Shown piece by piece: positions 1 to 64,000 of a stretch of 64,000 bases of DNA (position 1 is the first letter of the stretch; each line of letters begins with the position of its first letter). The notes under the pieces are model-generated. The model saw nothing but the letters and a program-made list of their open reading frames with translations. It was not told the origin of the DNA and did not search any database. The position numbers were made by a program, and so were the translations under genes. This DNA comes from Terriglobia bacterium (GTDB taxonomy: Bacteria > Acidobacteriota > Terriglobia > Versatilivoradales > Versatilivoraceae): positions 20,692 through 84,691 of the forward strand of contig JAXLQK010000019.1 of assembly GCA_046331665.1 (NCBI GenBank), written 5' to 3'.

Positions 1-948
1 GGACAACGGATTCCCAGAGTCCATGAGAATCCGAGGCCATATCTGGCGACCTGTTTCATGAGCGAAATAGGCGTTCACTTCCGCAATCCATTGAACGGGC
101 CGGTCCAAAGATTGAAAATAGGACATGGGGGCAAACACCTCGACGAATTTCGAAAGCCGCTTCAAATCTTGACCGGCCACCTGATAAATCGCATTGTTGT
201 ATTCAGTGGACTGCCAGGGAATGGCTGATAGTGCAATGAGTGTCGTGGGCCGGGTGCGGTCGCGCAGTTGACTGACCTTGTCACAAAACGCCGTGATCTG
301 GTCGGCCCGCCACCGAATCCAGCGACTGGCCTGATTTTGGCGAATCCAGGCCGCTTGATCTGCCACTTGTTTAAGTTCGCGCGGTATCTGGATCCCTGTT
401 TGCTTCTGAAACTTACCGAGACACACACGGCAGTAACAGGTGTCCGGCAACTCAGGGTTCGAGCTTTTCCATTGAACCGGATACTGCAGAAAGTCGAGCG
501 CGATGACATCGTAGTATCCATGCTGGAGCAGCGTCTTGATCTCTTCGAGCTTTAATTTTTGTAACCATTCCTGGTTGGGGCAGACGCCCGCGTAATCCTG
601 AAATTGAGGCAGGGGACTTCCGTCAGACATCACGGGTTGAGACTCAGGATGGGACTTCCAATGCTCTTCTCCTTCCCAGAGCACGATCATTCCTAAAGTC
701 TTCATCCCGGCGGCGCGAAGCTGTTTGGGCAGCGTGCCATCCTGAAACCGCCCTCCCACCAGCGTTACCCCCATGGACTTCAGGAAGCGAACTTGCTGTT
801 CAACCGTTTTTCCTTGTAACACTCCTGAAGGAGGAAAAACAGGATAAGCGCCCCTGATGACTTGACCCAATAAGTTGGGGCCAAGGGTTGCAATAAGCAG
901 GAATACCAAACCTATCGGTAGGAAAAATTTGGAAGGTACTTCGCTCAA
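1..948 (-). CDS. Glycoside-hydrolase-like family 10 (DUF187/YngK-like) secreted or membrane-anchored protein, C-terminus cut by the window start
   Basis: The minus-strand frame is open from about 948 to position 1 and runs off the window, so it is absent from the ORF track. The translation reads ...LPIGLVFLLIATLGPNLLG (signal/anchor)...GMIVLWEGEEHW...YYDVIALDFLQYP...CYCRVCLGKF. The D.I.LDF..YP motif resembles the GHL10 family. The start is uncertain: TTG at 948, or the first ATG near 810. Confidence 0.5.
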   Translation of the reverse strand, partial: MSEVPSKFFLPIGLVFLLIATLGPNLLGQVIRGAYPVFPPSGVLQGKTVEQQVRFLKSMGVTLVGGRFQDGTLPKQLRAAGMKTLGMIVLWEGEEHWKSHPESQPVMSDGSPLPQFQDYAGVCPNQEWLQKLKLEEIKTLLQHGYYDVIALDFLQYPVQWKSSNPELPDTCYCRVCLGKFQKQTGIQIPRELKQVADQAAWIRQNQASRWIRWRADQITAFCDKVSQLRDRTRPTTLIALSAIPWQSTEYNNAIYQVAGQDLKRLSKFVEVFAPMSYFQSLDRPVQWIAEVNAYFAHETGRQIWPRILMDSGNPLS

Positions 949-1116
949 GACCCAATCTCCGGTTTGGAGTATATTTCACACTCTCTTAAAACGGCTAGTC
1001 AAAAGATTCGCCGTCGATAGACTTGAGTAAGGAATCAAACCCAAAGCGAATCTTACATCAATAAGCCTGATGGAGATTTTTGTTTCTACTTTCTACGGGG
1101 AGATAAATAAGGACCT

Positions 1117-1446
1117 ATGAAAATCATTCAGTCATCGCTGTTCTTTATCCTCGCCGGATTGTGTGAGATCGGGGGAGGGTACCTTGTCTGGCTCTGGCTT
1201 CGCGAAAGCCGAAGTATTGCTTACGGAATTCTAGGGAGCGGGATTCTCGTCCTCTACGGGATCATTCCAACCTTCCAACCCGCCCATTTCGGACGCGTTT
1301 ACGCGGCCTACGGCGGAGTCTTCATCGCGCTTTCCATGCTTTGGGGGTGGCAGGTGGATCGTGTGGTTCCGGACAAATACGACGTCATCGGGGCGGCACT
1401 CGCACTGATTGGCGTCCTCGTCATCATGGACTGGCCAAGAGGTTAA
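1117..1446 (+). CDS. ynfA: YnfA/UPF0060 family small inner-membrane protein
   Basis: 109 aa with four TM segments and the ...[15 protein letters not shown]...[18 protein letters not shown]... signature typical of YnfA. AAGGA lies 4 nt upstream of the ATG. Confidence 0.8.
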
Positions 1447-1655
1447 CCCGAAGCAGGGCACCTTCTCGTACCAGCGATCCTTGCTTCCCTATCATTGAAC
1501 CTAAGCCTCCGAGGCCTTTCAATGTGCCCCCTTTACATCAGGCATTTAGGTGTTGAAAGTTCCGAATTTGAATCTCCTAACCTGCAGTGGATGATGAATT
1601 TATGAGCCCACGAGGGAACCATAATCCAGATCGTCGAACCTGCCGATAAATTTCC

Positions 1656-1985
1656 ATGGGACCTTCGGCATTCGAGACAACCGGAGGCAAAGGAAAGTTT
1701 ATGGCAAGCGGGAGCAATGCCGTTCGCACCCATGAAGATTCAAAGCTTCTCATTAAATGGACGAACGTCGACGGAATTCAGATGACCGAGCAATCCGTCA
1801 CGAATGACATCAGTGAAAATGGGATCTCATTCTATCTCAAGACCCCTGTTTGGTTGGACACACACCTCATCATCACGATTGGATCCAGTGAGCTATTCGG
1901 CCGATTGCAAACACTAAATGGGAAGGTTGTTCGCATCCAAACGGATCCTTCTGGCAATCAACTGGTTGGCGTACGGTTTGATTAG
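1656..1985 (+). CDS. PilZ-domain (c-di-GMP binding) protein
   Basis: A D-I-S-E-N-G motif (DxSxxG) sits in a beta-barrel-like sequence ending GKVVRIQTDPSGNQLVGVRF. The likelier start is the internal ATG at 1701, which has AAGGAAAG 4 nt upstream. Confidence 0.55.
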   Translation: MGPSAFETTGGKGKFMASGSNAVRTHEDSKLLIKWTNVDGIQMTEQSVTNDISENGISFYLKTPVWLDTHLIITIGSSELFGRLQTLNGKVVRIQTDPSGNQLVGVRFD

Positions 1986-2294
1986 TTGCCGTTGTCCTTG
2001 AGAGACGGATTCCGCTGGCGATGACCTCCTCAAAGTAAGTCGAGCCCCGAGAACTTCCATGTTTTCCCATGTGATCATGAACTCTCTTGAAGTGGACAAA
2101 TGCTTCTCCCAGGACAATCTGAAAACACTCTTTTGCATCCATCGACCCGGCTGAGGATCCTCTTGCATTCACAACCAATTCCCATTTTGTTCTTGCAACC
2201 ATTCAGCGCAACGCTTCCATTGACAATTGCGGAACACCTTCCATAGACTTCTAAAAGGTTTCTAACACCGCTGGATGGAGGAGGCTGGAGCAAC

Positions 2295-3539
2295 ATGCCT
2301 GCTGAATCAATTTCCAGGCGCCTATTCTTAGGGGGAATGCTGTCACCGCTGGTGGCGGGGATCCATAGCTTGCAGGCCCTGGCCGCCCCTCCAATGAAGA
2401 TTACAAAGATAGAAACGGTTTACTGGAAGAGCTCCCAGGATGCTCCCTGGCTTCCCAATTGGACATGGATCAAGATTCATACGGACACCGGTCATTCGGG
2501 AATTGGTGAAACTTATCCCCGGAGTGAGGCTGAGGCCGCACTCGTCCACTCCACGGTGGCACGCCTCTTACTCGGCCATGACCCCCGAGATATTGACCGC
2601 ATTTGGGCAGAACTCTACTTCACTTTCGATTTTCAAATCATTGGTGGAACCGAGATGCGGGTGCTCAGCGCGATTGATCTGGCATTGTGGGACTTATTGG
2701 GAAAATCGCTATCGATGCCCGTCTATCGGCTCATCGGAGGAATGTCCAATTCTCAAATTCGTGTGTACAACACTTGTTTCCCGCAACGCTACGACTTCCT
2801 TAAAGACCCTGAAAAGATTGTCAGAGAGCTCATTGATGGCTACGGCATTAAGGCGATCAAGATCTGGCCCTTTGATGAAGCTGCACGCCGGACGAAGCGA
2901 CAATACATAACGCAGTCGGATATCGAAGAAGCACTTGCCCCCGTCCGCAAATTACGGGATGTCTTTGGGTTCGATATTGAAATTCTCATGGAATTCCATA
3001 GTAACTGGAATTTGCCTTCTGCGATCCGGATCGCTCGGGCTCTGGAACCCTATAAGCCCATGTGGCTGGAAGATATGTTAATGCCCGGCCAGTTTTCTCA
3101 ATATCGCCAGTTAGCCGAGGCGACTTCCATCCCTTTGACGATTAGTGAGCGCATGGCAGGCCGGATGCAATATATTCAATTGCTTGAATCGCGTGCCGCG
3201 AAGTATGTCATGTTCGACGTCTGCTGGTGTGGAGGGATCAGTGAAGCGCGAAAGATTGCCTCCATGGCAGAAGCTTTTCAACTGCCAATTGCCCCTCATA
3301 CAGCGGGAGGCCCGCTCCTTTTCTACGCCTCCACCCATTTAAGCACAGCCGCCACCAACGTTGCGATTCAGGAAAGCGTTCAGCGTTACTACGAAACGGA
3401 TTGGCCCAAGATGCTGGAGAACCCTATTATTCCCAAGAATGGAACCGTGTCAGCTCCGGATCTTCCGGGTTTTGGAATGTTGATCAAGCCTGAAGTCTGG
3501 GATCACCCGGCAGCGATCAGGCGGACTTCGACTCTGTAA
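2295..3539 (+). CDS. Enolase-superfamily enzyme (mandelate racemase/muconate lactonizing enzyme or dehydratase family) with a Tat signal peptide
   Basis: The N-terminus SRRLFLGGMLSPLVAGIHSLQALAAP is a twin-arginine signal. MR/MLE N- and C-domain signatures are present (IKIWPFDEA..., LEDMLMPGQ..., FDVCWCGGISEA). GGAGG lies upstream. Confidence 0.75.
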   Translation: MPAESISRRLFLGGMLSPLVAGIHSLQALAAPPMKITKIETVYWKSSQDAPWLPNWTWIKIHTDTGHSGIGETYPRSEAEAALVHSTVARLLLGHDPRDIDRIWAELYFTFDFQIIGGTEMRVLSAIDLALWDLLGKSLSMPVYRLIGGMSNSQIRVYNTCFPQRYDFLKDPEKIVRELIDGYGIKAIKIWPFDEAARRTKRQYITQSDIEEALAPVRKLRDVFGFDIEILMEFHSNWNLPSAIRIARALEPYKPMWLEDMLMPGQFSQYRQLAEATSIPLTISERMAGRMQYIQLLESRAAKYVMFDVCWCGGISEARKIASMAEAFQLPIAPHTAGGPLLFYASTHLSTAATNVAIQESVQRYYETDWPKMLENPIIPKNGTVSAPDLPGFGMLIKPEVWDHPAAIRRTSTL

Positions 3540-3541
3540 GA

Positions 3542-3566
3542 CTCGATGGAGCCAGCCGAGTCGCCT
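3542..3566 (+). terminator. Possible hairpin downstream of the enolase-superfamily gene
   Basis: GACTCG-N12-CGAGTC inverted repeat immediately after the stop, followed by a T-rich stretch. It is a weak call. Confidence 0.25.
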
Positions 3567-3648
3567 ACTTTGCTAATTTTCTGTTTTAATTAAGTGGATT
3601 TGGAATTCGGTTTTGCGATCCGAAAAATAACTTGAGGAGACAAAGCAT

Positions 3649-4668
3649 ATGTCATTAAAGACTGGCAAGGTGTGGAGAGTTTGTGCAGGAATAGGGCTCC
3701 TCTTGTCGCTTCTGGCTTGTTCAAAAGCTCCGTCAGACGTCACTGTGAGTGATGCGATCAAAGGCCGCTTTTATTCAGACCCTCAACTCAAGAACGAAAA
3801 TATTCAAGTATCTGTCGCCAATGGGGAGGCGACGCTTTCGGGACAAGTGTCCGGCGATCCAGCCCATCAACAGGCTGTTAGCGTCGCCCAGGGGACGGAA
3901 GGAGTAAAAAAGGTGATTGACCAGCTCCAATTTCCCTCCTCTCCGGGTGGGATGCCACCGATGTCGTCCAATCAGCTTCAATCCGGCTCCTCACCGGGAG
4001 GAATGCCGCCGATGTCCTCGAATCAACAACAATCGATGCAATCCCCCCAATCCGGTGGTCCTGCGGCAGGGGGGAGTCCCGCCGCGGAAAACGTCCCCGG
4101 CAACAATCCCCCGGCACCAGAACCTCCGCCACCACCGCCACCTCGAAAATACACCATCCCATCGGGAACCAATGTTCGAATCCAGATGATTGATACGATC
4201 GATTCCAAGACCAGCAAGCCGGGAGATTCATTCCGGGCTTCGCTCGCCTCGCCCATTGTCTCGGGGAATGATGTGGTTGTCCGTCAAGGAGCGAATGTCG
4301 TGGTCAAGTTACTGGAATCCAAAACATCCGGCAAGTTCAAGGGACAGAGCGAGCTGGAAGTGACTCTCGATCAGATTGAGCTGAATGGGAAACGATACGA
4401 CGTGTCTTCTTCGTCAGTTCAGGAAGTGGGAAAATCCCGAGGAAAGGACACAGCCAAGAAAACCGGCCTGGGGGCGGCCATTGGAGCGGGGATTGGAGCG
4501 ATTGCTGGCGGCGGAAAAGGGGCCGCCATTGGGGCGGGAATTGGAGCTGGCGCTGGAGCCGGATCTCAGCTTTTTTTGAAAGGAAAGCAAGTCTCCATTC
4601 CCTCGGAAACCAAATTGGATTTCAAGCTGTCGGCTCCAGTGACCTTTACGCTTCCTCCGAAGAGTTAA
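3649..4668 (+). CDS. Lipoprotein with an N-terminal BON domain, a Pro/Gly-rich repeat linker and a C-terminal glycine-zipper domain
   Basis: There is a lipobox, LLSLLAC. The BON-like segment is VTVSDAIKGRFYSDPQLKNENIQVSVANGEATLSGQVS...GVKKVIDQL. SSPGGMPPMSSNQ occurs twice in tandem, followed by PPPPPPP. GAAIGAGIGA occurs twice 16 aa apart, forming a glycine zipper. Confidence 0.7.
   Translation: MSLKTGKVWRVCAGIGLLLSLLACSKAPSDVTVSDAIKGRFYSDPQLKNENIQVSVANGEATLSGQVSGDPAHQQAVSVAQGTEGVKKVIDQLQFPSSPGGMPPMSSNQLQSGSSPGGMPPMSSNQQQSMQSPQSGGPAAGGSPAAENVPGNNPPAPEPPPPPPPRKYTIPSGTNVRIQMIDTIDSKTSKPGDSFRASLASPIVSGNDVVVRQGANVVVKLLESKTSGKFKGQSELEVTLDQIELNGKRYDVSSSSVQEVGKSRGKDTAKKTGLGAAIGAGIGAIAGGGKGAAIGAGIGAGAGAGSQLFLKGKQVSIPSETKLDFKLSAPVTFTLPPKS
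3937..4026 (+). repeat. Imperfect in-frame tandem repeat (51-nt period) encoding SSPGGMPPMSSNQ twice
   Basis: 3937-3975 and 3988-4026 are near-identical copies at the DNA level. A second internal duplication, 4471-4500 versus 4519-4548, encodes the glycine-zipper unit. Confidence 0.8.
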
Positions 4669-4956
4669 CGTCCGACCGGATGGGTGTTTTGGACTTTGCG
4701 GAAAAATTTTCGTCCTGCCTTGAGGCTACTCCGGCGTGCCTTTATCATCATTCCCTGCCATCCCGGGCTGGCTGTCAACTGGCTTGAGTTGGGATGGAGA
4801 AAAACCTCTGCTCAATAAATTCTGCGACTGGTTTTGCGGGAGACGCATGGCCGCCAATATCTCTCCATAGCAGAGAAAGGCAGTGGAATTGGCCTTTGAA
4901 AGACCCTATAATAGGGGTCATCTCGGCGTAAGAAACTCGTTTCAACTAGTGCGACG

Positions 4957-7425
4957 ATGATCCGCAAGCCACCAAAGATCCTAAAGAGATTACTGTTATT
5001 CGGCAGCCTGCTCTTCTTGCCTCAGTCCCAAGGACCCTCTCTTCTCGGTCAGGGAGCGGCACCCCAAGCGAAGATTGAATTCAATCGGGATATCCGTCCA
5101 ATTCTATCTGACAACTGTTACACCTGCCACGGTCCCGACAAAGCCAACCGAAAGACCAGCCTTCGTCTGGATAACGAGGCGGGCATCTATGAGGATCTCG
5201 GAGGGTATCAAGCAGTTGTCCCGGGAAATCCGGATAAGAGCGAGTTATATCGCAGAGTTTCGTCTCAAGATGAGTCTCGACGCATGCCTCCTGTTTATTC
5301 GGGACGAACTCTGACAGCGAACCAGGTTGCCCTCATCCGTCAATGGATCGAACAAGGCGCTAAATGGCAAAAGCACTGGGTTTTTGTTCCTCCGGTTCGT
5401 CCCGAGCTTCCACAAGTCAATCAAAAGACATGGCCACGTAATGCGATTGATTATTTTGTCCTTGAACGATTGGAAAAGGAAGGGCTGACGCCATCCCCTG
5501 AGGCTCCGCCGGAAATCCTGATTCGTCGAGTGACACTCGATTTGACCGGCTTGCCCCCCTCCCCGCAGGAACTGGATGCTTATTTGTCGGACCATTCTCC
5601 CAATGCATACGAAAAGGTGGTTGACCGTTTGCTGCAGTCCTCGCGCTTCGGAGAACGAATGGCCATTCGTTGGCTCGAGGCTGCGCGTTACGCTGATACC
5701 AATGGCTATCAAACCGACGCAGAAAGGATCATGTGGCGCTGGAGAGATTGGGTAATTGACGCCTTTAACCGAAATATGCCATTCGACGAGTTCACGATTG
5801 AACAGATCGGCGGAGACTTGCTGCCGAATGCGACCACGGATCAGAAGCTGGCGACAGGTTTCAATCGGAATCATCGCGGGAATGGCGAAGGGGGAATCAT
5901 CCCCGAAGAATACGCAGTGGAATATGTTGCGGACCGTGTCGATACGGTCTCGACGGTGTGGCTCGGGTTAACTATGGGTTGCTCGCGTTGTCATGACCAC
6001 AAGTATGACCCCGTCACACAAAAAGAGTATTACCAGCTCTTCGCCTTCTTTAATAATGTCCCGGAGAAAGGCCATGCCAATAAATTCGGGAACTCACCGC
6101 CGGTCATCAAGACTCCAACGTCACAGCAGGAGGCGGAACTCTGGGACCTTGATCGGCGGCAGGTTGAGGCAGACAAGGTTTGGAAATCACTGCAACCCCA
6201 ATTGATTGCCGCGGAGCGAGGTTGGGAAAAGAACTTCAACCGATCGCGCCTGATCGACTGGTCCCTCACAGACGGCCTGGAAGCCTATTTCCCGTTGGAT
6301 GGAAACACCACGGATCGTTCCCGTAAAACCACCCCGGAGAAGACCGCTCAGCCTTCTTTCCGTGATGGTAATCCTGACTATGCGGCTGGACAAGTCGGGC
6401 TTTCCGGCTCCTTTGATGGGAAGCGCTTTGTCGATGCAGGGAACGTTGCTGATTTTGGATTCTATGACAAGTTTACAATGGCGGCTTGGATTTACCCACT
6501 TGACGAAAAGGGTGGCGCCATTCTGACGCGAACCAAAGACCTCAGCAAGGAGCAAGGCTACGGCCTCTATTGGGTGGATGGGAAACTCCAGGTAAACCTG
6601 GTTCAGCGTTGGCTGGATGATGCCCTGCGACTCGAAACTCAACAATCGTTTTCACCTGGACAGTGGTATCACGTGGCGGTTACCTATGACGCTTCCCGAA
6701 CAGCCGACTCCGTAAGGCTTTATGTCAACGGGAGCCCGGTTCAGTTGAAGGTCCTGCTCGATGATTTCTATCAAACATTCAAGATTGCTGAACCGTTTCG
6801 GATTGGAGGAGGGGGCGGCCCTGAAATCCGTTTCCATGGCTACATCGATGAAGTAAGAGTCTATAACCGGGTCCTGGCTCCGGACGAAATTCAACTCGTC
6901 TCTTGTAAAGATCGAATTAGCGAGATCGTTGCCATCCCCCCGGACCAGCGTACCGAAACGCAAAGCGCAAAACTAAGAGCCTACTTTGTCTCCACCGGTG
7001 CTGCCAAACCCATCCAGGAGGCTTACGCGAGGATCATCGCACTACAGCGAGAGCGCGAGAAACTCATCGACTCCATTCCGACGACTATGGTCATGCAGGA
7101 AATGAATCCTCCCCGGAATTCCTACATTTTGATTCGGGGTTCCTACGATCGTCATGGCGAGCGCGTTCAGCCTGCCGTCCCCGCCGTTTTCAACCCTCTT
7201 CCTGCAGGGCTCCCGGCCAATCGACTCGCTCTCGGGAAATGGCTTGTGGATCCCGCCAACCCCGTCACCGCTCGTGTAATCGTCAACCGGTTTTGGCAGA
7301 TGTATTTCGGAAATGGATTGGTCCGGACAGTCGAAAATTTTGGTTCCCAGGGGGAATGGCCGACCCACCCCGCGCTACTGGATTGGCTGGCGACCGAGTT
7401 TGTTCTAAATCGCTGGAACGTGTAA
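4957..7425 (+). CDS. PSCyt1 (c-type heme CxxCH) / DUF1549 (PSCyt2) / LamG-like lectin insertion / DUF1553 (PSD1) protein, N-terminal 822 aa, ending at a premature in-frame TAA
   Basis: A signal peptide is present. CYTCHGPDKANRK is the heme-binding motif, and the DUF1549 region follows. A concanavalin/LamG-like block (FDGKRFVDAGNVADFGFYDKFTMAAWIY...LYVNGSP...IDEVRVYNRVL) precedes DUF1553. The ORF stops at TAA 7423-7425, in the middle of the domain, relative to its paralogue at 14892-17594. Confidence 0.85.
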   Translation: MIRKPPKILKRLLLFGSLLFLPQSQGPSLLGQGAAPQAKIEFNRDIRPILSDNCYTCHGPDKANRKTSLRLDNEAGIYEDLGGYQAVVPGNPDKSELYRRVSSQDESRRMPPVYSGRTLTANQVALIRQWIEQGAKWQKHWVFVPPVRPELPQVNQKTWPRNAIDYFVLERLEKEGLTPSPEAPPEILIRRVTLDLTGLPPSPQELDAYLSDHSPNAYEKVVDRLLQSSRFGERMAIRWLEAARYADTNGYQTDAERIMWRWRDWVIDAFNRNMPFDEFTIEQIGGDLLPNATTDQKLATGFNRNHRGNGEGGIIPEEYAVEYVADRVDTVSTVWLGLTMGCSRCHDHKYDPVTQKEYYQLFAFFNNVPEKGHANKFGNSPPVIKTPTSQQEAELWDLDRRQVEADKVWKSLQPQLIAAERGWEKNFNRSRLIDWSLTDGLEAYFPLDGNTTDRSRKTTPEKTAQPSFRDGNPDYAAGQVGLSGSFDGKRFVDAGNVADFGFYDKFTMAAWIYPLDEKGGAILTRTKDLSKEQGYGLYWVDGKLQVNLVQRWLDDALRLETQQSFSPGQWYHVAVTYDASRTADSVRLYVNGSPVQLKVLLDDFYQTFKIAEPFRIGGGGGPEIRFHGYIDEVRVYNRVLAPDEIQLVSCKDRISEIVAIPPDQRTETQSAKLRAYFVSTGAAKPIQEAYARIIALQREREKLIDSIPTTMVMQEMNPPRNSYILIRGSYDRHGERVQPAVPAVFNPLPAGLPANRLALGKWLVDPANPVTARVIVNRFWQMYFGNGLVRTVENFGSQGEWPTHPALLDWLATEFVLNRWNV

Positions 7426-7443
7426 TCACTCCAGAAAGAGATC

Positions 7444-8157
7444 GTGATGAGTGCCACGTACCGTCAATCCTCAAAGATAACTCCGACCTCGATGCTGCGT
7501 GATCCGGAAAATCGGCTGTTGTCCAGAGGGCCGCGGCTGAGGCTTACGGCAGAAATGGTGCGCGACCAGGCCCTCGCGATCAGCGGGCTCCTCGTGGAAA
7601 AAATTGGCGGCCCCTCGGTAAAGCCTTATCAGCCTGAGGGTCTGTGGAAAGAGCTCAGCGGCGGGGACGACTATGAACCCGACAAAGGCGAAAACCTTTA
7701 TCGCCGAAGCCTCTACACCTATTGGAAACGGACAGCCGCCCCTCCCGCAATGATGACTTTTGATGCCCCCTCCCGCGAAACCTGCGCCGTCCGGCAGACG
7801 CGAACCAATACCCCTCTTCAAGCCCTGAACTTGATGAATGATGTGACTTATATGGAGGCGGCTCGGGCGCTGGCACAACGGACCATGAATGAAGCCGGCC
7901 AGACTCCTGAAGCCCGTCTGAAGCTGGCCTTTCGTCTGGCCACCTGTCGTTGGCCCACGACTGTGGAACTTCAAAAACTCCAGGATGGGTTCCAATTCCA
8001 ACTGGGTCAGTTTCGAGCCGATCCATCGGCCGCCTTGAAATTGGTTAGCGTTGGTGAATATCCGATCAATCAGAAGCTGGATATCGCAGAGCTGGCTGCT
8101 TATGCGACACAAGCCAGCCTCATCCTGAATCTGGATGAGACCATGAGTAAGGAATGA
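7444..8157 (+). CDS. C-terminal DUF1553 (PSD1) fragment, in frame with 4957-7425; the two are probably one gene separated by the TAA at 7423
   Basis: Same reading frame as the upstream ORF, since 7444-4957 is divisible by 3. The sequence across the stop, NRWNV*SLQKEIVMSATYRQSS, aligns with the paralogue's ENWNVKRMHKLIVMSATYRQSS. An AAGAGA-like RBS lies 6 nt upstream of ATG 7444. Confidence 0.6.
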   Translation: MMSATYRQSSKITPTSMLRDPENRLLSRGPRLRLTAEMVRDQALAISGLLVEKIGGPSVKPYQPEGLWKELSGGDDYEPDKGENLYRRSLYTYWKRTAAPPAMMTFDAPSRETCAVRQTRTNTPLQALNLMNDVTYMEAARALAQRTMNEAGQTPEARLKLAFRLATCRWPTTVELQKLQDGFQFQLGQFRADPSAALKLVSVGEYPINQKLDIAELAAYATQASLILNLDETMSKE

Positions 8158-8160
8158 ATC

Positions 8161-9627
8161 ATGAACCCTATTCGTGAACGAGAACTTCATCTGAACCGTC
8201 GTCATCTTCTGAGCTTCGCAGGCCGTGGGATCGGATTGGCCGCCTTGATGTCACTGCTCAATGAGGATATTCCCTCCGCTTTGGCTGGAGAGCTGCCCAA
8301 TTCCACCGCTACTTCCAGCGAGTTCCCCAACTTCGCTCCCAAAGCCAAACGCGTCATTTATCTCTTTCAATCCGGGGCTCCCTCGCAGCTTGAACTGTTT
8401 GATTACAAGCCCAAAATTGCAGAGCTTCGGGGCACGGAGCTGCCGGATTCCATCCGAAAAGGTCAGCGCCTGACTGCCATGACGTCAGCCCAATCGAGTT
8501 TTCCGGTGGTCCCCTCGCTTTTCAAGTTTGCCCAGCATGGACAGTCCGGGACATGGGTGAGTGAACTCATGCCTCACACGGCAAAAATCGTGGATGAGCT
8601 ATGCTTCATCAAGTCCATGCACACGGAGGCGATTAATCACGACCCGGCTATAACCTTTTTTCAAACCGGCGCTCAGTTGGCAGGGAGGCCCAGTATCGGT
8701 GCCTGGTTAACCTACGGGCTCGGGAGCGAAAACAAAGATCTGCCTGCGTTCGTGGTCATGATCTCTCAAGGCTCCGGAAATCCCGCGGATCAACCGCTTT
8801 ACGATCGCCTGTGGGGAAGCGGCTTTCTTCCTCCCCAATATCAGGGAGTGAAATTTCGTTCCGGAAGCGATCCGGTCCTTTACCTTTCGAATCCGCCGGG
8901 CATGTCAGATCCTTCACGCCGGCGTTTTCTCGATGACCTGGCCCAACTGAATCAGCTGAGCCTAAATGAATTTGGCGATCCGGAAATCTCCACTCGAATC
9001 TCCCAGTATGAGATGGCTTACCGGATGCAAACGTCCGTGCCTGAGTTGACAGACCTCTCGGGAGAACCCGCCCAGGTGTTTGAGCTTTATGGTCCAGAAT
9101 CGAAGAAGCCTGGAACGTATGCCGCCAATTGCCTATTGGCAAGGCGCCTCGCGGAAAGAGGGGTGAGGTTCATCCAGCTCTATCATCGGGGTTGGGACCA
9201 ACACTTTACCCTGCCAAAACAGATCGTGGGACAATCCCGGGACACGGACCAGGCTTCAGCAGCCCTGATCCTGGACCTCAAACAACGTGGGCTGTTGGAT
9301 GACACACTGGTGGTTTGGGGCGGGGAGTTTGGAAGAACCATCTATTGTCAGGGGAAATTAACCGCTGATGATTACGGCAGGGATCATCACCCCCGGTGCT
9401 TTACAGTTTGGCTGGCCGGCGGAGGGATCAAGTCCGGGATTACCTTTGGGTCCACCGATGATTACTGTTACAACATCACGGAGAATCCGGTTCACGTCCA
9501 TGATCTCCATGCCACGATGCTCCATTGCTTGGGAATTGACCATACTCGACTCACCTACAAGTACCAGGGACGCTACTTCCGATTGACCGACATTAGCGGC
9601 GAAGTGGTGAGCAAAGTGTTGACTTAA
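8161..9627 (+). CDS. DUF1501 protein (sulfatase/alkaline-phosphatase fold) with a Tat signal
   Basis: [20 protein letters not shown] is a Tat motif. Conserved DUF1501 blocks are present ([10 protein letters not shown]..., [27 protein letters not shown]). The start lies 3 nt after the stop of the upstream PSCyt gene, so the two are translationally coupled. Confidence 0.85.
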
Positions 9628-9662
9628 CCCCTCCCAATTACGTTGGCCTACAGATTACGTAC

Positions 9663-10517
9663 TCATCCCTTTCCGTAGAGCTGGCGATAGCGTTCGAAGT
9701 ATTGGCGAACCTGCTCCATGATTTGCTGGTATTCCGGATCACTCCGCAGTTTCTCAAAATTCTTGTCCCGCTGGAACCAGGGGTAATTATGGTTCCCCAA
9801 TTCCATACTTCGGCGCAACCAAGACAAGGCTTGGCTTCTATCACCCAGCAGGGAATAGACTGAAGTGATCCAATAGGCCAAATCTCCATCAATGACATCT
9901 TCCCGGTTGGGGCTTAATACCTTGGGGTCTATTTTCTGTCGATTGCCTTGAGAGGCATACAAGAATCCAAGGAAATACAGCGGTGCATCGTCCCCCTTCG
10001 GACCGCTAAGTTCTTTGGCTTTGAGGAGTATTGGTTCTGCTTCGGCAAGTTTCCCCTGGTAATAGAGAAACTCGCCAAGATAAGCCATGGCTTTGTATTG
10101 GTCGGGAGAATTGGCTAATATGCGCCGCATTTCCTCCTCTGCCTCTTTGACCTTTCCCAGGTAAAGCAGCATGCGGGCATGCATCCAGTGGACTCGATGG
10201 GACGTTGGATTGAGTTCCATACTGCGTAGGTATTCTCTCTCAGCCAGATCGATTAAACCGGTATAGTGATAAGCATAACCCAGCATATCGTGCGCCCAGT
10301 CGGAATTTGGGGCCATACCATTCCCCTTCTTGAGCTTTTCAATGGCCTCCACATTACGGCCAAGTTGAATATAGATTCCGCCCATTGATATGTAGACGTC
10401 TGCAAGACGCGGATTCAATTGCATGGCTTTTTGAGCCATTCGCTCCGCATACGCCAAGTTTCCCCGAGCGTTATCAATAAAGTTCGCGGCCTCCATCATG
10501 CAAACATCCGCCAGCAA
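9663..10517 (-). CDS. TPR-repeat protein; probably the displaced C-terminal TPR domain of the upstream Ser/Thr kinase
   Basis: At least six TPR-like repeats. The ORF-track start is a TTG with no RBS. The same frame stays open upstream to 10559 ([16 protein letters not shown]...), overlapping the kinase stop. Confidence 0.6.
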   Translation of the reverse strand: MLADVCMMEAANFIDNARGNLAYAERMAQKAMQLNPRLADVYISMGGIYIQLGRNVEAIEKLKKGNGMAPNSDWAHDMLGYAYHYTGLIDLAEREYLRSMELNPTSHRVHWMHARMLLYLGKVKEAEEEMRRILANSPDQYKAMAYLGEFLYYQGKLAEAEPILLKAKELSGPKGDDAPLYFLGFLYASQGNRQKIDPKVLSPNREDVIDGDLAYWITSVYSLLGDRSQALSWLRRSMELGNHNYPWFQRDKNFEKLRSDPEYQQIMEQVRQYFERYRQLYGKG

Positions 10518-10543
10518 TGTATAAGCTTGAACAAATGTGGGGT

Positions 10544-12148
10544 CTAATTTGATGGCTTCTCAAGAAGGGTCTGCCCTCGCTGGAGGCTTTCCAGGCGAGA
10601 ACGCATGGCGTACTCATTCCAATAAAATCGGGCTTGGATATAGAGATTATAGGCATCCGGAGAATGTGTCATCGGAGCCGTCATACAAGCTTGCTCGTCT
10701 TCCGTCACTGATACACTCAATCCTTCGACCACCTTCTGGGCTACTTGATCTTGGAACATCAGCATATCTTTGGCCCGCAAATCATACCGTTGGGCCCAAC
10801 GGGTTGACCGACTCTTAGGGTCACTGAGAAGAACCGACACCCGCATGACATCGCCAACGCGCTGAAAGGTTCCTTCCAGAACGGACTCTACATCAAGCTC
10901 CTGGGCGACCTGGGCCGGATCGGCTGGCGCCTGCACATATTTCAACACCGAGCTCGTAGGCCGGACTGCCAGGTTCTGCAAGGTGGCCATCCGGCTGATG
11001 ATGGCATCGGACATCCCAATCCCCCACGCCTGGTTCTCTTCTTTCCCAGCAAGATCCCGGAACGGGAGCACCGCTACTGTTCGCACCGCGGACTTTGCAA
11101 TGGCCGGCGGAGAATTGGGAACGGGATTGCCCTGCCTTGACTCGAAAAACCATGCCGCGACACTGAGGATCAGAATGGCAAGGGAAGCGACCACTGCCCA
11201 AATTCGGAAACGAGATCCTTTCGACCTTTTGTTTGGTCCTGTAGAGTTTGAAGCCGCCCTCAAGCGGGTGGACTCTAGATCACGTTTCAGGCGTCTCAGG
11301 TCCCCCCTTAAGTCGGACGCGGACTGGTAGCGCAGCTCACGATCCTTCTCGAGGGCTTTGAAGATGATTCGCTCCAACTCGGCCGGTAATTCTGGATTAA
11401 TGGTTCTTGGCGATACGGAGGCGCGGTTAAGGATAGAGTCAAAGAGGATGGCGGGGGTATTCCCATTAAAAGGTGGACCACCCGTAGCCATCTCATAAAG
11501 CACAGCCCCAAACGAAAAAAGATCGGAACGTCCATCCAATTCTTCTCCCCGAGCTTGCTCAGGAGACATATAGGCGATGGTGCCGATGGTTGATCCCGGG
11601 CTGGTTAATTGCGGATCGCGCATCGACACCGTCAAGAGGTCTGTAGGTGCCGCAGTTTTCGCGTCTTTTTCTTTGGAGGTCGCTAATTTTGCCAATCCAA
11701 AATCCAAAAGTTTGACTTGAGCCCGTTGCGTCACAAAAATATTGGCGGGCTTGATATCCCGATGAACAATTCCCTTGCTGTGGGCCGCCTCGAGCGCGTC
11801 GATGATTTGAATCGCCAAATCTAATAACGGCTCGATCTTGAGGGGGTTGCCGTCAATGAAAGAGCGGAGGGTCATGCCCTCCATCAATTCCATGACAATA
11901 AAGGGTTGGCCTTCGGACTCGTCAACCTCATGAATGGTACAGATGTTGGGATGGTTCAATGCCGAAGCGGCTCTCGCCTCACGTTGGAATCGTTCCAGCG
12001 CCTGCTTGTCTTGGGCGAGGTCCCCGGGTAGAAACTTCAACGCCACTTGCCGGTTAAGTTTGAGGTCCTCAGCCAGATACACAACCCCCATTCCACCACC
12101 GCCAAGTTTTTCAACGATCTGATAATGGGTAACAGTTCTGCCGATCAT
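10544..12148 (-). CDS. Hanks-type Ser/Thr protein kinase with a TM helix and an extracytoplasmic TolB_N-like domain
   Basis: Kinase motifs are present: [13 protein letters not shown]...[26 protein letters not shown] segment, [19 protein letters not shown], follows. [30 protein letters not shown] matches the TolB_N-like domain, which in related kinases precedes TPRs. The gene ends PSN* in a different frame from the TPR ORF that follows. Confidence 0.85.
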
Positions 12149-12349
12149 AAGGAGTTTTAGAAAACGATGTTAAGGAGTAGATCGTTCCAAGTCAATTGAG
12201 GATTTGGGGGGGGAGAGGCATTGCGGCAGAGCTCTTCTCTACTCTGCCCTTGACACCCTTTGAGGTTCACATAAAATGACCCTGCTCCGGCCATGAGAGG
12301 AGAGCCCCGCTGTTGAAGGACTAGCTTGATTCCAAAGGAGGTTTCCGCA

Positions 12350-13258
12350 GTGGCAAAGTTGCTTTCAATCGGCACTTGGGCCTATGCCTTTGGGCCCTAC
12401 CAGTCAAATCCTGTTCCCTTTGAAACCGTATTGCAGAAGCTGGGCGAGCTTCATTATGACGGCGTGGAAATCGGGGCCTTTAAACCCCATATCCATCCTG
12501 ACGATTACCCCACCCTCGCAGATCGTCAGCGCGTGAGATCCATGATTCAAGAAAACCAGTTGCGTGTCTCCGGACTCGCGGCTGATTTCTGGGGGGATAA
12601 AGGACCTGGCACGGACGCCGCACAAGAAAACGACTACTATCTTCACCTCTTTGAAAAAAACTTGAAGCTGTGCGCTGACCTGGGCTCTCCCAATATTCGG
12701 GTGGATACGGTCAGCGGCCCCGATGGTGTACCGGGAATAGATGGGAAGACCGCCCGGAAGCGAATTATTGAATTATGGAAGTTGTGTGCCGAAATGGCCC
12801 GGCGGAAGGGAGTCAAGGTTGTCTGGGAATTCGAACCCGGTTTCCTCTTCAACAAACCTTCTGAAGTCGCCCAACTGGTGGCTGATGTCAATCATCCTAA
12901 CTTCACGGTGCTCTTCGACACCTGCCATGCTTATATGTGCAGTGTCGTCGGCGCGCGCCAAGCCGGAAATAAAGAACTCCTGAAAGGCGGAGTGGTCGAA
13001 TTTGCTCAAATGCTAAAGGGAAAGATCGGACATGTCCACGTCATTGACTCGGACGGGACGCTCCATGGAGAGGAGACCAGCACCCATCGCCCGTTTGGTG
13101 AAGGATTCATCCATTTTGAGGAAGCTCTGGACGCCATTTTTCATGGCGCAGGATATCAGGGCGAGTGGTTGACTGTGGATTTGTGCTTCTGGCCTGAAGC
13201 GTGGGAGGTTACGGCCAAAGCCAAGGAGTTTCTTAGTCCCTACCTGGCCAAGTATTGA
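12350..13258 (+). CDS. Sugar phosphate isomerase/epimerase (xylose-isomerase-like TIM barrel)
   Basis: The AP-endonuclease-2/XylA-like TIM-barrel pattern is present (HYDGVEIG, VDTVSG, VWEFEPGF, DTCHA, HVHVIDSDG). The ORF track starts at 12326. I prefer GTG 12350, which has AAGGAGG 8 nt upstream. Confidence 0.7.
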   Translation: MAKLLSIGTWAYAFGPYQSNPVPFETVLQKLGELHYDGVEIGAFKPHIHPDDYPTLADRQRVRSMIQENQLRVSGLAADFWGDKGPGTDAAQENDYYLHLFEKNLKLCADLGSPNIRVDTVSGPDGVPGIDGKTARKRIIELWKLCAEMARRKGVKVVWEFEPGFLFNKPSEVAQLVADVNHPNFTVLFDTCHAYMCSVVGARQAGNKELLKGGVVEFAQMLKGKIGHVHVIDSDGTLHGEETSTHRPFGEGFIHFEEALDAIFHGAGYQGEWLTVDLCFWPEAWEVTAKAKEFLSPYLAKY

Positions 13259-13380
13259 TCAATCCCGTATTCCGGGGGATTTCACCTTGGCTCGATGAAT
13301 GTACCCTGTCACCCGTTCCATATCCGATCTGGTCTGATAAAGTGTGTGACGGTCTGCCCGGCGACCAAACCGGCAAATGG

Positions 13381-14826
13381 TCAGGCCAAAAGTTTGGGAA
13401 CGACATTGCCTGCGACATCGGTCAGCCGGAAATCACGCCCTTGATGGTGATAGGTCAGCTTCTCATGATCAAAACCCAAACATTGCAGGATCGTGGCATG
13501 CAAGTCGTGCACATGGATGCGGTCTTCCACGACGTTGAGGCACAGGTCATCGGTTTTGCCAATCACTTGCCCCCCTTTAATGCCTCCCCCTGCCATCCAG
13601 ATACTAAAGGCAAAGGGGTGGTGATCACGTCCTTCACTTCCTTTCTTGGGGTTCCGGCTCTCAACTAACGGAGTTCTCCCGAATTCCCCGGCCCAAATCA
13701 CCAGGGTTGAATCGAGCAATCCACGCTGCTTCAAATCCTTGAGTAAGGCGGCTACGGGCTGGTCGGTAATATCGCAATTCTTCTTCAAATGACTGACCAA
13801 TTCTGCGTGGTCATCCCAGCTCGCATGCATGATCTGGACAAAACGAACTCCCCGTTCCACCATCCTGCGAGCCAGCAGGCAATTCGAGGCAAAGGGTTTT
13901 GTGGGTTCCTTGTCGACCCCGTACATCTCGAGGGTCTTGGGAGACTCCTTGGAGAAATCAAGGAGTTCCGGGGCCGCTGCCTGCATCCGGAATGCAAGTT
14001 CGTAAGACGCAATTCGGGAGGCGATTTCAAAATCCCCGCTTTCCATGTAATTGGCCTCATTTAAATCTCGAATCACGTCGAGAGTTGACCGCTGGAGCTG
14101 ACGATTCAGGCCTTGAGGATTGGAAAGATAAAGCACGGGATCACCGCTGTTGCGGAAGGTAACGCCCTGGTAGGTAGAGGGCAGAAATCCGCTGGACCAA
14201 TTGGCACTTCCGGCACTGGTGCCGACTCCCGAGCTCAGGACCACAAATCCCGGTAGATTTTGAGATTCACTCCCCAAGCCATAAGTCACCCAGGCTCCCA
14301 TGGAGGGGCGCCCCACCAGTGGTGAGCCGCAATTGAGCATTAACTGCCCCGGATGATGGTTGAATTGCTCCGTATACATGGAGCGGATCATGCAGATATC
14401 ATCGGCACAGGTCGCGAGATGTGGAAGGTAGTCGGAAATTTCGATGCCGCTCTGCCCGTAAGGCTTAAACTCTCTCGGACTGGCCCAAACCCGGGCATTT
14501 GGCTTAATGAAAGCCAGTTTTAAATTCTTGGTCATCGATTCCGGGAGCGGGTGGCCGTCCCACTTTCGCATTTCTGGCTTCGGATCGAAAAGATCCAGCT
14601 GGCTGGGGGCTCCTTCCATGAAGAAAAAGATGACATTCTTGGCCTTGGGGGCAAATTGAGGAGGTTTCGGCTGCATGGGATTGACGCTCGGCAAAGTGCC
14701 CGCCAGGGCAGTCGTGAGCCCCTCACTCGCCAACAATTGCCATAAGCCAATGGCCCCAACACCCCCGACGCATTCCGCGAGAAACTTACGACGGGAATGA
14801 ATTTTCTGGAATTCCTGGAAATTCAT
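13381..14826 (-). CDS. DUF1501 protein (sulfatase-like fold) with a Tat signal; paralogue of 8161-9627
   Basis: SRRKFLAECVGGVGAIGL is a Tat motif. The same conserved blocks occur (VIWAGEFGRT, DHHPFAFSIWMAGGGIKGG). GGGAGG lies 5 nt upstream of the ATG. Confidence 0.85.
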   Translation of the reverse strand: MNFQEFQKIHSRRKFLAECVGGVGAIGLWQLLASEGLTTALAGTLPSVNPMQPKPPQFAPKAKNVIFFFMEGAPSQLDLFDPKPEMRKWDGHPLPESMTKNLKLAFIKPNARVWASPREFKPYGQSGIEISDYLPHLATCADDICMIRSMYTEQFNHHPGQLMLNCGSPLVGRPSMGAWVTYGLGSESQNLPGFVVLSSGVGTSAGSANWSSGFLPSTYQGVTFRNSGDPVLYLSNPQGLNRQLQRSTLDVIRDLNEANYMESGDFEIASRIASYELAFRMQAAAPELLDFSKESPKTLEMYGVDKEPTKPFASNCLLARRMVERGVRFVQIMHASWDDHAELVSHLKKNCDITDQPVAALLKDLKQRGLLDSTLVIWAGEFGRTPLVESRNPKKGSEGRDHHPFAFSIWMAGGGIKGGQVIGKTDDLCLNVVEDRIHVHDLHATILQCLGFDHEKLTYHHQGRDFRLTDVAGNVVPKLLA

Positions 14827-14891
14827 CGATCCTCCCCTGTAAGCGCTTGTCTTCCTATGAACATCGCCCCACGTTTGAGCTCCTGAACTTT

Positions 14892-17594
14892 TTAACCTCG
14901 TGTGATGAACTCATCCAGGTTAAGCAGAGCCCTAGAAATGCTAACCCAGATTGCGGCCTCGGTTGCATCGACCCCTTCAACTCCATGTGCCGCATAGAGA
15001 CTCTCTGCCACATCCGGGTTCTCCTTCAAAAAGGCTTTCTGGTCATCATAATAGCGAACCAACCTCTCCCGCTCCGCAGGTTTGGGGGGCCGGGCAAGAC
15101 AGAGTCGGAATGCATAGTCAATCCGCTCGTTCAAGCTGCCCGGTTTTTCACGCAAGACCCGGGTTGCCAGACCCTGAGCCGCTTCAAAGAAGACAGGGTC
15201 GTTCAGAAGATTGAGCGCTTGCAAGGGAGTTGTGGAACGCTCCCGGCGACTGCAAACGAGTAACGAGTTCGGAGCATCGAAATTCATCAATTCGGGGTAT
15301 GGCGTCGTTCGCTGGAAAAAGACATAGAGTCCTCGTCGATACCGGGCCGTCCCTTCACTTTCTTTCCACTTGACGCTCATCGCATAGCCCAGGTCGGTCA
15401 CCCCCTTCGGAATGACAGGGCGGACGCTTTTTCCTCCGATGGTCGGGTCCAGCAGTCCGCTCGTCGCCAGCGCATTATCCCGAATCAATTCCGCCGGCAA
15501 ACGCAAACGCGATTGCCGGGCGATCCACTTGTTATAGGGATCCCGTGCTTCCAGCTCTTTTCTCGTTTTGGAAGATTGGCGGTAAGTCGCTGACATCACA
15601 ATCAGCTTATGCATGCGCTTGACGTTCCAATTCTCCCTGACAAATTCGGCCGCCAACCAATCGAGCAATTCTGGATGCGTCGGGCGCTCCCCTTTGATTC
15701 CAAAATCCTCCGAGGTTTCCACAATCCCATGGCCGAAAAATTCCTGCCACATCCGGTTCATCGTGACCCGGGGCGTTAAGGGATTTTCAGAGGAGACTAG
15801 CCAGCGGGCAAACCGAAGACGGGCAGGTTCATTTGTGACAGGAAAGGGCGGCAAGACCGCCGGCGTGCCAGGAGAAACTTCAATCCCCGGTTGCAAGTAA
15901 TCCCCTCTGATCAAGACGTGGGTCTTGGGGGGATTTGGATTTTCGGTAATCGTGGGCGCTTCTGTCAGACTCGGGTACTGTTCGGAAAGCTGGTCAAGTT
16001 TTTCACCAAGCTCCTTGAACTTGAGCTCATCGTAACGATCTTTCCCCTCGGCAATGGAATAATATCGGACAATGTGGTCGGTAAGCCTGTCTTGCTCCTT
16101 CTGCGTTCGTTCGGTTGGATTCTTCAAAAGAATCTCTTGACCGTGATCCAACATTTTGCCGACAGTGTCCCAAGACACATCGTATGGAACGTTGATGCCG
16201 GGATGAGTGGAGGCCTCCAGGGTCTTCTTCTCCCAGTCACCCTGAATTTCGGCAACCTTATATTCCTCCAGCAAGGCCTTCCGTTTCTTGTCGTACTCGG
16301 GTTTGCCCTGAAGATAGCCCCCTATTTCTCCAGGAGACGGAGCTTCAACATTAACTTCACGCGCTGTATTAAAAAAGGCGAGGAGCTGATAGAACTCCCG
16401 CTGGCTGATGGGATCGTATTTGTGATCGTGACAACGAGCACAGCCGATAGTTAACCCCATCCAGGTGGTCCCTGTCGTGATCGTACGGTCGAGCACTTGT
16501 TCGACGCGAAATTCCTCGTTATCGACCCCGCCCTCCCGGTTCGTCAGAGTGTTGCGATTGAAACCCGTGGCGATTTTTTGATTAAGCGTTGCGCGCGGCA
16601 ACTGATCCCCGGCAATCTGTTCGATGGTAAACTCGTCGAAGGGTAAATTGCGATTGAGCGCTTCGATCACCCACTGCCGGTATCTCCATGCGTAGGGCCG
16701 AACATTGTCCTTCTCATACCCATCACTATCCGCATAGCGAGCCAGATCGAGCCAATGGCGGGCCCACTTTTCGCCGTAGTGGGGGGAATCGAGAAGGCGA
16801 TTCACGAGCCTTTCATAGGCATCGGGGGAATCATCCGCAACAAAGTTCGACACTTCCTCGGGAGTCGGAGGCAGACCCGTAAGATCAAAGCTTAATCGCC
16901 GAATCAAGGTGATCCGATCGGCTTCAGGAGAAGGCTGGACCTGCTCCGATTCCAGCTTACTTAAAATAAAGGCATCGATTGGATTTCTTATCCAGGCTGA
17001 GTTACCGACACGAGGCAAGGGAGGCTGCTTGAGGGGCTGAAAAGCCCAATGCGACCTTCGAGGATCTTCACTGGCCCTTGCGATGGGCTTTGCCCCATCC
17101 TCCGACCAGTCGACACCTTGATCAATCCATGCCCTCAGCAATCCAACCTGTTCGGCCGTCAAGCGATCTCCGGCCGGGGGCATGACCTTCCCCTCGTCCG
17201 CTCCTGCCACCAAGCGAATCAGTTTGCTCCCTGCACTGTCCGCCGGCTTGATCACGGCACCAGAGTTTCCGCCATCCAGTGCATGTTGACGACTGTCAAG
17301 CCGGAGGCCGCTCATTTGCATCTGAGGCCCGTGACAGGACAGGCAGCGACTGCTCAAAATCGGTTGGACGTCGCGCTTGAAATCTATTTTCTGAGTGGCT
17401 GCCGGAGGCAAGTCCGGTTTCGCAGCTAGCTGTGTCTGAGCCTTGTAGCCCCCGACACATAGCAGGAGCAATGGCAAAACTGTCAGGTTGCAGCGTAGGC
17501 CTCGGATACTCAGGGCAGATCGAAATCCATCCATCTCGTTATTTGTTTTCTCCCAATCTAGCGGCGCCCGTTTCTTCTGCTTTTGGACTGCCAT
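14892..17594 (-). CDS. PSCyt1 (CxxCH heme) / DUF1549 / DUF1553 protein, intact 900-aa paralogue
   Basis: RCLSCHGPQMQMSGLRLD is the heme-binding region. The DUF1549 and DUF1553 blocks are collinear with 4957-8157 but lack the LamG insertion. A signal-like N-terminus is present. Confidence 0.85.
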   Translation of the reverse strand: MAVQKQKKRAPLDWEKTNNEMDGFRSALSIRGLRCNLTVLPLLLLCVGGYKAQTQLAAKPDLPPAATQKIDFKRDVQPILSSRCLSCHGPQMQMSGLRLDSRQHALDGGNSGAVIKPADSAGSKLIRLVAGADEGKVMPPAGDRLTAEQVGLLRAWIDQGVDWSEDGAKPIARASEDPRRSHWAFQPLKQPPLPRVGNSAWIRNPIDAFILSKLESEQVQPSPEADRITLIRRLSFDLTGLPPTPEEVSNFVADDSPDAYERLVNRLLDSPHYGEKWARHWLDLARYADSDGYEKDNVRPYAWRYRQWVIEALNRNLPFDEFTIEQIAGDQLPRATLNQKIATGFNRNTLTNREGGVDNEEFRVEQVLDRTITTGTTWMGLTIGCARCHDHKYDPISQREFYQLLAFFNTAREVNVEAPSPGEIGGYLQGKPEYDKKRKALLEEYKVAEIQGDWEKKTLEASTHPGINVPYDVSWDTVGKMLDHGQEILLKNPTERTQKEQDRLTDHIVRYYSIAEGKDRYDELKFKELGEKLDQLSEQYPSLTEAPTITENPNPPKTHVLIRGDYLQPGIEVSPGTPAVLPPFPVTNEPARLRFARWLVSSENPLTPRVTMNRMWQEFFGHGIVETSEDFGIKGERPTHPELLDWLAAEFVRENWNVKRMHKLIVMSATYRQSSKTRKELEARDPYNKWIARQSRLRLPAELIRDNALATSGLLDPTIGGKSVRPVIPKGVTDLGYAMSVKWKESEGTARYRRGLYVFFQRTTPYPELMNFDAPNSLLVCSRRERSTTPLQALNLLNDPVFFEAAQGLATRVLREKPGSLNERIDYAFRLCLARPPKPAERERLVRYYDDQKAFLKENPDVAESLYAAHGVEGVDATEAAIWVSISRALLNLDEFITRG

Positions 17595-17669
17595 GGTACT
17601 ATTCTTTCTAATTTACCCGTACTTCTCTGACTCTTCAATCGTAATCATAACTGCAGATTTGACAGCAAT

Positions 17670-17993
17670 TTAGCTCAACACCCAGTTCTTTGGAGTCTCC
17701 ACGAATCGGATGCCAACCTTCTTTTTCATCTCACTCTCGTCCATCCAAACGGCCTTAACTTCGGCGTTACATATGAACTTTCCCTGAAAAGCCGTTAACT
17801 TGACGATGCTACCCAACTTCAAGATGTGGTCGACTAAAACGCAGGCCCCAAGCTTGCTGACGTTTTCCGTCGTGGTTTCCTCAATGAAATGCTGATCGTC
17901 AGCGTCAGCCCCTTCGAGGACTACGGGGATAGCCAGGAGGACACGAGTCTCCTTTCGTTTTACCCTCCAGAAATCCACACGTTCTCCAGTCAA
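17670..17993 (-). CDS. PilZ-domain protein, last gene of the dnaK operon
   Basis: RKETR (RxxxR) and ENVSKLGA (DxSxxG-like) motifs are present, with the typical C-terminal GIRF. The start overlaps the stop of the upstream ATPase gene. Confidence 0.6.
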   Translation of the reverse strand: MTGERVDFWRVKRKETRVLLAIPVVLEGADADDQHFIEETTTENVSKLGACVLVDHILKLGSIVKLTAFQGKFICNAEVKAVWMDESEMKKKVGIRFVETPKNWVLS

Positions 17994-17995
17994 GG

Positions 17996-18742
17996 TCAGT
18001 ATTGGTATTGTGCTTGTTTAACTTTGAGTCGGAAGTCAAAACCTTCGATACGAATCACTTTGCACATCTCGTACAGCCGGGAGCGCAAACGTGTCCCGAT
18101 ACGGTCTTCGAGACTTTCTTCCTTTGACAATACGGTCCCATTGGAAAGCGTTTTGGGTTCCCTTAGTTGGTCGTCAAAGTTTGTGGTGATGATGGTTGTT
18201 AAGCGCCGATTATATCTGGAATTAATGATATAAGAGACCGTCTCCCGAACCCATTCGGTAGGTCGTTCAGCCCCCAGGTCATCTAGCACCAGCAGATCAC
18301 TGTTTAAGACGGGCTCAAGAATTTCCAGCTCGGAGGACTGAGAAACAGGGTTATAGGAATTCTGAATCCGTTTGAGCAACTCACGAAAATCACAGAACAA
18401 ACCCCGAGCCCCCACCTTCTGAATGATTTCCCGCAAAATCGACACAGCCAAGTGGGTCTTGCCCACACCGCAAGGCCCCAGAATCAACAGGCCACAATCC
18501 ACCAGAGGATATTCTTCTACAAACTTCAGCGCGGCCGCCTTAACCAGTTTAAGGCGTTCCGTGATCGGATTAAAGTTTTCGAATGAACAATGCTCATAGC
18601 GTGCGGGGAGATGAGCAAGTTCAATCAATCTCTCTAATTTTCGTTGCTGCACACAGGCACAAGGAACGACCCCCTGCGGTTCGGCATCTTCGAGATACCG
18701 CCAACCGGTCCCTCCACAGATTTGACATTCTGCAGTTAGCAT
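17996..18742 (-). CDS. DnaC/IstB-like AAA+ ATPase (putative helicase-loader-type protein) with an N-terminal four-Cys motif
   Basis: Walker A LILGPCGVGKTHLAVSI and Walker B LLVLDDLG are present. The N-terminus carries CQICGGTGW...VPCACV, which is zinc-ribbon-like. It starts 9 nt downstream of hspR. Confidence 0.65.
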   Translation of the reverse strand: MLTAECQICGGTGWRYLEDAEPQGVVPCACVQQRKLERLIELAHLPARYEHCSFENFNPITERLKLVKAAALKFVEEYPLVDCGLLILGPCGVGKTHLAVSILREIIQKVGARGLFCDFRELLKRIQNSYNPVSQSSELEILEPVLNSDLLVLDDLGAERPTEWVRETVSYIINSRYNRRLTTIITTNFDDQLREPKTLSNGTVLSKEESLEDRIGTRLRSRLYEMCKVIRIEGFDFRLKVKQAQYQY

Positions 18743-18751
18743 CGCTTCGAG

Positions 18752-19141
18752 TTAACGATCCAATCGAACCATCTTAGAGGGGATGGTTCGCACCAAGGCA
18801 TTTTGAGCGTCGGATCGAGGCTCCGACATGCGCCCAGAAAGCTCCGTTTGAATTAGTTTCATAAACTGGCGCATTTCTTTTTGCATTTCTTCAACCCGGG
18901 CCCGCATGTTCAAAATGATTTCCACTCCGGCCAAGTTTACACCCAGGTCGCGAGTTAAGTTCAAAATCAATTCCAGCCGTTTCAAATCCTCATCGGTGTA
19001 AAGACGGGTATTTCCTTCAGAACGGGAAGGCTTCAGGAGCCCCTGACGTTCGTAAAGACGCAAGGTTTGTGGATGAACGTCGTAAGTCTTGGCCACATTA
19101 CTGATCATGTAAGCCGCTTTGTCCTTCTTCTTCCTGACCAT
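18752..19141 (-). CDS. hspR: MerR-family heat-shock repressor HspR
   Basis: A MerR HTH (YMISNVAKTYDVHPQTLRLYERQGLLKPSRSEGNTRLYTDEDL) and a coiled-coil C-terminus. It lies directly downstream of dnaJ, as in hspR operons. Confidence 0.8.
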   Translation of the reverse strand: MVRKKKDKAAYMISNVAKTYDVHPQTLRLYERQGLLKPSRSEGNTRLYTDEDLKRLELILNLTRDLGVNLAGVEIILNMRARVEEMQKEMRQFMKLIQTELSGRMSEPRSDAQNALVRTIPSKMVRLDR

Positions 19142-19153
19142 CGTGCAAGCCCC

Positions 19154-20257
19154 TTATTGACCAAACAAACCCTGGCGAGGGTTCTCCGGATTCAACCGAC
19201 CCAACTCCCGAAGCAGCTCTTTGCTCCGCTCATCCACTAGTTTGGGTGTAACGACGCGTACTTCAACATATTGGTCCCCGTGGGTTGGGGCCCTCAAAGA
19301 GGGAGCCCCCTTCTCTCTCAATCGGAATTTCTGTCCGCTCTGGGTCCCGGGAGGTATTTTCAAAAGAGCACGACCTTCCACGGTGGGGACTTCAATCTTG
19401 GCGCCCAGAGCAGCTTCAGTCAGTGTGATGGGAATCTTGCAGTAGATGTTGTCCCCCTTTCTCTCAAAAAAGGGGTGGCTGCTCACTGTGGTCACAATAT
19501 AAAGATCCCCGGGAGTCCCTCCATTCATTCCAAAATCTCCCCGGCCGGCAAAACGAATTCGTGAACCAGTTTGGACTCCTGCCGGAATCTTGATTTCGAG
19601 GCTTTCTGACTTTTGAACTCGCCCTTCGCCACGGCATTGGGAACAAGGTGTCGTGACTTTCCCGCTTCCACCACATTGAGGACAGGTGGTCGAAAACCGC
19701 ATCTTCCCCTTTAGCTGTTCCACCTTGCCGGATCCCCGGCAATAAGGGCAATCCTGATCTTTTCCTTCGCCGCTCACCCCTTTTCCATGGCAGGTAGGGC
19801 AAATCTCACGACGCAAGTAGCTGATGCGGGTCTGCAGTCCCTTCAACGCGTCGTCAAAGCTTATCGAAACCTGGTACTCCAAGTCATCCCCTTTCTGAGG
19901 ACGGTTTGCGGAACGGTGCCCGCCAAAAAGCTGGGAGAAGAGATCCCCAAACCCTGAGCCTCCTATATTGGAGAAATCGAATCCTTCGAAATCCACTTGC
20001 GGCCCAGGTTGCGGTCCTGGGCCGGGTCGGAAGTTATCAGAATAGGTTCCGTAGTTGTCATAGATTTCCCGCTTTTTTGGATCGCTCAGGACCTCATAGG
20101 CCTCGGAAATCTTCTTAAACCGCTCCTCAGCGCGCTTGTCCCCCGGATTGACATCAGGGTGATGCTTGCGTGCAAGTTTCCGGTACGCTTTCTTAATGGC
20201 TTCTGGAGAGGCGTTTCTCGGGATATTCAAAAGTTGATAATAGTCTTCCGTTGCCAT
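19154..20257 (-). CDS. dnaJ: Molecular chaperone DnaJ
   Basis: J domain with HPD ([30 protein letters not shown]). Four CxxCxGxG zinc-finger repeats and the C-terminal domains are present. Confidence 0.95.
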
Positions 20258-20423
20258 ATTCGTGGATTTAATTGTTGGACAGACTGGGGAGTTTCTCGGG
20301 AAAGCGCGGCTGAGGCCCCTAGCATCCGCACACCCTGACTTTTAAGCTCAAGGGGTAGAGCATGCCTGAATTGACAAATCCTCCCAGGGGACTCGAAGGT
20401 CCCCTGGCAAGTCATTGGCAGAA

Positions 20424-22340
20424 TCACTTCTTCTTCTCGTCAACTTCGTCATAATCTGCGTCGATGATTTCCCCTTCAGCAGGTTTCGAATTCGCCGAAG
20501 ATCCCGTTCCTGCAGCCCCCGCTGCGGCCCCCGGCTGGGCCCCTGCCTGCTTGTAAAGGACATCCGCCATTTTGTGAGTCGCGGAGGTGAGCCGCTCCAC
20601 GGCCGCGTTGATGCGATCAGCCCCGCCCTCTGCAATGGCGCGCTTGCATTCTTCCAAAGCGGATTCAATAGATTTGGCATCGGCCTCGGAGACCTTTTCC
20701 CGATTCTCTTTGAGCAGCTTCTCCGTGTTATAAACCAGGGAATCGGCGCGATTCTTGGCTTCGACTTCCTCACGATATTTCCGGTCCTCCTCAGCATGGG
20801 ACGATGCATCCTTGGTCATACGGTCAATCTCATCCTTGTTTAAGCCGCTCGTTGCAGTGATCGTGATCTTTTGCTCTTTGGAAGTCGCCATGTCTTTCGC
20901 CGACACATTGACGATCCCATTGGCGTCAATATCGAAGGTCACTTCGATTTGAGGAACTCCTCGAGGGGCAGGAGGGATCCCTACCAAATGAAATTTCCCC
21001 AGTGTTCGGTTGTCCCGAGCCATGCTTCGTTCCCCTTGAAGCACGTGGACTTCTACCGATGTCTGGTTGTCCGCAGCCGTTGAAAAGATTTCGCTCTTCC
21101 GCGTCGGGATCGTCGTATTTCTGTCAATCAGCTTCGTGAACACACCCCCCAGAGTTTCAATCCCCAGGGACAATGGCGTCACATCCAGGAGGAGAAGATC
21201 TTTGACATCCCCTGCTAATACCCCTGCTTGAACCGCCGCTCCAATGGCTACGACTTCATCAGGATTGACTCCCTTGTGAGGCTCTTTCTTGAAGAGATCG
21301 CGCACAATTTGCTGAACTCTGGGGATGCGCGTCGACCCCCCAACCAACACGACTTCGTCAATCTCTTCCGGCTTCACTCCGGCATCGGAAAGCGCCTGCT
21401 TACAGGGATTCGCACTCCGCTGCAGGATGTCTTCTACCAACGCTTCGAATTTCGCACGAGTCAGCTTCATGCTCAAGTGACGCGGACCCGAGGCATCGGC
21501 AGTGATAAAGGGTAAATTGATCTCTGTTTCCAGGACACTGGAAAGTTCCATCTTCGCTTTTTCGGCTGCTTCTTTGAGACGTTGCAGTGCCATCTTGTCC
21601 TTGGAGAGATCAATGCCTTGATCCTTGATAAATTCATCAACGATCCAATCCATCACCCGTTGATCAATATTGTCTCCCCCGAGATGGGTGTCGCCATTCG
21701 TGGACTTCACCTCGACAACGCCTTCTCCTACCTCCAGGATCGAGATGTCGAAGGTTCCCCCGCCAAAATCGTAGACCGCAATCGTTTCATCCTTTTTCTT
21801 GTCCAATCCGTAGGCAAGCGCAGCCGCCGTCGGCTCATTGACGATGCGCAAGACCTCCAACCCAGCAATCTTGCCGGCATCTTTGGTGGCCTGCCTCTGA
21901 GAATCGTTGAAATAAGCGGGCACAGTAATGACCGCCTTGGTCACTTTCTCCCCCAAGTATTCTTCTGCAGCCTGCCTCATCTTTTGCAGGATCATTGAAG
22001 AGATCTCTGGAGGACTATATTCCTTTCCCATAACAACAACTCGAGCATCGCTGTTGGATGCCCGGGCCACCCGGTATGGAACGATCTTCATTTCTTCATT
22101 TACTTCATCATATTTTCGTCCCATGAACCGCTTGATCGAGTACACTGTGTTTTCGGGATTGGTCACCGCCTGACGCTTGGCAACCTGGCCCACCAGCCTT
22201 TCCCCATTCTTTGTAAAGGCTACGACCGACGGCGTCGTGCGACTCCCTTCAGGATTCGTGATGACTATGGGTTCCCCACCCTCCATCACCGCAACCACCG
22301 AGTTCGTTGTACCCAAATCTATTCCGATAATCTTACTCAT
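20424..22340 (-). CDS. dnaK: Molecular chaperone DnaK (Hsp70)
   Basis: [22 protein letters not shown] and the full Hsp70 architecture. 638 aa. Confidence 0.97.
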
Positions 22341-22415
22341 TTAACGCTCCTCTCAAGAAATCTCCAAGCCATGCACAACAATTACTAAGCTACTAGATCG
22401 TCATAAGACGGCAAA

Positions 22416-22444
22416 AATATAATATCTGAGTATGTCATTGTCAA
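22416..22444 (-). promoter_or_regulatory. Sigma70-type promoter for the dnaK operon (TTGACA-N17-TATATT on the minus strand), overlapped by an inverted repeat
   Basis: The minus strand reads TTGACA (22444-22439), a 17-nt spacer, then TATATT (22421-16), about 70 nt upstream of the dnaK ATG. The inverted repeat CTGAGTATG (22426-34) / CATACTAAG (22460-68) spans the spacer and -35. An ACTCAAG HAIR half-site lies at 22496-22502. Confidence 0.5.
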
Positions 22445-22639
22445 ATCTTATTAGCTGCGCATACTAAGAGTCTATTCCCTGCCATTCTTCTTGTGACTCA
22501 AGGGCTTACGAGATCCAAGACTTTCATAGGATAGCCTTGGACCGAGCATATAACTTATTCGGATCTCCAGCTCTTCCCTGGACAGCTCAACCTGACGACT
22601 GAAGATCTCCGACAGAGGCGTCGGAAGGCCTAAATTGAA

Positions 22640-24964
22640 TTGAATCATGATCCTTCAGGCCCCCAGTTCCGGTTTTTCCTGGATTCTGTCCTTTATTTTG
22701 AGATTGTTTCTTGCTATTTATTGGTCGATAGTGCCATGGCATCCATATCGATACACACATCAAAAGAAAAAATTATTAGAATTCTTATCTTCTTGGTTTT
22801 ATTGTTTTGTTCGGTAGCCTTGGGAGCCTTTGCCGGCCTACTGATCGTATATAAGAGTGATTTGCCGGAAGTCAGGTCGCTGGAGAATTATCAACCCAAT
22901 GTAATTACAGAACTCTATTCGGATGACGGAAGAATCATTGGCACATTTGCCCTCGAACGACGGATCATTATCACTTACGACCAGATTCCGAAGCTGCTGC
23001 GCGACGCCTTGATCTCGGCTGAAGATAAGAATTTCGAAACTCATTGGGGTATTGATCTGAGGGGGTTGGCCAGGGCGGCGATCAAAGACCTGCTTGCCTG
23101 GAAGAAGAAGCAGGGAGCAAGTACGCTCACGCAACAACTGAGTCGGCGTTGCTTCTTAACCACCGAAAAGAGCTTCAAACGAAAATTTCAAGAATTTCTG
23201 TTCACGATTCAGATCGAGCGGCACTACTCCAAGTCCCAAATCTTGACGTTTTACTGCAATCAATTCTTCCTCGGGCATGGAACCTATGGATTCGAGGCAG
23301 CTTCTCAATTTTATTTCAGCAAGAATCTTAAAGACTTGAGGCTGGAGGAAATTGCCTTGCTGGCTGCCTTGCCAGCGACCGCCCATCTTTATTCGCCGAT
23401 TAACCAGCCCGAGAAGATCAAGATCCGCCGCGATTACGTTTTGGATCGAATGGTGGACGACGGGAAAATCACCGTCGCGGATGCTGAGCGCGCCAAGAAG
23501 GCTCCCATGGTGCTTCAGATCTCTTCCCGGCAGAACTCTTTGGCGCCTTATTTTGCCGAAGAGATTCGTAAATATCTTGAGCAAAAGTATGGATCTGAAG
23601 CCGTCAACGAGCGGGGACTGCGCGTTTATACAACCCTCAATCTGGAAATGCAACAGGCGGCCAATCTCGCGGTCCGGCAGGGATTGGAAAATTTCGATAA
23701 ACGCCACGGGTGGAGGGGAGTTTCGAAAAATGTGTTGAAGCTAAAGGGGACAACGCTGCAGTCTTTCGTCCATGAGGACTGGAAGAAGCCAAAGGTGGTC
23801 GGGGCGCAGTTGACCGGGTTGGTTCTGGCCGTGAAGCCCAAGTTGGCGCGGGTTCGATTCGGAGACTACGAGGCTCAACTGAGTGATGCGGACATCAAGT
23901 GGACAGGACGAACTTCGGTGTCGGAGCTGTTGAAACCGGGGGACCTGGCACTATTTCGCATCAAGAAGATCGAGCCAGCCAGGAAACAATTGACTGTTGA
24001 GCTTGATCAACGTCCGGAAGTTCAAGGGGCGCTGGTTGCCATCGACGCCACGAACGGAGAAATTAAAGCGATGGTGGGGGGATATGATTTTGAGTCGAGT
24101 AAGTTCAATCGGGCCACCCAGGCCTATCGCCAAACTGGATCCGCATTCAAACCTTTTGTCTATACTATGGCGGTCGATCAGGGAATGTCCCCTACCGACA
24201 CGATTGTGGATAGTCCGATTTCCTACCCGAGCAACCAGGGAGTCTGGACGCCTCAGAACTATGATCACAAGTTTGAAGGCACCATCACGTTGCGGCGGGC
24301 TCTTGCCCAGTCGAGAAATATTCCCGCCGTCAAGTTGCTCAGCAAATACGGGGTCGACCTCGGCATTGATTACGTAAAGAAGTTTGGGGTGACCAGTCCC
24401 AATCTGGCGCCGTATTTACCCTTAGCCTTGGGTTCTGCCGAAATTACCCTTTTGGAGATGACTTCCGCCTATTCAGTTTTTCCCAATGCTGGAGTGCACA
24501 TACTCCCGCGATTCATTCGACGGGTAACAGATTACAGCGGTGAAACCAGGGAAGAAAACCTCATCGACATCAAGGAGGTCGTCTCCCAGAAAACGTCCAA
24601 GATGATGGTTGACCTGTTAGAGGGAGTCGTGGAATTCGGAACCGCCCAAAAAGCCAAGGCTTTGCAAAGGCCCATTGCAGGCAAGACAGGTACGACCAAT
24701 AACTATACCGATGCCTGGTTTATCGGCTTTACACCTTCTCTGACCTGCGGGGTTTGGGTTGGGTACGATCAAAAGAAACCCTTAGGCAAGGGAGAAACCG
24801 GCGCCAGGGCCGCTCTTCCCCTTTGGATTGATTTCATGCAACAAGTCCTGAAAAATAAACCACGAGAGGAATTCACCTTGGTGGATTCGGGAAAGATCGT
24901 ATTGCCTCAGCCAGTCGACACGGACGACAAGGCTGCAGGAGATGGGGAGACCGCTCCAGAATGA
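22640..24964 (+). CDS. mrcA: Class A penicillin-binding protein (PBP1A; glycosyltransferase plus transpeptidase)
   Basis: GT51 motifs (EDKNFETHWGIDL, RQGASTLTQQL) and transpeptidase SxxK/SxN/KTG motifs (STFKPF, SRN, KTGTT). The N-terminal TM is ILIFLVLLFCSVALGAF. The start may be the later ATG at 22736. Confidence 0.85.
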   Translation: MNHDPSGPQFRFFLDSVLYFEIVSCYLLVDSAMASISIHTSKEKIIRILIFLVLLFCSVALGAFAGLLIVYKSDLPEVRSLENYQPNVITELYSDDGRIIGTFALERRIIITYDQIPKLLRDALISAEDKNFETHWGIDLRGLARAAIKDLLAWKKKQGASTLTQQLSRRCFLTTEKSFKRKFQEFLFTIQIERHYSKSQILTFYCNQFFLGHGTYGFEAASQFYFSKNLKDLRLEEIALLAALPATAHLYSPINQPEKIKIRRDYVLDRMVDDGKITVADAERAKKAPMVLQISSRQNSLAPYFAEEIRKYLEQKYGSEAVNERGLRVYTTLNLEMQQAANLAVRQGLENFDKRHGWRGVSKNVLKLKGTTLQSFVHEDWKKPKVVGAQLTGLVLAVKPKLARVRFGDYEAQLSDADIKWTGRTSVSELLKPGDLALFRIKKIEPARKQLTVELDQRPEVQGALVAIDATNGEIKAMVGGYDFESSKFNRATQAYRQTGSAFKPFVYTMAVDQGMSPTDTIVDSPISYPSNQGVWTPQNYDHKFEGTITLRRALAQSRNIPAVKLLSKYGVDLGIDYVKKFGVTSPNLAPYLPLALGSAEITLLEMTSAYSVFPNAGVHILPRFIRRVTDYSGETREENLIDIKEVVSQKTSKMMVDLLEGVVEFGTAQKAKALQRPIAGKTGTTNNYTDAWFIGFTPSLTCGVWVGYDQKKPLGKGETGARAALPLWIDFMQQVLKNKPREEFTLVDSGKIVLPQPVDTDDKAAGDGETAPE

Positions 24965-26088
24965 AGGTAGCGCTAGACATCCGCAAACTAAACGATTTTG
25001 GGATCGGCACCTATATCCGGAATCTGGTGGTCCATCTCGCCAAGTTGGACAAGGAAAGTTCGTATTTTCTCGTCGGAATTCCCCGGGATACGGCGGAATT
25101 GGGTCCATTGCCTCCGAACTTCTCATTCATTGCAGCCTCTCCTTTGCAGAGTTCGCTGTGGAATGAGTGTGCCCTGCCTATTCTGCTCAAGAAGAATCAA
25201 GTTCAGGTCCTGCACACGCCGCACTACACCCCTCCCTATTTTCTGTTTTGCAAGTCCATCATCACCATTCACGATTGTGTTCATATCCTTTTCCCTGTTT
25301 CCAAAGAGAGCGGGGGTAGGGCTAAAAAGGCAACGCGAAGGGCAATCAAAAGAAGCAGCCATGTGTTTACGGTCTCAGAAGCCACCCAGCGGGATTTAAT
25401 TCGGCTTTTTGGTCTTCCGGAAGAAAAAATCAGCGTCGTCTATAACGCCATCGATGAACGCGTGACCTTGTCCAATCCCCCGGATGATGATCGCAAAGTT
25501 CTCGAACGCTATCAAATCCATGACCCCTTTCTTCTCTATGCTGGAAACATCAAGCCCCACAAAAATCTGGAGCGTTTGATTGAAGCTTTCTCCGTCTTGA
25601 AGGGGGAGTTGAAAGAGGACGAGCGGTGGAAAAGTCTGAAACTCGTCATCATCGGGGACGAACTCTCGAAACGCCAGGCGCTGCGTCGAACGGTTATTCG
25701 CAGCGGCGTACAGCATGATGTGCGTTTCTTCGGCTTTGTTCCCTATGAAACGTTGCGGGTTTTCTATAAATCGGCCGAGGTATTCGTTTTCCCTTCCCTC
25801 TACGAGGGGTTTGGATTACCTCCACTGGAAGCCATGGCCACTGGGACCCCAGTCTTGACTTCCAATATTTCCTCGCTCCCTGAAGTTTTGGAAGACGCAG
25901 CCCTTTTTGTGAACCCGGAAAATGTTTTTGAGATTTGCAAGGGAATCAAACATCTCCTTTATGACACGCAGCTCCGAACCGAACTCATTGAAAAAGGGTT
26001 TCATCAGTCCAGTAAATACTCCTGGTCAACCAGCGCGCAACTCGTTCTGGAGACCTATCGGAAAATCGCCGGGAACACGTCCTTCTAA
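24961..26088 (+). CDS. Group 1 (GT4) glycosyltransferase
   Basis: GT-B fold. The C-terminal EX7E-like region is FVFPSLYEGFGLPPLEAMATGTPV. The start overlaps the PBP stop (ATGA). Confidence 0.8.
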   Translation: MKVALDIRKLNDFGIGTYIRNLVVHLAKLDKESSYFLVGIPRDTAELGPLPPNFSFIAASPLQSSLWNECALPILLKKNQVQVLHTPHYTPPYFLFCKSIITIHDCVHILFPVSKESGGRAKKATRRAIKRSSHVFTVSEATQRDLIRLFGLPEEKISVVYNAIDERVTLSNPPDDDRKVLERYQIHDPFLLYAGNIKPHKNLERLIEAFSVLKGELKEDERWKSLKLVIIGDELSKRQALRRTVIRSGVQHDVRFFGFVPYETLRVFYKSAEVFVFPSLYEGFGLPPLEAMATGTPVLTSNISSLPEVLEDAALFVNPENVFEICKGIKHLLYDTQLRTELIEKGFHQSSKYSWSTSAQLVLETYRKIAGNTSF

Positions 26089-26121
26089 GCCCTCTCCTTC
26101 AAAATTTTGCGGACTCGCTCC

Positions 26122-26137
26122 GGCCGAAGCTTCGGCC
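26122..26137. terminator. Perfect 16-nt palindrome GGCCGAAGCTTCGGCC between convergent genes (candidate bidirectional terminator hairpin)
   Basis: Read directly from the sequence. It sits between the GT4 stop (26088) and the Nudix stop (26155), with a T-rich tract downstream. Confidence 0.35.
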
Positions 26138-26154
26138 CGATTGCCCTCCCCCTT

Positions 26155-26586
26155 TCATTTCCGTTTTTCCCTAAATAGCTCACGAAGGACTTCCCCAGTT
26201 CCTTGGGTCAGATCCAGACTGTCGAGAGAGTCGATGTCAAAGTACGCCGCCTCAGCAGCATCCGAAGCTGGACGGGGGGTACCTGATTGGATTTCGCAAA
26301 GGTAGTCGATAATGACATAGTGAAAGGAGATCTTCCCGCGGGAATCCCGAAAGATGCGCTCCAAAACCTTGCCCACCCGGATGGGGCAAATTTGGATTTG
26401 CAATTCCTCCCTGAGCTCCCGTTTAACAGCCTCTTCCAGCGTTTCACCCAAGTCAACGGCACCACCTGGAATCGACCATTTCCCTTGAGCAGGCGGCTTA
26501 CCGCGTTTTACGAGCAGCACTTGATTTCCTTTGAATATGATTCCTCCCACCGCACAAACGGGAGCACGTGGATAGACTCGACTCAT
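26155..26586 (-). CDS. NUDIX hydrolase
   Basis: Nudix box GGAVDLGETLEEAVKRELREELQI. Confidence 0.85.
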   Translation of the reverse strand: MSRVYPRAPVCAVGGIIFKGNQVLLVKRGKPPAQGKWSIPGGAVDLGETLEEAVKRELREELQIQICPIRVGKVLERIFRDSRGKISFHYVIIDYLCEIQSGTPRPASDAAEAAYFDIDSLDSLDLTQGTGEVLRELFREKRK

Positions 26587-26756
26587 CGTTCCCTCGATTC
26601 GTATCAGCTTCGTTCCTCTGGTTCGGATCCATGAACCCCTCGACTCTGATGATCCTCATCTTTTTTTGTGACAAAAGATTTTTCTATCTTCGCATGTTTG
26701 CCGTTCAGTTCGCTTATAATTTCCGGAAGGAGAATTCTCAACTTGAGGGAGTGCGG

Positions 26757-27431
26757 ATGGGGAAATCATATCGACGGTCAGGCTTGACGAAGAAGCAGTT
26801 TCAACTCTTCTCTTTCGTTCAGTCCTTTCTCGAGGAGGAAGGATATTGCCCGAGTATCGAAGAAATTGGAAAAAGCCTCGGACTCTCCTCGACGGCCACC
26901 GTTCATAAACATCTCAGTAACCTGGAAGCCAAAGGGTATCTCCGTCGTGAACGAAATCGGAGCCGATCGATTGAGATCCTGCAGGCTCTGCCCAGCCCTC
27001 CGACCAGGGACCTCCCAGGAAGGCGGGAACTCACCCCCGATGGCCGGCAGATGTTGTCCCTCCCCCTGAAGGGCCGAATTGCCGCTGGAAAGCCGTTAGA
27101 GGCTGTCTCCGGCGATGAAACCCTCTCCCTAAGTGAGTTCTCCGAAAATGAAAGGGTTTATGTGTTGCAGGTGAAAGGCAACTCCATGGTCGATGATCAT
27201 ATTTGTAATGGCGACTATGTGGTTGTTGAAAGAGTTTCGACAGCCAATCCGGGTGATACGGTGGTGGCACTGTTAGGTAACCATGAGGCCACTCTCAAGA
27301 AATATTTTCGTGAGAAAGGCAGTCTTGTTCGGCTGCAGCCAGCCAATACGTCGATGCAGCCGCTTTTCGTTCCGGAGCAAGAGGTGAAAATACAGGGGCG
27401 TGTCATCGCGGTCTTACGAAAGTATCAGTGA
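26757..27431 (+). CDS. lexA: LexA repressor (S24 peptidase)
   Basis: Winged HTH (FQLFSFVQSFLEEEGYCPSIEEIGKSLGLSSTATVHKHL). The cleavage and catalytic region is VKGNSM...GDTVVALLGNHEATLKKY. The ORF-track start at 26568 is an out-of-context extension. ATG 26757 has GAGGGA 6 nt upstream. Confidence 0.85.
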   Translation: MGKSYRRSGLTKKQFQLFSFVQSFLEEEGYCPSIEEIGKSLGLSSTATVHKHLSNLEAKGYLRRERNRSRSIEILQALPSPPTRDLPGRRELTPDGRQMLSLPLKGRIAAGKPLEAVSGDETLSLSEFSENERVYVLQVKGNSMVDDHICNGDYVVVERVSTANPGDTVVALLGNHEATLKKYFREKGSLVRLQPANTSMQPLFVPEQEVKIQGRVIAVLRKYQ

Positions 27432-27454
27432 CGAGACGGAAGAGAGGCTTTAGG

Positions 27455-28630
27455 ATGGAGGAAGGAATCCGCAAAGTCATTTTTCATGTGGATATGGATG
27501 CGTTTTTTGTTTCCGTTGAAGAGCTCTTTGACCCTGGCTTAAAAGGAAAAGCGGTCATTGTCGGTGGGAAGCCGGATCAGAGAGGGGTGGTTTCTGCCGC
27601 CTCCTATGAAGCCCGGAAATTTGGGATTCATTCCGCCATGCCTTTAGTGACTGCGAAGCGACTCTGTCCTCACGCAATTTTTCTCCCGGGGCGGCATAAG
27701 ACATACGCGCAATATTCGGAGTGGATCCGTCACCTCCTGGAATCTTACAGCCCGATTGTGGAAATGGTCTCCATTGATGAGGCCTACTTGGACCTCACCG
27801 GATTCCAGCGCACTTACGGTCATCCCCAAGCCTTGGCCGAACGTTTGCGAAATCATTTGCTGGGTGAGACCGGGCTCAGCGCCTCGGTGGGGATATCGGC
27901 AAGCAAACTTGTCTCGAAAGTGGCTTCGGATTTGGCTAAACCCAAGGGAGTCCTTTACGTTCTTCCGGGTCATGAGGCAGCCTTCCTGGGGTCCCTGGGT
28001 GTCGGGAAATTACCGGGAGTAGGAAAGGTGACTCAGCAAAGACTCCGCGAACTGGGGATCTCACGGGTTGGGCAACTGGCGGAAATGGGGACAAACTCCC
28101 TTCGAGAGTTATTTGGAAGGTGGGGAGAGTCTCTCTATCAGAAATCCCAAGGAATGGATACGGCCCATTTCGAGTTTCGTAATGAACCCCAGTCGATCGG
28201 CCACGAACACACCTTTGACCGGGACACAGGAGATTCCGAGGAGATCCAGAAAACGATCGCCATCTTAGTCGACAAATGCTGCCATCGTTTGCGGAAACAT
28301 CGAATGTTTGCCAAAACGGTGAGGTTAAAAATACGTGATCAGAAATTCTATACCCAAGTAAAAGCCCTAACCTTGCAGGAATCGACACAGCTGGATGTAG
28401 AAATCCTGCATGGCGCCTTGACGCTTCTCGAACGGCATTGGAAGCAGGGCACCAAACTTCGCTTGGTGGGGGTTTCCTTGTCAGGACTCGATTTCAATGC
28501 AGGTCAAGAAGCGCTTTTTTCCCAAGACCGTCGAGACAAGATGCTGCGGCTCCATCAGGCAGCCGATCGGGTGCGAAAGCGCTACGGGTTCGAAGCAATC
28601 CACTCCGCCCGAACATCGAAAGAACGGTAA
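27455..28630 (+). CDS. dinB: DNA polymerase IV (Y-family, DinB)
   Basis: IFHVDMDAFFVSVE...SIDEAYLDLT is the Y-family palm. The little-finger domain is present. ATG 27455 has a GAGAGG RBS and lies 23 nt after the lexA stop. Confidence 0.85.
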   Translation: MEEGIRKVIFHVDMDAFFVSVEELFDPGLKGKAVIVGGKPDQRGVVSAASYEARKFGIHSAMPLVTAKRLCPHAIFLPGRHKTYAQYSEWIRHLLESYSPIVEMVSIDEAYLDLTGFQRTYGHPQALAERLRNHLLGETGLSASVGISASKLVSKVASDLAKPKGVLYVLPGHEAAFLGSLGVGKLPGVGKVTQQRLRELGISRVGQLAEMGTNSLRELFGRWGESLYQKSQGMDTAHFEFRNEPQSIGHEHTFDRDTGDSEEIQKTIAILVDKCCHRLRKHRMFAKTVRLKIRDQKFYTQVKALTLQESTQLDVEILHGALTLLERHWKQGTKLRLVGVSLSGLDFNAGQEALFSQDRRDKMLRLHQAADRVRKRYGFEAIHSARTSKER

Positions 28631-28631
28631 G

Positions 28632-30017
28632 ATGAAAAGAACCGCCATTGAAATCGTCAGGAAGCTCCGTCAGGCAGGTTTCCAGGCCTACTGGGTAGGC
28701 GGGTGCGTTCGCGATTTGGTGATGGGCCACTCCCCCACCGACTACGATATTGCCACGAGCGCAACCCCCGAGGAGCTATTTCATTTGTTCCCGCGAGGAC
28801 TGGCCGTGGGAGCCCAATTCGGGGTGGTCATCATCCCCGAAGAAGGGAATCTCTATGAAGTTGCCACGTTTCGCTCCGAAGAGAAATACACCGACGGACG
28901 ACACCCCGATCGTGTGCGGTATACGCTTGATCCGCGCGAGGACGTGCAGCGAAGGGATTTCACCATCAACGGTCTCCTTTATGATCCCTTGGAGGAAGAG
29001 GTCATTGACTATGTCGGGGGGCAGTCAGACATCCACTCGCGCATCATTCGAACCATTGGAGATCCTTGGCGCCGGTTTGAAGAAGACCGGCTCCGCTTGA
29101 TTCGGGCCGTGCGTTTCGCTGCTCGTTTTGACTACCAAATTGAGACCAATACCTGGCAGGCCCTGTCTGAACTTGCCCCGAATATCGAGCAAGTTAGCCC
29201 GGAAAGAATTCGTGATGAACTGATCAAGATTTTGACTCAGGGCTATGCGGCACGAGGCATGACTCTCTTGGACTCTTGCGGTCTACTGCGCATCATCCTC
29301 CCGGAAATAACCCATTTGCATGGAGTGGAGCAGCCACCGGAATTTCACCCCGAGGGCGATGTTTGGATCCATACGATCCTGATGCTCGGATTGATGGATC
29401 AGCGGACTCTTGAAGGAAGAAGGGAGCCCAGCTCGGACTCTCTGGAGGAATCGGGACCGAACCCGCCCTCTTCTTTGAGTTCTTATCCGTCCCCCACTTT
29501 GGCCCTGGGCGTATTGCTCCATGACATTGGTAAGCCGGAAACGTTTGAGCGCTCGGATCGCATTCGCTTTAACAACCATCCCGAAGTAGGCTCCCGCATG
29601 GCCGTGGGGATCTGCGAACGCCTCCGCTTTCCCACCAGGCAGGTCGCAAGGATCTCTGAACTCGTTCGGGATCATCTCAGATTCAAAGATGTCCCCCAGA
29701 TGAAACTGTCAACCCTGAAACGCTTCTTACGAAGGGACGGGTTTGCCGAACATCTGGAATTGCATCGCTTGGACTGCCTGTCCAGCCATCGCAATCTGGC
29801 AACCTGGCAGTTCCTTACAGAAAAAATGAACGAGATGGGACCCGAGGAAACCCGGCCCAAACCTCTTCTTTCTGGTAATGATCTGATACGGCTTGGATTC
29901 CTCCCGGGGCCTAGGTTCAAGGAGATTCTTAAATCGGTTGAGGACGCCCAGTTGGATAATGTGGTGAGCTCCGAGGAAGAAGCGACAAAATTTGTCCTCG
30001 AGCACTTTTCTAGGTAG
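28632..30017 (+). CDS. cca: CCA-adding tRNA nucleotidyltransferase (Pol-beta NTase head plus HD domain)
   Basis: GGCVRDLVMG...DYDIAT head motif and an HD domain (HDIGKP...). ATG 28632 is 1 nt after the dinB TAA. The ORF-track N-terminal extension from 28497 overlaps dinB and is rejected. Confidence 0.8.
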   Translation: MKRTAIEIVRKLRQAGFQAYWVGGCVRDLVMGHSPTDYDIATSATPEELFHLFPRGLAVGAQFGVVIIPEEGNLYEVATFRSEEKYTDGRHPDRVRYTLDPREDVQRRDFTINGLLYDPLEEEVIDYVGGQSDIHSRIIRTIGDPWRRFEEDRLRLIRAVRFAARFDYQIETNTWQALSELAPNIEQVSPERIRDELIKILTQGYAARGMTLLDSCGLLRIILPEITHLHGVEQPPEFHPEGDVWIHTILMLGLMDQRTLEGRREPSSDSLEESGPNPPSSLSSYPSPTLALGVLLHDIGKPETFERSDRIRFNNHPEVGSRMAVGICERLRFPTRQVARISELVRDHLRFKDVPQMKLSTLKRFLRRDGFAEHLELHRLDCLSSHRNLATWQFLTEKMNEMGPEETRPKPLLSGNDLIRLGFLPGPRFKEILKSVEDAQLDNVVSSEEEATKFVLEHFSR

Positions 30018-30029
30018 GCCAATAGAACA

Positions 30030-30938
30030 ATGCCGGAACTGCCTGAAGTCGAAACCATCCGTCGCGGTCTGGAAAAGAAGGCTCTTCAGAAGACCATTGA
30101 ACGGGTTGAAGTCCGCTGTCGCAAGATTATTCTTCGTCCCCAGGCAAGCCAGCTGGCCGTAGAGCTGGCGGGGCAGACCATCGAGGAAATTCGTCGTCGC
30201 GGAAAATTCCTGGTCCTTGGGACCCGGGACTTCATCTTGCTCATTCATCTCGGAATGACGGGACAGCTCACCTATTGGGATAAGACTGAAAAAGATGCTG
30301 AAGCGTTTTCCATCAATCCTTTGACGGGACTGCAACAGGCTCATCAGCACGCGATCGATAAGCATACCCATATCATCATCTATTTCACGGACGGAAATGC
30401 CCTGCATTACCGGGACGTTCGCCAGTTTGGAAAATGGCGTCTTTATGCAAAGGAGGAATTCGGTGAGGCTCAAGAGTTCTGGCGGCTTGGACTTGAGCCC
30501 TTTTCCCCCGAATATACGTGGAAGGGTTTCGAAGCCCGCTTTGGAAAACGCAACCTCCGAATCAAATCCCTGCTGCTGGACCAGGGGTTTGTGGCAGGGG
30601 TAGGGAATATCTATGCCGACGAGGCCTTATTTGAAGCGAGGGTACACCCAGAGCGGCGCGTCAGTGGTCTTTCTCAAGATGAGAAATTGAAACTCTTTAA
30701 GGCAATTCCCAAAGTGCTCCGGAGAGGGATCCACTTCGGGGGAACCACTTTTCAAAGCTATTTGAATGCGGAGGGAAAAGCGGGAGGCTTTCAGGAGTAT
30801 CTGAATGTCTACGGCCGGGAGCGTCAGCATTGCCGTCGATGCGAGTCGCAAATTCAGCGGCTGGTCATCAGTCAGCGCTCCAGTCATTTTTGCCCAAACT
30901 GCCAGCCTCGAAGAAGATCACGCACCTTGCGAAAGTGA
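30030..30938 (+). CDS. mutM: Formamidopyrimidine-DNA glycosylase
   Basis: The N-terminus is MPELPEVE. An H2TH domain and a C-terminal CxxC...CxxC zinc finger are present. Confidence 0.9.
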   Translation: MPELPEVETIRRGLEKKALQKTIERVEVRCRKIILRPQASQLAVELAGQTIEEIRRRGKFLVLGTRDFILLIHLGMTGQLTYWDKTEKDAEAFSINPLTGLQQAHQHAIDKHTHIIIYFTDGNALHYRDVRQFGKWRLYAKEEFGEAQEFWRLGLEPFSPEYTWKGFEARFGKRNLRIKSLLLDQGFVAGVGNIYADEALFEARVHPERRVSGLSQDEKLKLFKAIPKVLRRGIHFGGTTFQSYLNAEGKAGGFQEYLNVYGRERQHCRRCESQIQRLVISQRSSHFCPNCQPRRRSRTLRK

Positions 30939-31023
30939 GCTCTTCTTTTTTGAACATGCCCTTGGCGGGAAACAGGAATGAGGCTCGACGAGGGGACGCA
31001 GAACCGCAATGCCCCTTTGTCCA

Positions 31024-32838
31024 TCAGAAAAGTCGTTTCCCGCAGTGATGGCAGAACTGACTGTTGGAATCCAGACTGGTTCCGCAGGTTTGGCAATAGG
31101 TTTCAATGTTTCTATTGGGCTCAGATTTGCGCTCGGGTTTGCTTCGCCGACGGACGAACTCAACGAACTCGCGAGCCTGGGTGTGGTTTGGATTGACCTG
31201 CAGGACCTCGCGAGCCGCCATCAGCGCCTCTGAAAATTTTCCTTCCTGATAAAAAGAGACGGCCGTACGCATAAGAGTCGCCGCCTCGACCTCAAAACTC
31301 TTCATCGCCTTCAAGTCACCCAAGCGCCGCGAGGTATTTTCAACGAACGCCTGAATTTCGGGATTGTGCGGGAATAATACCCGAATACGATCCAGCTCTT
31401 GCGAGCACAAATCATATTGTTCCTGATAGAGATACTTCTTAATTTGCGCAATCGAGACGGCTTTGATCTCGGAATTGTAAATTTCCGCCGAACGCTGCTC
31501 GAGTTTGCGGTCAATGATTTCCTGCGGAGGCATTTCCCGGGCTGATGTGATGCTGTCAAAAACTTTCACACCTGGGAGGCGGACAACAGGCGGTGGAATC
31601 TCAGATGAAGACGGTAGGGGATCAGAGGGCATTTCAAGAATTTCAGGAGACGGAATGATATCCTTGGTTGAACTTCTCTCACTTCCAACCTCTTGGTGAG
31701 GAGAAGCCTGTTTCGGGCTTAGGGTAATCGGTGTTGTCAAAATGACTTCTTTAGGGAGATCCTTCGAAACCTGTTGCAAAGGCGGCCGCAAGGACACTGG
31801 AGTCGGGGAAAGGGGGGGGTGACTGACGGGGACATTTTCAGGTGCAGGCTTGTGAAGAGGAATCGCCTCCTTGTTACCCTTCGTCAAAGGCTCTTGTACC
31901 CCGGAGGGAACCTGACTGGGAGGCGCCTGCACAGCCTGGGTCGGCGTCTCCTCGTGCAGGAACAACCGTGGTGGAGGAGAGGTCTCGGCGACGGGATCAA
32001 AAAGATCGGACAGAGATTCTGGGAGAAAGTCCACACGAAGGCTCGACTTCGCCTCGGCAGGAACTGCCATGGGTAATCCGTCATGCTGCTGATTCTCTGC
32101 CGATTCAGGTTCAATTTCAGGAGTGGCCTTGACGGCAGTTTCTAAACTCCCCTCTCCTGTCTCCTCGACGGGAACGAATGGCACAGGTTCGGGCAGAGAG
32201 ACGGTATTCACCTCGGCCGCCCGATCGAGAGCGGTATTTCCACGCTGCAAACTCTTCCATTCTCCGACATCCTTGCTACGATCCCGCAGAAGTTCCACCA
32301 TGGCCGCAATTGTTTGTTCTCGCATGGAGCCTGGCATTGTTGTCAGGGAAGTTTCGGCTGATCTTCTGGGTCGCGACGCTGGGGGAAGTGGTCTGGATCG
32401 GGAGAAGGAGGCGGGGGATTTCTCCTGCCTCCGTAGTGGCGTGACTCGATTTCGTTCAGGACCAGAACCGGCGGCTTCTCTTTTGCCTGAGGGAGAGACT
32501 TGCTGAGGCCCGCTCGGAAGAGGGTCTGAGGAGAGTGAAGCGGATGGCGGCTCCGCCGTAAGCCTTGGGTCCACCATTTTCTTGTAGAGCTTCCGTTTGG
32601 CCAGTTTGATCGACGTCAGCTCAAGCAGCGCCTTTGCTTTCGTGTTGTGGGGATCGGCCGCCAGAACTTCCAGAATGGCTTGCTCACAGAGGCTGTACTC
32701 GTGGAGGCTGAAAAGTCGTCGGGCGTCCACAAGTTTACGTTCGACTTCACTGGCGTCGTCGCCAGTTCTAATAGGAACCACATTCCCGGAGAAATCGGGA
32801 TTGCTATTTTGGGAATCGCTGGACATAAGGCGATTCAT
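31024..32838 (-). CDS. Hypothetical protein: TPR-like ends, about 350 aa of proline-rich disordered core, C-terminal double zinc ribbon
   Basis: The C-terminus is CQTCGTSLDSNSQFCHHCGKRLF. The middle third is extreme low-complexity P/S/E/V sequence. TPR-like helices occur at both ends. Confidence 0.6.
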   Translation of the reverse strand: MNRLMSSDSQNSNPDFSGNVVPIRTGDDASEVERKLVDARRLFSLHEYSLCEQAILEVLAADPHNTKAKALLELTSIKLAKRKLYKKMVDPRLTAEPPSASLSSDPLPSGPQQVSPSGKREAAGSGPERNRVTPLRRQEKSPASFSRSRPLPPASRPRRSAETSLTTMPGSMREQTIAAMVELLRDRSKDVGEWKSLQRGNTALDRAAEVNTVSLPEPVPFVPVEETGEGSLETAVKATPEIEPESAENQQHDGLPMAVPAEAKSSLRVDFLPESLSDLFDPVAETSPPPRLFLHEETPTQAVQAPPSQVPSGVQEPLTKGNKEAIPLHKPAPENVPVSHPPLSPTPVSLRPPLQQVSKDLPKEVILTTPITLSPKQASPHQEVGSERSSTKDIIPSPEILEMPSDPLPSSSEIPPPVVRLPGVKVFDSITSAREMPPQEIIDRKLEQRSAEIYNSEIKAVSIAQIKKYLYQEQYDLCSQELDRIRVLFPHNPEIQAFVENTSRRLGDLKAMKSFEVEAATLMRTAVSFYQEGKFSEALMAAREVLQVNPNHTQAREFVEFVRRRSKPERKSEPNRNIETYCQTCGTSLDSNSQFCHHCGKRLF

Positions 32839-33133
32839 CCTGTGTATACAATTTGGGCGCGTCTTCTTTGCTGCACGCGGTGACTGGAACTTTGAGAACC
32901 CGGACCTTGATCAACTGTCCGCGGAGCCGCATTTCAAACTGGTCTCCCGGCCTCAGCAGGTGCGATGCCTTTACCGCATGCCCATTGATTAGGACTGCGC
33001 CCTGGGTGCAGATATCATGAGCCACGGACCTGCGCGGCACCAGTCGGGAATACTTTAGAAACAGATCCAAACGAATCTTGGGCTCTTTTGATTCAGCTGG
33101 AGTGCCTTCCCCCTCTGATCGGCCAGGCCTCAC
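32804..33133 (-). CDS. S4-domain RNA-binding protein (Hsp15/RluA-N-like)
   Basis: IRLDLFLKYSRLVPRRSVAHDICTQGAVLINGHAVKASHLLRPGD is a classic S4 fold. Confidence 0.65.
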   Translation of the reverse strand: MRPGRSEGEGTPAESKEPKIRLDLFLKYSRLVPRRSVAHDICTQGAVLINGHAVKASHLLRPGDQFEMRLRGQLIKVRVLKVPVTACSKEDAPKLYTQDESPYVQRFPK

Positions 33134-34194
33134 TTACTCTTTCCTTTTTTCCCCTTTTCACCAGAATCTTCAGACTGAAGTTCGGCTTGAAGAAGGGAGG
33201 GCACGGCTCCACTGTCAACAAAGCCAGATCTTACTTGAATGTAACTCTTCTGGCGGAGTTTGATCAGATAGGCTTGGATTGCAGGCTGCGCTTTATCTCC
33301 GAAAAGCCGGTCGCGGATCTCATTCTGAACTACTTCCATTTTCTGGATCCCCGCCTCGTGCTTTTCCTCGACTTTGATAATCACCAAACCATACTTTGTT
33401 TTGATGATGTCACTGACCTGCCCTCGGCGGAGGCTAAAGGCAACCTCCTCAATCTCTTTTACCATTTTCCCCTTGGGGAAGAATCCCAAGTCTCCCCCCT
33501 CTTTACCCGTTGGCCCATCTGAATATTTTGCAGCCAGCTCTTCAAACTTATCGCCCGTTTTGGCCTTTTGCAGCACTTCTTGTGCTCTTTTTTGTAAGGC
33601 AGCCAGGTCCACTTCCTTCTTGCCTTCGGTCGTGATCAGGATTTCCCGAATTCGTACTTCCTCGGGACGGTCAAAATCCTGTTTATGGGCCTCATAGTAT
33701 TTGGAAATCTCTTCGGTGGTAATTTGAATGTGTGAATAAACTTCCCGAGCCAAGACCATCTGCTTTAAAGCCTGCGTTTTCGCATTCTGTTTGAATTCAA
33801 TCGGGTCTACTCCCTGCTGTATCATCATCTTTTCCAAGTCTTCCATACTGTCGACGTTGAAATCCCGGCGAATTCGGTCCAGATATTTAATGACCTCGGT
33901 ATCCGCAGTGAGTCCCAGCTCTGTCGCTTTCTGGACAAGAAGCTGATCATCAATCATCGATTTCAAGATTTCCTTTTCTTGTAAGGCATAGACCCGGTCA
34001 AATTCGGGGCCTTTGAGCCCCTTCTGCAGCTCCTTTCGAAGAAGTTCCTTATTCCTTTCGAAGTCGCTGAGCGTTATGATGTCGTTATTCACCCAAACAA
34101 TAATCTGTTCAAAGACCTGATCCGCCCGCAGAAGGAATTGGTTCGCACAGATCAGGAACAACAGACCGCCTAGGGTCTTGGAAATGAATTTCAT
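33130..34194 (-). CDS. Periplasmic peptidyl-prolyl isomerase, SurA-like (SurA N-domain plus one parvulin domain)
   Basis: A signal peptide is present. The parvulin block is FEELAAKYSDGPTGKEGGDLGFFPKGKMVKEIEEVAFSL. Confidence 0.75.
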   Translation of the reverse strand: MKFISKTLGGLLFLICANQFLLRADQVFEQIIVWVNNDIITLSDFERNKELLRKELQKGLKGPEFDRVYALQEKEILKSMIDDQLLVQKATELGLTADTEVIKYLDRIRRDFNVDSMEDLEKMMIQQGVDPIEFKQNAKTQALKQMVLAREVYSHIQITTEEISKYYEAHKQDFDRPEEVRIREILITTEGKKEVDLAALQKRAQEVLQKAKTGDKFEELAAKYSDGPTGKEGGDLGFFPKGKMVKEIEEVAFSLRRGQVSDIIKTKYGLVIIKVEEKHEAGIQKMEVVQNEIRDRLFGDKAQPAIQAYLIKLRQKSYIQVRSGFVDSGAVPSLLQAELQSEDSGEKGKKGKSK

Positions 34195-34403
34195 GAGTAG
34201 TACCTAAAGGTAATATTGTGAGGTAGTTTAATGGACGCTTGTATCATAATGGCCTTAGGATTCCGCAGCGTAAGACATCCATAGGTAAATCAAGATGATA
34301 GCTTAAAGTGAATTGGTTGTTAAGTACGATTTCAGTTTCCAAAAAGGCCGGTGGAAGGCCAAGGCCCGAAGGGCATGCCAAACGGCATGGTCTAATTTCG
34401 ACT

Positions 34404-37400
34404 TCAGGGAAGAAGTTCCAGCAGAATCGCCCTTATCGAAGGAATGATTTCCGAGTTAAGTAACCCCGCGGTTTGTACCCGGAGAGCCCCCGAAGGCATG
34501 ACTGACGTCTCCGGATGAGAAGAGACAAATTCAACCACCCGCTGCGCCTGCACAGGGGTCTTTTCATGGAACTTAATAGAGATAGTGTCTCGTTCTCTTT
34601 CAATACTTTGGACCAAAGCTCTCTGAGCCACCAACCGCAAACGAACAAAATCGATCAGGTTTACAACTTCTTTCGGTACTCCCCCATAACGGTCTTCCAA
34701 TTCAATAAGTAATTCATCCATTTCCCGTTCATGTTTCAATGAAGAGATTCTCTTGTAAATACTTAACCGCTGACGTTCGTCGGCAATATAATCTGTAGGA
34801 ATTTTCACCGGAATCTTGAGGTTGATCTGAGTTTGAATCTCAGGTACGACCTCATTGCCCTGCAATTCTTCTATTGTCCTCTCCAAGATTTGGCAATAGA
34901 AGTCGAAGCCAAGGGCATTGATATGACCATGCTGCTCTCCGCCCAAGAGGTTTCCCGCACCGCGAAGCTCCAAATCAAGCGCCGCTACCTTAAACCCTGA
35001 TCCCAGTTCGCTGAATTCCTTTAGAGCCGCCAAGCGTTGGCGCGCTACTCCGGTCAGCGCTTTGTCCGGGGGCGTCAGGAGGTATGCGTAGGCTCTGCGG
35101 TTAGAACGTCCTACTCTCCCACGCAATTGATAAAGCTGGGCCAACCCAAATCGATCCGCACGATTTACAATAAGAGTATTGACCAAGGGGATGTCCAAAC
35201 CATTTTCTATAATCGTAGTAGAAACTAAGACATCTGCCTCATGCCTTACAAACTTCAGCATGGTTGCCTCTAATTCCTTTTCCCCCATTTGACCGTGCCC
35301 TACAAGGATTCGGGCCTTAGGGCAGAGTTTGCTGATCATCGAAGCAACGGAGTAGATGGATAGCACTTTGTTATGTACAAAATAAACCTGCCCTCCACGG
35401 CTCAATTCCTGCTCAATGGCCGCCTGAATCACCTGTTTATTAAATGGTACTACAAATGTCTGAATAGACAGTCTATCGCGTGGTGCGGTTTCTATGACCG
35501 ACATATCTCTCATTCCCATTAACGACATATGTAGTGTTCTGGGAATTGGTGTGGCGGTCATAGTCAGGGTATCCACGTTAATTTTCAATTGTTTCAGCTT
35601 TTCCTTATGGCTTACGCCAAACTGCTGTTCTTCGTCAACGATCAACAATCCGAGATCCCTGTACTGGACATCTTTGGACAATAGCCGATGCGTTCCGATG
35701 ATAATATCAACCTGGCCGGCGTCTATTTTCTTGGTGATTTCCACTTGATCCTTTGGAGTTCGGAATCGGCTCAACATTTCGATGTTCATTGGAAACGCGT
35801 TGAAGCGCTGCTTGAACCTGAGGTAGTGTTGATAGGACAGAACGGTGGTGGGAGCCAGGACTGCCACCTGCTTTCCATCAAATACGGCCTTAAAGGCCGC
35901 TCTCATTGCGACCTCTGTTTTTCCAAACCCAACATCCCCGCAAAGCAGCCTGTCCATGGGGACTTCGGACTCCATGTCTTTATAAACATCCTGAATGGCG
36001 GAAGCCTGGTCCGGAGTTTCCACGAATTCAAAGACATCTTCAAACTCTTTGTGCCAATGTCCTTGTGGGGAAAAGGCATAACCCGGTGATATTTTTCTGC
36101 CCGCATATAATTTGAGCAAATCGTCAGCCATGTCCCGCAAGGACTTCTTGACCCGGCTCTTCGTTTTCACCCAGGTTGTTCCACCAAGTTTGTCCAATTG
36201 TGGGCGCGCCCCTTCGGCACTGCTGTATTTCTGAACTAGGTCCAACCTTTCCAGGGGAACATAGATCTTGTCGTCCCCCAGATAAGTGATAACCATGAAT
36301 TCACGCCCAGCGCCTTCGGCAAACATCTGCTTCACCCCAAGAAATCGTCCAATTCCATGGTCAATGTGGACCACATGATCTCCAGGCTTCAATTCTCTTA
36401 AGTCCGAGATGAACGTCGTGCTCTTTTGCTTCGAGCGTACCGGCCTGTCGAGTAACTCCACTTCATCGAAGACATCTGTTTCCCCAAGGATGAGGATGCC
36501 TTCGAGTCTAACCTCAAATCCTTCATATACTTCTCCACATACTACGAAAGTAGCTAATTGAACTTCACTCAGGCCCGGGGAGGTTCCCTCTTTCTGGGAT
36601 TGAAAAGCAGGACTTACGTCCAAATCGTACTCCTTGAGAATCTCATAGACTCTCTCTGCTTTTCCCAAGGTGCCTTGGACCAGCACTTGAACCGTACCTT
36701 GTTGCGCTCCACGCTCGATATCCCGAACTAGTTCTCTTAGATTCCCGTGGTACTTCCTTGAGGGACGGATATCGCAAACAATTCGCACGGTATCTTTCCC
36801 CTCTTGAAATGGACTGCTGTCATCCGCGGATTCAGAATCTGGACTTACTTCGTGTGGCCTCTCCCTTCGCAGGACATCTGTAGCCAATTCATTTTCATGC
36901 TGAGGCAAGCCCTCGCTCTTCCGGGGATGTAACGCGTCGTGATCTCTCCGGGTGGATCGGGGCTCTTTTTGAAACAAGGAATCCTCTTGGAAGGTGCCCA
37001 ACTGATCCAGCAGAACTGAGGAGTGCCGGGAAGTTAAGCCGGACAGCTCCTCAAAGCTAATGAAGAGCTCTTCTATGGCGGCGGATGGAATGCCCCGAGA
37101 TCTCAATGCCGCCTGCTCTTTGAGACATTTCTCGTACCAGTGCTGGTAATCTGATTGGAGATCCAACGGTTCATCGATAACCAAAAAGAACTCGGGAATG
37201 AAATCGAACACGGTGTGCGGAAGTGTCTGGGTCATGGGGAGGGCGTATTCGACCCCTTGAAAAAATTCCCCGTTCAGGGCACAGGTGACCTGATGATCGA
37301 GGAAATCCTGTGAGGTCTCGTTCCCCAGCCTCAATTTGGCCTGCTCTCCCCATTCCTTGAGAGCAGAGGGATCCAGGAGGATTTCCCGCATTGGGACACA

Positions 37401-38090
37401 GAGCACTTCTTGCACGGGGCCAATGGACCTCTGCGATTTGACTGAAAACTCCCGTAAGGACTCGACTTCATCCCCGAAAAATTCGATTCGACACGGATTC
37501 TCGGAATCAGGGGGAAAAACATCCAAAATCCCGCCTCTTACGGAGTAGGAACCATGGCTGTTGACGGGCTCCTCATGAACATAACCGGCGGCCAGCAGGT
37601 AGTTGGTGATCGTCTGTAGAGAGTATTCGGTACCAACCTTCAGACGGGGTACAGCAGTAAAGATCTCGCGAAGGTTTGGGACCCGGCTGAGAACCGCGGT
37701 CAGTGGACAAAGCAGGATGTCAACGGTCGACTCAAAGACCCTCCATAAAGAGAGAGCCCTTTCCTCCAAAACCTCCGCATGAGGGGATAGACCACTATAG
37801 GCATCAGGTTCGAGCGCAGGAAAGACGGACAACCTCGCTCCATTTCGGTTGGAAAATACATCAAGATAGAAGGCTGCTGCGTTACGGAGAGAGTCGAGAT
37901 TGGAACTATCCCTTCCAATGTAGAGGATGGGTTTCTTGAGCTGATGATGGAGCCCTGCCAGGACCGCCGGTTTTGCTGATGGGGTAATCCCCGTCAAGAC
38001 GAATCTTGAGGCACCGGATTCCAACTGACGGAGAATCTGATCAATCCCCGTTGCCCGAATTAGTTTTTCAGTCCAGTCCCGCGATGACAT
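34404..38090 (-). CDS. mfd: Transcription-repair coupling factor Mfd
   Basis: 1228 aa. UvrB-homology N-terminus, DEAD-box SF2 translocase motifs (LLCGDVGFGKTEVA, DEEQQFG), and a TRCF C-domain. Confidence 0.95.
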   Translation of the reverse strand: MSSRDWTEKLIRATGIDQILRQLESGASRFVLTGITPSAKPAVLAGLHHQLKKPILYIGRDSSNLDSLRNAAAFYLDVFSNRNGARLSVFPALEPDAYSGLSPHAEVLEERALSLWRVFESTVDILLCPLTAVLSRVPNLREIFTAVPRLKVGTEYSLQTITNYLLAAGYVHEEPVNSHGSYSVRGGILDVFPPDSENPCRIEFFGDEVESLREFSVKSQRSIGPVQEVLCVPMREILLDPSALKEWGEQAKLRLGNETSQDFLDHQVTCALNGEFFQGVEYALPMTQTLPHTVFDFIPEFFLVIDEPLDLQSDYQHWYEKCLKEQAALRSRGIPSAAIEELFISFEELSGLTSRHSSVLLDQLGTFQEDSLFQKEPRSTRRDHDALHPRKSEGLPQHENELATDVLRRERPHEVSPDSESADDSSPFQEGKDTVRIVCDIRPSRKYHGNLRELVRDIERGAQQGTVQVLVQGTLGKAERVYEILKEYDLDVSPAFQSQKEGTSPGLSEVQLATFVVCGEVYEGFEVRLEGILILGETDVFDEVELLDRPVRSKQKSTTFISDLRELKPGDHVVHIDHGIGRFLGVKQMFAEGAGREFMVITYLGDDKIYVPLERLDLVQKYSSAEGARPQLDKLGGTTWVKTKSRVKKSLRDMADDLLKLYAGRKISPGYAFSPQGHWHKEFEDVFEFVETPDQASAIQDVYKDMESEVPMDRLLCGDVGFGKTEVAMRAAFKAVFDGKQVAVLAPTTVLSYQHYLRFKQRFNAFPMNIEMLSRFRTPKDQVEITKKIDAGQVDIIIGTHRLLSKDVQYRDLGLLIVDEEQQFGVSHKEKLKQLKINVDTLTMTATPIPRTLHMSLMGMRDMSVIETAPRDRLSIQTFVVPFNKQVIQAAIEQELSRGGQVYFVHNKVLSIYSVASMISKLCPKARILVGHGQMGEKELEATMLKFVRHEADVLVSTTIIENGLDIPLVNTLIVNRADRFGLAQLYQLRGRVGRSNRRAYAYLLTPPDKALTGVARQRLAALKEFSELGSGFKVAALDLELRGAGNLLGGEQHGHINALGFDFYCQILERTIEELQGNEVVPEIQTQINLKIPVKIPTDYIADERQRLSIYKRISSLKHEREMDELLIELEDRYGGVPKEVVNLIDFVRLRLVAQRALVQSIERERDTISIKFHEKTPVQAQRVVEFVSSHPETSVMPSGALRVQTAGLLNSEIIPSIRAILLELLP

Positions 38091-38220
38091 TTTGATTAAG
38101 CTTGCTTACGGATGGAACGGGACATACGCCTGAGGCACCTGATGTTACGCGGCACGACCATCCGAATCGCCCTGGTTTCTTGCTAGTGTCTAGGAATATC
38201 GACGGCAATCTGATGCCTCC

Positions 38221-38745
38221 CTAAGGGTGCGGGGGGGAGTCTTCGTCTTGGGAATTCTGCTTGAGAATCCGTTCCACGATTTGGGAGGTTGAGAATCCTG
38301 TCTCATAGGGCAGGGCAATGACTTTTCCTCCGCTCTCCTCCACTTCTTTTCGCCCAACGATTTCGTGAAGTCCCCAATCCCCGCCCTTGACAAGTACGTC
38401 GGGGAGAATGGTACGGATTAGGTCGAGCGGAGTGTTCTCATCGAAGATGGTGATGAAGCTGACGCTTTCTAATCCGGACAACACGATGGCACGCTCTAAT
38501 TCGGAAAGGATGGGTCGAGTTGGCCCTTTGATTTCCCTTATGGATCGGTCACTGTTCAGGCCGACAATAAGCACATCGCCCAATTGGCGAGCCGCTCTCA
38601 GATAATGAATGTGTCCCGGGTGGATTAAATCAAAGCAACCGTTGGTGAAGACAACTTTCCGGCCCTCGCTCTTTAGGGTCTGGACCTGTTCCTTCAACTC
38701 TGTCAAGCTTAACAGCTTCTCCAATCCGCCTCCTTGCTTTGCCAT
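38221..38745 (-). CDS. D-glycero-beta-D-manno-heptose-1-phosphate adenylyltransferase (RfaE/HldE domain II type cytidylyltransferase, stand-alone)
   Basis: VVFTNGCFDLIHPGHIHYLRAARQLGDVLIVGLNSD...LVKGGDW matches the HldE C-domain over its whole length. I prefer start ATG 38745 (MAKQGG...). The ORF-track upstream extension to 39144 has no domain and overlaps the divergent gene start. Confidence 0.75.
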   Translation of the reverse strand: MAKQGGGLEKLLSLTELKEQVQTLKSEGRKVVFTNGCFDLIHPGHIHYLRAARQLGDVLIVGLNSDRSIREIKGPTRPILSELERAIVLSGLESVSFITIFDENTPLDLIRTILPDVLVKGGDWGLHEIVGRKEVEESGGKVIALPYETGFSTSQIVERILKQNSQDEDSPPHP

Positions 38746-38934
38746 TTCTTTACGCAGTAGAAAGTACGACCACCTGTTCCGCGGGGGATTATAGCACGTG
38801 CTGGAGTGGCCGGGTCGAGCTGGCGCCGAAACTTCCCAATCGGTTGACTTCAGCCTCGGCAGCCTCGATATAATCGAGCGCAGGGTTATTTCGGCGAGGG
38901 GAGCGATAGACGCAACAGCCGCTCCTCGAAAGGG

Positions 38935-40581
38935 TTGCTCCATGAAGGACGGGAGATATCCATGACCACGGGTCGCACTGATTTCATTTGCCTGATAGCC
39001 GCTTTGGGAATTCTCCTTGCGCTGGAGTTGGCCAGTCGACATCTGGCCAAAGATCTGGAAATCATCGAAACGGCCCTCCCCAACGCACCGCGAACTCCCA
39101 TTGTGATCATTCAGAAACGGCCTGGTGCAAATGCTCCCAACCAACCAGGGGCAGGGGCTAACGTCAAACTGTTATTGATTCACGGGCTGTCGGCGAGCAA
39201 ATCAACCATGATGCAAATGGGAATGGCTCTCGCACAATCTGGCGCGGAATGTTATCTGATCGACCTTCCCGGTCATGGCGCCTCCACCGGGAAATTCTCC
39301 TGGCCAGCAGGCCTGGATGCTGTCGCAGCGGCTTCGCGCTGGATTCTCGCCGAGCGCAACCCTGATTCAATTGGATCATCAAGGCACGGTTTCTTCCTCA
39401 TCGGTCACTCTCTCGGAGGGGGGATCGTCATTAAATCAGCTCAACTCAATTCACAGGTGACAGGAGTTGTTGCCTTGTCTCCCACGGCTGTTCCTGTGAC
39501 GTTAAACTCTCCAAACCACATGTTGATCCTGGTCGGGGAAAACGATTTTCCTTTTGTCAAACGCAGCGCCGCCTTTTTGTTTGAGAGCACGACATCCCAA
39601 ACCATTCACCCGTCATCCTCCATCACCCGATGGGAAAACCAGGAAAAAACCCAACGCCTCGTCTTCCTTCCCCTTACGGAGCATTCGGGAAGTCTATTCC
39701 AAGCCAAGGTCTACGGGGAGATCGAGCATTGGATCAACCAAACGCTCCAGCCTTCGGCCATCGGCCTGCGCCCCTCTGTTGCATCGGGAAAACAAGTTGT
39801 TATCAATGGATTACTTTGTCTTTCGGCACTGATGTCTTGGTTTCCCGCGTTTTCCCTGTTGGCAAAGTGGAAACCCACCAACACAGATCAAAGAGTAGAA
39901 TCTGGTTCAGCTCCTTGGCACGGCAATGCGATAGGCACTCATTGCCTCACGGGCTTTCAGATTTATCGAGCCTACGCCCTTTTCTCCTTTCTCGCGCTCC
40001 TCATCCTGCGATGGCATGATCCTTGGAATTACCTGCATTTGATGGGAGGCGGGTTTCTCACGGGATTTCTTTCGCTGACGGGTTTATTTCTTTTCCTATG
40101 GCGAAGGCCCTCCAGGAAGATCATGCGCTTTAACATCATGCCTCTTCTTACTGCGGTCGCGGGGGTCGTCTTGCTTTTACTCTATCCGTTTCCGTTGCTC
40201 ACGCAACACTTCGTCTTCCTGCAATGCACCCCAATCCGAAGTTGGAATTTCCTTTTGATTGCCATCAGCCTGATGCCGTTTTTCGTATGGGAGGAGTGGA
40301 TATTTCGACAAGGATTGGCCCTTCCAGGAAACTGGCAGAGAGCCGTTCACTTTGTCTCGACACGACTTATCCTGGCTTTCACTCTGATGATTGGATTTTT
40401 GTTCTTGAACAACTCTCAGTTTCTAATACTCTTATTGCTTCCGGGACTTGCGCTCTTAAGCCTGCTCGTTTGGCTGGGTTCTGGGTGGGTATTTTTCAAA
40501 ACAGGCAGTAGCGTGGCCTCGGCGCTTTTTGGTAGTTTATTGACTGGCCTGATCTTCAGCGCGTTCTTTACCCGGGTATAA
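38935..40581 (+). CDS. Fusion protein: N-terminal alpha/beta-hydrolase domain plus C-terminal CPBP (CAAX-protease/Abi-like) intramembrane domain
   Basis: N-terminal TM anchor, then HGLSASKS...GHSLGGG (a nucleophile elbow). At least eight TM helices follow, carrying WEEWIFRQG (the EExxxR CPBP motif 1) and downstream FxxxH/HxxxN-like residues. Confidence 0.7.
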   Translation: MLHEGREISMTTGRTDFICLIAALGILLALELASRHLAKDLEIIETALPNAPRTPIVIIQKRPGANAPNQPGAGANVKLLLIHGLSASKSTMMQMGMALAQSGAECYLIDLPGHGASTGKFSWPAGLDAVAAASRWILAERNPDSIGSSRHGFFLIGHSLGGGIVIKSAQLNSQVTGVVALSPTAVPVTLNSPNHMLILVGENDFPFVKRSAAFLFESTTSQTIHPSSSITRWENQEKTQRLVFLPLTEHSGSLFQAKVYGEIEHWINQTLQPSAIGLRPSVASGKQVVINGLLCLSALMSWFPAFSLLAKWKPTNTDQRVESGSAPWHGNAIGTHCLTGFQIYRAYALFSFLALLILRWHDPWNYLHLMGGGFLTGFLSLTGLFLFLWRRPSRKIMRFNIMPLLTAVAGVVLLLLYPFPLLTQHFVFLQCTPIRSWNFLLIAISLMPFFVWEEWIFRQGLALPGNWQRAVHFVSTRLILAFTLMIGFLFLNNSQFLILLLLPGLALLSLLVWLGSGWVFFKTGSSVASALFGSLLTGLIFSAFFTRV

Positions 40582-40604
40582 TTTAGGGCAGGGACACACT
40601 CGAC

Positions 40605-41756
40605 ATGATGAGAGTTGCCGTCATTGGGGCAGGTCCGGGGGGAGCCTATTGCGCCTCGCTCCTAGCCGGCAAAGGGTTTGGAGTTTCCTTGTTTGACTTC
40701 CATGCCGCATGGGAAAAACCCTGTGGCGGTGGCGTCACGTTTAAGGCCATTCAGAGATACCCGTTTTTGCGGCAAGCACTACAACCCCACCGCGCGATTC
40801 AGGCGATCGAAGTTCTATCCCCGTCTGACCAACGCGTCACGATTCCCTTAACTTCGCCTCTTTCCATCTACTCTCGCAACGTCCTCAATCAGATTATTCT
40901 CGATCAGGCGGTTTCTCAAGGAGTGAATTTTCATCAAGAACGCGTGTTGACCTTTTCCAAACACGGATCACAGTGGCAGATCCAAACCGATCGAGCCGCT
41001 TATGAGGTCGATTACCTGGTCGGAGCGGACGGGGTCAACAGCTTCGTACGAAAACGTCTGGGAAAAAAGTTTGAAGCCGAAGACCTGATGATGACGTTTG
41101 GATACCGTTTGCCCGGGGTTATGGATGATCGCATCATAATCAAATTCTACCCGAAATTTCACGGTTACCTCTGGGCGTTTCCGCGCCCAGAACATGTTTC
41201 CCTCGGGATTTGCGCCCGACTGCATCGCTATGGGATGAAGGAGCTCAAAACGCACTTGCATGAGTTCATGAGAAAATCATTCACTTCCAAGGATTTTCAA
41301 GCGGAAGAAGGGACGATTTACAGTTCTCTCATCCCTTCTCTGCGCCCAGAGTCCCTCAGGGAGAACCGCATCTGTGGAGAGGGCTGGGCATTGGTTGGCG
41401 ATGCCGCCGGTTTCTGTGACCCGATTACCTGCGAGGGCATTTATTTTGCGCTCCGTTCCGGAGAATTATTGGCGGAAACCCTCGCTGAAGGAGACAAACA
41501 ACTCTACGTGCGGTCTTGCAGTCAAGAATTCGTGGGTGACTTCATTTGCGGCGCAAACCTGTTTGAGAAATTTTACGCAGGCCAAATCATGGGCCGGGAT
41601 TTCATTACGCGGATGGTGCAATGGAGCCGGAAAAGCAAAATCCTTTGCGCCACGATGAATGCTTTTGTCGCCGGAAAGCAAAACTATCGGACTTTGAAAT
41701 ACTCCCTGCTTCGAAAGTCCCCTTTGATACTGCTCGAGTTGCTCCTTGGAACCTGA
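40605..41756 (+). CDS. Geranylgeranyl reductase family FAD-dependent oxidoreductase
   Basis: The Rossmann motif is VAVIGAGPGGAYCA. The GDAAGFCDPITCEGIYFA block is typical of ChlP/GGR-like reductases. It lies 24 nt downstream of the hydrolase-CPBP gene. Confidence 0.7.
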   Translation: MMRVAVIGAGPGGAYCASLLAGKGFGVSLFDFHAAWEKPCGGGVTFKAIQRYPFLRQALQPHRAIQAIEVLSPSDQRVTIPLTSPLSIYSRNVLNQIILDQAVSQGVNFHQERVLTFSKHGSQWQIQTDRAAYEVDYLVGADGVNSFVRKRLGKKFEAEDLMMTFGYRLPGVMDDRIIIKFYPKFHGYLWAFPRPEHVSLGICARLHRYGMKELKTHLHEFMRKSFTSKDFQAEEGTIYSSLIPSLRPESLRENRICGEGWALVGDAAGFCDPITCEGIYFALRSGELLAETLAEGDKQLYVRSCSQEFVGDFICGANLFEKFYAGQIMGRDFITRMVQWSRKSKILCATMNAFVAGKQNYRTLKYSLLRKSPLILLELLLGT

Positions 41757-41816
41757 CTCCAACGAGCGATGACCTTCTGGGATCTTGCTACAGCCGGAAG
41801 AACAGCCTGTGGCCCG

Positions 41817-42716
41817 TCAGCCCGCCGAAGAGCGTTTCGCCTTCTGAAGCCCCACGGAACGCATGATAAAATAATCAAATATTCTCTCAGGCAGGAATCG
41901 CTTCATCGCAAGGAAGAGATGGGCATGGCCGGGTGCCGCATAACGGAAGCGGGGCTTTTCATCTTTGAAGGCACGGAGGATAAGCGTGGCGATCTGATCG
42001 GGGCGGCCTGCGATGCTTCGGGCACGCTGTCGCGTTAGTGAAAGGTCTGAAAAATAAGGAGCGTAGGGTCCTGCACGATCAAGGATCGGCCGGGAGATTC
42101 GATCCGAGGCTTCCAGGAATTCCGTGAGAATAAATCCGGGTTCAATCAGGATTACCTGAATTCCAAAGATCGAAAGTTCACCGCGCAGCCCGTCAGTAAT
42201 GGCTTCCAAAGCGTGCTTCGTCGCATCGTAAATCGAGGAGAGAGGGCGGGCAATTTTCCCCGCTACGGAGCCGACATGGACAATTCTGCCCGTCCCTTGT
42301 TTCCGCATCGTGGGAATGACAGCCTGAGTCAAGGCGATTAAGGAAAACAAGTTGGTTTCGAAGTTCTGACGAATCGCTTCGACAGGTACCAGCTCAACAG
42401 GACCCCGGTGTCCGTACCCGGCGTTATTGACAAGACCATCAATTCTCCCGAAAGTTTGTAACGTCGTAGCAATAATTCGCTCACGATCCTGGGGGAGTGT
42501 AATATCGGCCGGAATAATAACCGACTTGCCGGCAGATGTTTGCAAGACGGGATCGCCGGTTTTCTCCAGGTCCGCCTTGAGGGAGAGGAGACGCTCCTGA
42601 CGTCGCGCAACCAGTGCCAAAGAGGCCCCTTCTCGTGCCAATAGCCTGGCAGTCGCTTCACCAATCCCGGAGGAGGCACCGGTAATGATAATGGCCTTCC
42701 CCTGAATCACGCCCAT
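41817..42716 (-). CDS. Short-chain dehydrogenase/reductase (SDR)
   Basis: TGASSGIG cofactor motif and a YxxxK active site (YDATKHAL). Confidence 0.85.
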   Translation of the reverse strand: MGVIQGKAIIITGASSGIGEATARLLAREGASLALVARRQERLLSLKADLEKTGDPVLQTSAGKSVIIPADITLPQDRERIIATTLQTFGRIDGLVNNAGYGHRGPVELVPVEAIRQNFETNLFSLIALTQAVIPTMRKQGTGRIVHVGSVAGKIARPLSSIYDATKHALEAITDGLRGELSIFGIQVILIEPGFILTEFLEASDRISRPILDRAGPYAPYFSDLSLTRQRARSIAGRPDQIATLILRAFKDEKPRFRYAAPGHAHLFLAMKRFLPERIFDYFIMRSVGLQKAKRSSAG

Positions 42717-42962
42717 TCTTCTCCTCCTGCTAACCCCTTATTTCTGCCTGCGAATATTTATCAATCTCAATGTAAAAATGTTCCGCTGGGAGATGCGCGG
42801 AACCAACTCAACAAATTTCCAGGCTCAAGCATGCCGTCCTTGGCAGAGTATAGCACAAGGAGAAAAGGCACTCAGGTTAAGGGGAAGAGGCTTATTCCCT
42901 GCTTTGAAGAATCCAAGGTGTTGGTCTGTGTTTGAAGAGTCAGTCCTGGATATTGCAGCAGG

Positions 42963-44132
42963 ATGTACAAAATCAGCCTGGAACTTCTTGCTTCAGTCAG
43001 GTGGTTGAGAAAATTCGAGCCGCGTGATAGGTTTGCCTGGGACTGCGAGTTAGAAAGGAAATTTCAGCGCCTGGAAGGTTCATTCATGAAGAAAGCGGGA
43101 CAGTATGGGATCAGCCTGGGACTTACCGCTCTCATCGGCTATCTCGTTTACAGGGGGGTGCCAGACTGGCATTATGCCTGGCACGTGATGATTCAGGGGA
43201 ACCCCCTCTGGCTTTTAAGCGGTCTTTTTTTTGTAATCCTGCACATGACTTTGAGAGCCCTCCGCTGGGGGATCCTGCTTTCCCCAGTCAAACATCGGAT
43301 TGCTTTCAGGAATCTTTTTTCTCTGACCCTGATCAAATATGTCGTAAATGCGGTTCCTCCACGAGCCGGCGAGGTCGCAGCTTCCATCCTCCTGGCACGG
43401 AAAGAAAAAATCTCAGTGGCTTCGGTGATTGCCGCCTCGCTTTTGGAACGCATACTGGATATGGTCACGGTCATCGTCATTTTCGGATATTACCTGATCT
43501 TTTATGCTTCCCGATTTATGCCAAACTCAAATCGTGGACGGGAGATCATGACGATGATCCAGAAGTACTCCCTCAAAGGGATGCTGGTTCTTGGTCTTCT
43601 CTTTGGCGTGTTGGCCTTCCTATTATGGAAGGACCGCTGGCTGAGTCAGCTCCCCGTTCGGGCTCAAGATCTTCTTCGCTCATTCCTGGGGGGGTTCAAG
43701 GGACTTCAGAAGGGCACCGTGGTCCTGAAATCCGCGATACTTTCCCTGGCAATTTGGATTTCAATCACCTTGCAACTGTGGTCGATGCTCCAGGCTTATG
43801 TGGATGTCTTTCCATTTGCAGGCGCTCTTTTTCTGATGTCTATCACGGTGGTGGGCGTGGCTATCCCGACCCCAGGCGGTGTCGGGGGATTTCAATTCTT
43901 CATGAATTTGGGGCTCATTAACTTCTTTGCTCAATACCTCGCCACCTCGGACCCTGTCTCGCAAGCGGCCGGCATCAGCAATGGATGTTATCTGGCCTCG
44001 ATGGTGCCTGTCATGCTCCTTGGCTTGTATTTTCTCAATCGAGAAGGGCTGTCTTTCGGCCGGATTTCCAAGCTCGACGCAGAGCAAAAACCCCGGGAGT
44101 TGGAGAAATTGGGTTCCACGCCTGAGTTGTGA
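42963..44132 (+). CDS. Flippase-like / lysylphosphatidylglycerol-synthase-TM-domain (UPF0104) family membrane protein
   Basis: Multi-TM protein with the conserved RWGILL and NAVPPRAGEVAASILLARKEKIS blocks of the LPG_synthase_TM family. The start may be ATG 43086. Confidence 0.6.
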   Translation: MYKISLELLASVRWLRKFEPRDRFAWDCELERKFQRLEGSFMKKAGQYGISLGLTALIGYLVYRGVPDWHYAWHVMIQGNPLWLLSGLFFVILHMTLRALRWGILLSPVKHRIAFRNLFSLTLIKYVVNAVPPRAGEVAASILLARKEKISVASVIAASLLERILDMVTVIVIFGYYLIFYASRFMPNSNRGREIMTMIQKYSLKGMLVLGLLFGVLAFLLWKDRWLSQLPVRAQDLLRSFLGGFKGLQKGTVVLKSAILSLAIWISITLQLWSMLQAYVDVFPFAGALFLMSITVVGVAIPTPGGVGGFQFFMNLGLINFFAQYLATSDPVSQAAGISNGCYLASMVPVMLLGLYFLNREGLSFGRISKLDAEQKPRELEKLGSTPEL

Positions 44133-44309
44133 GGTAGCGGCTCGCCGAGGCGTCTGGCTTCAGGACCTGATCCAGGGAATCTGAGGTTCGCCTTAGCCCA
44201 ATTGCCGTCTGCATTTCCCGGGGCCACACTTCAACCAAAAACCACAGTAATTTGGAACTCTGCCTATGGGAAGTGCCTATTCAAGCCTTTTCCTACGGCT
44301 CCAGCCCGT

Positions 44310-45455
44310 TCAATGGGACAGGCTTTCTTTCTTGGCGGCGATCGCCCGTATCAACGTTTCGAAGGAATCGAGAAACAGCTTGACGCCCTCGGTTTGAAGA
44401 GTCTTTCCTACCTGTTCAATGTCGATGCCCAAGGCGGCTAAACGGGTAAACAGAATCTTGGCAGCGTCCAGATCCTGTTCCAAACGGGCTGAAACTTTTC
44501 CATGATCGCGAAATGCGTCCACAGTTGCCGGAGGCAGCGTGTTCACTGTTTCCGGGCCAATCAACTCTTCCACATAGAGTACATCCCGATATTTCGGATT
44601 CTTGGTGCTTGTACTCGCCCAGAGCGGTCGCTGGACTCTCGCCCCTCGTTTGCGCAAAGAGCCGAAATTGGATTCCGAAAAGATTTCCTTGAATTTCTGG
44701 TAGACGAGACGCGAATTGGCAATCGCCGCTTGCCCCATCAGGCTTTGGATGAGTGCCTCCTGTCCTTTCGACGCGGCCAGAGCCTGGTCCAGTAACCGGT
44801 CGATGAGAGTATCCACGCGACTCACAAAGAAGCTGGCTACCGAACCGAGCCGGAGCGGTTGACCATTGCGGGCCCTGATTTCCAAGCCGCGCAGATAAGC
44901 TTCCGCCACACTGACATAGTGCGAGGGGGAGAACATCAGAGTAACGTTCACATTGATCCCTTCGGAAATCAACGTCTCAATGGCGGGGATGCCCTCCGGG
45001 GTGGCCGGAACCTTGATCATAACATTGGGCCGGCTCACTCGCTTCCAGAGCCGTCTGGCCTCTTCAATTGTCTTGTCGGTCTGATGCGCCAGGCGGGGGG
45101 AAACCTCGAGGCTTACATAGCCATCCAAGCCTTGAGTTTCGCGATAGACGGTCTGGAAAAGATCCGTTGCGGCCTGGATATCTTCGACAACGAGAGCCTC
45201 GTAGATCTCGTCAACGCTGGCGCCCTGCTTTGACAGCTTGTCCATTTCCGGATCATAGTCGTGGCTTCCGGTAATGGCCTTTTCAAAAATAGTCGGATTT
45301 GACGTTACGCCACGCAAGCCATCTTCATCAATGAGCTTCTTAAGCTGGCCGCTCCGAAGCAACTGTCTGGAAATGCTGTCCAGCCAAATGCTTTGACCCT
45401 GGGTTTGAAGCCCCAACAAGGGATTTCCAACTTGGGCAGATACCACTTGATCCAT
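44310..45455 (-). CDS. tal: Transaldolase
   Basis: Transaldolase signatures are present (SIWLDSISR, GVTSNPTIFEKA, the VSLEVSP region). Confidence 0.85.
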   Translation of the reverse strand: MDQVVSAQVGNPLLGLQTQGQSIWLDSISRQLLRSGQLKKLIDEDGLRGVTSNPTIFEKAITGSHDYDPEMDKLSKQGASVDEIYEALVVEDIQAATDLFQTVYRETQGLDGYVSLEVSPRLAHQTDKTIEEARRLWKRVSRPNVMIKVPATPEGIPAIETLISEGINVNVTLMFSPSHYVSVAEAYLRGLEIRARNGQPLRLGSVASFFVSRVDTLIDRLLDQALAASKGQEALIQSLMGQAAIANSRLVYQKFKEIFSESNFGSLRKRGARVQRPLWASTSTKNPKYRDVLYVEELIGPETVNTLPPATVDAFRDHGKVSARLEQDLDAAKILFTRLAALGIDIEQVGKTLQTEGVKLFLDSFETLIRAIAAKKESLSH

Positions 45456-45494
45456 AACATCCTCCCCTCATTCAGCAAACTGACTCAAATTCAA

Positions 45495-46967
45495 TTACGG
45501 TCCAAATTGATTAATCAATAATTCATAGAGTTCGTCCTGTCTCATCCTCATCTTCTCATAAACAGGTTGATTCTCGGGATTCGGAAGATAGACACGACCC
45601 AACGGATGAACAACCTGTCCACATGCGAAGATCCTCTTTGTAGTTTCCAGGGCCAGCAGGGCAGCACCACGGCTTGAAGCCTCTGTCACTGCGGAAGCGA
45701 TCACAGGACGACCCAGCACATCCGCCATGATTTGAGTCCATGCCGGAGAATTCAATAACGCCCCTCCGGAAGCCACGATTTCGACGGATTCCGGTGCCAC
45801 GGGCTTGAGCAAAGAGGCAATCTTTGCAAACCGGCAGGCCACCGATTCAAGACTTGCCCTGAGGATCTCAATCGGCCGCGTGTGAAGATTTAAACCGACA
45901 AACGCCGCTCGGGCCTGCCCTCTCCAACCGGGGCTCCTCTCGCCCAAGAGGAACGGGAGCACCGTCAAACCATGAGCCGCCGGCCCCATCGCCGAAAGTT
46001 CTTGTTCCAGCAACTCGGAATTGGCTTCCAGCCGGATGGTGTCCCGCAACCATTCAAAGAGAATGCCCCCGTTACTGAGGGCTCCGCCTATCAAGAAGCG
46101 CCGCCGATCAATATGATAACACCACAATCCCCGGGGGATAAAGGAGGGCGCTCGATCCAAGCTGATTCTCATTGCCCCGGATGTCCCCACCATCAAGGCG
46201 ATTCGTTTCGAGTCAACGCAGCCACTCCCAATATTGCTGCAGGCTCCATCCCCCAACGCCGGGAGCCAGGGGACATCCTTTAACCGCGGCCAGCGTTGGA
46301 TATAGGGCGATCGAAGCTGCTGGAGCGGCGTATCGAGATCTCCCAAGGGAGAAAGCTGCTCTGGAGAAAGTGACAGCGTCCTCAGGATTTCTTCATCCCA
46401 GGCGCAGCGGACCTGATCCAACAATCCGGTTCCTGAGGCCATCGAAATTCCGCAGATGGTCTCCCCAAACAATTTCAGGTAAAGATACTCGCCGAACGAC
46501 ATCCACTTCTTGGTTCGCTCCCAAAGGTCTGGCCGGCTCTGCCTCAACCATCTCAGTTTCGCGGGCCAATAACTCGGGTGTAAAACGGTTCCAGTGCGGG
46601 AGTGAACGGACTCTTCATTCAATTGTTGCTTCAATTCCTCGGCGGCTTCTGCACTCCGCGTATCCGCCCACGAGTACACCGGAGTCAACGGGCACTGGTC
46701 TTTGTCTACTCCCAAGACATTGTGCCAAAAGGTTGAAACTGCCACGGCATCGATTTCTTCGGGATTCCCGATTCCCTTGGCAAACACTTCATCGATGACC
46801 TGACACACCAGCTCGAAGAGGAAATCTGCGTCCACTTCGGCGCCGCCATCGGCTGTGGTTTGAAACTCATATCCTCGCCGGGCGTTTAAGCCCTCGCAAA
46901 GTTGAGCATTGCGATCATACAAACCCGCGCGTACCGATGAACTCCCGACATCGATCGTAAGAATCAT
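45495..46967 (-). CDS. FGGY-family carbohydrate kinase (gluconokinase/xylulokinase-like)
   Basis: IDVGSSSVRAGLYD N-terminus and FGGY C-terminal motifs. Confidence 0.8.
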   Translation of the reverse strand: MILTIDVGSSSVRAGLYDRNAQLCEGLNARRGYEFQTTADGGAEVDADFLFELVCQVIDEVFAKGIGNPEEIDAVAVSTFWHNVLGVDKDQCPLTPVYSWADTRSAEAAEELKQQLNEESVHSRTGTVLHPSYWPAKLRWLRQSRPDLWERTKKWMSFGEYLYLKLFGETICGISMASGTGLLDQVRCAWDEEILRTLSLSPEQLSPLGDLDTPLQQLRSPYIQRWPRLKDVPWLPALGDGACSNIGSGCVDSKRIALMVGTSGAMRISLDRAPSFIPRGLWCYHIDRRRFLIGGALSNGGILFEWLRDTIRLEANSELLEQELSAMGPAAHGLTVLPFLLGERSPGWRGQARAAFVGLNLHTRPIEILRASLESVACRFAKIASLLKPVAPESVEIVASGGALLNSPAWTQIMADVLGRPVIASAVTEASSRGAALLALETTKRIFACGQVVHPLGRVYLPNPENQPVYEKMRMRQDELYELLINQFGP

Positions 46968-47006
46968 GAAATGATCCCAGAAGGATTTGAAGTCATCCGG
47001 AGTCCT

Positions 47007-47708
47007 CTAGTAGAAGTAAATCTTCCGACGAAGTTGGTTCCTGCTGCGCCAGATCATGGCAATTCCAGCGACAAATCCCCCGATGTGCGCCCACCATGCC
47101 GTTCCTCCCATCTGCCCTTTGGAAGCAACCAAGGAGAGCGCTCCGCTGAAAAACTGCATCACAAACCAAAAGCCGATAAAGAGTAGCGCGGGAATTTCGA
47201 CAAGTTGAAAAAAGAAGAAAATGGGGAACAACGTCAAGACTCTGGCTCCCGGGAATAGGATGAGATAAGCCCCGAGTACTCCGGCAATGGCTCCGCTCGC
47301 TCCCACGGTGGGAACCGTCGATCCGGAATTTGTCAAAACATGGAACAGGGTCGCGGCCAGACCGCAGAAGAGGTAGAAAAAAAGATAGCGAAAGTGGCCG
47401 AGACGATCTTCCACATTGTCTCCAAACACCCACAAGTAGAGCATGTTGCCTAGGAAATGAAGCCACCCGCCATGGAGAAACATCGACGAAAACAGCGGAA
47501 GAATTCCGAGAAGAATTCCTTGGTGTGACCAGTATTTCGGGCTGAGAAAGAGGGCCGGAACCACTCCAAAATCATAGATGAAACGGTTCAAGAGATCCCT
47601 CTGGCCAAGGGACAACTCGAAGACAAATACAAGCCCATTGAGAATGATCAAAAAAACGGTGACGAGGGGATAGCTTTCAGAGCGGTTAATGTCTTTGAGG
47701 GGAATCAT
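47007..47708 (-). CDS. Rhomboid-family intramembrane serine protease
   Basis: Six or seven TM helices. GASGAIAGVLGAY (GxSG) is present, and a catalytic His lies in a later TM. Confidence 0.85.
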   Translation of the reverse strand: MIPLKDINRSESYPLVTVFLIILNGLVFVFELSLGQRDLLNRFIYDFGVVPALFLSPKYWSHQGILLGILPLFSSMFLHGGWLHFLGNMLYLWVFGDNVEDRLGHFRYLFFYLFCGLAATLFHVLTNSGSTVPTVGASGAIAGVLGAYLILFPGARVLTLFPIFFFFQLVEIPALLFIGFWFVMQFFSGALSLVASKGQMGGTAWWAHIGGFVAGIAMIWRSRNQLRRKIYFY

Positions 47709-47793
47709 AGCGAATTCCGGGGTCTCATTCTAATGACTCTAATTATGCAAAACCAGTAAAAAGGGGGAGTCAATAGTGTGGGAGGGGGCCAAT

Positions 47794-48447
47794 TCAGTAT
47801 ACGGGATCGAAAAATGTCCCGCGGAGTTGCAAGGGTTGTACATCAGGGTAAATGGTGGGAACAAAGGGGAATCTCAAAAGGGAAGATTCCGTTTTCGAGG
47901 AGCGGGGTTCATCCAAATCGGTTCGCTTGATGTTAAAGGAGCGCTTATTCCAATTTCCATTGACCTTGAAAGAAATATGAATGGATTCCCATTCGACTTC
48001 CTTCGGCCGCTCGATGATGTCGCTTTTACCAGAGGGAGGTGAGAAGTAAACGGTCTTGCTCACGGTCTGTCCAGGTTCAATGGTAATTGGGGCAAAACGA
48101 GAGATGACCGATTGCGGCGACTTCAAATCTCCCGCCGGGAAGAACGTACGTTGAAAGGCCTGCGGCCTTAAACGCAGAAAGGGCGTCTGAGCGAGACCCT
48201 TTAAGAGAGAGGCCTCAATATCGAGCACTGCAGCCCGAACCCGACCCGGGTTGTGAAAGGTCAGATCAAGAACCAACGCAGACTCCTGCGGATTGACGCA
48301 GGAAACGGCGGGAGAATACACCACAAGTTTATAGGGAGAAACACGAACCATCCAAAGGGTATAGATCGAGAACCCAAAGGCGAGGATCGAAAGCAAGATG
48401 GCAATCAGATTGGCTAAAAGAATCATGGATGAACCGATGGATATCAT
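47794..48447 (-). CDS. Hypothetical membrane-anchored protein
   Basis: An N-terminal TM helix (LLANLIAILLSILAFGFSIY) is followed by a roughly 180-aa beta-rich domain with no motif I recognise. Confidence 0.45.
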   Translation of the reverse strand: MISIGSSMILLANLIAILLSILAFGFSIYTLWMVRVSPYKLVVYSPAVSCVNPQESALVLDLTFHNPGRVRAAVLDIEASLLKGLAQTPFLRLRPQAFQRTFFPAGDLKSPQSVISRFAPITIEPGQTVSKTVYFSPPSGKSDIIERPKEVEWESIHISFKVNGNWNKRSFNIKRTDLDEPRSSKTESSLLRFPFVPTIYPDVQPLQLRGTFFDPVY

Positions 48448-48527
48448 GGGATCAACCGAGCTTTCTCGTTACCCTTCAGTGGGTCAAAAACCCTTCCACT
48501 ACTTTTCGGTAGTTTAGGGTTGTCGCT

Positions 48528-49931
48528 TTACAAAAAGCCTTTGAAATCTCGGAGGATGGCAACGGAATCAGCTCGGGGAGAGAGCTGGCTTCCCAAAGCA
48601 TCTGCCACGTAGGAGGGTCGTCGCATCCCATTGAGCACAGAAGAAAGTCCTTCTAGATTCAAGAGGATAGATAGGGTCATCTGGCTAAGTGAATCAGACG
48701 TCTGTGGATAACCAGCCTCATACAGGCTGCTGCGGATTCTGTCGGATTGTGGTTGGTGTTGCAATTGGATAAAACGTTCGGCTGCGTCGGCCGTTGTCTG
48801 GATCAATTGCAGAAACTTTTCAAGCCAGGAATTCCACAAAATAGGATGCGATTGATGGTTGCTCGATTCATTGATCCAACGCTTGAGCGGAGGAACAACA
48901 TACCGATTCATCATCAGATTCCATTGGTCGAGTGATTTGGCCTGGCTCACCAATTGTTCGAGCATTTGAGCCAACCCGGCACTTCGTCCATCCAAAGCGG
49001 CTGCCTGAAGTTCGGCCCCAAGTAATTGCTCATGCTCCCGGAGCGGCCTCAATAATTCCTGAAGTTCTCTTTTTCCTGGAGGCCTCTCCCCTGGCTTCGC
49101 AAAATCAGCCAGGCGGATCACCTTCCCCTTACTGAACGCATTCAGCGGACGGTTAGCCAATACGCCGATGCCGTGTTGTTGACAGAAGCCCAGAACGGTG
49201 TTGCCTTCGTTATTTCGTTCCAGGGCGCCACCGCTTTCGACCAAGTTTAACGGAAGCTGTACTATGTGGAAATGATGCGTGGAACTAACCGTCTCCGCTT
49301 CCGCGAGACAGCGGCTGACGCTCGTCATCGTTGGGTCAGCAGCGGGTAAACCAAAATTGTTCGAGCTAACTCCGTAAAAGCGAATTGCTCCTTCCTGAAC
49401 CTTCTCCTCCAGGAATCGAAAAGCCTCACGGATTCTCCGGTAAAACTCATCGTAGTCTGAGGCGTCAAGTTCTTTGAGGTGGGCCTGATGATTCAGGAAA
49501 TACTCGGGATTATGCAACAGAAGAACATCGAGCTGTTCAAGCTGCAACCGCTTTTGAGACCCTTCGATCTGGGTTTGAAGATACTCCGGATGGATACAAT
49601 GCCAAATTCCTTCGGCATAGGGGACGATTTCCGGAAATCCGCGGGTGCGGGCTATCTCCATGTTCAACCCTTGGATGTATCCCGCCTTCGTAATGGCGAG
49701 GTATTCGTCCCGGGAAAAATCGGAGAGGACCCGCCCAATGAGCCGTTCCGATTCCCCGTTGCCGTAGTTGGCACTGGTATCAATCAGATTTCCGCCGCGC
49801 TCCAGGTACAAACGCAAGGCCGCTTCATGTTCCGGATTGCCTTCCACGACACGGTACCCCCCAAATCCCAATGGGTGGCAATACATGCCGGTGGCGCCCA
49901 GAGTCCGAAAATATTCAGGAATCGCGTTCAT
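48528..49931 (-). CDS. Aldo/keto reductase with a roughly 150-aa C-terminal extension
   Basis: AKR TIM-barrel motifs are present (GFGGYRV, IDTSANYGNGESE, VLLLHNPE). The C-terminal third is unassigned. Confidence 0.75.
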   Translation of the reverse strand: MNAIPEYFRTLGATGMYCHPLGFGGYRVVEGNPEHEAALRLYLERGGNLIDTSANYGNGESERLIGRVLSDFSRDEYLAITKAGYIQGLNMEIARTRGFPEIVPYAEGIWHCIHPEYLQTQIEGSQKRLQLEQLDVLLLHNPEYFLNHQAHLKELDASDYDEFYRRIREAFRFLEEKVQEGAIRFYGVSSNNFGLPAADPTMTSVSRCLAEAETVSSTHHFHIVQLPLNLVESGGALERNNEGNTVLGFCQQHGIGVLANRPLNAFSKGKVIRLADFAKPGERPPGKRELQELLRPLREHEQLLGAELQAAALDGRSAGLAQMLEQLVSQAKSLDQWNLMMNRYVVPPLKRWINESSNHQSHPILWNSWLEKFLQLIQTTADAAERFIQLQHQPQSDRIRSSLYEAGYPQTSDSLSQMTLSILLNLEGLSSVLNGMRRPSYVADALGSQLSPRADSVAILRDFKGFL

Positions 49932-50139
49932 CGTGAAAAGGGTGGTATCTCTTGACGATTGGCCGTCTTAAGTGGAGAGGAGCGCGGTTGCTGGCTTCAC
50001 CGTCGCGTACTCGAGTTCATTCCTGACAGAATTGGAATGGTCTTTTCCGCTATGCACTAAAGTCACGCAAGTTCCCAAGAAAGGAGCCAGACTCCTTTGG
50101 ATCCGGCCTGCGTGGGTCGAAGGAATTTGTATACTCCGA

Positions 50140-51552
50140 TCACTGATTGATCGATTCCCCGACCGCGTCGGCCGCGGCTTCCATGATCGCCTCTGAGAGC
50201 GTAGGGTGTGCGTGAACGGTTTTAAAGATCTCTTCGTAGGTGGCTTCAAGATTCTTGGCCAGTCCCAATTCTGCAATGAGCTCAGTCGCTTCGGATCCAA
50301 GGAGGTGGGCGCCGAGCAACTCTCCGTACCTGGCATCAAAGATCAGTTTCACCAGCCCTTCCGTCTCTCCGATGGCCTTAGCCTTTCCACTGGCCACAAA
50401 CGGGAATCGGCCAATCTTCAGTTCATACCCTTTTTCACGGGCCTTTTCTTCCGTGAGTCCAATACTGGCGACTTGAGGCTGACAATAGGTGCAACCCGGG
50501 ATGTTCTGGTAATTGACCACGAGCCGGTCTTTATGATTTGCCATCCCTTCAACCGCGGAAATGGCCTCGGCAGAAGCCACATGAGCCAGCCACGGAGGGC
50601 CAATGACATCCCCAATCGCATAAATGCCGGGGATATTCGTCTGAAAGTTCCCATTCACCGGAATCGAGCCTTTTTCGATCTTTACGCCCACTTTTTCGAG
50701 ACCGAGTCCCTCGGTATTCCCGGCGACGCCGACCGCCATTAATGCAATTTCTGCCTTGATCTCCGACTTCTCTCCCTTTGAGCTCTCCACAACCGCATTG
50801 ACGCCGTCTTCAGTGGCCTTCAAGGAGGCGACTTTCGTTCCGGTAAGCAATTGAATCCCGTTCTTCTTGAAACTTTTTGCCAGCAATTCTGAAATTTCCT
50901 TATCTTCGATGGGCAATATCGTCGGCAGCATTTCCACAATGGTGACCGAGGATCCGAAAGTATTATAGAAATAGGCAAACTCCACGCCAATTGCCCCGCC
51001 TCCAATCACCAGGAGACTTTTGGGGACCTGTTTCAACGTCATCGCTTCGGAACTTCCGATGATCCGTCTTCCATCGAATGCCACTCCCGGAAGGGCTCTC
51101 GGATGAGCTCCCGTTGCAATAAGGATGCGCGAAGCGGTGAGCGTATTCTTCAATTTTCCATCCACACTCGAGACCTCGACGGTGTCCCCAGCCGTTAACT
51201 TCCCTGTCCCTTCAAAAACACTCACCTTGTTTTTTTTCATGAGGAAGCCGACGCCCCTGCTTATTTTGTCGGAGACATCCCGGCTTCTCTGGATAATTTT
51301 CGTAAAATCGACGCGCAGGTTGTCATACTGAATCCCAAATTCTTCGCTCTTCTGAAACATCCTGTACAACTCGGCGTTTTTGAGCAGGGCCTTGGTCGGA
51401 ATGCATCCCCAATTGAGGCAGATGCCGCCCAACTTATCCTTCTCGACGATGGCAGTTTTCATCCCCAATTGGGAAGCCCGGATCGCTCCTACGTATCCCC
51501 CCGGGCCTGATCCCACAATCACTAGGTCGAAATGATTTTGATTGCTGCTCAC
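50140..51552 (-). CDS. lpdA: Dihydrolipoamide dehydrogenase (E3)
   Basis: FDLVIVGSGPGGYVGA and the redox disulfide GGICLNWGCIPTK. I prefer GTG 51552 as the start. It has GGAGG 7 nt upstream and gives MSSNQNHFDLVIVG. The ORF-track start at 51663 is a long extension with no RBS. Confidence 0.9.
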   Translation of the reverse strand: MSSNQNHFDLVIVGSGPGGYVGAIRASQLGMKTAIVEKDKLGGICLNWGCIPTKALLKNAELYRMFQKSEEFGIQYDNLRVDFTKIIQRSRDVSDKISRGVGFLMKKNKVSVFEGTGKLTAGDTVEVSSVDGKLKNTLTASRILIATGAHPRALPGVAFDGRRIIGSSEAMTLKQVPKSLLVIGGGAIGVEFAYFYNTFGSSVTIVEMLPTILPIEDKEISELLAKSFKKNGIQLLTGTKVASLKATEDGVNAVVESSKGEKSEIKAEIALMAVGVAGNTEGLGLEKVGVKIEKGSIPVNGNFQTNIPGIYAIGDVIGPPWLAHVASAEAISAVEGMANHKDRLVVNYQNIPGCTYCQPQVASIGLTEEKAREKGYELKIGRFPFVASGKAKAIGETEGLVKLIFDARYGELLGAHLLGSEATELIAELGLAKNLEATYEEIFKTVHAHPTLSEAIMEAAADAVGESINQ

Positions 51553-51667
51553 GCTGACGCCTCCAAATTGACGTTCTCCTGTCCCTCGAGGAAAGTGTAA
51601 AGCCCCCGGGCGTTGCTTGTCTAGGGGGGGCACCTTTTCCACGGAAGGAGTTCCCTCGCCCACTATT

Positions 51668-52906
51668 TTAGATCTGAATAAGCATTAAGGCCGGATTCTC
51701 GATGAGTTTGCGGAATTCCTGAAGAAAGATGGCCCCTACCGCCCCATCCACCACTCGATGGTCGCAGCAGAGCGCTACTGTGAGTCGATGCCCAACGACG
51801 ATCTGGTCTTGTGCATTGACAACCGGCTTCTTGACAATACTCCCTACCGCAAGAATCGCCGCTTGGGGAGGATTAATGATGGCGTGAAAACTTTCAATCC
51901 CGGAAGCGCCCAGGTTTGAAATGGTGAAGGTCCCTCCCTGGTATTCGGCAGGTTTGAGCTTTTTGGTACGCGCTTTTTCGATGAGTTCTCTAGCCTCCAG
52001 TGAAAGCTGCCGAAGCTGTTTGGTTTCGGCATTTCGTATGACTGGAGTGATGAGTCCATCCTCGAGGCTCACCGCAAATCCCAAGTGCACCTGAGCATAC
52101 TGCAGGATTCCATTGTCGGTAAAAGAAGCGTTGACCTGGGGCACACGTTTTAGACATTCAACGGTCGCTTTCAGCACAAAATCATTCACACTTAACTTGG
52201 GAGCCCCTTCTGCAGCCAAGGCTTCGTTGGTTAAACCGCGCAACTGAAGCAAGGGGCCGGCATCAAGTTCTGCATCGAGATAAAAATGGGGAATGCGGGT
52301 TTTGCTCTCCACCATCCTTTGCGCAATGACACGACGCATCGCCGTTAAAGGAATCAATCCGCCTGTGGCCGGTTGTCCTTCACCGGCAGAATCTTCCTTT
52401 CGTTTGGCTGCTTGAAACACATCTTCCTGGATGATCCGGCCTCCGGGACCTGACCCCTGCAATTGTTCGACGGGGACATTCATTTGAGAGGCGGTCTTGC
52501 GCGCTAACGGGGATATTTTGATTCGGCCCATTTCAACGGGCTTTTCGGAGACTGCCGGTGCTTTGGCAAGACTTGGGGGAGCCGGCGAAGGAACTGCCGT
52601 CGCAACCTTCTTCGGCGGAGGGGAGGAAACAGGCTGGTCCGCCGGCTTTGGTGGTTGGCCTGCATTTTCGGCTTCGATTAGCGCAATGCGCTCACCGACC
52701 GCCACCTTTTGTCCTTCTTCGGCGAAGATCGCTTTCAGCACGCCGTCGTCGAAAGCCTCCATTTCCATAGTCGCTTTGTCGGTCTCGATTTCCGCCAGGA
52801 CGTCCCCAACCACTACGGCTTCCCCTGGTTTTTTATGCCAACGGACTACCACCCCTTCCGTCATGGTGTCGCTCAGTTTGGGCATGGTAATTTCGGCCAT
52901 GGGCAT
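51668..52906 (-). CDS. pdhC: Dihydrolipoamide acyltransferase E2 (lipoyl, E3-binding and catalytic domains)
   Basis: Lipoyl-lysine motif ETDKATMEME. A Pro/Ala linker. Catalytic DHRVVDGA. Its position after the E1 alpha/beta genes suggests pyruvate dehydrogenase, though branched-chain specificity is not excluded. Confidence 0.85.
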   Translation of the reverse strand: MPMAEITMPKLSDTMTEGVVVRWHKKPGEAVVVGDVLAEIETDKATMEMEAFDDGVLKAIFAEEGQKVAVGERIALIEAENAGQPPKPADQPVSSPPPKKVATAVPSPAPPSLAKAPAVSEKPVEMGRIKISPLARKTASQMNVPVEQLQGSGPGGRIIQEDVFQAAKRKEDSAGEGQPATGGLIPLTAMRRVIAQRMVESKTRIPHFYLDAELDAGPLLQLRGLTNEALAAEGAPKLSVNDFVLKATVECLKRVPQVNASFTDNGILQYAQVHLGFAVSLEDGLITPVIRNAETKQLRQLSLEARELIEKARTKKLKPAEYQGGTFTISNLGASGIESFHAIINPPQAAILAVGSIVKKPVVNAQDQIVVGHRLTVALCCDHRVVDGAVGAIFLQEFRKLIENPALMLIQI

Positions 52907-52946
52907 TATCCTTTTTCGCTGGGATTTTTTGTGATTGAAACCGGCG

Positions 52947-53933
52947 CTATGGCTTGTAGCACACTTGAAGTACTGCCTGGAGGATTTTTTCTTCGCTGGG
53001 TAAGACGGCCGCCTCCAACTTTTCGCTGTAAGGCATGGGGACTTCCTCCTGAGCCACTCGGGTCACCGGGCTATCCAATTCATCAAAAATATCCCGCTGG
53101 ATCTGGTAAGTCAGTTCCGACCCGATGCCGCAGAACGGCTTATCTTGTTCGACGATGACGCAGCGATGCGTCTTCGACACGGAGCCGAGAATCAGATCCA
53201 GATCAAGAGGCTTGATCGACCGCAGATCGAGCACTTCCGCATTGATCCCCTGGGCGGCGAGCGTTTCCGCCGCTGTCAACGCGATTCGCACCGTTTGAGC
53301 ATAACAGATAATGGTCACATCCGTCCCTTCCCGCTTGATTTCCCCTTTTCCCAGTGGAATGAGGAGCTCTTCGCCCTTGTCTTCGATTTGGCCTGTGGTG
53401 TTATAAAGCAGCTCGGATTCCAAGACCAGGACGGGATTATTATCGCGGATCGCCGTTTTCAGTAATCCCTTTGCATCACGTGGGGTGGCAGGAACAGCAA
53501 TTTTGAGCCCCGGAAAGTTGGCATACAAGGGCTCCGTTGCATGGGAGTGGGTAGCTCCCAGCTGGTGGGCGGGACCATTCGGGCCCCTAAAGACAATGGG
53601 GATGTTAAATTGGCCTCCCGACATGGTCAGCATGTTTGGCGCGTTGTTAACCACCTGGTCAAAGGCCACCAGGGAAAAGCTGAACGTCATGAACTCCACA
53701 ACGGGGCGCAACCCAACCATGGCAGCACCCACCCCCAAGCCGGCAAACCCCGTCTCGCTGATGGGGGTGTCGATTACACGTTTGGGCCCAAATTTATCCA
53801 GCAACCCCTGACTGACTTTGTAAGCTCCGTTGTATTCAGCCACTTCCTCGCCGATGAGGAATACATTGGGATCTCGTTGCATTTCCTCTTCAAGTGCTTC
53901 ATTGACTGCCTGACGGTAGGTAATCTCTCTCAC
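52947..53933 (-). CDS. pdhB: Pyruvate/2-oxoacid dehydrogenase E1 component, beta subunit
   Basis: Transketolase-like pyrimidine-binding and C-terminal domains. Confidence 0.85.
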   Translation of the reverse strand: MREITYRQAVNEALEEEMQRDPNVFLIGEEVAEYNGAYKVSQGLLDKFGPKRVIDTPISETGFAGLGVGAAMVGLRPVVEFMTFSFSLVAFDQVVNNAPNMLTMSGGQFNIPIVFRGPNGPAHQLGATHSHATEPLYANFPGLKIAVPATPRDAKGLLKTAIRDNNPVLVLESELLYNTTGQIEDKGEELLIPLGKGEIKREGTDVTIICYAQTVRIALTAAETLAAQGINAEVLDLRSIKPLDLDLILGSVSKTHRCVIVEQDKPFCGIGSELTYQIQRDIFDELDSPVTRVAQEEVPMPYSEKLEAAVLPSEEKILQAVLQVCYKP

Positions 53934-55021
53934 TGGTCATCCCCTTCCACCAAGGTATACTTGTGAAGGTCCTCGATCGGAGGGTCCTCACTTTCCTCAG
54001 CGAATTTGATGGAATCGGCTGCCAGTCTTCTCGCCTCGCGATCCAGCTCTTGAAAACGAGATTCTTCAAGTTTCCCTTCGTGAATCAAGGTTGCCTTGAA
54101 TGCCAAAATGGGATCCTCACTCTTATATTTGTCTACTTCTTCTTTACTCCGGTAGGTCGCAGGGTCCGACATGGAATGCCCTCGATACCGATACGTTCGG
54201 GCTTCCACGAAAAAGGGATAAGGCTTTCTCCTCATCTCCTCGAGAATCCCTTGCATGGTGTCTCGCACATGTCGGACGTCCATTCCATTCACGACCGCCG
54301 AGGGCATATCATACCCTTTGGCTCGATCCGTGAGCTCTTTAACGGCTGTCGATCGCATGACATGGGTTCCCATTCCGAAGAGGTTGTTTTCACAAATAAA
54401 TACGACCGGGAGTTTCCAAAGTGCCGCCAGGTTGACCGCTTCATGGAACGCTCCTTGGTTGATGGCGCCAGCACCGAAGAAACAAAGGGTGCAGCGATCC
54501 TCCCCACGATAGACACTGCCAAACGCTAATCCAGTGGCTAAAGGCAAGTGGCCACCAACAATGGCATGTCCTCCATACATGTGGTTCTTCTTGTCGAAAT
54601 AGTGCATGGAACCGCCCAATCCCCGGGAAATTCCCGTAGCCTTGCCAAAGAGCTCCGCCATGCATTCATTCAGAGTTGCCCCCCGGGCAATGGCATGTCC
54701 GTGGTCACGGTAAGCTGTGATAATAAAATCATCGTTCCTTGCCGCGGCTACAGTCCCAACCGCAACAGCCTCCTGGCCAATGTAGAGATGGCAAAACCCT
54801 CCAATTTTCTGTTGTTGGTAAGCTTGAGAAGCCCGCTCTTCGAAGCGTCGGATAAGCAGCATTAAATAGAGAAGATGCACTTCTGCATCGTCGGCAGTGC
54901 TTAATCCATTCTTATCAGCTAAATCTAAGGGAACGGTTGCTGGCATATGATTTGTGCATTCTCCAAACGGGTGACTAGTCTCTCCCCGTTCTAACGTCCA
55001 AAACTCACTCCCCAGACACAT
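53930..55021 (-). CDS. pdhA: Pyruvate/2-oxoacid dehydrogenase E1 component, alpha subunit (TPP-binding)
   Basis: TPP motif region (GGSMHYF...GGHAIVGGHLP...). Its stop overlaps the pdhB start. The real start may be ATG 54946 (MPATVPL...). Confidence 0.85.
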   Translation of the reverse strand: MCLGSEFWTLERGETSHPFGECTNHMPATVPLDLADKNGLSTADDAEVHLLYLMLLIRRFEERASQAYQQQKIGGFCHLYIGQEAVAVGTVAAARNDDFIITAYRDHGHAIARGATLNECMAELFGKATGISRGLGGSMHYFDKKNHMYGGHAIVGGHLPLATGLAFGSVYRGEDRCTLCFFGAGAINQGAFHEAVNLAALWKLPVVFICENNLFGMGTHVMRSTAVKELTDRAKGYDMPSAVVNGMDVRHVRDTMQGILEEMRRKPYPFFVEARTYRYRGHSMSDPATYRSKEEVDKYKSEDPILAFKATLIHEGKLEESRFQELDREARRLAADSIKFAEESEDPPIEDLHKYTLVEGDDQ

Positions 55022-55370
55022 GCGGAAACATCAATTCTTGGGGAACAAGTTCGTCACGCTCACCATTCGTGAGGTGGCATTAAGTCTTTATACTTCAATA
55101 AATCCGTCTGATCTGTCTCGGTTCCTCGCCTCGTTCTACAAATTCGGAATTCCATTACCTTTTCATTAGGAGCGATTCCGAAATAAGAATCCGCGCTGGG
55201 GGGCCAAGGGTCCAATCTTCGACGACCACGCCCCAATACCCATTGGAAAAATACAATGTGAGCGACGTTTTTTCAACCCAAATCGAATTGCTCGTTCATT
55301 TATGGATAAAGAGATGAGGCAAATGTGCACAACGGCGGGAAGCGCTCAAATCACCCCGAATGGAGCCAGC

Positions 55371-56468
55371 CTACTGCAATGACGTTTTTGACTGGAGGGT
55401 CTTGGGTTCTTTGAAGAATGCGCTGATCACTTGCCGGGCCGAAGAAAGATCTGAACAGCGGTTGACTTGAGTAGAAAGGAAGTGCCCAAAGAAAAGCCAC
55501 TTATGACCCCAGGCCAGGAAAAGCCTCAATCTGGGTAATTGTTCAACAGGACTAAAATGAGCTTCGAGGTAGTCACAAAACCGGGTTAAGGCTCGAAAAT
55601 ACTCAAACCCTTCTTCCTCAGGGGTTCGCGGTGCTTTTTCCCCCTCCCGTCCGGGGGGTGGAGGCAGCCCCAGTGACTCACCTAGTTGCCAGAAGATCCA
55701 TGGGCGGGCCGTTGCGGCACGCGCAACCATAACCCCATCACAGTGGGTCTCCCGATACATTCGCATGGCGTCCTCAGCTACCTGGACATCCCCGTTCCCT
55801 ACGACCGGAATCTTGACAGCCTCCCGAACCCGCCCGATGTACTCCCAATTAGCCACCCCTTTCCGGTGCTGGCTCTGAATCCGGGGATGAAGAGTAATCC
55901 AGTCAGCGCCCGCTTCCTCCAACATTTTGGAGAACTCGACGAGGTATCCTGGATCATCCTTTAGCCCGGTCCGTATTTTTACCGACAGAGGGAGCAGGGA
56001 AAGTCGCCTTGTCTGACGGACTACTGTCTCCGCATACCGGATGTCACCCATCAGACCCACCCCCCAATTATGCTTAAGGACTTTGCTCACGGGGCAGCCC
56101 ATATTGATATCGATTCCAGTGGGACGGATTGCCTGGAGTCTCTCCAGGGATCTCCCGATGAGTTCGGCATCATTTCCAATGATCTGCGGAACCAGATTTC
56201 TCTCTCCATCAACGACCCGGGTCTGTGGCGTTTTACCAACCTCCTCGTGAGGAAGAAGCCGAGTTGAGAGCATCTCCGTAAACAAGAGAGAATTCACATT
56301 CTGAGGGAGATAGGATCGAATTAATTGACGAAAGGCAACATGGGACAGGCCGGCCATGGGAGCGAAGATGATAGGAAAATCGATTGCGTTGCCGCTGCCA
56401 AAGGGGATTCCCGGCAGGCGGCTTTCGCGAAATGCGGTAGATGCGGAAGGTGGATGGGTTTCGATCAT
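55371..56468 (-). CDS. tRNA-dihydrouridine synthase
   Basis: Dus TIM-barrel motifs (FAPMAGLSHVAFR, INMGCPV, the catalytic Cys region, VGNGDV). Confidence 0.8.
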   Translation of the reverse strand: MIETHPPSASTAFRESRLPGIPFGSGNAIDFPIIFAPMAGLSHVAFRQLIRSYLPQNVNSLLFTEMLSTRLLPHEEVGKTPQTRVVDGERNLVPQIIGNDAELIGRSLERLQAIRPTGIDINMGCPVSKVLKHNWGVGLMGDIRYAETVVRQTRRLSLLPLSVKIRTGLKDDPGYLVEFSKMLEEAGADWITLHPRIQSQHRKGVANWEYIGRVREAVKIPVVGNGDVQVAEDAMRMYRETHCDGVMVARAATARPWIFWQLGESLGLPPPPGREGEKAPRTPEEEGFEYFRALTRFCDYLEAHFSPVEQLPRLRLFLAWGHKWLFFGHFLSTQVNRCSDLSSARQVISAFFKEPKTLQSKTSLQ

Positions 56469-56575
56469 GGAGAGTGCGTTACCGGTGGCAAGCGACGATC
56501 AGAAATCTCGCGCGTTACTTCCAGGCCCCCTTCCCGGGCAGGAGGTTTTCGGAGGATCGACTCTTCAATTCGAGG

Positions 56576-57070
56576 TTAATCAAATTTCAAATCAAGACTG
56601 TCAATGGCCTTAAGTGCCACCGGATTCTCTGGATCCAAATCCAACGCCTGAACATATTCTGCCAAGGCCTTGTTGGTTTCGCCTTGAGCCACATAAATAT
56701 GTCCAAGGTTGAGAAATGGAAAGTGTCTTGAGGCGTAGCGCGGCGCTTTCTTGGCCTTTTCTAACCACGGGATGGCATCGTCGAGCAGTCTCAATTGCAT
56801 CAAATAAACTCCGATATCGTTATAGGGATTCCCAAAATCCGGATCAATCAAAATGGCTTTTTGGCACTCCTCCACGGCTTGTTCGAACATGCCAAGAAAC
56901 GAGAGCGCCCATCCCCGATAGGTATGGCCTTCCGCTGTAGGGTAACACTCAAGACTCCGGTTAAAGCAGTCAATCGATGATTGAATACGGCCGCTCATGA
57001 GCTCCTGGACGCCCTCTGCCCACAATTCGTCGGCATGTTCCTTATCTTCAGCAGTCCTTTCAGAATTCAT
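56576..57070 (-). CDS. TPR-repeat protein
   Basis: Three or four TPR repeats. Confidence 0.7.
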   Translation of the reverse strand: MNSERTAEDKEHADELWAEGVQELMSGRIQSSIDCFNRSLECYPTAEGHTYRGWALSFLGMFEQAVEECQKAILIDPDFGNPYNDIGVYLMQLRLLDDAIPWLEKAKKAPRYASRHFPFLNLGHIYVAQGETNKALAEYVQALDLDPENPVALKAIDSLDLKFD

Positions 57071-57140
57071 TCCATGTCACTCCTGTTCTCACTTCAAGAT
57101 TCAGAAATAAACCTTTGGGCAGTCGTGGGATTGGCCCCGG

Positions 57141-58865
57141 TTATGGTTGATTCCAGGAAGGGTTTTGGGGAATGGCTTCTCCATCTTTGCGAGGATCGGA
57201 CCCTCCATAATTCCTTCCTTGATGATCCCGCATCACCGCCTGGCCTCCTCCAACGCCCTCGGAAAACGGACCGAGTAATCGAATGTCGTGCCCCCACTGA
57301 ATCAGGGTCGCTCTTACCTTTTCCGGAACACGACTCTCCATAAGAACATCACACCCTCCAAAGGTTGGTTTCGAGAAACGCGCCGTCTCAAGTGCCTCCT
57401 GGACGTTCATCCCGAAGTCAGCCACATTGGAAACAAACTGAGCGTGAGCTTGTGCCTGGTTCCATCCGCCCATAATCCCAAATCCAATCCGTATTCCGTC
57501 TTTTTCCATGAGAGCTGGAATGATCGTATGCAACGGGCGTTTCCGCGGTTCAAGAGAATTTGGTCGGCCACGGTCCAGGGTAAACAGTGCGCCGCGATTC
57601 TGTAGAGCAAACCCGGTATGTCTCGCCACCAAGCCTGACCCGAATCCGTTATAGTTGCTCTGGATCAAAGAGACGATATTCCCTTCCTGATCAATGGTTG
57701 ACAGGTAAACCGTGTCTCCGCCATAGGCATGGGTGATACTGCTCAAATCGGAAGGCGGGACTTGGCAATTGGCTCTTTCGGGCTGGATTTGATGAGCCCG
57801 TTTTTCTGCAAGGTCCTTGGAAATCATCGCTGCCACCGGCACTTTTGAGAATCGGGGATCCCCGACGTAATTCAGCATATCAGCATAGGCCAACTTTTTG
57901 GCTTCAATCATGATGTGCAAGGCTTGAGCGCTGTGGGATCCGTAATCCTTCAGAGGAAACTGTTCCATCAGGTTTAGCATGATCAGGACTGCAACTCCCT
58001 GGCCGTTCGGGGGAAGCTCATATACCTTCCAGCCCCGGTAGGTCGTCGAAATGGGGTCGACCCATTCAGGCTCGAAATCTGTCAGATCGGAAAGGGCCAG
58101 GGTTCCGTCATTTTCATGGGACACGTCGAGAATGGCTTCAGCCGTGGGCCCGCGATAAAAGCCATCGCGCCCCTTCTCGGCAATCCGCTGCAGCGACGAC
58201 GCCAGATCTGGATTTCTAAACAACTCTCCGACTGCAGGCGAGCGGCCGTTGGGCAAGTAGGTCTCCTTGGTATTGGGCTGTCCTGCGAGAAAGCCGGCGG
58301 CTTGCTCCCAATCCCGTGAGATAAATTCGGTGATGGGAATGCCGTTCTTCGCATAGTAAATGGCTGGCGCTAGAATTTTCGGGAGGTCAAGCCTTCCCAA
58401 TTTGCGTCGCAGCGCCTCCCACCCTGCCACACAGCCGGGGACGGTCACGGAATGGATCCCTGTTTGCGGCATACTGTGAATTCCGCGATTTTCCAACCAA
58501 TTAATCGATAGATTCCGGGGAGCCCAACCGCTCGCATTGAGTCCATAAAGTTTGCCGGATTGCGATTCATAAACCATGGCGAATAGATCGCCTCCAATGC
58601 CGTTACTGCCGGGGTCGACAACCCCCAGGACGGCATTGGCCGCAATCGCGGCGTCAACCGCATTTCCCCCTTGTTCCAGAATGCTGGCTCCTGCGGCAGA
58701 GGCCAGCGATTGACTGGTTGCAACAATGCCAAACCGGGTGATGACCATCGACCTGGCATGGGATCTTGAGTTATCGGATGGAGAGTGGATCACGGCAACC
58801 AATAGGAAGAGTAAGATGGCAAGAACCAGTTTCATGGGGAAGTGGAAATTGAATCTTACCATCAA
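57141..58865 (-). CDS. ggt: Gamma-glutamyltransferase (signal peptide; Ntn-hydrolase)
   Basis: A signal peptide. GGT blocks (SILEQGGNAVDAAIA, the autoproteolytic T-T region TVYLSTID, the GGWNQ region). Confidence 0.85.
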   Translation of the reverse strand: MMVRFNFHFPMKLVLAILLFLLVAVIHSPSDNSRSHARSMVITRFGIVATSQSLASAAGASILEQGGNAVDAAIAANAVLGVVDPGSNGIGGDLFAMVYESQSGKLYGLNASGWAPRNLSINWLENRGIHSMPQTGIHSVTVPGCVAGWEALRRKLGRLDLPKILAPAIYYAKNGIPITEFISRDWEQAAGFLAGQPNTKETYLPNGRSPAVGELFRNPDLASSLQRIAEKGRDGFYRGPTAEAILDVSHENDGTLALSDLTDFEPEWVDPISTTYRGWKVYELPPNGQGVAVLIMLNLMEQFPLKDYGSHSAQALHIMIEAKKLAYADMLNYVGDPRFSKVPVAAMISKDLAEKRAHQIQPERANCQVPPSDLSSITHAYGGDTVYLSTIDQEGNIVSLIQSNYNGFGSGLVARHTGFALQNRGALFTLDRGRPNSLEPRKRPLHTIIPALMEKDGIRIGFGIMGGWNQAQAHAQFVSNVADFGMNVQEALETARFSKPTFGGCDVLMESRVPEKVRATLIQWGHDIRLLGPFSEGVGGGQAVMRDHQGRNYGGSDPRKDGEAIPQNPSWNQP

Positions 58866-58868
58866 TGT

Positions 58869-59726
58869 TTAAAGAAGCTTGTCGATTCCCAGAGCCACCA
58901 ACAATAGCAGGCTGATATAACCGTTCACCGTGAAAAACGCGGCATTGACGCGGGATAAATCATCCGGTCGAACCAGACGATGTTCGTACACCAACAGCGC
59001 CGCAACGATCCCAATCCCCAACAAGCTAATCCAGCCGAGAGCTTCCAGATGGAGGAGAAACAAGAGGAGCAGCAGCATGAAAGCGTGAAGACCGGTTGAG
59101 ATCGACAAGGCGGCTTTTACTCCGAAACGCTTTGGCACCGAATACAAATTACGTCCACGATCAAATTCCGTATCCTGACAGGCATAAATAATATCGAATC
59201 CTGCCGTCCACAAAGTCACAATCAGGCAGAGCAACAAGGGTGTCAGACTGATCTCTCCTCGAATGGCAATCCAGGCCCCCATGGGAGCCATTCCCAGACA
59301 AAAACCAAGGACAAGATGGGAGTAGTTGGTAAATCGTTTTGTATAGGAATAAAAGAAAAGGATCAAAAGAACCGGGACCGACAGCCAAAAACACAAACGG
59401 TTAAGCCGGGAAGCAGCCAGCATAAAAAGGAGGCTCATTGCAACCGTGAAGGCAATGGCAAAGGCCCTGCTTAGTAAGCCGGCCGGTAGGGCGCGGTTTC
59501 GGGTTCTGGGATTGGCTGCATCAATTTTCCAATCTGCAATTCGATTGAAAGTCATGGCTGCACTGCGCGCCCCCACCATGGCCATCACAATCCATCCCAA
59601 TTTGGGAAAGGGCGGTAAGCCGTTTGCAGCCAGAATGGCGCTAAGCAGTGCGAACGGCAACGCAAAAAGCGTGTGCTCAAACTTAATCATCTCCAGCGTA
59701 GTCTTGAGAGGATTGAAGAAGAACAT
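58869..59726 (-). CDS. ubiA: UbiA-family aromatic prenyltransferase (4-hydroxybenzoate polyprenyltransferase-like)
   Basis: Eight or nine TM helices. Asp-rich motif [21 protein letters not shown]. Confidence 0.75.
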
Positions 59727-59833
59727 AGGCTTTATTTGAGCTCCCTTGAGCCAGCCCGCTTACCTGATGCCGGCCACCCAACGCACCATCCTATTCTTTC
59801 ACCATGACTGGCCCGTATGCGGCGCGGGTGAAA

Positions 59834-60442
59834 TCAATCAGCATTTCTTGCGCTTCCTTCCCAGCGGAACGCTTTTTTTGGATTCAATCCCAAGTGCTGC
59901 ATCACGCGATAAAGGAATTGATCCACCGCCTCTTCCAAGGCAGACGGGTGATGATAAAAAGAGGGTACGGCGGGAAACACAATCGCTCCGGCAAGAGTCA
60001 CCATTTTCATATTCTCAAGATGGATTAAATTCAACGGGGTGTCGCGCGTCACCAGCAATAGCTTCCGACGTTCCTTGAGCATCACGTCGGCTGCACGTTG
60101 AATCAAGTCTCGTGAAATGCCATGGGCGATACTTCCCAGTGTCCCCATACTGCACGGAATAATCACCATCGCGTCTACCGGATTTGACCCGCTGGCGATC
60201 CTGGCGCCAACATCGCTATTATTGAGCGGCACGATTTTCGAGTTGTTTCCCCCCGCGAGTTTTTCAGTCAAGGAATGGAGATTCCCTGGACCGATATTTA
60301 GTTCTTCCTGCAAAACCCGTGCTCCGGCCGAGGAAATAACCAGAAAGATCCGCCGGATCTCTGGTTCCTCCAAAAGCAGTTTCAGGAGACGTGACGCGTA
60401 GATCGCTCCGCTTGCGCCAGTGATTCCAATCGTGATTTCCAA
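59834..60442 (-). CDS. ubiX: Flavin prenyltransferase UbiX
   Basis: ITIGITGASGAIYASRLL at the N-terminus and overall UbiX/Pad1 similarity. Confidence 0.85.
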   Translation of the reverse strand: MEITIGITGASGAIYASRLLKLLLEEPEIRRIFLVISSAGARVLQEELNIGPGNLHSLTEKLAGGNNSKIVPLNNSDVGARIASGSNPVDAMVIIPCSMGTLGSIAHGISRDLIQRAADVMLKERRKLLLVTRDTPLNLIHLENMKMVTLAGAIVFPAVPSFYHHPSALEEAVDQFLYRVMQHLGLNPKKAFRWEGSARNAD

Positions 60443-60577
60443 GATTATTAATCCGCCTTTGCAGTTAGAAGGCTGCCCAAACCTTAGGATAATATACCAA
60501 AACGATGGGCCCCGACAGCTACCGCGTCAAAATGGCTGGACAAGAGCAGGCGATGAGGCAAGAATTGGGAGTTCATT

Positions 60578-61324
60578 ATGACCGAAAAGAATATCCGTCA
60601 AATTCTAATGGATGTCCAAAACGGACGATGTTCCGTTGATGAGGGAGTCACTCGTTTTCGGCACCTGCCATTTGAAGATGTGGGATTTGCCAGAATTGAC
60701 CATCATCGGGCACTTCGGCAAGGGTTCCCCGAGGTCATTTTTGGGCGGGGAAAGACCGTAGCTCAAATCAAAGGGATCGCCAAACGGATGCTCTCCAAGA
60801 AGCAGAATTTACTGATAACACGGACGGACAACACCGTGTTCCGTGAAATCAAAAAAATCGATCCCAAAGCCAAGTTCATCCCCGAAGCCGGAATCGTCTT
60901 CGTTCAACAGGATCGGACGGAATACGGGAAAGGGACAATTTTGGTCGCTTGTGCTGGAACGGCGGACATCCCGGTTGCGACGGAGGCCCAAGTCACGGCC
61001 AAAGCCATGGGCAACCGGGTCGAAACTCTCGTGGACGTGGGTGTGGCAGGCATCCACCGCTTGCTCAGTGAACGAGAACGACTGAGCAAAGCCCGGGTGA
61101 TCATTGTCGTCGCCGGAATGGAAGGCGCCCTGCCCAGCGTCGTGGGCGGACTGGTTTCCGTCCCCGTGATTGCCGTCCCGACCAGTGTGGGCTACGGAGC
61201 CAGTTTCCAAGGGGTTGCGGCGCTTTTGGGGATGCTCAACAGTTGCGCCTCGAATGTCACCGTGGTGAACATCGACAACGGCTTTGGGGCTGGATTCGTC
61301 GCCAGTCTGATTAATCGACTATAA
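60578..61324 (+). CDS. larB: LarB-like PurE-family protein (nickel-pincer cofactor biosynthesis carboxylase/hydrolase homologue)
   Basis: An N-terminal LarB-specific region followed by a PurE-like domain ([14 protein letters not shown]...[19 protein letters not shown]...[11 protein letters not shown]). Confidence 0.65.
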
Positions 61325-61406
61325 ACCGACTGCTCGATTCTGGGGATCCTTTCCCGCAAGCCTTGGCCAGAGCGCCCTGGCTCCCTATAAATCTTCCGTG
61401 CCGTCA

Positions 61407-63683
61407 TCACCGGGTTCTGTCCGTCTCGCAGATTTCCACCGCCTGCTGGATCAAAGTAGCTAATTGTTCGAGTGATTTGGCAACGTTCTCGACCTCCCGA
61501 TTGGCTTCTTCCCAATCGTGCTGTTCCACCGCTTCACGCACCCCGGGAACCGTTTTTACGTCGTACCCCGTATACTTTCCCGGCGCATAAAGCTGATGCC
61601 GATACCAGGGGTGCCCGGGAAGCCCTTCAGGACGCAGGAAAGCGCGTTCCGTCTCCAGGAGAATTTGATTGAGTCGATGGCACCTTTCGATAGTCATTCC
61701 GAGCGGGGAGATTTCAAGATTCTTGAGAGCGGACTGGTAGCCCTCGGCACTCTGCCGTAGCTTGCCCAGTGCATTCTGTAAAGGTGAGAAGTTGAGGTAT
61801 GGAACCTCCACCAAGGTTTTAGGAGGACGATATGTTTCCTCTGGTCCCAGGTAAATTTCCATGCTCCGATCTTTGATCAAGCGCTTCTTCTCTTCGTTGG
61901 CGTCTCGAATTGAATCTGTCAGTTTTACCAGCTCTTTAAGATAGGTCTCGACTCTTTCCGTAAGGACGGAAAATTCATAAGGGAGAACGTCGGCATTGGC
62001 CGCACGAAGAACAACTCGTCCCGCGGTTTTGGCCAGGGTAATCCCATAGTCAAATTGGGGGTCGATGAATCGGGTGTAATGGTCGAAAGAGTCGTAAGCG
62101 GAGTGGTAGGAGCCGCCAACGTTTTCTCCCATGAAGAGAAGATTTACCGAAGGAATCCCGAGGTGCTGGAGAAACGGAGTATAGTCTGACCCGGATCCGA
62201 GCGGATAGAGCGGCAAATTTTCCTTTTGACGAGCCTGTTGACGCATCTCCGCATCACCTTTGACGATCGAGTACGCTTTCGCACGTTCAAGAACGGAGAC
62301 CTTCTTCAGTGGATCTGCCACAGACGCAGCCGCCTGATTCACAAATTTTTCAAGGCTTGGCGACCCACCCATTGTCAAGAATCCGGCGCCATTGGAATCT
62401 GAATTCACATAAAGAATGGCTTTCCTTGTTAATTCCGCGGCATGCGCCTCTACCCATTCTGTCGATCCCAGCAGGCCTTCCTCTTCACCATCCCAAGCGC
62501 AATAGAGAATGGTTCGTTTGGGGCGCCACCCGGACTTGGTTAGACCAGCCACTGCGCGGGCTTCTTCCATCATCGCCACCAATCCGCTGATCGGATCCAT
62601 GGCCCCGAATACCCAGGCATCATGATGGTTGCCGCGAATCACCCACTCGTCTGGCCGATCTGATCCGTGCAGACGGGCGATCACATTAAGGGTCGGCACG
62701 GAATTCCATTGAAACTTCAGTTTGAGGTGGACCACAGCTGGGCCCGGCCCCACGTGGTAAGTGATGGGCAACGCCCCTCGCCAATCCTCTGGAGCAACTC
62801 GACCTTGCAATGCTCTAAGTAATGGGAGGGCGTCGCCATACGAAATGGGTAAGACGGGGATTTTCGTAATAGTTTTGGCCTCAGCGAGAGGAATTCGCGT
62901 AGCGGACGCAGTCGCCGCAATACCCGGAGTTAAGGGATCCCCAGGATAAAGGGGCATATCCAGCACGGAGCCGCGTTGGGCTCCCCACTCGTTTCTCCAG
63001 GGCCCTTTGGGATAGTCATCTCCCTGGAAATAGCCGTCGTCTCGCGGGTCCGAATAAATGATGCATCCAATCGCTCCCTGCTCCGCAGCCACTTTGGGTT
63101 TAATCCCCCGCCAGGCACCCCCGTAGCGGGTGATGACTATTTTCCCTTGGACATCAATTCCCCTCGACGCCAGATACTCGTAGTCTTTGGGAAGTCCGTA
63201 ATTGACATAAACAAGCTGACCTTTGACATCCCCATCAATCGAATACGCGTTAAATGGGGGCAGACGTTCTTCTGTCAGGCGCGATGTTTGATCCTGTTCC
63301 AAAGAGGGTTCATCCAGTTTCGCAACGAGATGCTCCGGCTCTATCAGTTCGAGCAAGCGCTGTTGAGGCACTGGGAAGAGGACCTCGAATTTCTCGATTT
63401 CCGTTTCATATCCCCATGACTGGAACTGGCTGGCTACGAATTCCGCAACCTCCCGGTCAAATCGCGATCCAAGATGGTGAGGGTTCGAGGTCAATCGTTT
63501 CATCCAGGGTCCAAGCTGGGTTGGGTCCAAAGCCGAATCGAATTCTTTTTCCAGGGAAAATTGGTGCTGGGAAGACTTCTGTTCAAAACCGAGGAGGCTT
63601 CCAGGAGCCTGCTCTGCCAATGACTTACCGAAAGCACTGAGCAAAAATACCCCCAGGAGAGATGTCATCAATCGGCTTGGCAT
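61407..63683 (-). CDS. Secreted M28-family peptidase of the glutamate-carboxypeptidase-II/transferrin-receptor-like type (PA domain, M28 domain, TFR dimerisation domain)
   Basis: A signal peptide. Zinc-ligand blocks (HHDAW..., DGEEEGLLGS, NSDSNG). The C-terminal helical domain resembles the TFR dimerisation domain. Confidence 0.8.
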   Translation of the reverse strand: MPSRLMTSLLGVFLLSAFGKSLAEQAPGSLLGFEQKSSQHQFSLEKEFDSALDPTQLGPWMKRLTSNPHHLGSRFDREVAEFVASQFQSWGYETEIEKFEVLFPVPQQRLLELIEPEHLVAKLDEPSLEQDQTSRLTEERLPPFNAYSIDGDVKGQLVYVNYGLPKDYEYLASRGIDVQGKIVITRYGGAWRGIKPKVAAEQGAIGCIIYSDPRDDGYFQGDDYPKGPWRNEWGAQRGSVLDMPLYPGDPLTPGIAATASATRIPLAEAKTITKIPVLPISYGDALPLLRALQGRVAPEDWRGALPITYHVGPGPAVVHLKLKFQWNSVPTLNVIARLHGSDRPDEWVIRGNHHDAWVFGAMDPISGLVAMMEEARAVAGLTKSGWRPKRTILYCAWDGEEEGLLGSTEWVEAHAAELTRKAILYVNSDSNGAGFLTMGGSPSLEKFVNQAAASVADPLKKVSVLERAKAYSIVKGDAEMRQQARQKENLPLYPLGSGSDYTPFLQHLGIPSVNLLFMGENVGGSYHSAYDSFDHYTRFIDPQFDYGITLAKTAGRVVLRAANADVLPYEFSVLTERVETYLKELVKLTDSIRDANEEKKRLIKDRSMEIYLGPEETYRPPKTLVEVPYLNFSPLQNALGKLRQSAEGYQSALKNLEISPLGMTIERCHRLNQILLETERAFLRPEGLPGHPWYRHQLYAPGKYTGYDVKTVPGVREAVEQHDWEEANREVENVAKSLEQLATLIQQAVEICETDRTR

Positions 63684-63861
63684 TCATACCTCCCATTCCA
63701 TTTCATTTCGCAATATGAAAAAATGTAAGGCTCGTGGGGCCTTTGATCGTTATAGACTGTTATCGGGGATTTCGTTCAAGCCGGTTCGATTCAGTGGCGC
63801 CAAACTGCCGGTTCCCTGGATCGCAAAGTAACCGGATCGCCGCCTCATACGGAAGAATCTT

Positions 63862-64000
63862 ATGTTGCATTATTGGAAGTACGAAAAAAATTCGCACAAC
63901 GACTGGGTGGTTTTCGTTCACGGCGCAGGAGGTAGTTCCTCCATCTGGTATAAACAGCTGAGAGAATTCCGGAAGCATTTTAACGTCTTGATGATTGATT
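63862..64000 (+). CDS. Alpha/beta-hydrolase (esterase/lipase-like), N-terminal fragment running off the window
   Basis: MLHYWKYEKNSHNDWVVFVHGAGGSSSIWYKQLREF is an HGxGG oxyanion-hole block. GGAAG lies 6 nt upstream. The ORF is open to the window end. Confidence 0.6.
   Translation, partial: MLHYWKYEKNSHNDWVVFVHGAGGSSSIWYKQLREFRKHFNVLMID

What the first reader, a model, noticed from the sequence alone, without database searches (positions are those of the whole stretch)
38935..41756. Alpha/beta-hydrolase fused to a CPBP intramembrane protease, co-oriented with a geranylgeranyl reductase
A single 548-aa ORF combines a membrane-anchored serine-hydrolase domain (GHSLGGG) with a CPBP/Abi-type polytopic domain carrying EEWIFRQ. 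CPBP proteins act on prenylated CAAX proteins in eukaryotes. In bacteria they are linked to bacteriocin immunity, or their role is unknown. The next gene, 24 nt downstream, is a geranylgeranyl (isoprenoid-chain) reductase. One reading is a lipid- or isoprenoid-tail processing pair. The hydrolase-CPBP fusion is not a common architecture.
Basis: partly seen in the sequence, partly recalled or inferred. Interest (0 to 1): 0.55.

Follow-up and report, generated by a model that had tools for sequence, protein, structure and literature searches.

The report
Serine hydrolase fused to degenerate CPBP-like domain
An uncultured soil acidobacterium encodes one membrane protein that joins an intact, probably periplasmic serine esterase to an eight-helix domain with the fold of a CAAX/CPBP protease but without its catalytic histidines, which looks like a fused version of the enzyme-plus-CPBP-scaffold pairs known from Staphylococcus; its substrate is unknown.

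Summary
The ORF is real. The likely start is ATG 38962 (539 aa), not TTG 38935. It is not a frameshift artefact: about 400 clusters at 50% identity carry the C-terminal domain, and nearly all of the longer listed hits have it at the C-terminus of 450-590 aa proteins. In a 93-member set, 82 had alpha/beta-hydrolase Pfam hits.

The N-terminal half is a lid-less alpha/beta serine hydrolase with a fully conserved Ser150/Asp195/His241 triad.

The "CPBP" call is only partly right:
- Pfam PF02517 hits 0 of 93 members.
- No histidine is conserved anywhere in the membrane domain, so CPBP motifs 2 and 3 are absent.
- The Arg of EExxxR is present in only 29 of 93 members.
- hhalign puts EEWIFR on a canonical EELLFR, but weakly.

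The geranylgeranyl-reductase-family gene lies directly downstream in 11 of 14 lineages. The wider block (surA-mfd-rfaE) is conserved as well, and the reductase is inferred to be cytoplasmic while the hydrolase is predicted to be periplasmic.

Best reading: a covalent version of the SagB-SpdC / LnsA-LnsB type, in which a non-proteolytic CPBP-like domain presents a membrane lipid substrate to the esterase. This is a new variant of a known kind, of moderate interest.

The parts
38962..40581 (+). Whole gene: 539-aa fusion protein. Order: N-terminal TM anchor, alpha/beta serine hydrolase, linker TM helix, 7-TM CPBP-like bundle. The stop codon is included.
   Evidence: ORF. ATG with GGGAG upstream. 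100% identical to the 539-aa NCBI protein P0001. AF2 full-length model has pLDDT 84.8 and pTM 0.86.
38935..38961 (+). Nine extra codons of the mechanically longest ORF (TTG start), probably not translated.
   Evidence: homologues and the NCBI annotation start at the ATG.
38968..39045 (+). TM helix 1 (residues 3-28), a signal-anchor predicted N-in.
   Evidence: AF2 helix 3-28. Hydropathy. Family-wide K+R bias.
39049..39747 (+). Lid-less alpha/beta-hydrolase domain (residues about 30-262), predicted periplasmic. Key residues: HG oxyanion motif H74-G75, nucleophile S150 in GHSLG (39409-39411), D195 (39544-39546), H241 (39682-39684).
39778..40578 (+). C-terminal polytopic domain (residues 273-539, 8 TM helices). 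It has a CPBP/Rce1-like fold but a degenerate active site. Pfam has no model for it.
40291..40308 (+). EEWIFR (residues 444-449), the only CPBP signature motif present. E445 is almost invariant in the family; the Arg is not.
   Evidence: [E/D]444 in 91/93, E445 in 90/93, R449 in 29/93 with Gly in 55/93. hhalign aligns it to EELLFR of a canonical CPBP.
40363..40365 (+). R468 (STRLIL), a near-invariant arginine in the helix after the EE motif.
   Evidence: 89/93. Aligns to a Lys of the canonical CPBP.
40605..41756 (+). Geranylgeranyl-reductase-family FAD protein (383 aa), 23 nt downstream. A probable operon partner in most lineages, inferred to be cytoplasmic.
   Evidence: TIGR02032 E 1.3e-41, 143 bits, below the 158.8 cut-off. 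PF01494. TaGGR 3oz2 E 1.6e-6. Downstream in 11/14 lineages.
38221..38745 (-). Divergently transcribed heptose-1-phosphate adenylyltransferase (RfaE/HldE domain II). The most constant neighbour of the fusion gene.
   Evidence: TIGR02199 196.5 bits against a cut-off of 181.5. Present upstream in every locus with enough flank except the most distant homologue, L018.

Best explanation
The gene encodes a single-chain version of a 'CPBP scaffold plus extracytoplasmic enzyme' machine.

Shown:
- An intact Ser-Asp-His alpha/beta hydrolase without a lid.
- A C-terminal helical bundle with the CPBP/Rce1 fold that has lost the two histidines and the asparagine needed for CPBP catalysis. It keeps one near-invariant glutamate (E445) and one near-invariant arginine (R468).
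- The two parts are fused in essentially the whole family.

Inferred:
- TM1 anchors the protein N-in.
- The esterase domain sits on the periplasmic face of the CPBP-like bundle.
- The bundle does not cut peptides. It acts as a substrate chaperone, admitting the hydrophobic tail of a membrane lipid or lipid-linked molecule through a lateral opening and presenting its ester-linked head group to Ser150 at a fixed height above the membrane.
- The membrane domain takes the place of the missing lid.

The substrate class I consider most likely is an acyl ester on a membrane lipid, with the enzyme acting as a lipase, lysophospholipase or acyltransferase. A polyprenyl-linked envelope intermediate is the second choice. 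The reductase downstream is probably co-transcribed in most lineages, but a shared substrate is not established.
For: - Fusion conserved: 60 full-length homologues and 404 clusters with the C-domain, nearly all of the longer listed hits placing it at the C-terminus of 450-590 aa proteins. Of 93 scanned members, 82 carry alpha/beta-hydrolase Pfam domains.
- Triad and oxyanion residues are 100% conserved.
- Motif register: EEWIFR aligns to EELLFR, G478 to the Gly of FGxxH, and KTGS to KTGS (E 2e-4). A 93-sequence profile gives the same register.
- No conserved His in the domain.
- Positive-inside counts over 79 full-length members: predicted cytoplasmic loops sum to about 13 K+R and periplasmic loops to about 4. 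The orientation of the EE helix matches that of a canonical CPBP read from its sequence.
- pTM of 0.86 for the whole chain suggests a defined inter-domain arrangement.
- Precedents: SpdC is a non-catalytic scaffold for the single-TM glucosaminidase SagB, nine TM helices in all, and is proposed to bind the prenyl tail (bioRxiv 10.1101/2020.05.21.109470). LnsA caps the CPBP LnsB on the outer membrane face, LnsB's CPBP motifs are dispensable, and the substrate is the sn-1 acyl chain of phosphatidylglycerol (PMC13559823).
Against: - The sequence-level link to CPBP is weak: hhalign probability is 46% with the 17-sequence profile and 7% (P 0.005) with the 93-sequence profile. Foldseek gives E 1.5. 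HMMER finds nothing.
- I could not read model coordinates or PAE, so the docking of the esterase on the bundle, and the distance from Ser150 to any lateral gate, are not verified.
- E445 and R468 lie toward the cytoplasmic half of the membrane in the crude topology, far from a periplasmic active site. Their strong conservation hints at a function of the bundle that the scaffold model does not explain.
- No substrate evidence of any kind exists. All members come from uncultured organisms.
Confidence: 0.5

Rival explanations
1. Isoprenoid-tail processing pair. The CPBP-like cavity binds a prenyl or polyprenyl chain, the esterase removes a group from that lipid, and the adjacent GGR-family enzyme saturates the chain.
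For: - The GGR-family gene lies immediately downstream, on the same strand, with gaps of 3-80 nt, in 11 of 14 lineages, including homologues only 25% identical.
- Rce1 and SpdC are thought to accommodate prenyl chains.
- GGR signatures (PCGGG, YLWAFP) are visible in the sequence (the motif definitions are from memory).
Against: - The same loci also keep surA-mfd-rfaE, so gene order here persists without shared function.
- Three lineages carry M16 peptidases or a CarboxypepD_reg protein downstream instead.
- The reductase is inferred to be cytoplasmic and the hydrolase is predicted to be periplasmic.
- No isoprenoid genes lie within about 16 kb on either side.
- The GGR score is below the family cut-off.
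Confidence: 0.15
2. Bifunctional enzyme. The CPBP-like domain is still catalytic, using E445 (with R468) in a histidine-independent mechanism. It would cleave a peptide or ester inside the membrane while the serine hydrolase performs a second step.
For: - E445 is conserved in 90/93 and R468 in 89/93, more than a pure scaffold would need.
- CPBPs can be esterases: DidK uses a D-E pair in place of E-E (PMC10811503).
Against: - In MmRce1 and DidK the two His and the Asn are conserved along with the acidic pair, and E140, E141 and H173 are required for MmRce1 activity. All three are absent here: no His column exceeds 26% in the domain.
- Most studied bacterial CPBPs with degenerate motifs are non-catalytic.
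Confidence: 0.15
3. No functional coupling. The polytopic domain is only an elaborate membrane anchor, and the protein is a generic periplasmic or membrane-surface esterase or lipase, comparable to single-pass anchored phospholipases.
For: - The hydrolase resembles generic carboxylesterases with no specific subfamily.
- The whole protein evolves fast, at 25-50% identity, while its neighbours stay at 39-77%.
Against: - An N-terminal TM helix already anchors the protein.
- Eight further helices with a specific fold and near-invariant polar residues (E445, R468, R426) kept across about 400 clusters argue for a function of their own.
Confidence: 0.18
4. Assembly or annotation artefact: two genes joined by a frameshift or a lost stop codon.
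For: None found.
Against: - The same continuous architecture occurs in dozens of independent contigs and MAGs.
- Eighty-two of 93 scanned family members carry the hydrolase domain.
Confidence: 0.01

Closest known systems
SagB-SpdC (LyrA) peptidoglycan release complex, Staphylococcus aureus (PDB 6U0O)
   Same: - It pairs a CPBP-fold eight-helix protein that does not need its protease residues with an extracytoplasmic hydrolase held by one N-terminal TM helix, nine TM helices in total, as here.
- The scaffold is proposed to bind the lipid tail of the substrate.
   Different: - There it is two separate proteins; here it is one chain.
- The partner is a GH73 glucosaminidase, not an alpha/beta serine hydrolase.
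- SpdC is recognisable as a CPBP by sequence (about 20% identity to Rce1), whereas this domain escapes PF02517.
- The host is a Gram-positive, not an acidobacterium.
LnsA-LnsB lipoprotein N-acylation system, S. aureus
   Same: - An extracellular acyl-ester-handling enzyme caps a CPBP protein whose signature motifs are dispensable.
- The substrate is a membrane glycerolipid acyl chain (PMC13559823).
- This is the closest functional analogy if the substrate here is a lipid ester.
   Different: - LnsA is an NlpC/P60-LRAT Cys/His enzyme, not a serine alpha/beta hydrolase.
- It is a two-protein, possibly multimeric, complex.
Rce1 / canonical CPBP (PF02517) glutamic intramembrane endopeptidases, including the esterase DidK
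   Same: - Motif 1 (EEWIFR against EExxxR).
- The same predicted orientation of the motif-1 helix.
   Different: - The catalytic H173, H227 and N231 equivalents are absent.
- The Arg of motif 1 is not conserved in the family.
- There is no HMM match.
- An extra linker helix precedes the bundle, and the eighth canonical helix is missing by my reading of the topology (inference).
APH-1 subunit of gamma-secretase
   Different: From memory, APH-1 kept the histidines and lost the glutamates, the opposite pattern to this family. It is eukaryotic and not fused to an enzyme.
Single-pass anchored periplasmic alpha/beta-hydrolase phospholipases (for example PlaF of Pseudomonas aeruginosa; from memory)
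   Same: An N-terminal TM helix followed by a periplasmic alpha/beta hydrolase that takes its substrate from the inner membrane.
   Different: These have no polytopic partner domain. The relationship was not tested here.

Membership tests
CPBP / Rce1-like (Pfam PF02517, type II CAAX endopeptidase family) | Match to the family HMM above the gathering score | tested here: not met
   No hit even at E<=10 on the C-terminal part. PF02517 hits 0 of 93 family members and none of the 90 database homologues. Positive control: every listed homologue of a canonical Bacteroides CPBP carries PF02517.
CPBP / Rce1-like | Motif 1, EExxxR | tested here: met
   EEWIFR at residues 444-449. Family-wide, [E/D]E is kept (91/93 and 90/93), but the Arg in only 29/93. 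hhalign aligns the motif to EELLFR.
CPBP / Rce1-like | Motif 2, FxxxH (MmRce1 H173) | tested here: not met
   The aligned position is F481, a variable hydrophobic column. Only the Gly of FGxxH is kept, as G/A478. A His occurs two residues later in 23/93 members, but not in this protein.
CPBP / Rce1-like | Motif 3, HxxxN/D (MmRce1 H227, N231) | tested here: not met
   No His column exceeds 26% anywhere in the domain. By extending the hhalign register by hand from KTGS, the expected positions fall on G524 and L/T.
CPBP / Rce1-like | Rce1-type helical bundle fold | tested here: met
   [not shown]
CPBP / Rce1-like | Intramembrane endopeptidase activity | not testable with these tools
   Needs biochemistry.
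Alpha/beta-hydrolase fold serine hydrolases (PF12697, PF12146, PF00561) | HMM match above the gathering score | tested here: met
   52.0, 51.6 and 41.3 bits against cut-offs of 26.3, 27 and 25.8.
Alpha/beta-hydrolase fold serine hydrolases | Nucleophile elbow GxSxG with an acid and a His completing the triad, plus the HG oxyanion motif | tested here: met
   GHSLG S150 in 82/82, D/E195 in 91/91, H241 in 91/91, H74-G75 in 76/76. The spatial proximity of the triad was not checked because no coordinates were available.
Alpha/beta-hydrolase fold serine hydrolases | Canonical fold | tested here: met
   [not shown]
Geranylgeranyl reductase family (TIGR02032), the neighbour gene | HMM match above the curated cut-off | tested here: not met
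   It is by far the best family (E 1.3e-41), but 143.2 bits falls below the 158.8 cut-off. PF22578 GGR_cat scores only 17 bits. TaGGR 3oz2 gives E 1.6e-6, while flavin halogenases score slightly better over the C-terminal part.
Geranylgeranyl reductase family | FAD Rossmann GxGxxG, a conserved Cys in PCGG, and the YxWxFP motif (definitions recalled from memory) | tested here: met
   VIGAGPGG, KPCGGGV and GYLWAFP are all present in the translation.
CPBP-scaffolded extracytoplasmic enzyme complexes (SagB-SpdC, LnsA-LnsB) | The CPBP-fold partner does not need its protease motifs | tested here: met
   Motifs 2 and 3 are lost in the whole family.
CPBP-scaffolded extracytoplasmic enzyme complexes | The enzyme lies on the outer face of the membrane and is docked on the CPBP | tested here: inconclusive
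   The positive-inside rule favours a periplasmic hydrolase. pTM 0.86 suggests a fixed arrangement. Coordinates and PAE could not be inspected.
CPBP-scaffolded extracytoplasmic enzyme complexes | A lipid or lipid-linked substrate delivered by the CPBP | not testable with these tools
   Needs biochemistry or a structure with bound lipid.

The most novel reading that the evidence does not exclude
The fusion is a natural 'Rosetta stone'. It would show that degenerate CPBP domains are dedicated lipid-substrate chaperones for extracytoplasmic hydrolases well beyond Firmicutes. In these Acidobacteriota the machine, together with the co-transcribed GGR-family reductase, would remodel a so far undescribed saturated-isoprenoid ester lipid or polyprenyl-linked envelope intermediate. 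The conserved E445/R468 site would take the lipid from the inner leaflet and pass it to the periplasmic esterase.
Probability: 0.1. Interest if true: 0.65.

Novelty: new variant of a known kind. Interest (0 to 1): 0.4.

Why it matters
Bacterial CPBP/CAAX-protease homologues are very numerous, and most have no known role. Recent work in Staphylococcus (SagB-SpdC, LnsA-LnsB, SpbR-SpsB) suggests that many are not proteases but membrane scaffolds or substrate chaperones for enzymes acting on the outer face of the membrane.

A family in which such a degenerate CPBP-like bundle is permanently fused to an intact serine esterase would be independent, evolutionary support for that idea. It would extend the idea to a diderm phylum. 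It would also offer a single-polypeptide model in which stoichiometry and geometry are fixed, which helps structural and biochemical work.

The family also marks about 270 residues of conserved membrane domain, in about 400 clusters at 50% identity, that current Pfam and NCBIfam models leave unannotated. Without a substrate this remains a hypothesis about an uncultured lineage, so the immediate impact is moderate.

Tried and rejected
- Pfam on the C-terminal part alone at E<=10 gave nothing.
- A profile search of PDB sequences with the C-domain gave 0 hits at E<=10.
- A word-indexed profile search at E<=10, looking for PF02517 proteins in the weak tail, returned only family members.
- Foldseek against afdb50 could not run because the library was unavailable.
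- Foldseek against PDB put Rce1 on top, but not significantly.
A six-sequence alignment found only 6 species-representative loci.
- A metagenome scan with the reductase gave 3 short contigs, too few for a reverse phylogenetic profile.
- I spent the last homologue search on a canonical Bacteroides CPBP to build a comparison profile. Only homologues of 69% identity or more were listed, so the template profile is shallow (Neff 1.9), which limits hhalign sensitivity.
- A regex search for canonical EExxxR...FxxxH...HxxxN proteins in the window and in the related loci fetched up to that point found none.
- The promoter and terminator scan was at chance level, with no terminator between the two genes.
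- Rfam gave no match in 38500-42200.
- I considered and rejected a frameshift artefact, a chlorophyll dephytylase/ChlP pair (one weak Chlorophyllase hit in 93 members, and no photosynthesis genes in the scanned part of the window), and an exosortase-associated hydrolase (TIGR03101 E 0.036 only).
Full report
**1. What is in the sequence**

The + strand carries one uninterrupted ORF from 38935 to 40581 (548 aa from a TTG). An ATG at 38962 is preceded by GGGAG about 8 nt upstream. It gives a 539-aa product that is 100% identical to an NCBI protein named "alpha/beta fold hydrolase" from a Terriglobia (Acidobacteriota) MAG. I take 38962 as the start; residue numbers below refer to the 539-aa protein.

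The next gene (40605-41756, + strand) starts 23 nt after the stop codon.

**2. The hydrolase half**

- Pfam places residues about 70-200 in the alpha/beta-hydrolase families: PF12697 at 52 bits, PF12146 at 51.6 and PF00561 at 41.3, all above their cut-offs.
- No NCBIfam equivalog comes near its cut-off.
- In a 93-member family alignment these residues are conserved without exception wherever the region is present: the oxyanion HG (76/76), the nucleophile Ser150 in GHSxG (82/82), an acid at position 195 (Asp 65, Glu 26 of 91) and His241 (91/91). The enzyme is therefore very probably active.
- The AF2 model of the full chain is confident (pLDDT 84.8, pTM 0.86).
- The closest solved sequence is a monoacylglycerol lipase (6qe2, E 2.7e-6).
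- Only 14 residues separate strand beta6 (168-172) from beta7 (187-192). The usual cap or lid insertion is therefore missing.

**3. The membrane half: is it a CPBP?**

Sequence-family evidence is negative:
- PF02517 gives no hit, even at E<=10 on the C-terminal part alone.
- It hits none of 93 family members and none of the 60 and 30 database homologues through their precomputed Pfam domains.
- A profile of the domain finds nothing in PDB sequences at E<=10.
- As a positive control, every listed homologue of a canonical Bacteroides CPBP carries PF02517.

Motif evidence is mixed. MmRce1 uses E140, E141, H173, H227 and N231, and the CPBP esterase DidK uses D203, E204, H237, H274 and N278 (PMC10811503). 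In this family:
- The acidic pair is kept ([E/D]444 in 91/93, E445 in 90/93).
- The Arg of EExxxR is present in only 29/93 members (Gly in 55).
- No column of the whole domain has more than 26% His.

Motifs 2 and 3 are therefore absent, whatever the alignment.

Fold evidence is positive:
- The next hit scored 7.2, and the CPBP-derived APH-1B ranked eighth.
- Foldseek also ranked Rce1 first, but without significance (E 1.5, TM 0.40).

Profile-profile comparison against an alignment of canonical CPBPs is weak but consistent:
- It aligned vWEEWIFRQ with vLEELLFRG, G478 with the Gly of FGxxH, and KTGS with KTGS, at E 2e-4 and probability 46%.
- With a broader 93-sequence query profile the register was the same, but the probability fell to 7% (P 0.005).

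My reading is that the domain is a highly diverged CPBP-fold bundle, with roughly 0.75 probability of true homology, that has lost the catalytic histidines and asparagine. Calling it an "intramembrane protease" is not justified.

**4. Topology**

- Hydropathy and the AF2 helices give one N-terminal TM helix (3-28) and eight helices in the C-terminal part.
- Over 79 full-length members, the loops predicted to be cytoplasmic hold on average 1.4, 3.3, 3.0, 3.3 and 2.0 Lys+Arg. The short loops predicted to be periplasmic hold 1.4, 2.2, 0.3 and 0.1.
- This supports an N-in arrangement with a periplasmic hydrolase domain.
- It also puts the EE helix in the same orientation, out to in with EE near the cytoplasmic end, that I read from the sequence of the canonical Bacteroides CPBP (inference).
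- Conserved residues on the predicted periplasmic side (P354, Y365 and the RxxR pair R426/R429 in most members) could line the interface with the hydrolase. This is an inference.
- E445 and R468 lie deeper, toward the cytoplasmic half of the membrane.

**5. Is the fusion real and how common is it?**

- An exhaustive profile search with the C-domain found 404 clusters at 50% identity with E<=1e-3, and 108 with E<=1e-30.
- Nearly all of the longer listed hits are 450-590 aa proteins with the domain at the C-terminus. The short ones look like contig fragments.
- Of 93 scanned members, 82 have hydrolase Pfam domains. A frameshift artefact is excluded.
- The family is narrow. Only six GTDB species representatives carry a close relative, and all are uncultured MAGs.

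**6. Neighbourhood**

- The downstream protein is best described as a member of the geranylgeranyl-reductase family. TIGR02032 gives E 1.3e-41 but 143 bits against a cut-off of 158.8, and TaGGR 3oz2 gives E 1.6e-6.
- The Rossmann GxGxxG, PCGGG and YLWAFP strings are all visible (the motif definitions are from memory).
- Across loci fetched through homologues, this gene lies directly downstream, on the same strand, with gaps of 3-80 nt, in 11 of 14 lineages. These include homologues only 25% identical to the query.
- Three lineages carry M16 peptidases or a CarboxypepD_reg protein there instead.
- The divergently transcribed RfaE domain II gene (TIGR02199, 196.5 bits, above its cut-off), followed by mfd and surA, is conserved upstream at least as well. 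It is present in every locus with enough flank except the most distant homologue.
- Gene order in this lineage therefore persists among functionally unrelated housekeeping genes, which weakens inference from adjacency.
- The scanned part of the window, about 16 kb on either side of the pair, is housekeeping: PBP1A, GT4, LexA-DinB, a CCA/poly(A) polymerase-family enzyme, Fpg, transaldolase, an FGGY kinase, a rhomboid, a 2-oxoacid dehydrogenase complex, Dus and GGT. It holds no isoprenoid pathway genes. Coordinates 1-22640 and 58866-64000 were not scanned.
- There is no Rfam element and no better-than-chance promoter or terminator signal.
- The reductase starts with its FAD-binding motif, so it is inferred to be cytoplasmic, while the hydrolase is predicted to be periplasmic. 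A direct hand-over of one molecule would need a flip across the membrane.

**7. Mechanism proposed**

The closest precedents are the staphylococcal CPBP partnerships.
- SpdC is an eight-helix CPBP-fold protein whose putative protease residues are dispensable. It scaffolds the single-TM glucosaminidase SagB, nine TM helices in all, and is proposed to bind the prenyl tail of nascent peptidoglycan so that cleavage occurs at a fixed distance (bioRxiv 10.1101/2020.05.21.109470).
- LnsA, an acyl-transferring enzyme, caps the CPBP LnsB on the outer membrane face. LnsB's CPBP motifs are dispensable, and the acyl donor is the sn-1 chain of phosphatidylglycerol. The authors note that most S. aureus CPBPs do not seem to act as proteases (PMC13559823).

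The acidobacterial protein has the same parts list: one anchor helix, one extracytoplasmic hydrolase, and a degenerate CPBP bundle, all in a single chain. I therefore propose that the bundle is a substrate chaperone and a substitute for the lid. It would deliver a membrane lipid or lipid-linked molecule to Ser150.

An acyl ester on a membrane lipid is the most likely substrate class, given the esterase/MGL-like fold. A polyprenyl-linked envelope intermediate is second.

- Shown: the intact triad, the lost CPBP histidines, the CPBP-like fold, and the conserved fusion.
- Inferred: the topology, the docking of the two domains, the chaperone role and the substrate class.
- Confidence: 0.5.

**8. 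Rivals**

- A still-catalytic, histidine-independent CPBP-like domain making the protein bifunctional (0.15). The very strong conservation of E445 and R468 is the main point in its favour, and the scaffold model does not explain it.
- A mere anchor with no coupling (0.18).
- An artefact (0.01).

**9. Novelty and score**

Each element belongs to a known kind: alpha/beta hydrolase, CPBP fold, non-catalytic CPBP scaffolds, GGR family. What appears new:
- The covalent fusion.
- The extreme divergence of the bundle, which no family model used here annotates.
- Its occurrence in a diderm phylum.

A literature search for CPBP, hydrolase and Acidobacteria found nothing relevant. I could not query InterPro architectures, so I cannot exclude that canonical CPBP-hydrolase fusions are already catalogued.

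I rate it a new variant of a known kind, with interest 0.4. It would be useful to the CPBP field as an evolutionary argument and a possible structural model. It has no substrate, no cultured host and no experiment.

Noticed in passing
window 31024-32838 (- strand): A 604-aa ORF whose only Pfam match is a 23-residue C-terminal zinc-ribbon (PF13240, E 4e-6). The other roughly 580 residues are unannotated.
   Followed up: no
window 47794-48447 (- strand), next to the rhomboid at 47007-47708: A 217-aa ORF with no Pfam hit at E<=1e-5 lies directly upstream of a rhomboid-family intramembrane protease on the same strand. This is a second intramembrane-protease-type gene in the window, unrelated to the finding.
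   Followed up: no
window 26568-28630 and 28497-30017: LexA (26568-27431) and a DinB/IMS polymerase (27428-28630) overlap by 4 nt, a compact SOS pair. The mechanical start of the next ORF, a poly(A)/CCA polymerase-family protein, overlaps dinB by 134 nt, so its true start is probably later.
   Followed up: no
L011-L014 (GTDB species representatives): Four MAG contigs titled 'uncultured Acidimicrobiia bacterium' are syntenic with this Terriglobia window. They share 50-79% identical Mfd, RfaE, GGR, SDR and LPG_synthase_TM proteins with it. The Acidimicrobiia label looks wrong or is a placeholder.
   Followed up: partly
window 38962-40581 against its neighbours, in L001-L016: The fusion protein diverges much faster (25-51% identity) than the genes around it in the same loci: GGR 39-72%, RfaE-II 53-77% and Mfd 48-74%. 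This fits an envelope-facing protein under relaxed or diversifying selection.
   Followed up: partly
family alignment A3, column of residue 483: In 23 of 93 family members a His sits two residues after the position that aligns with the CPBP motif-2 His (for example GVFILHN in P0041). It may be a relic of FxxxH. It is absent from the window protein, which has N483.
   Followed up: partly
window residues 364-365 and 429 of the fusion protein (about 40051-40056 and 40246-40248): The window protein and its closest relatives depart from strong family consensus at three positions on the predicted periplasmic side: G364 (family Asp 60/93), F365 (Tyr 86/93) and N429 (Arg 84/93).
   Followed up: no
window 41817-42716 (- strand) and 42963-44132 (+ strand): An SDR oxidoreductase convergent with the reductase stays next to the pair in closer relatives (L001, L002/L003, L011, L012, L014, L020). 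An LPG_synthase_TM / flippase-like membrane protein was found only in the closest ones (L001, L011, L012). Both could belong to a lipid-related neighbourhood, but this was not examined.
   Followed up: partly
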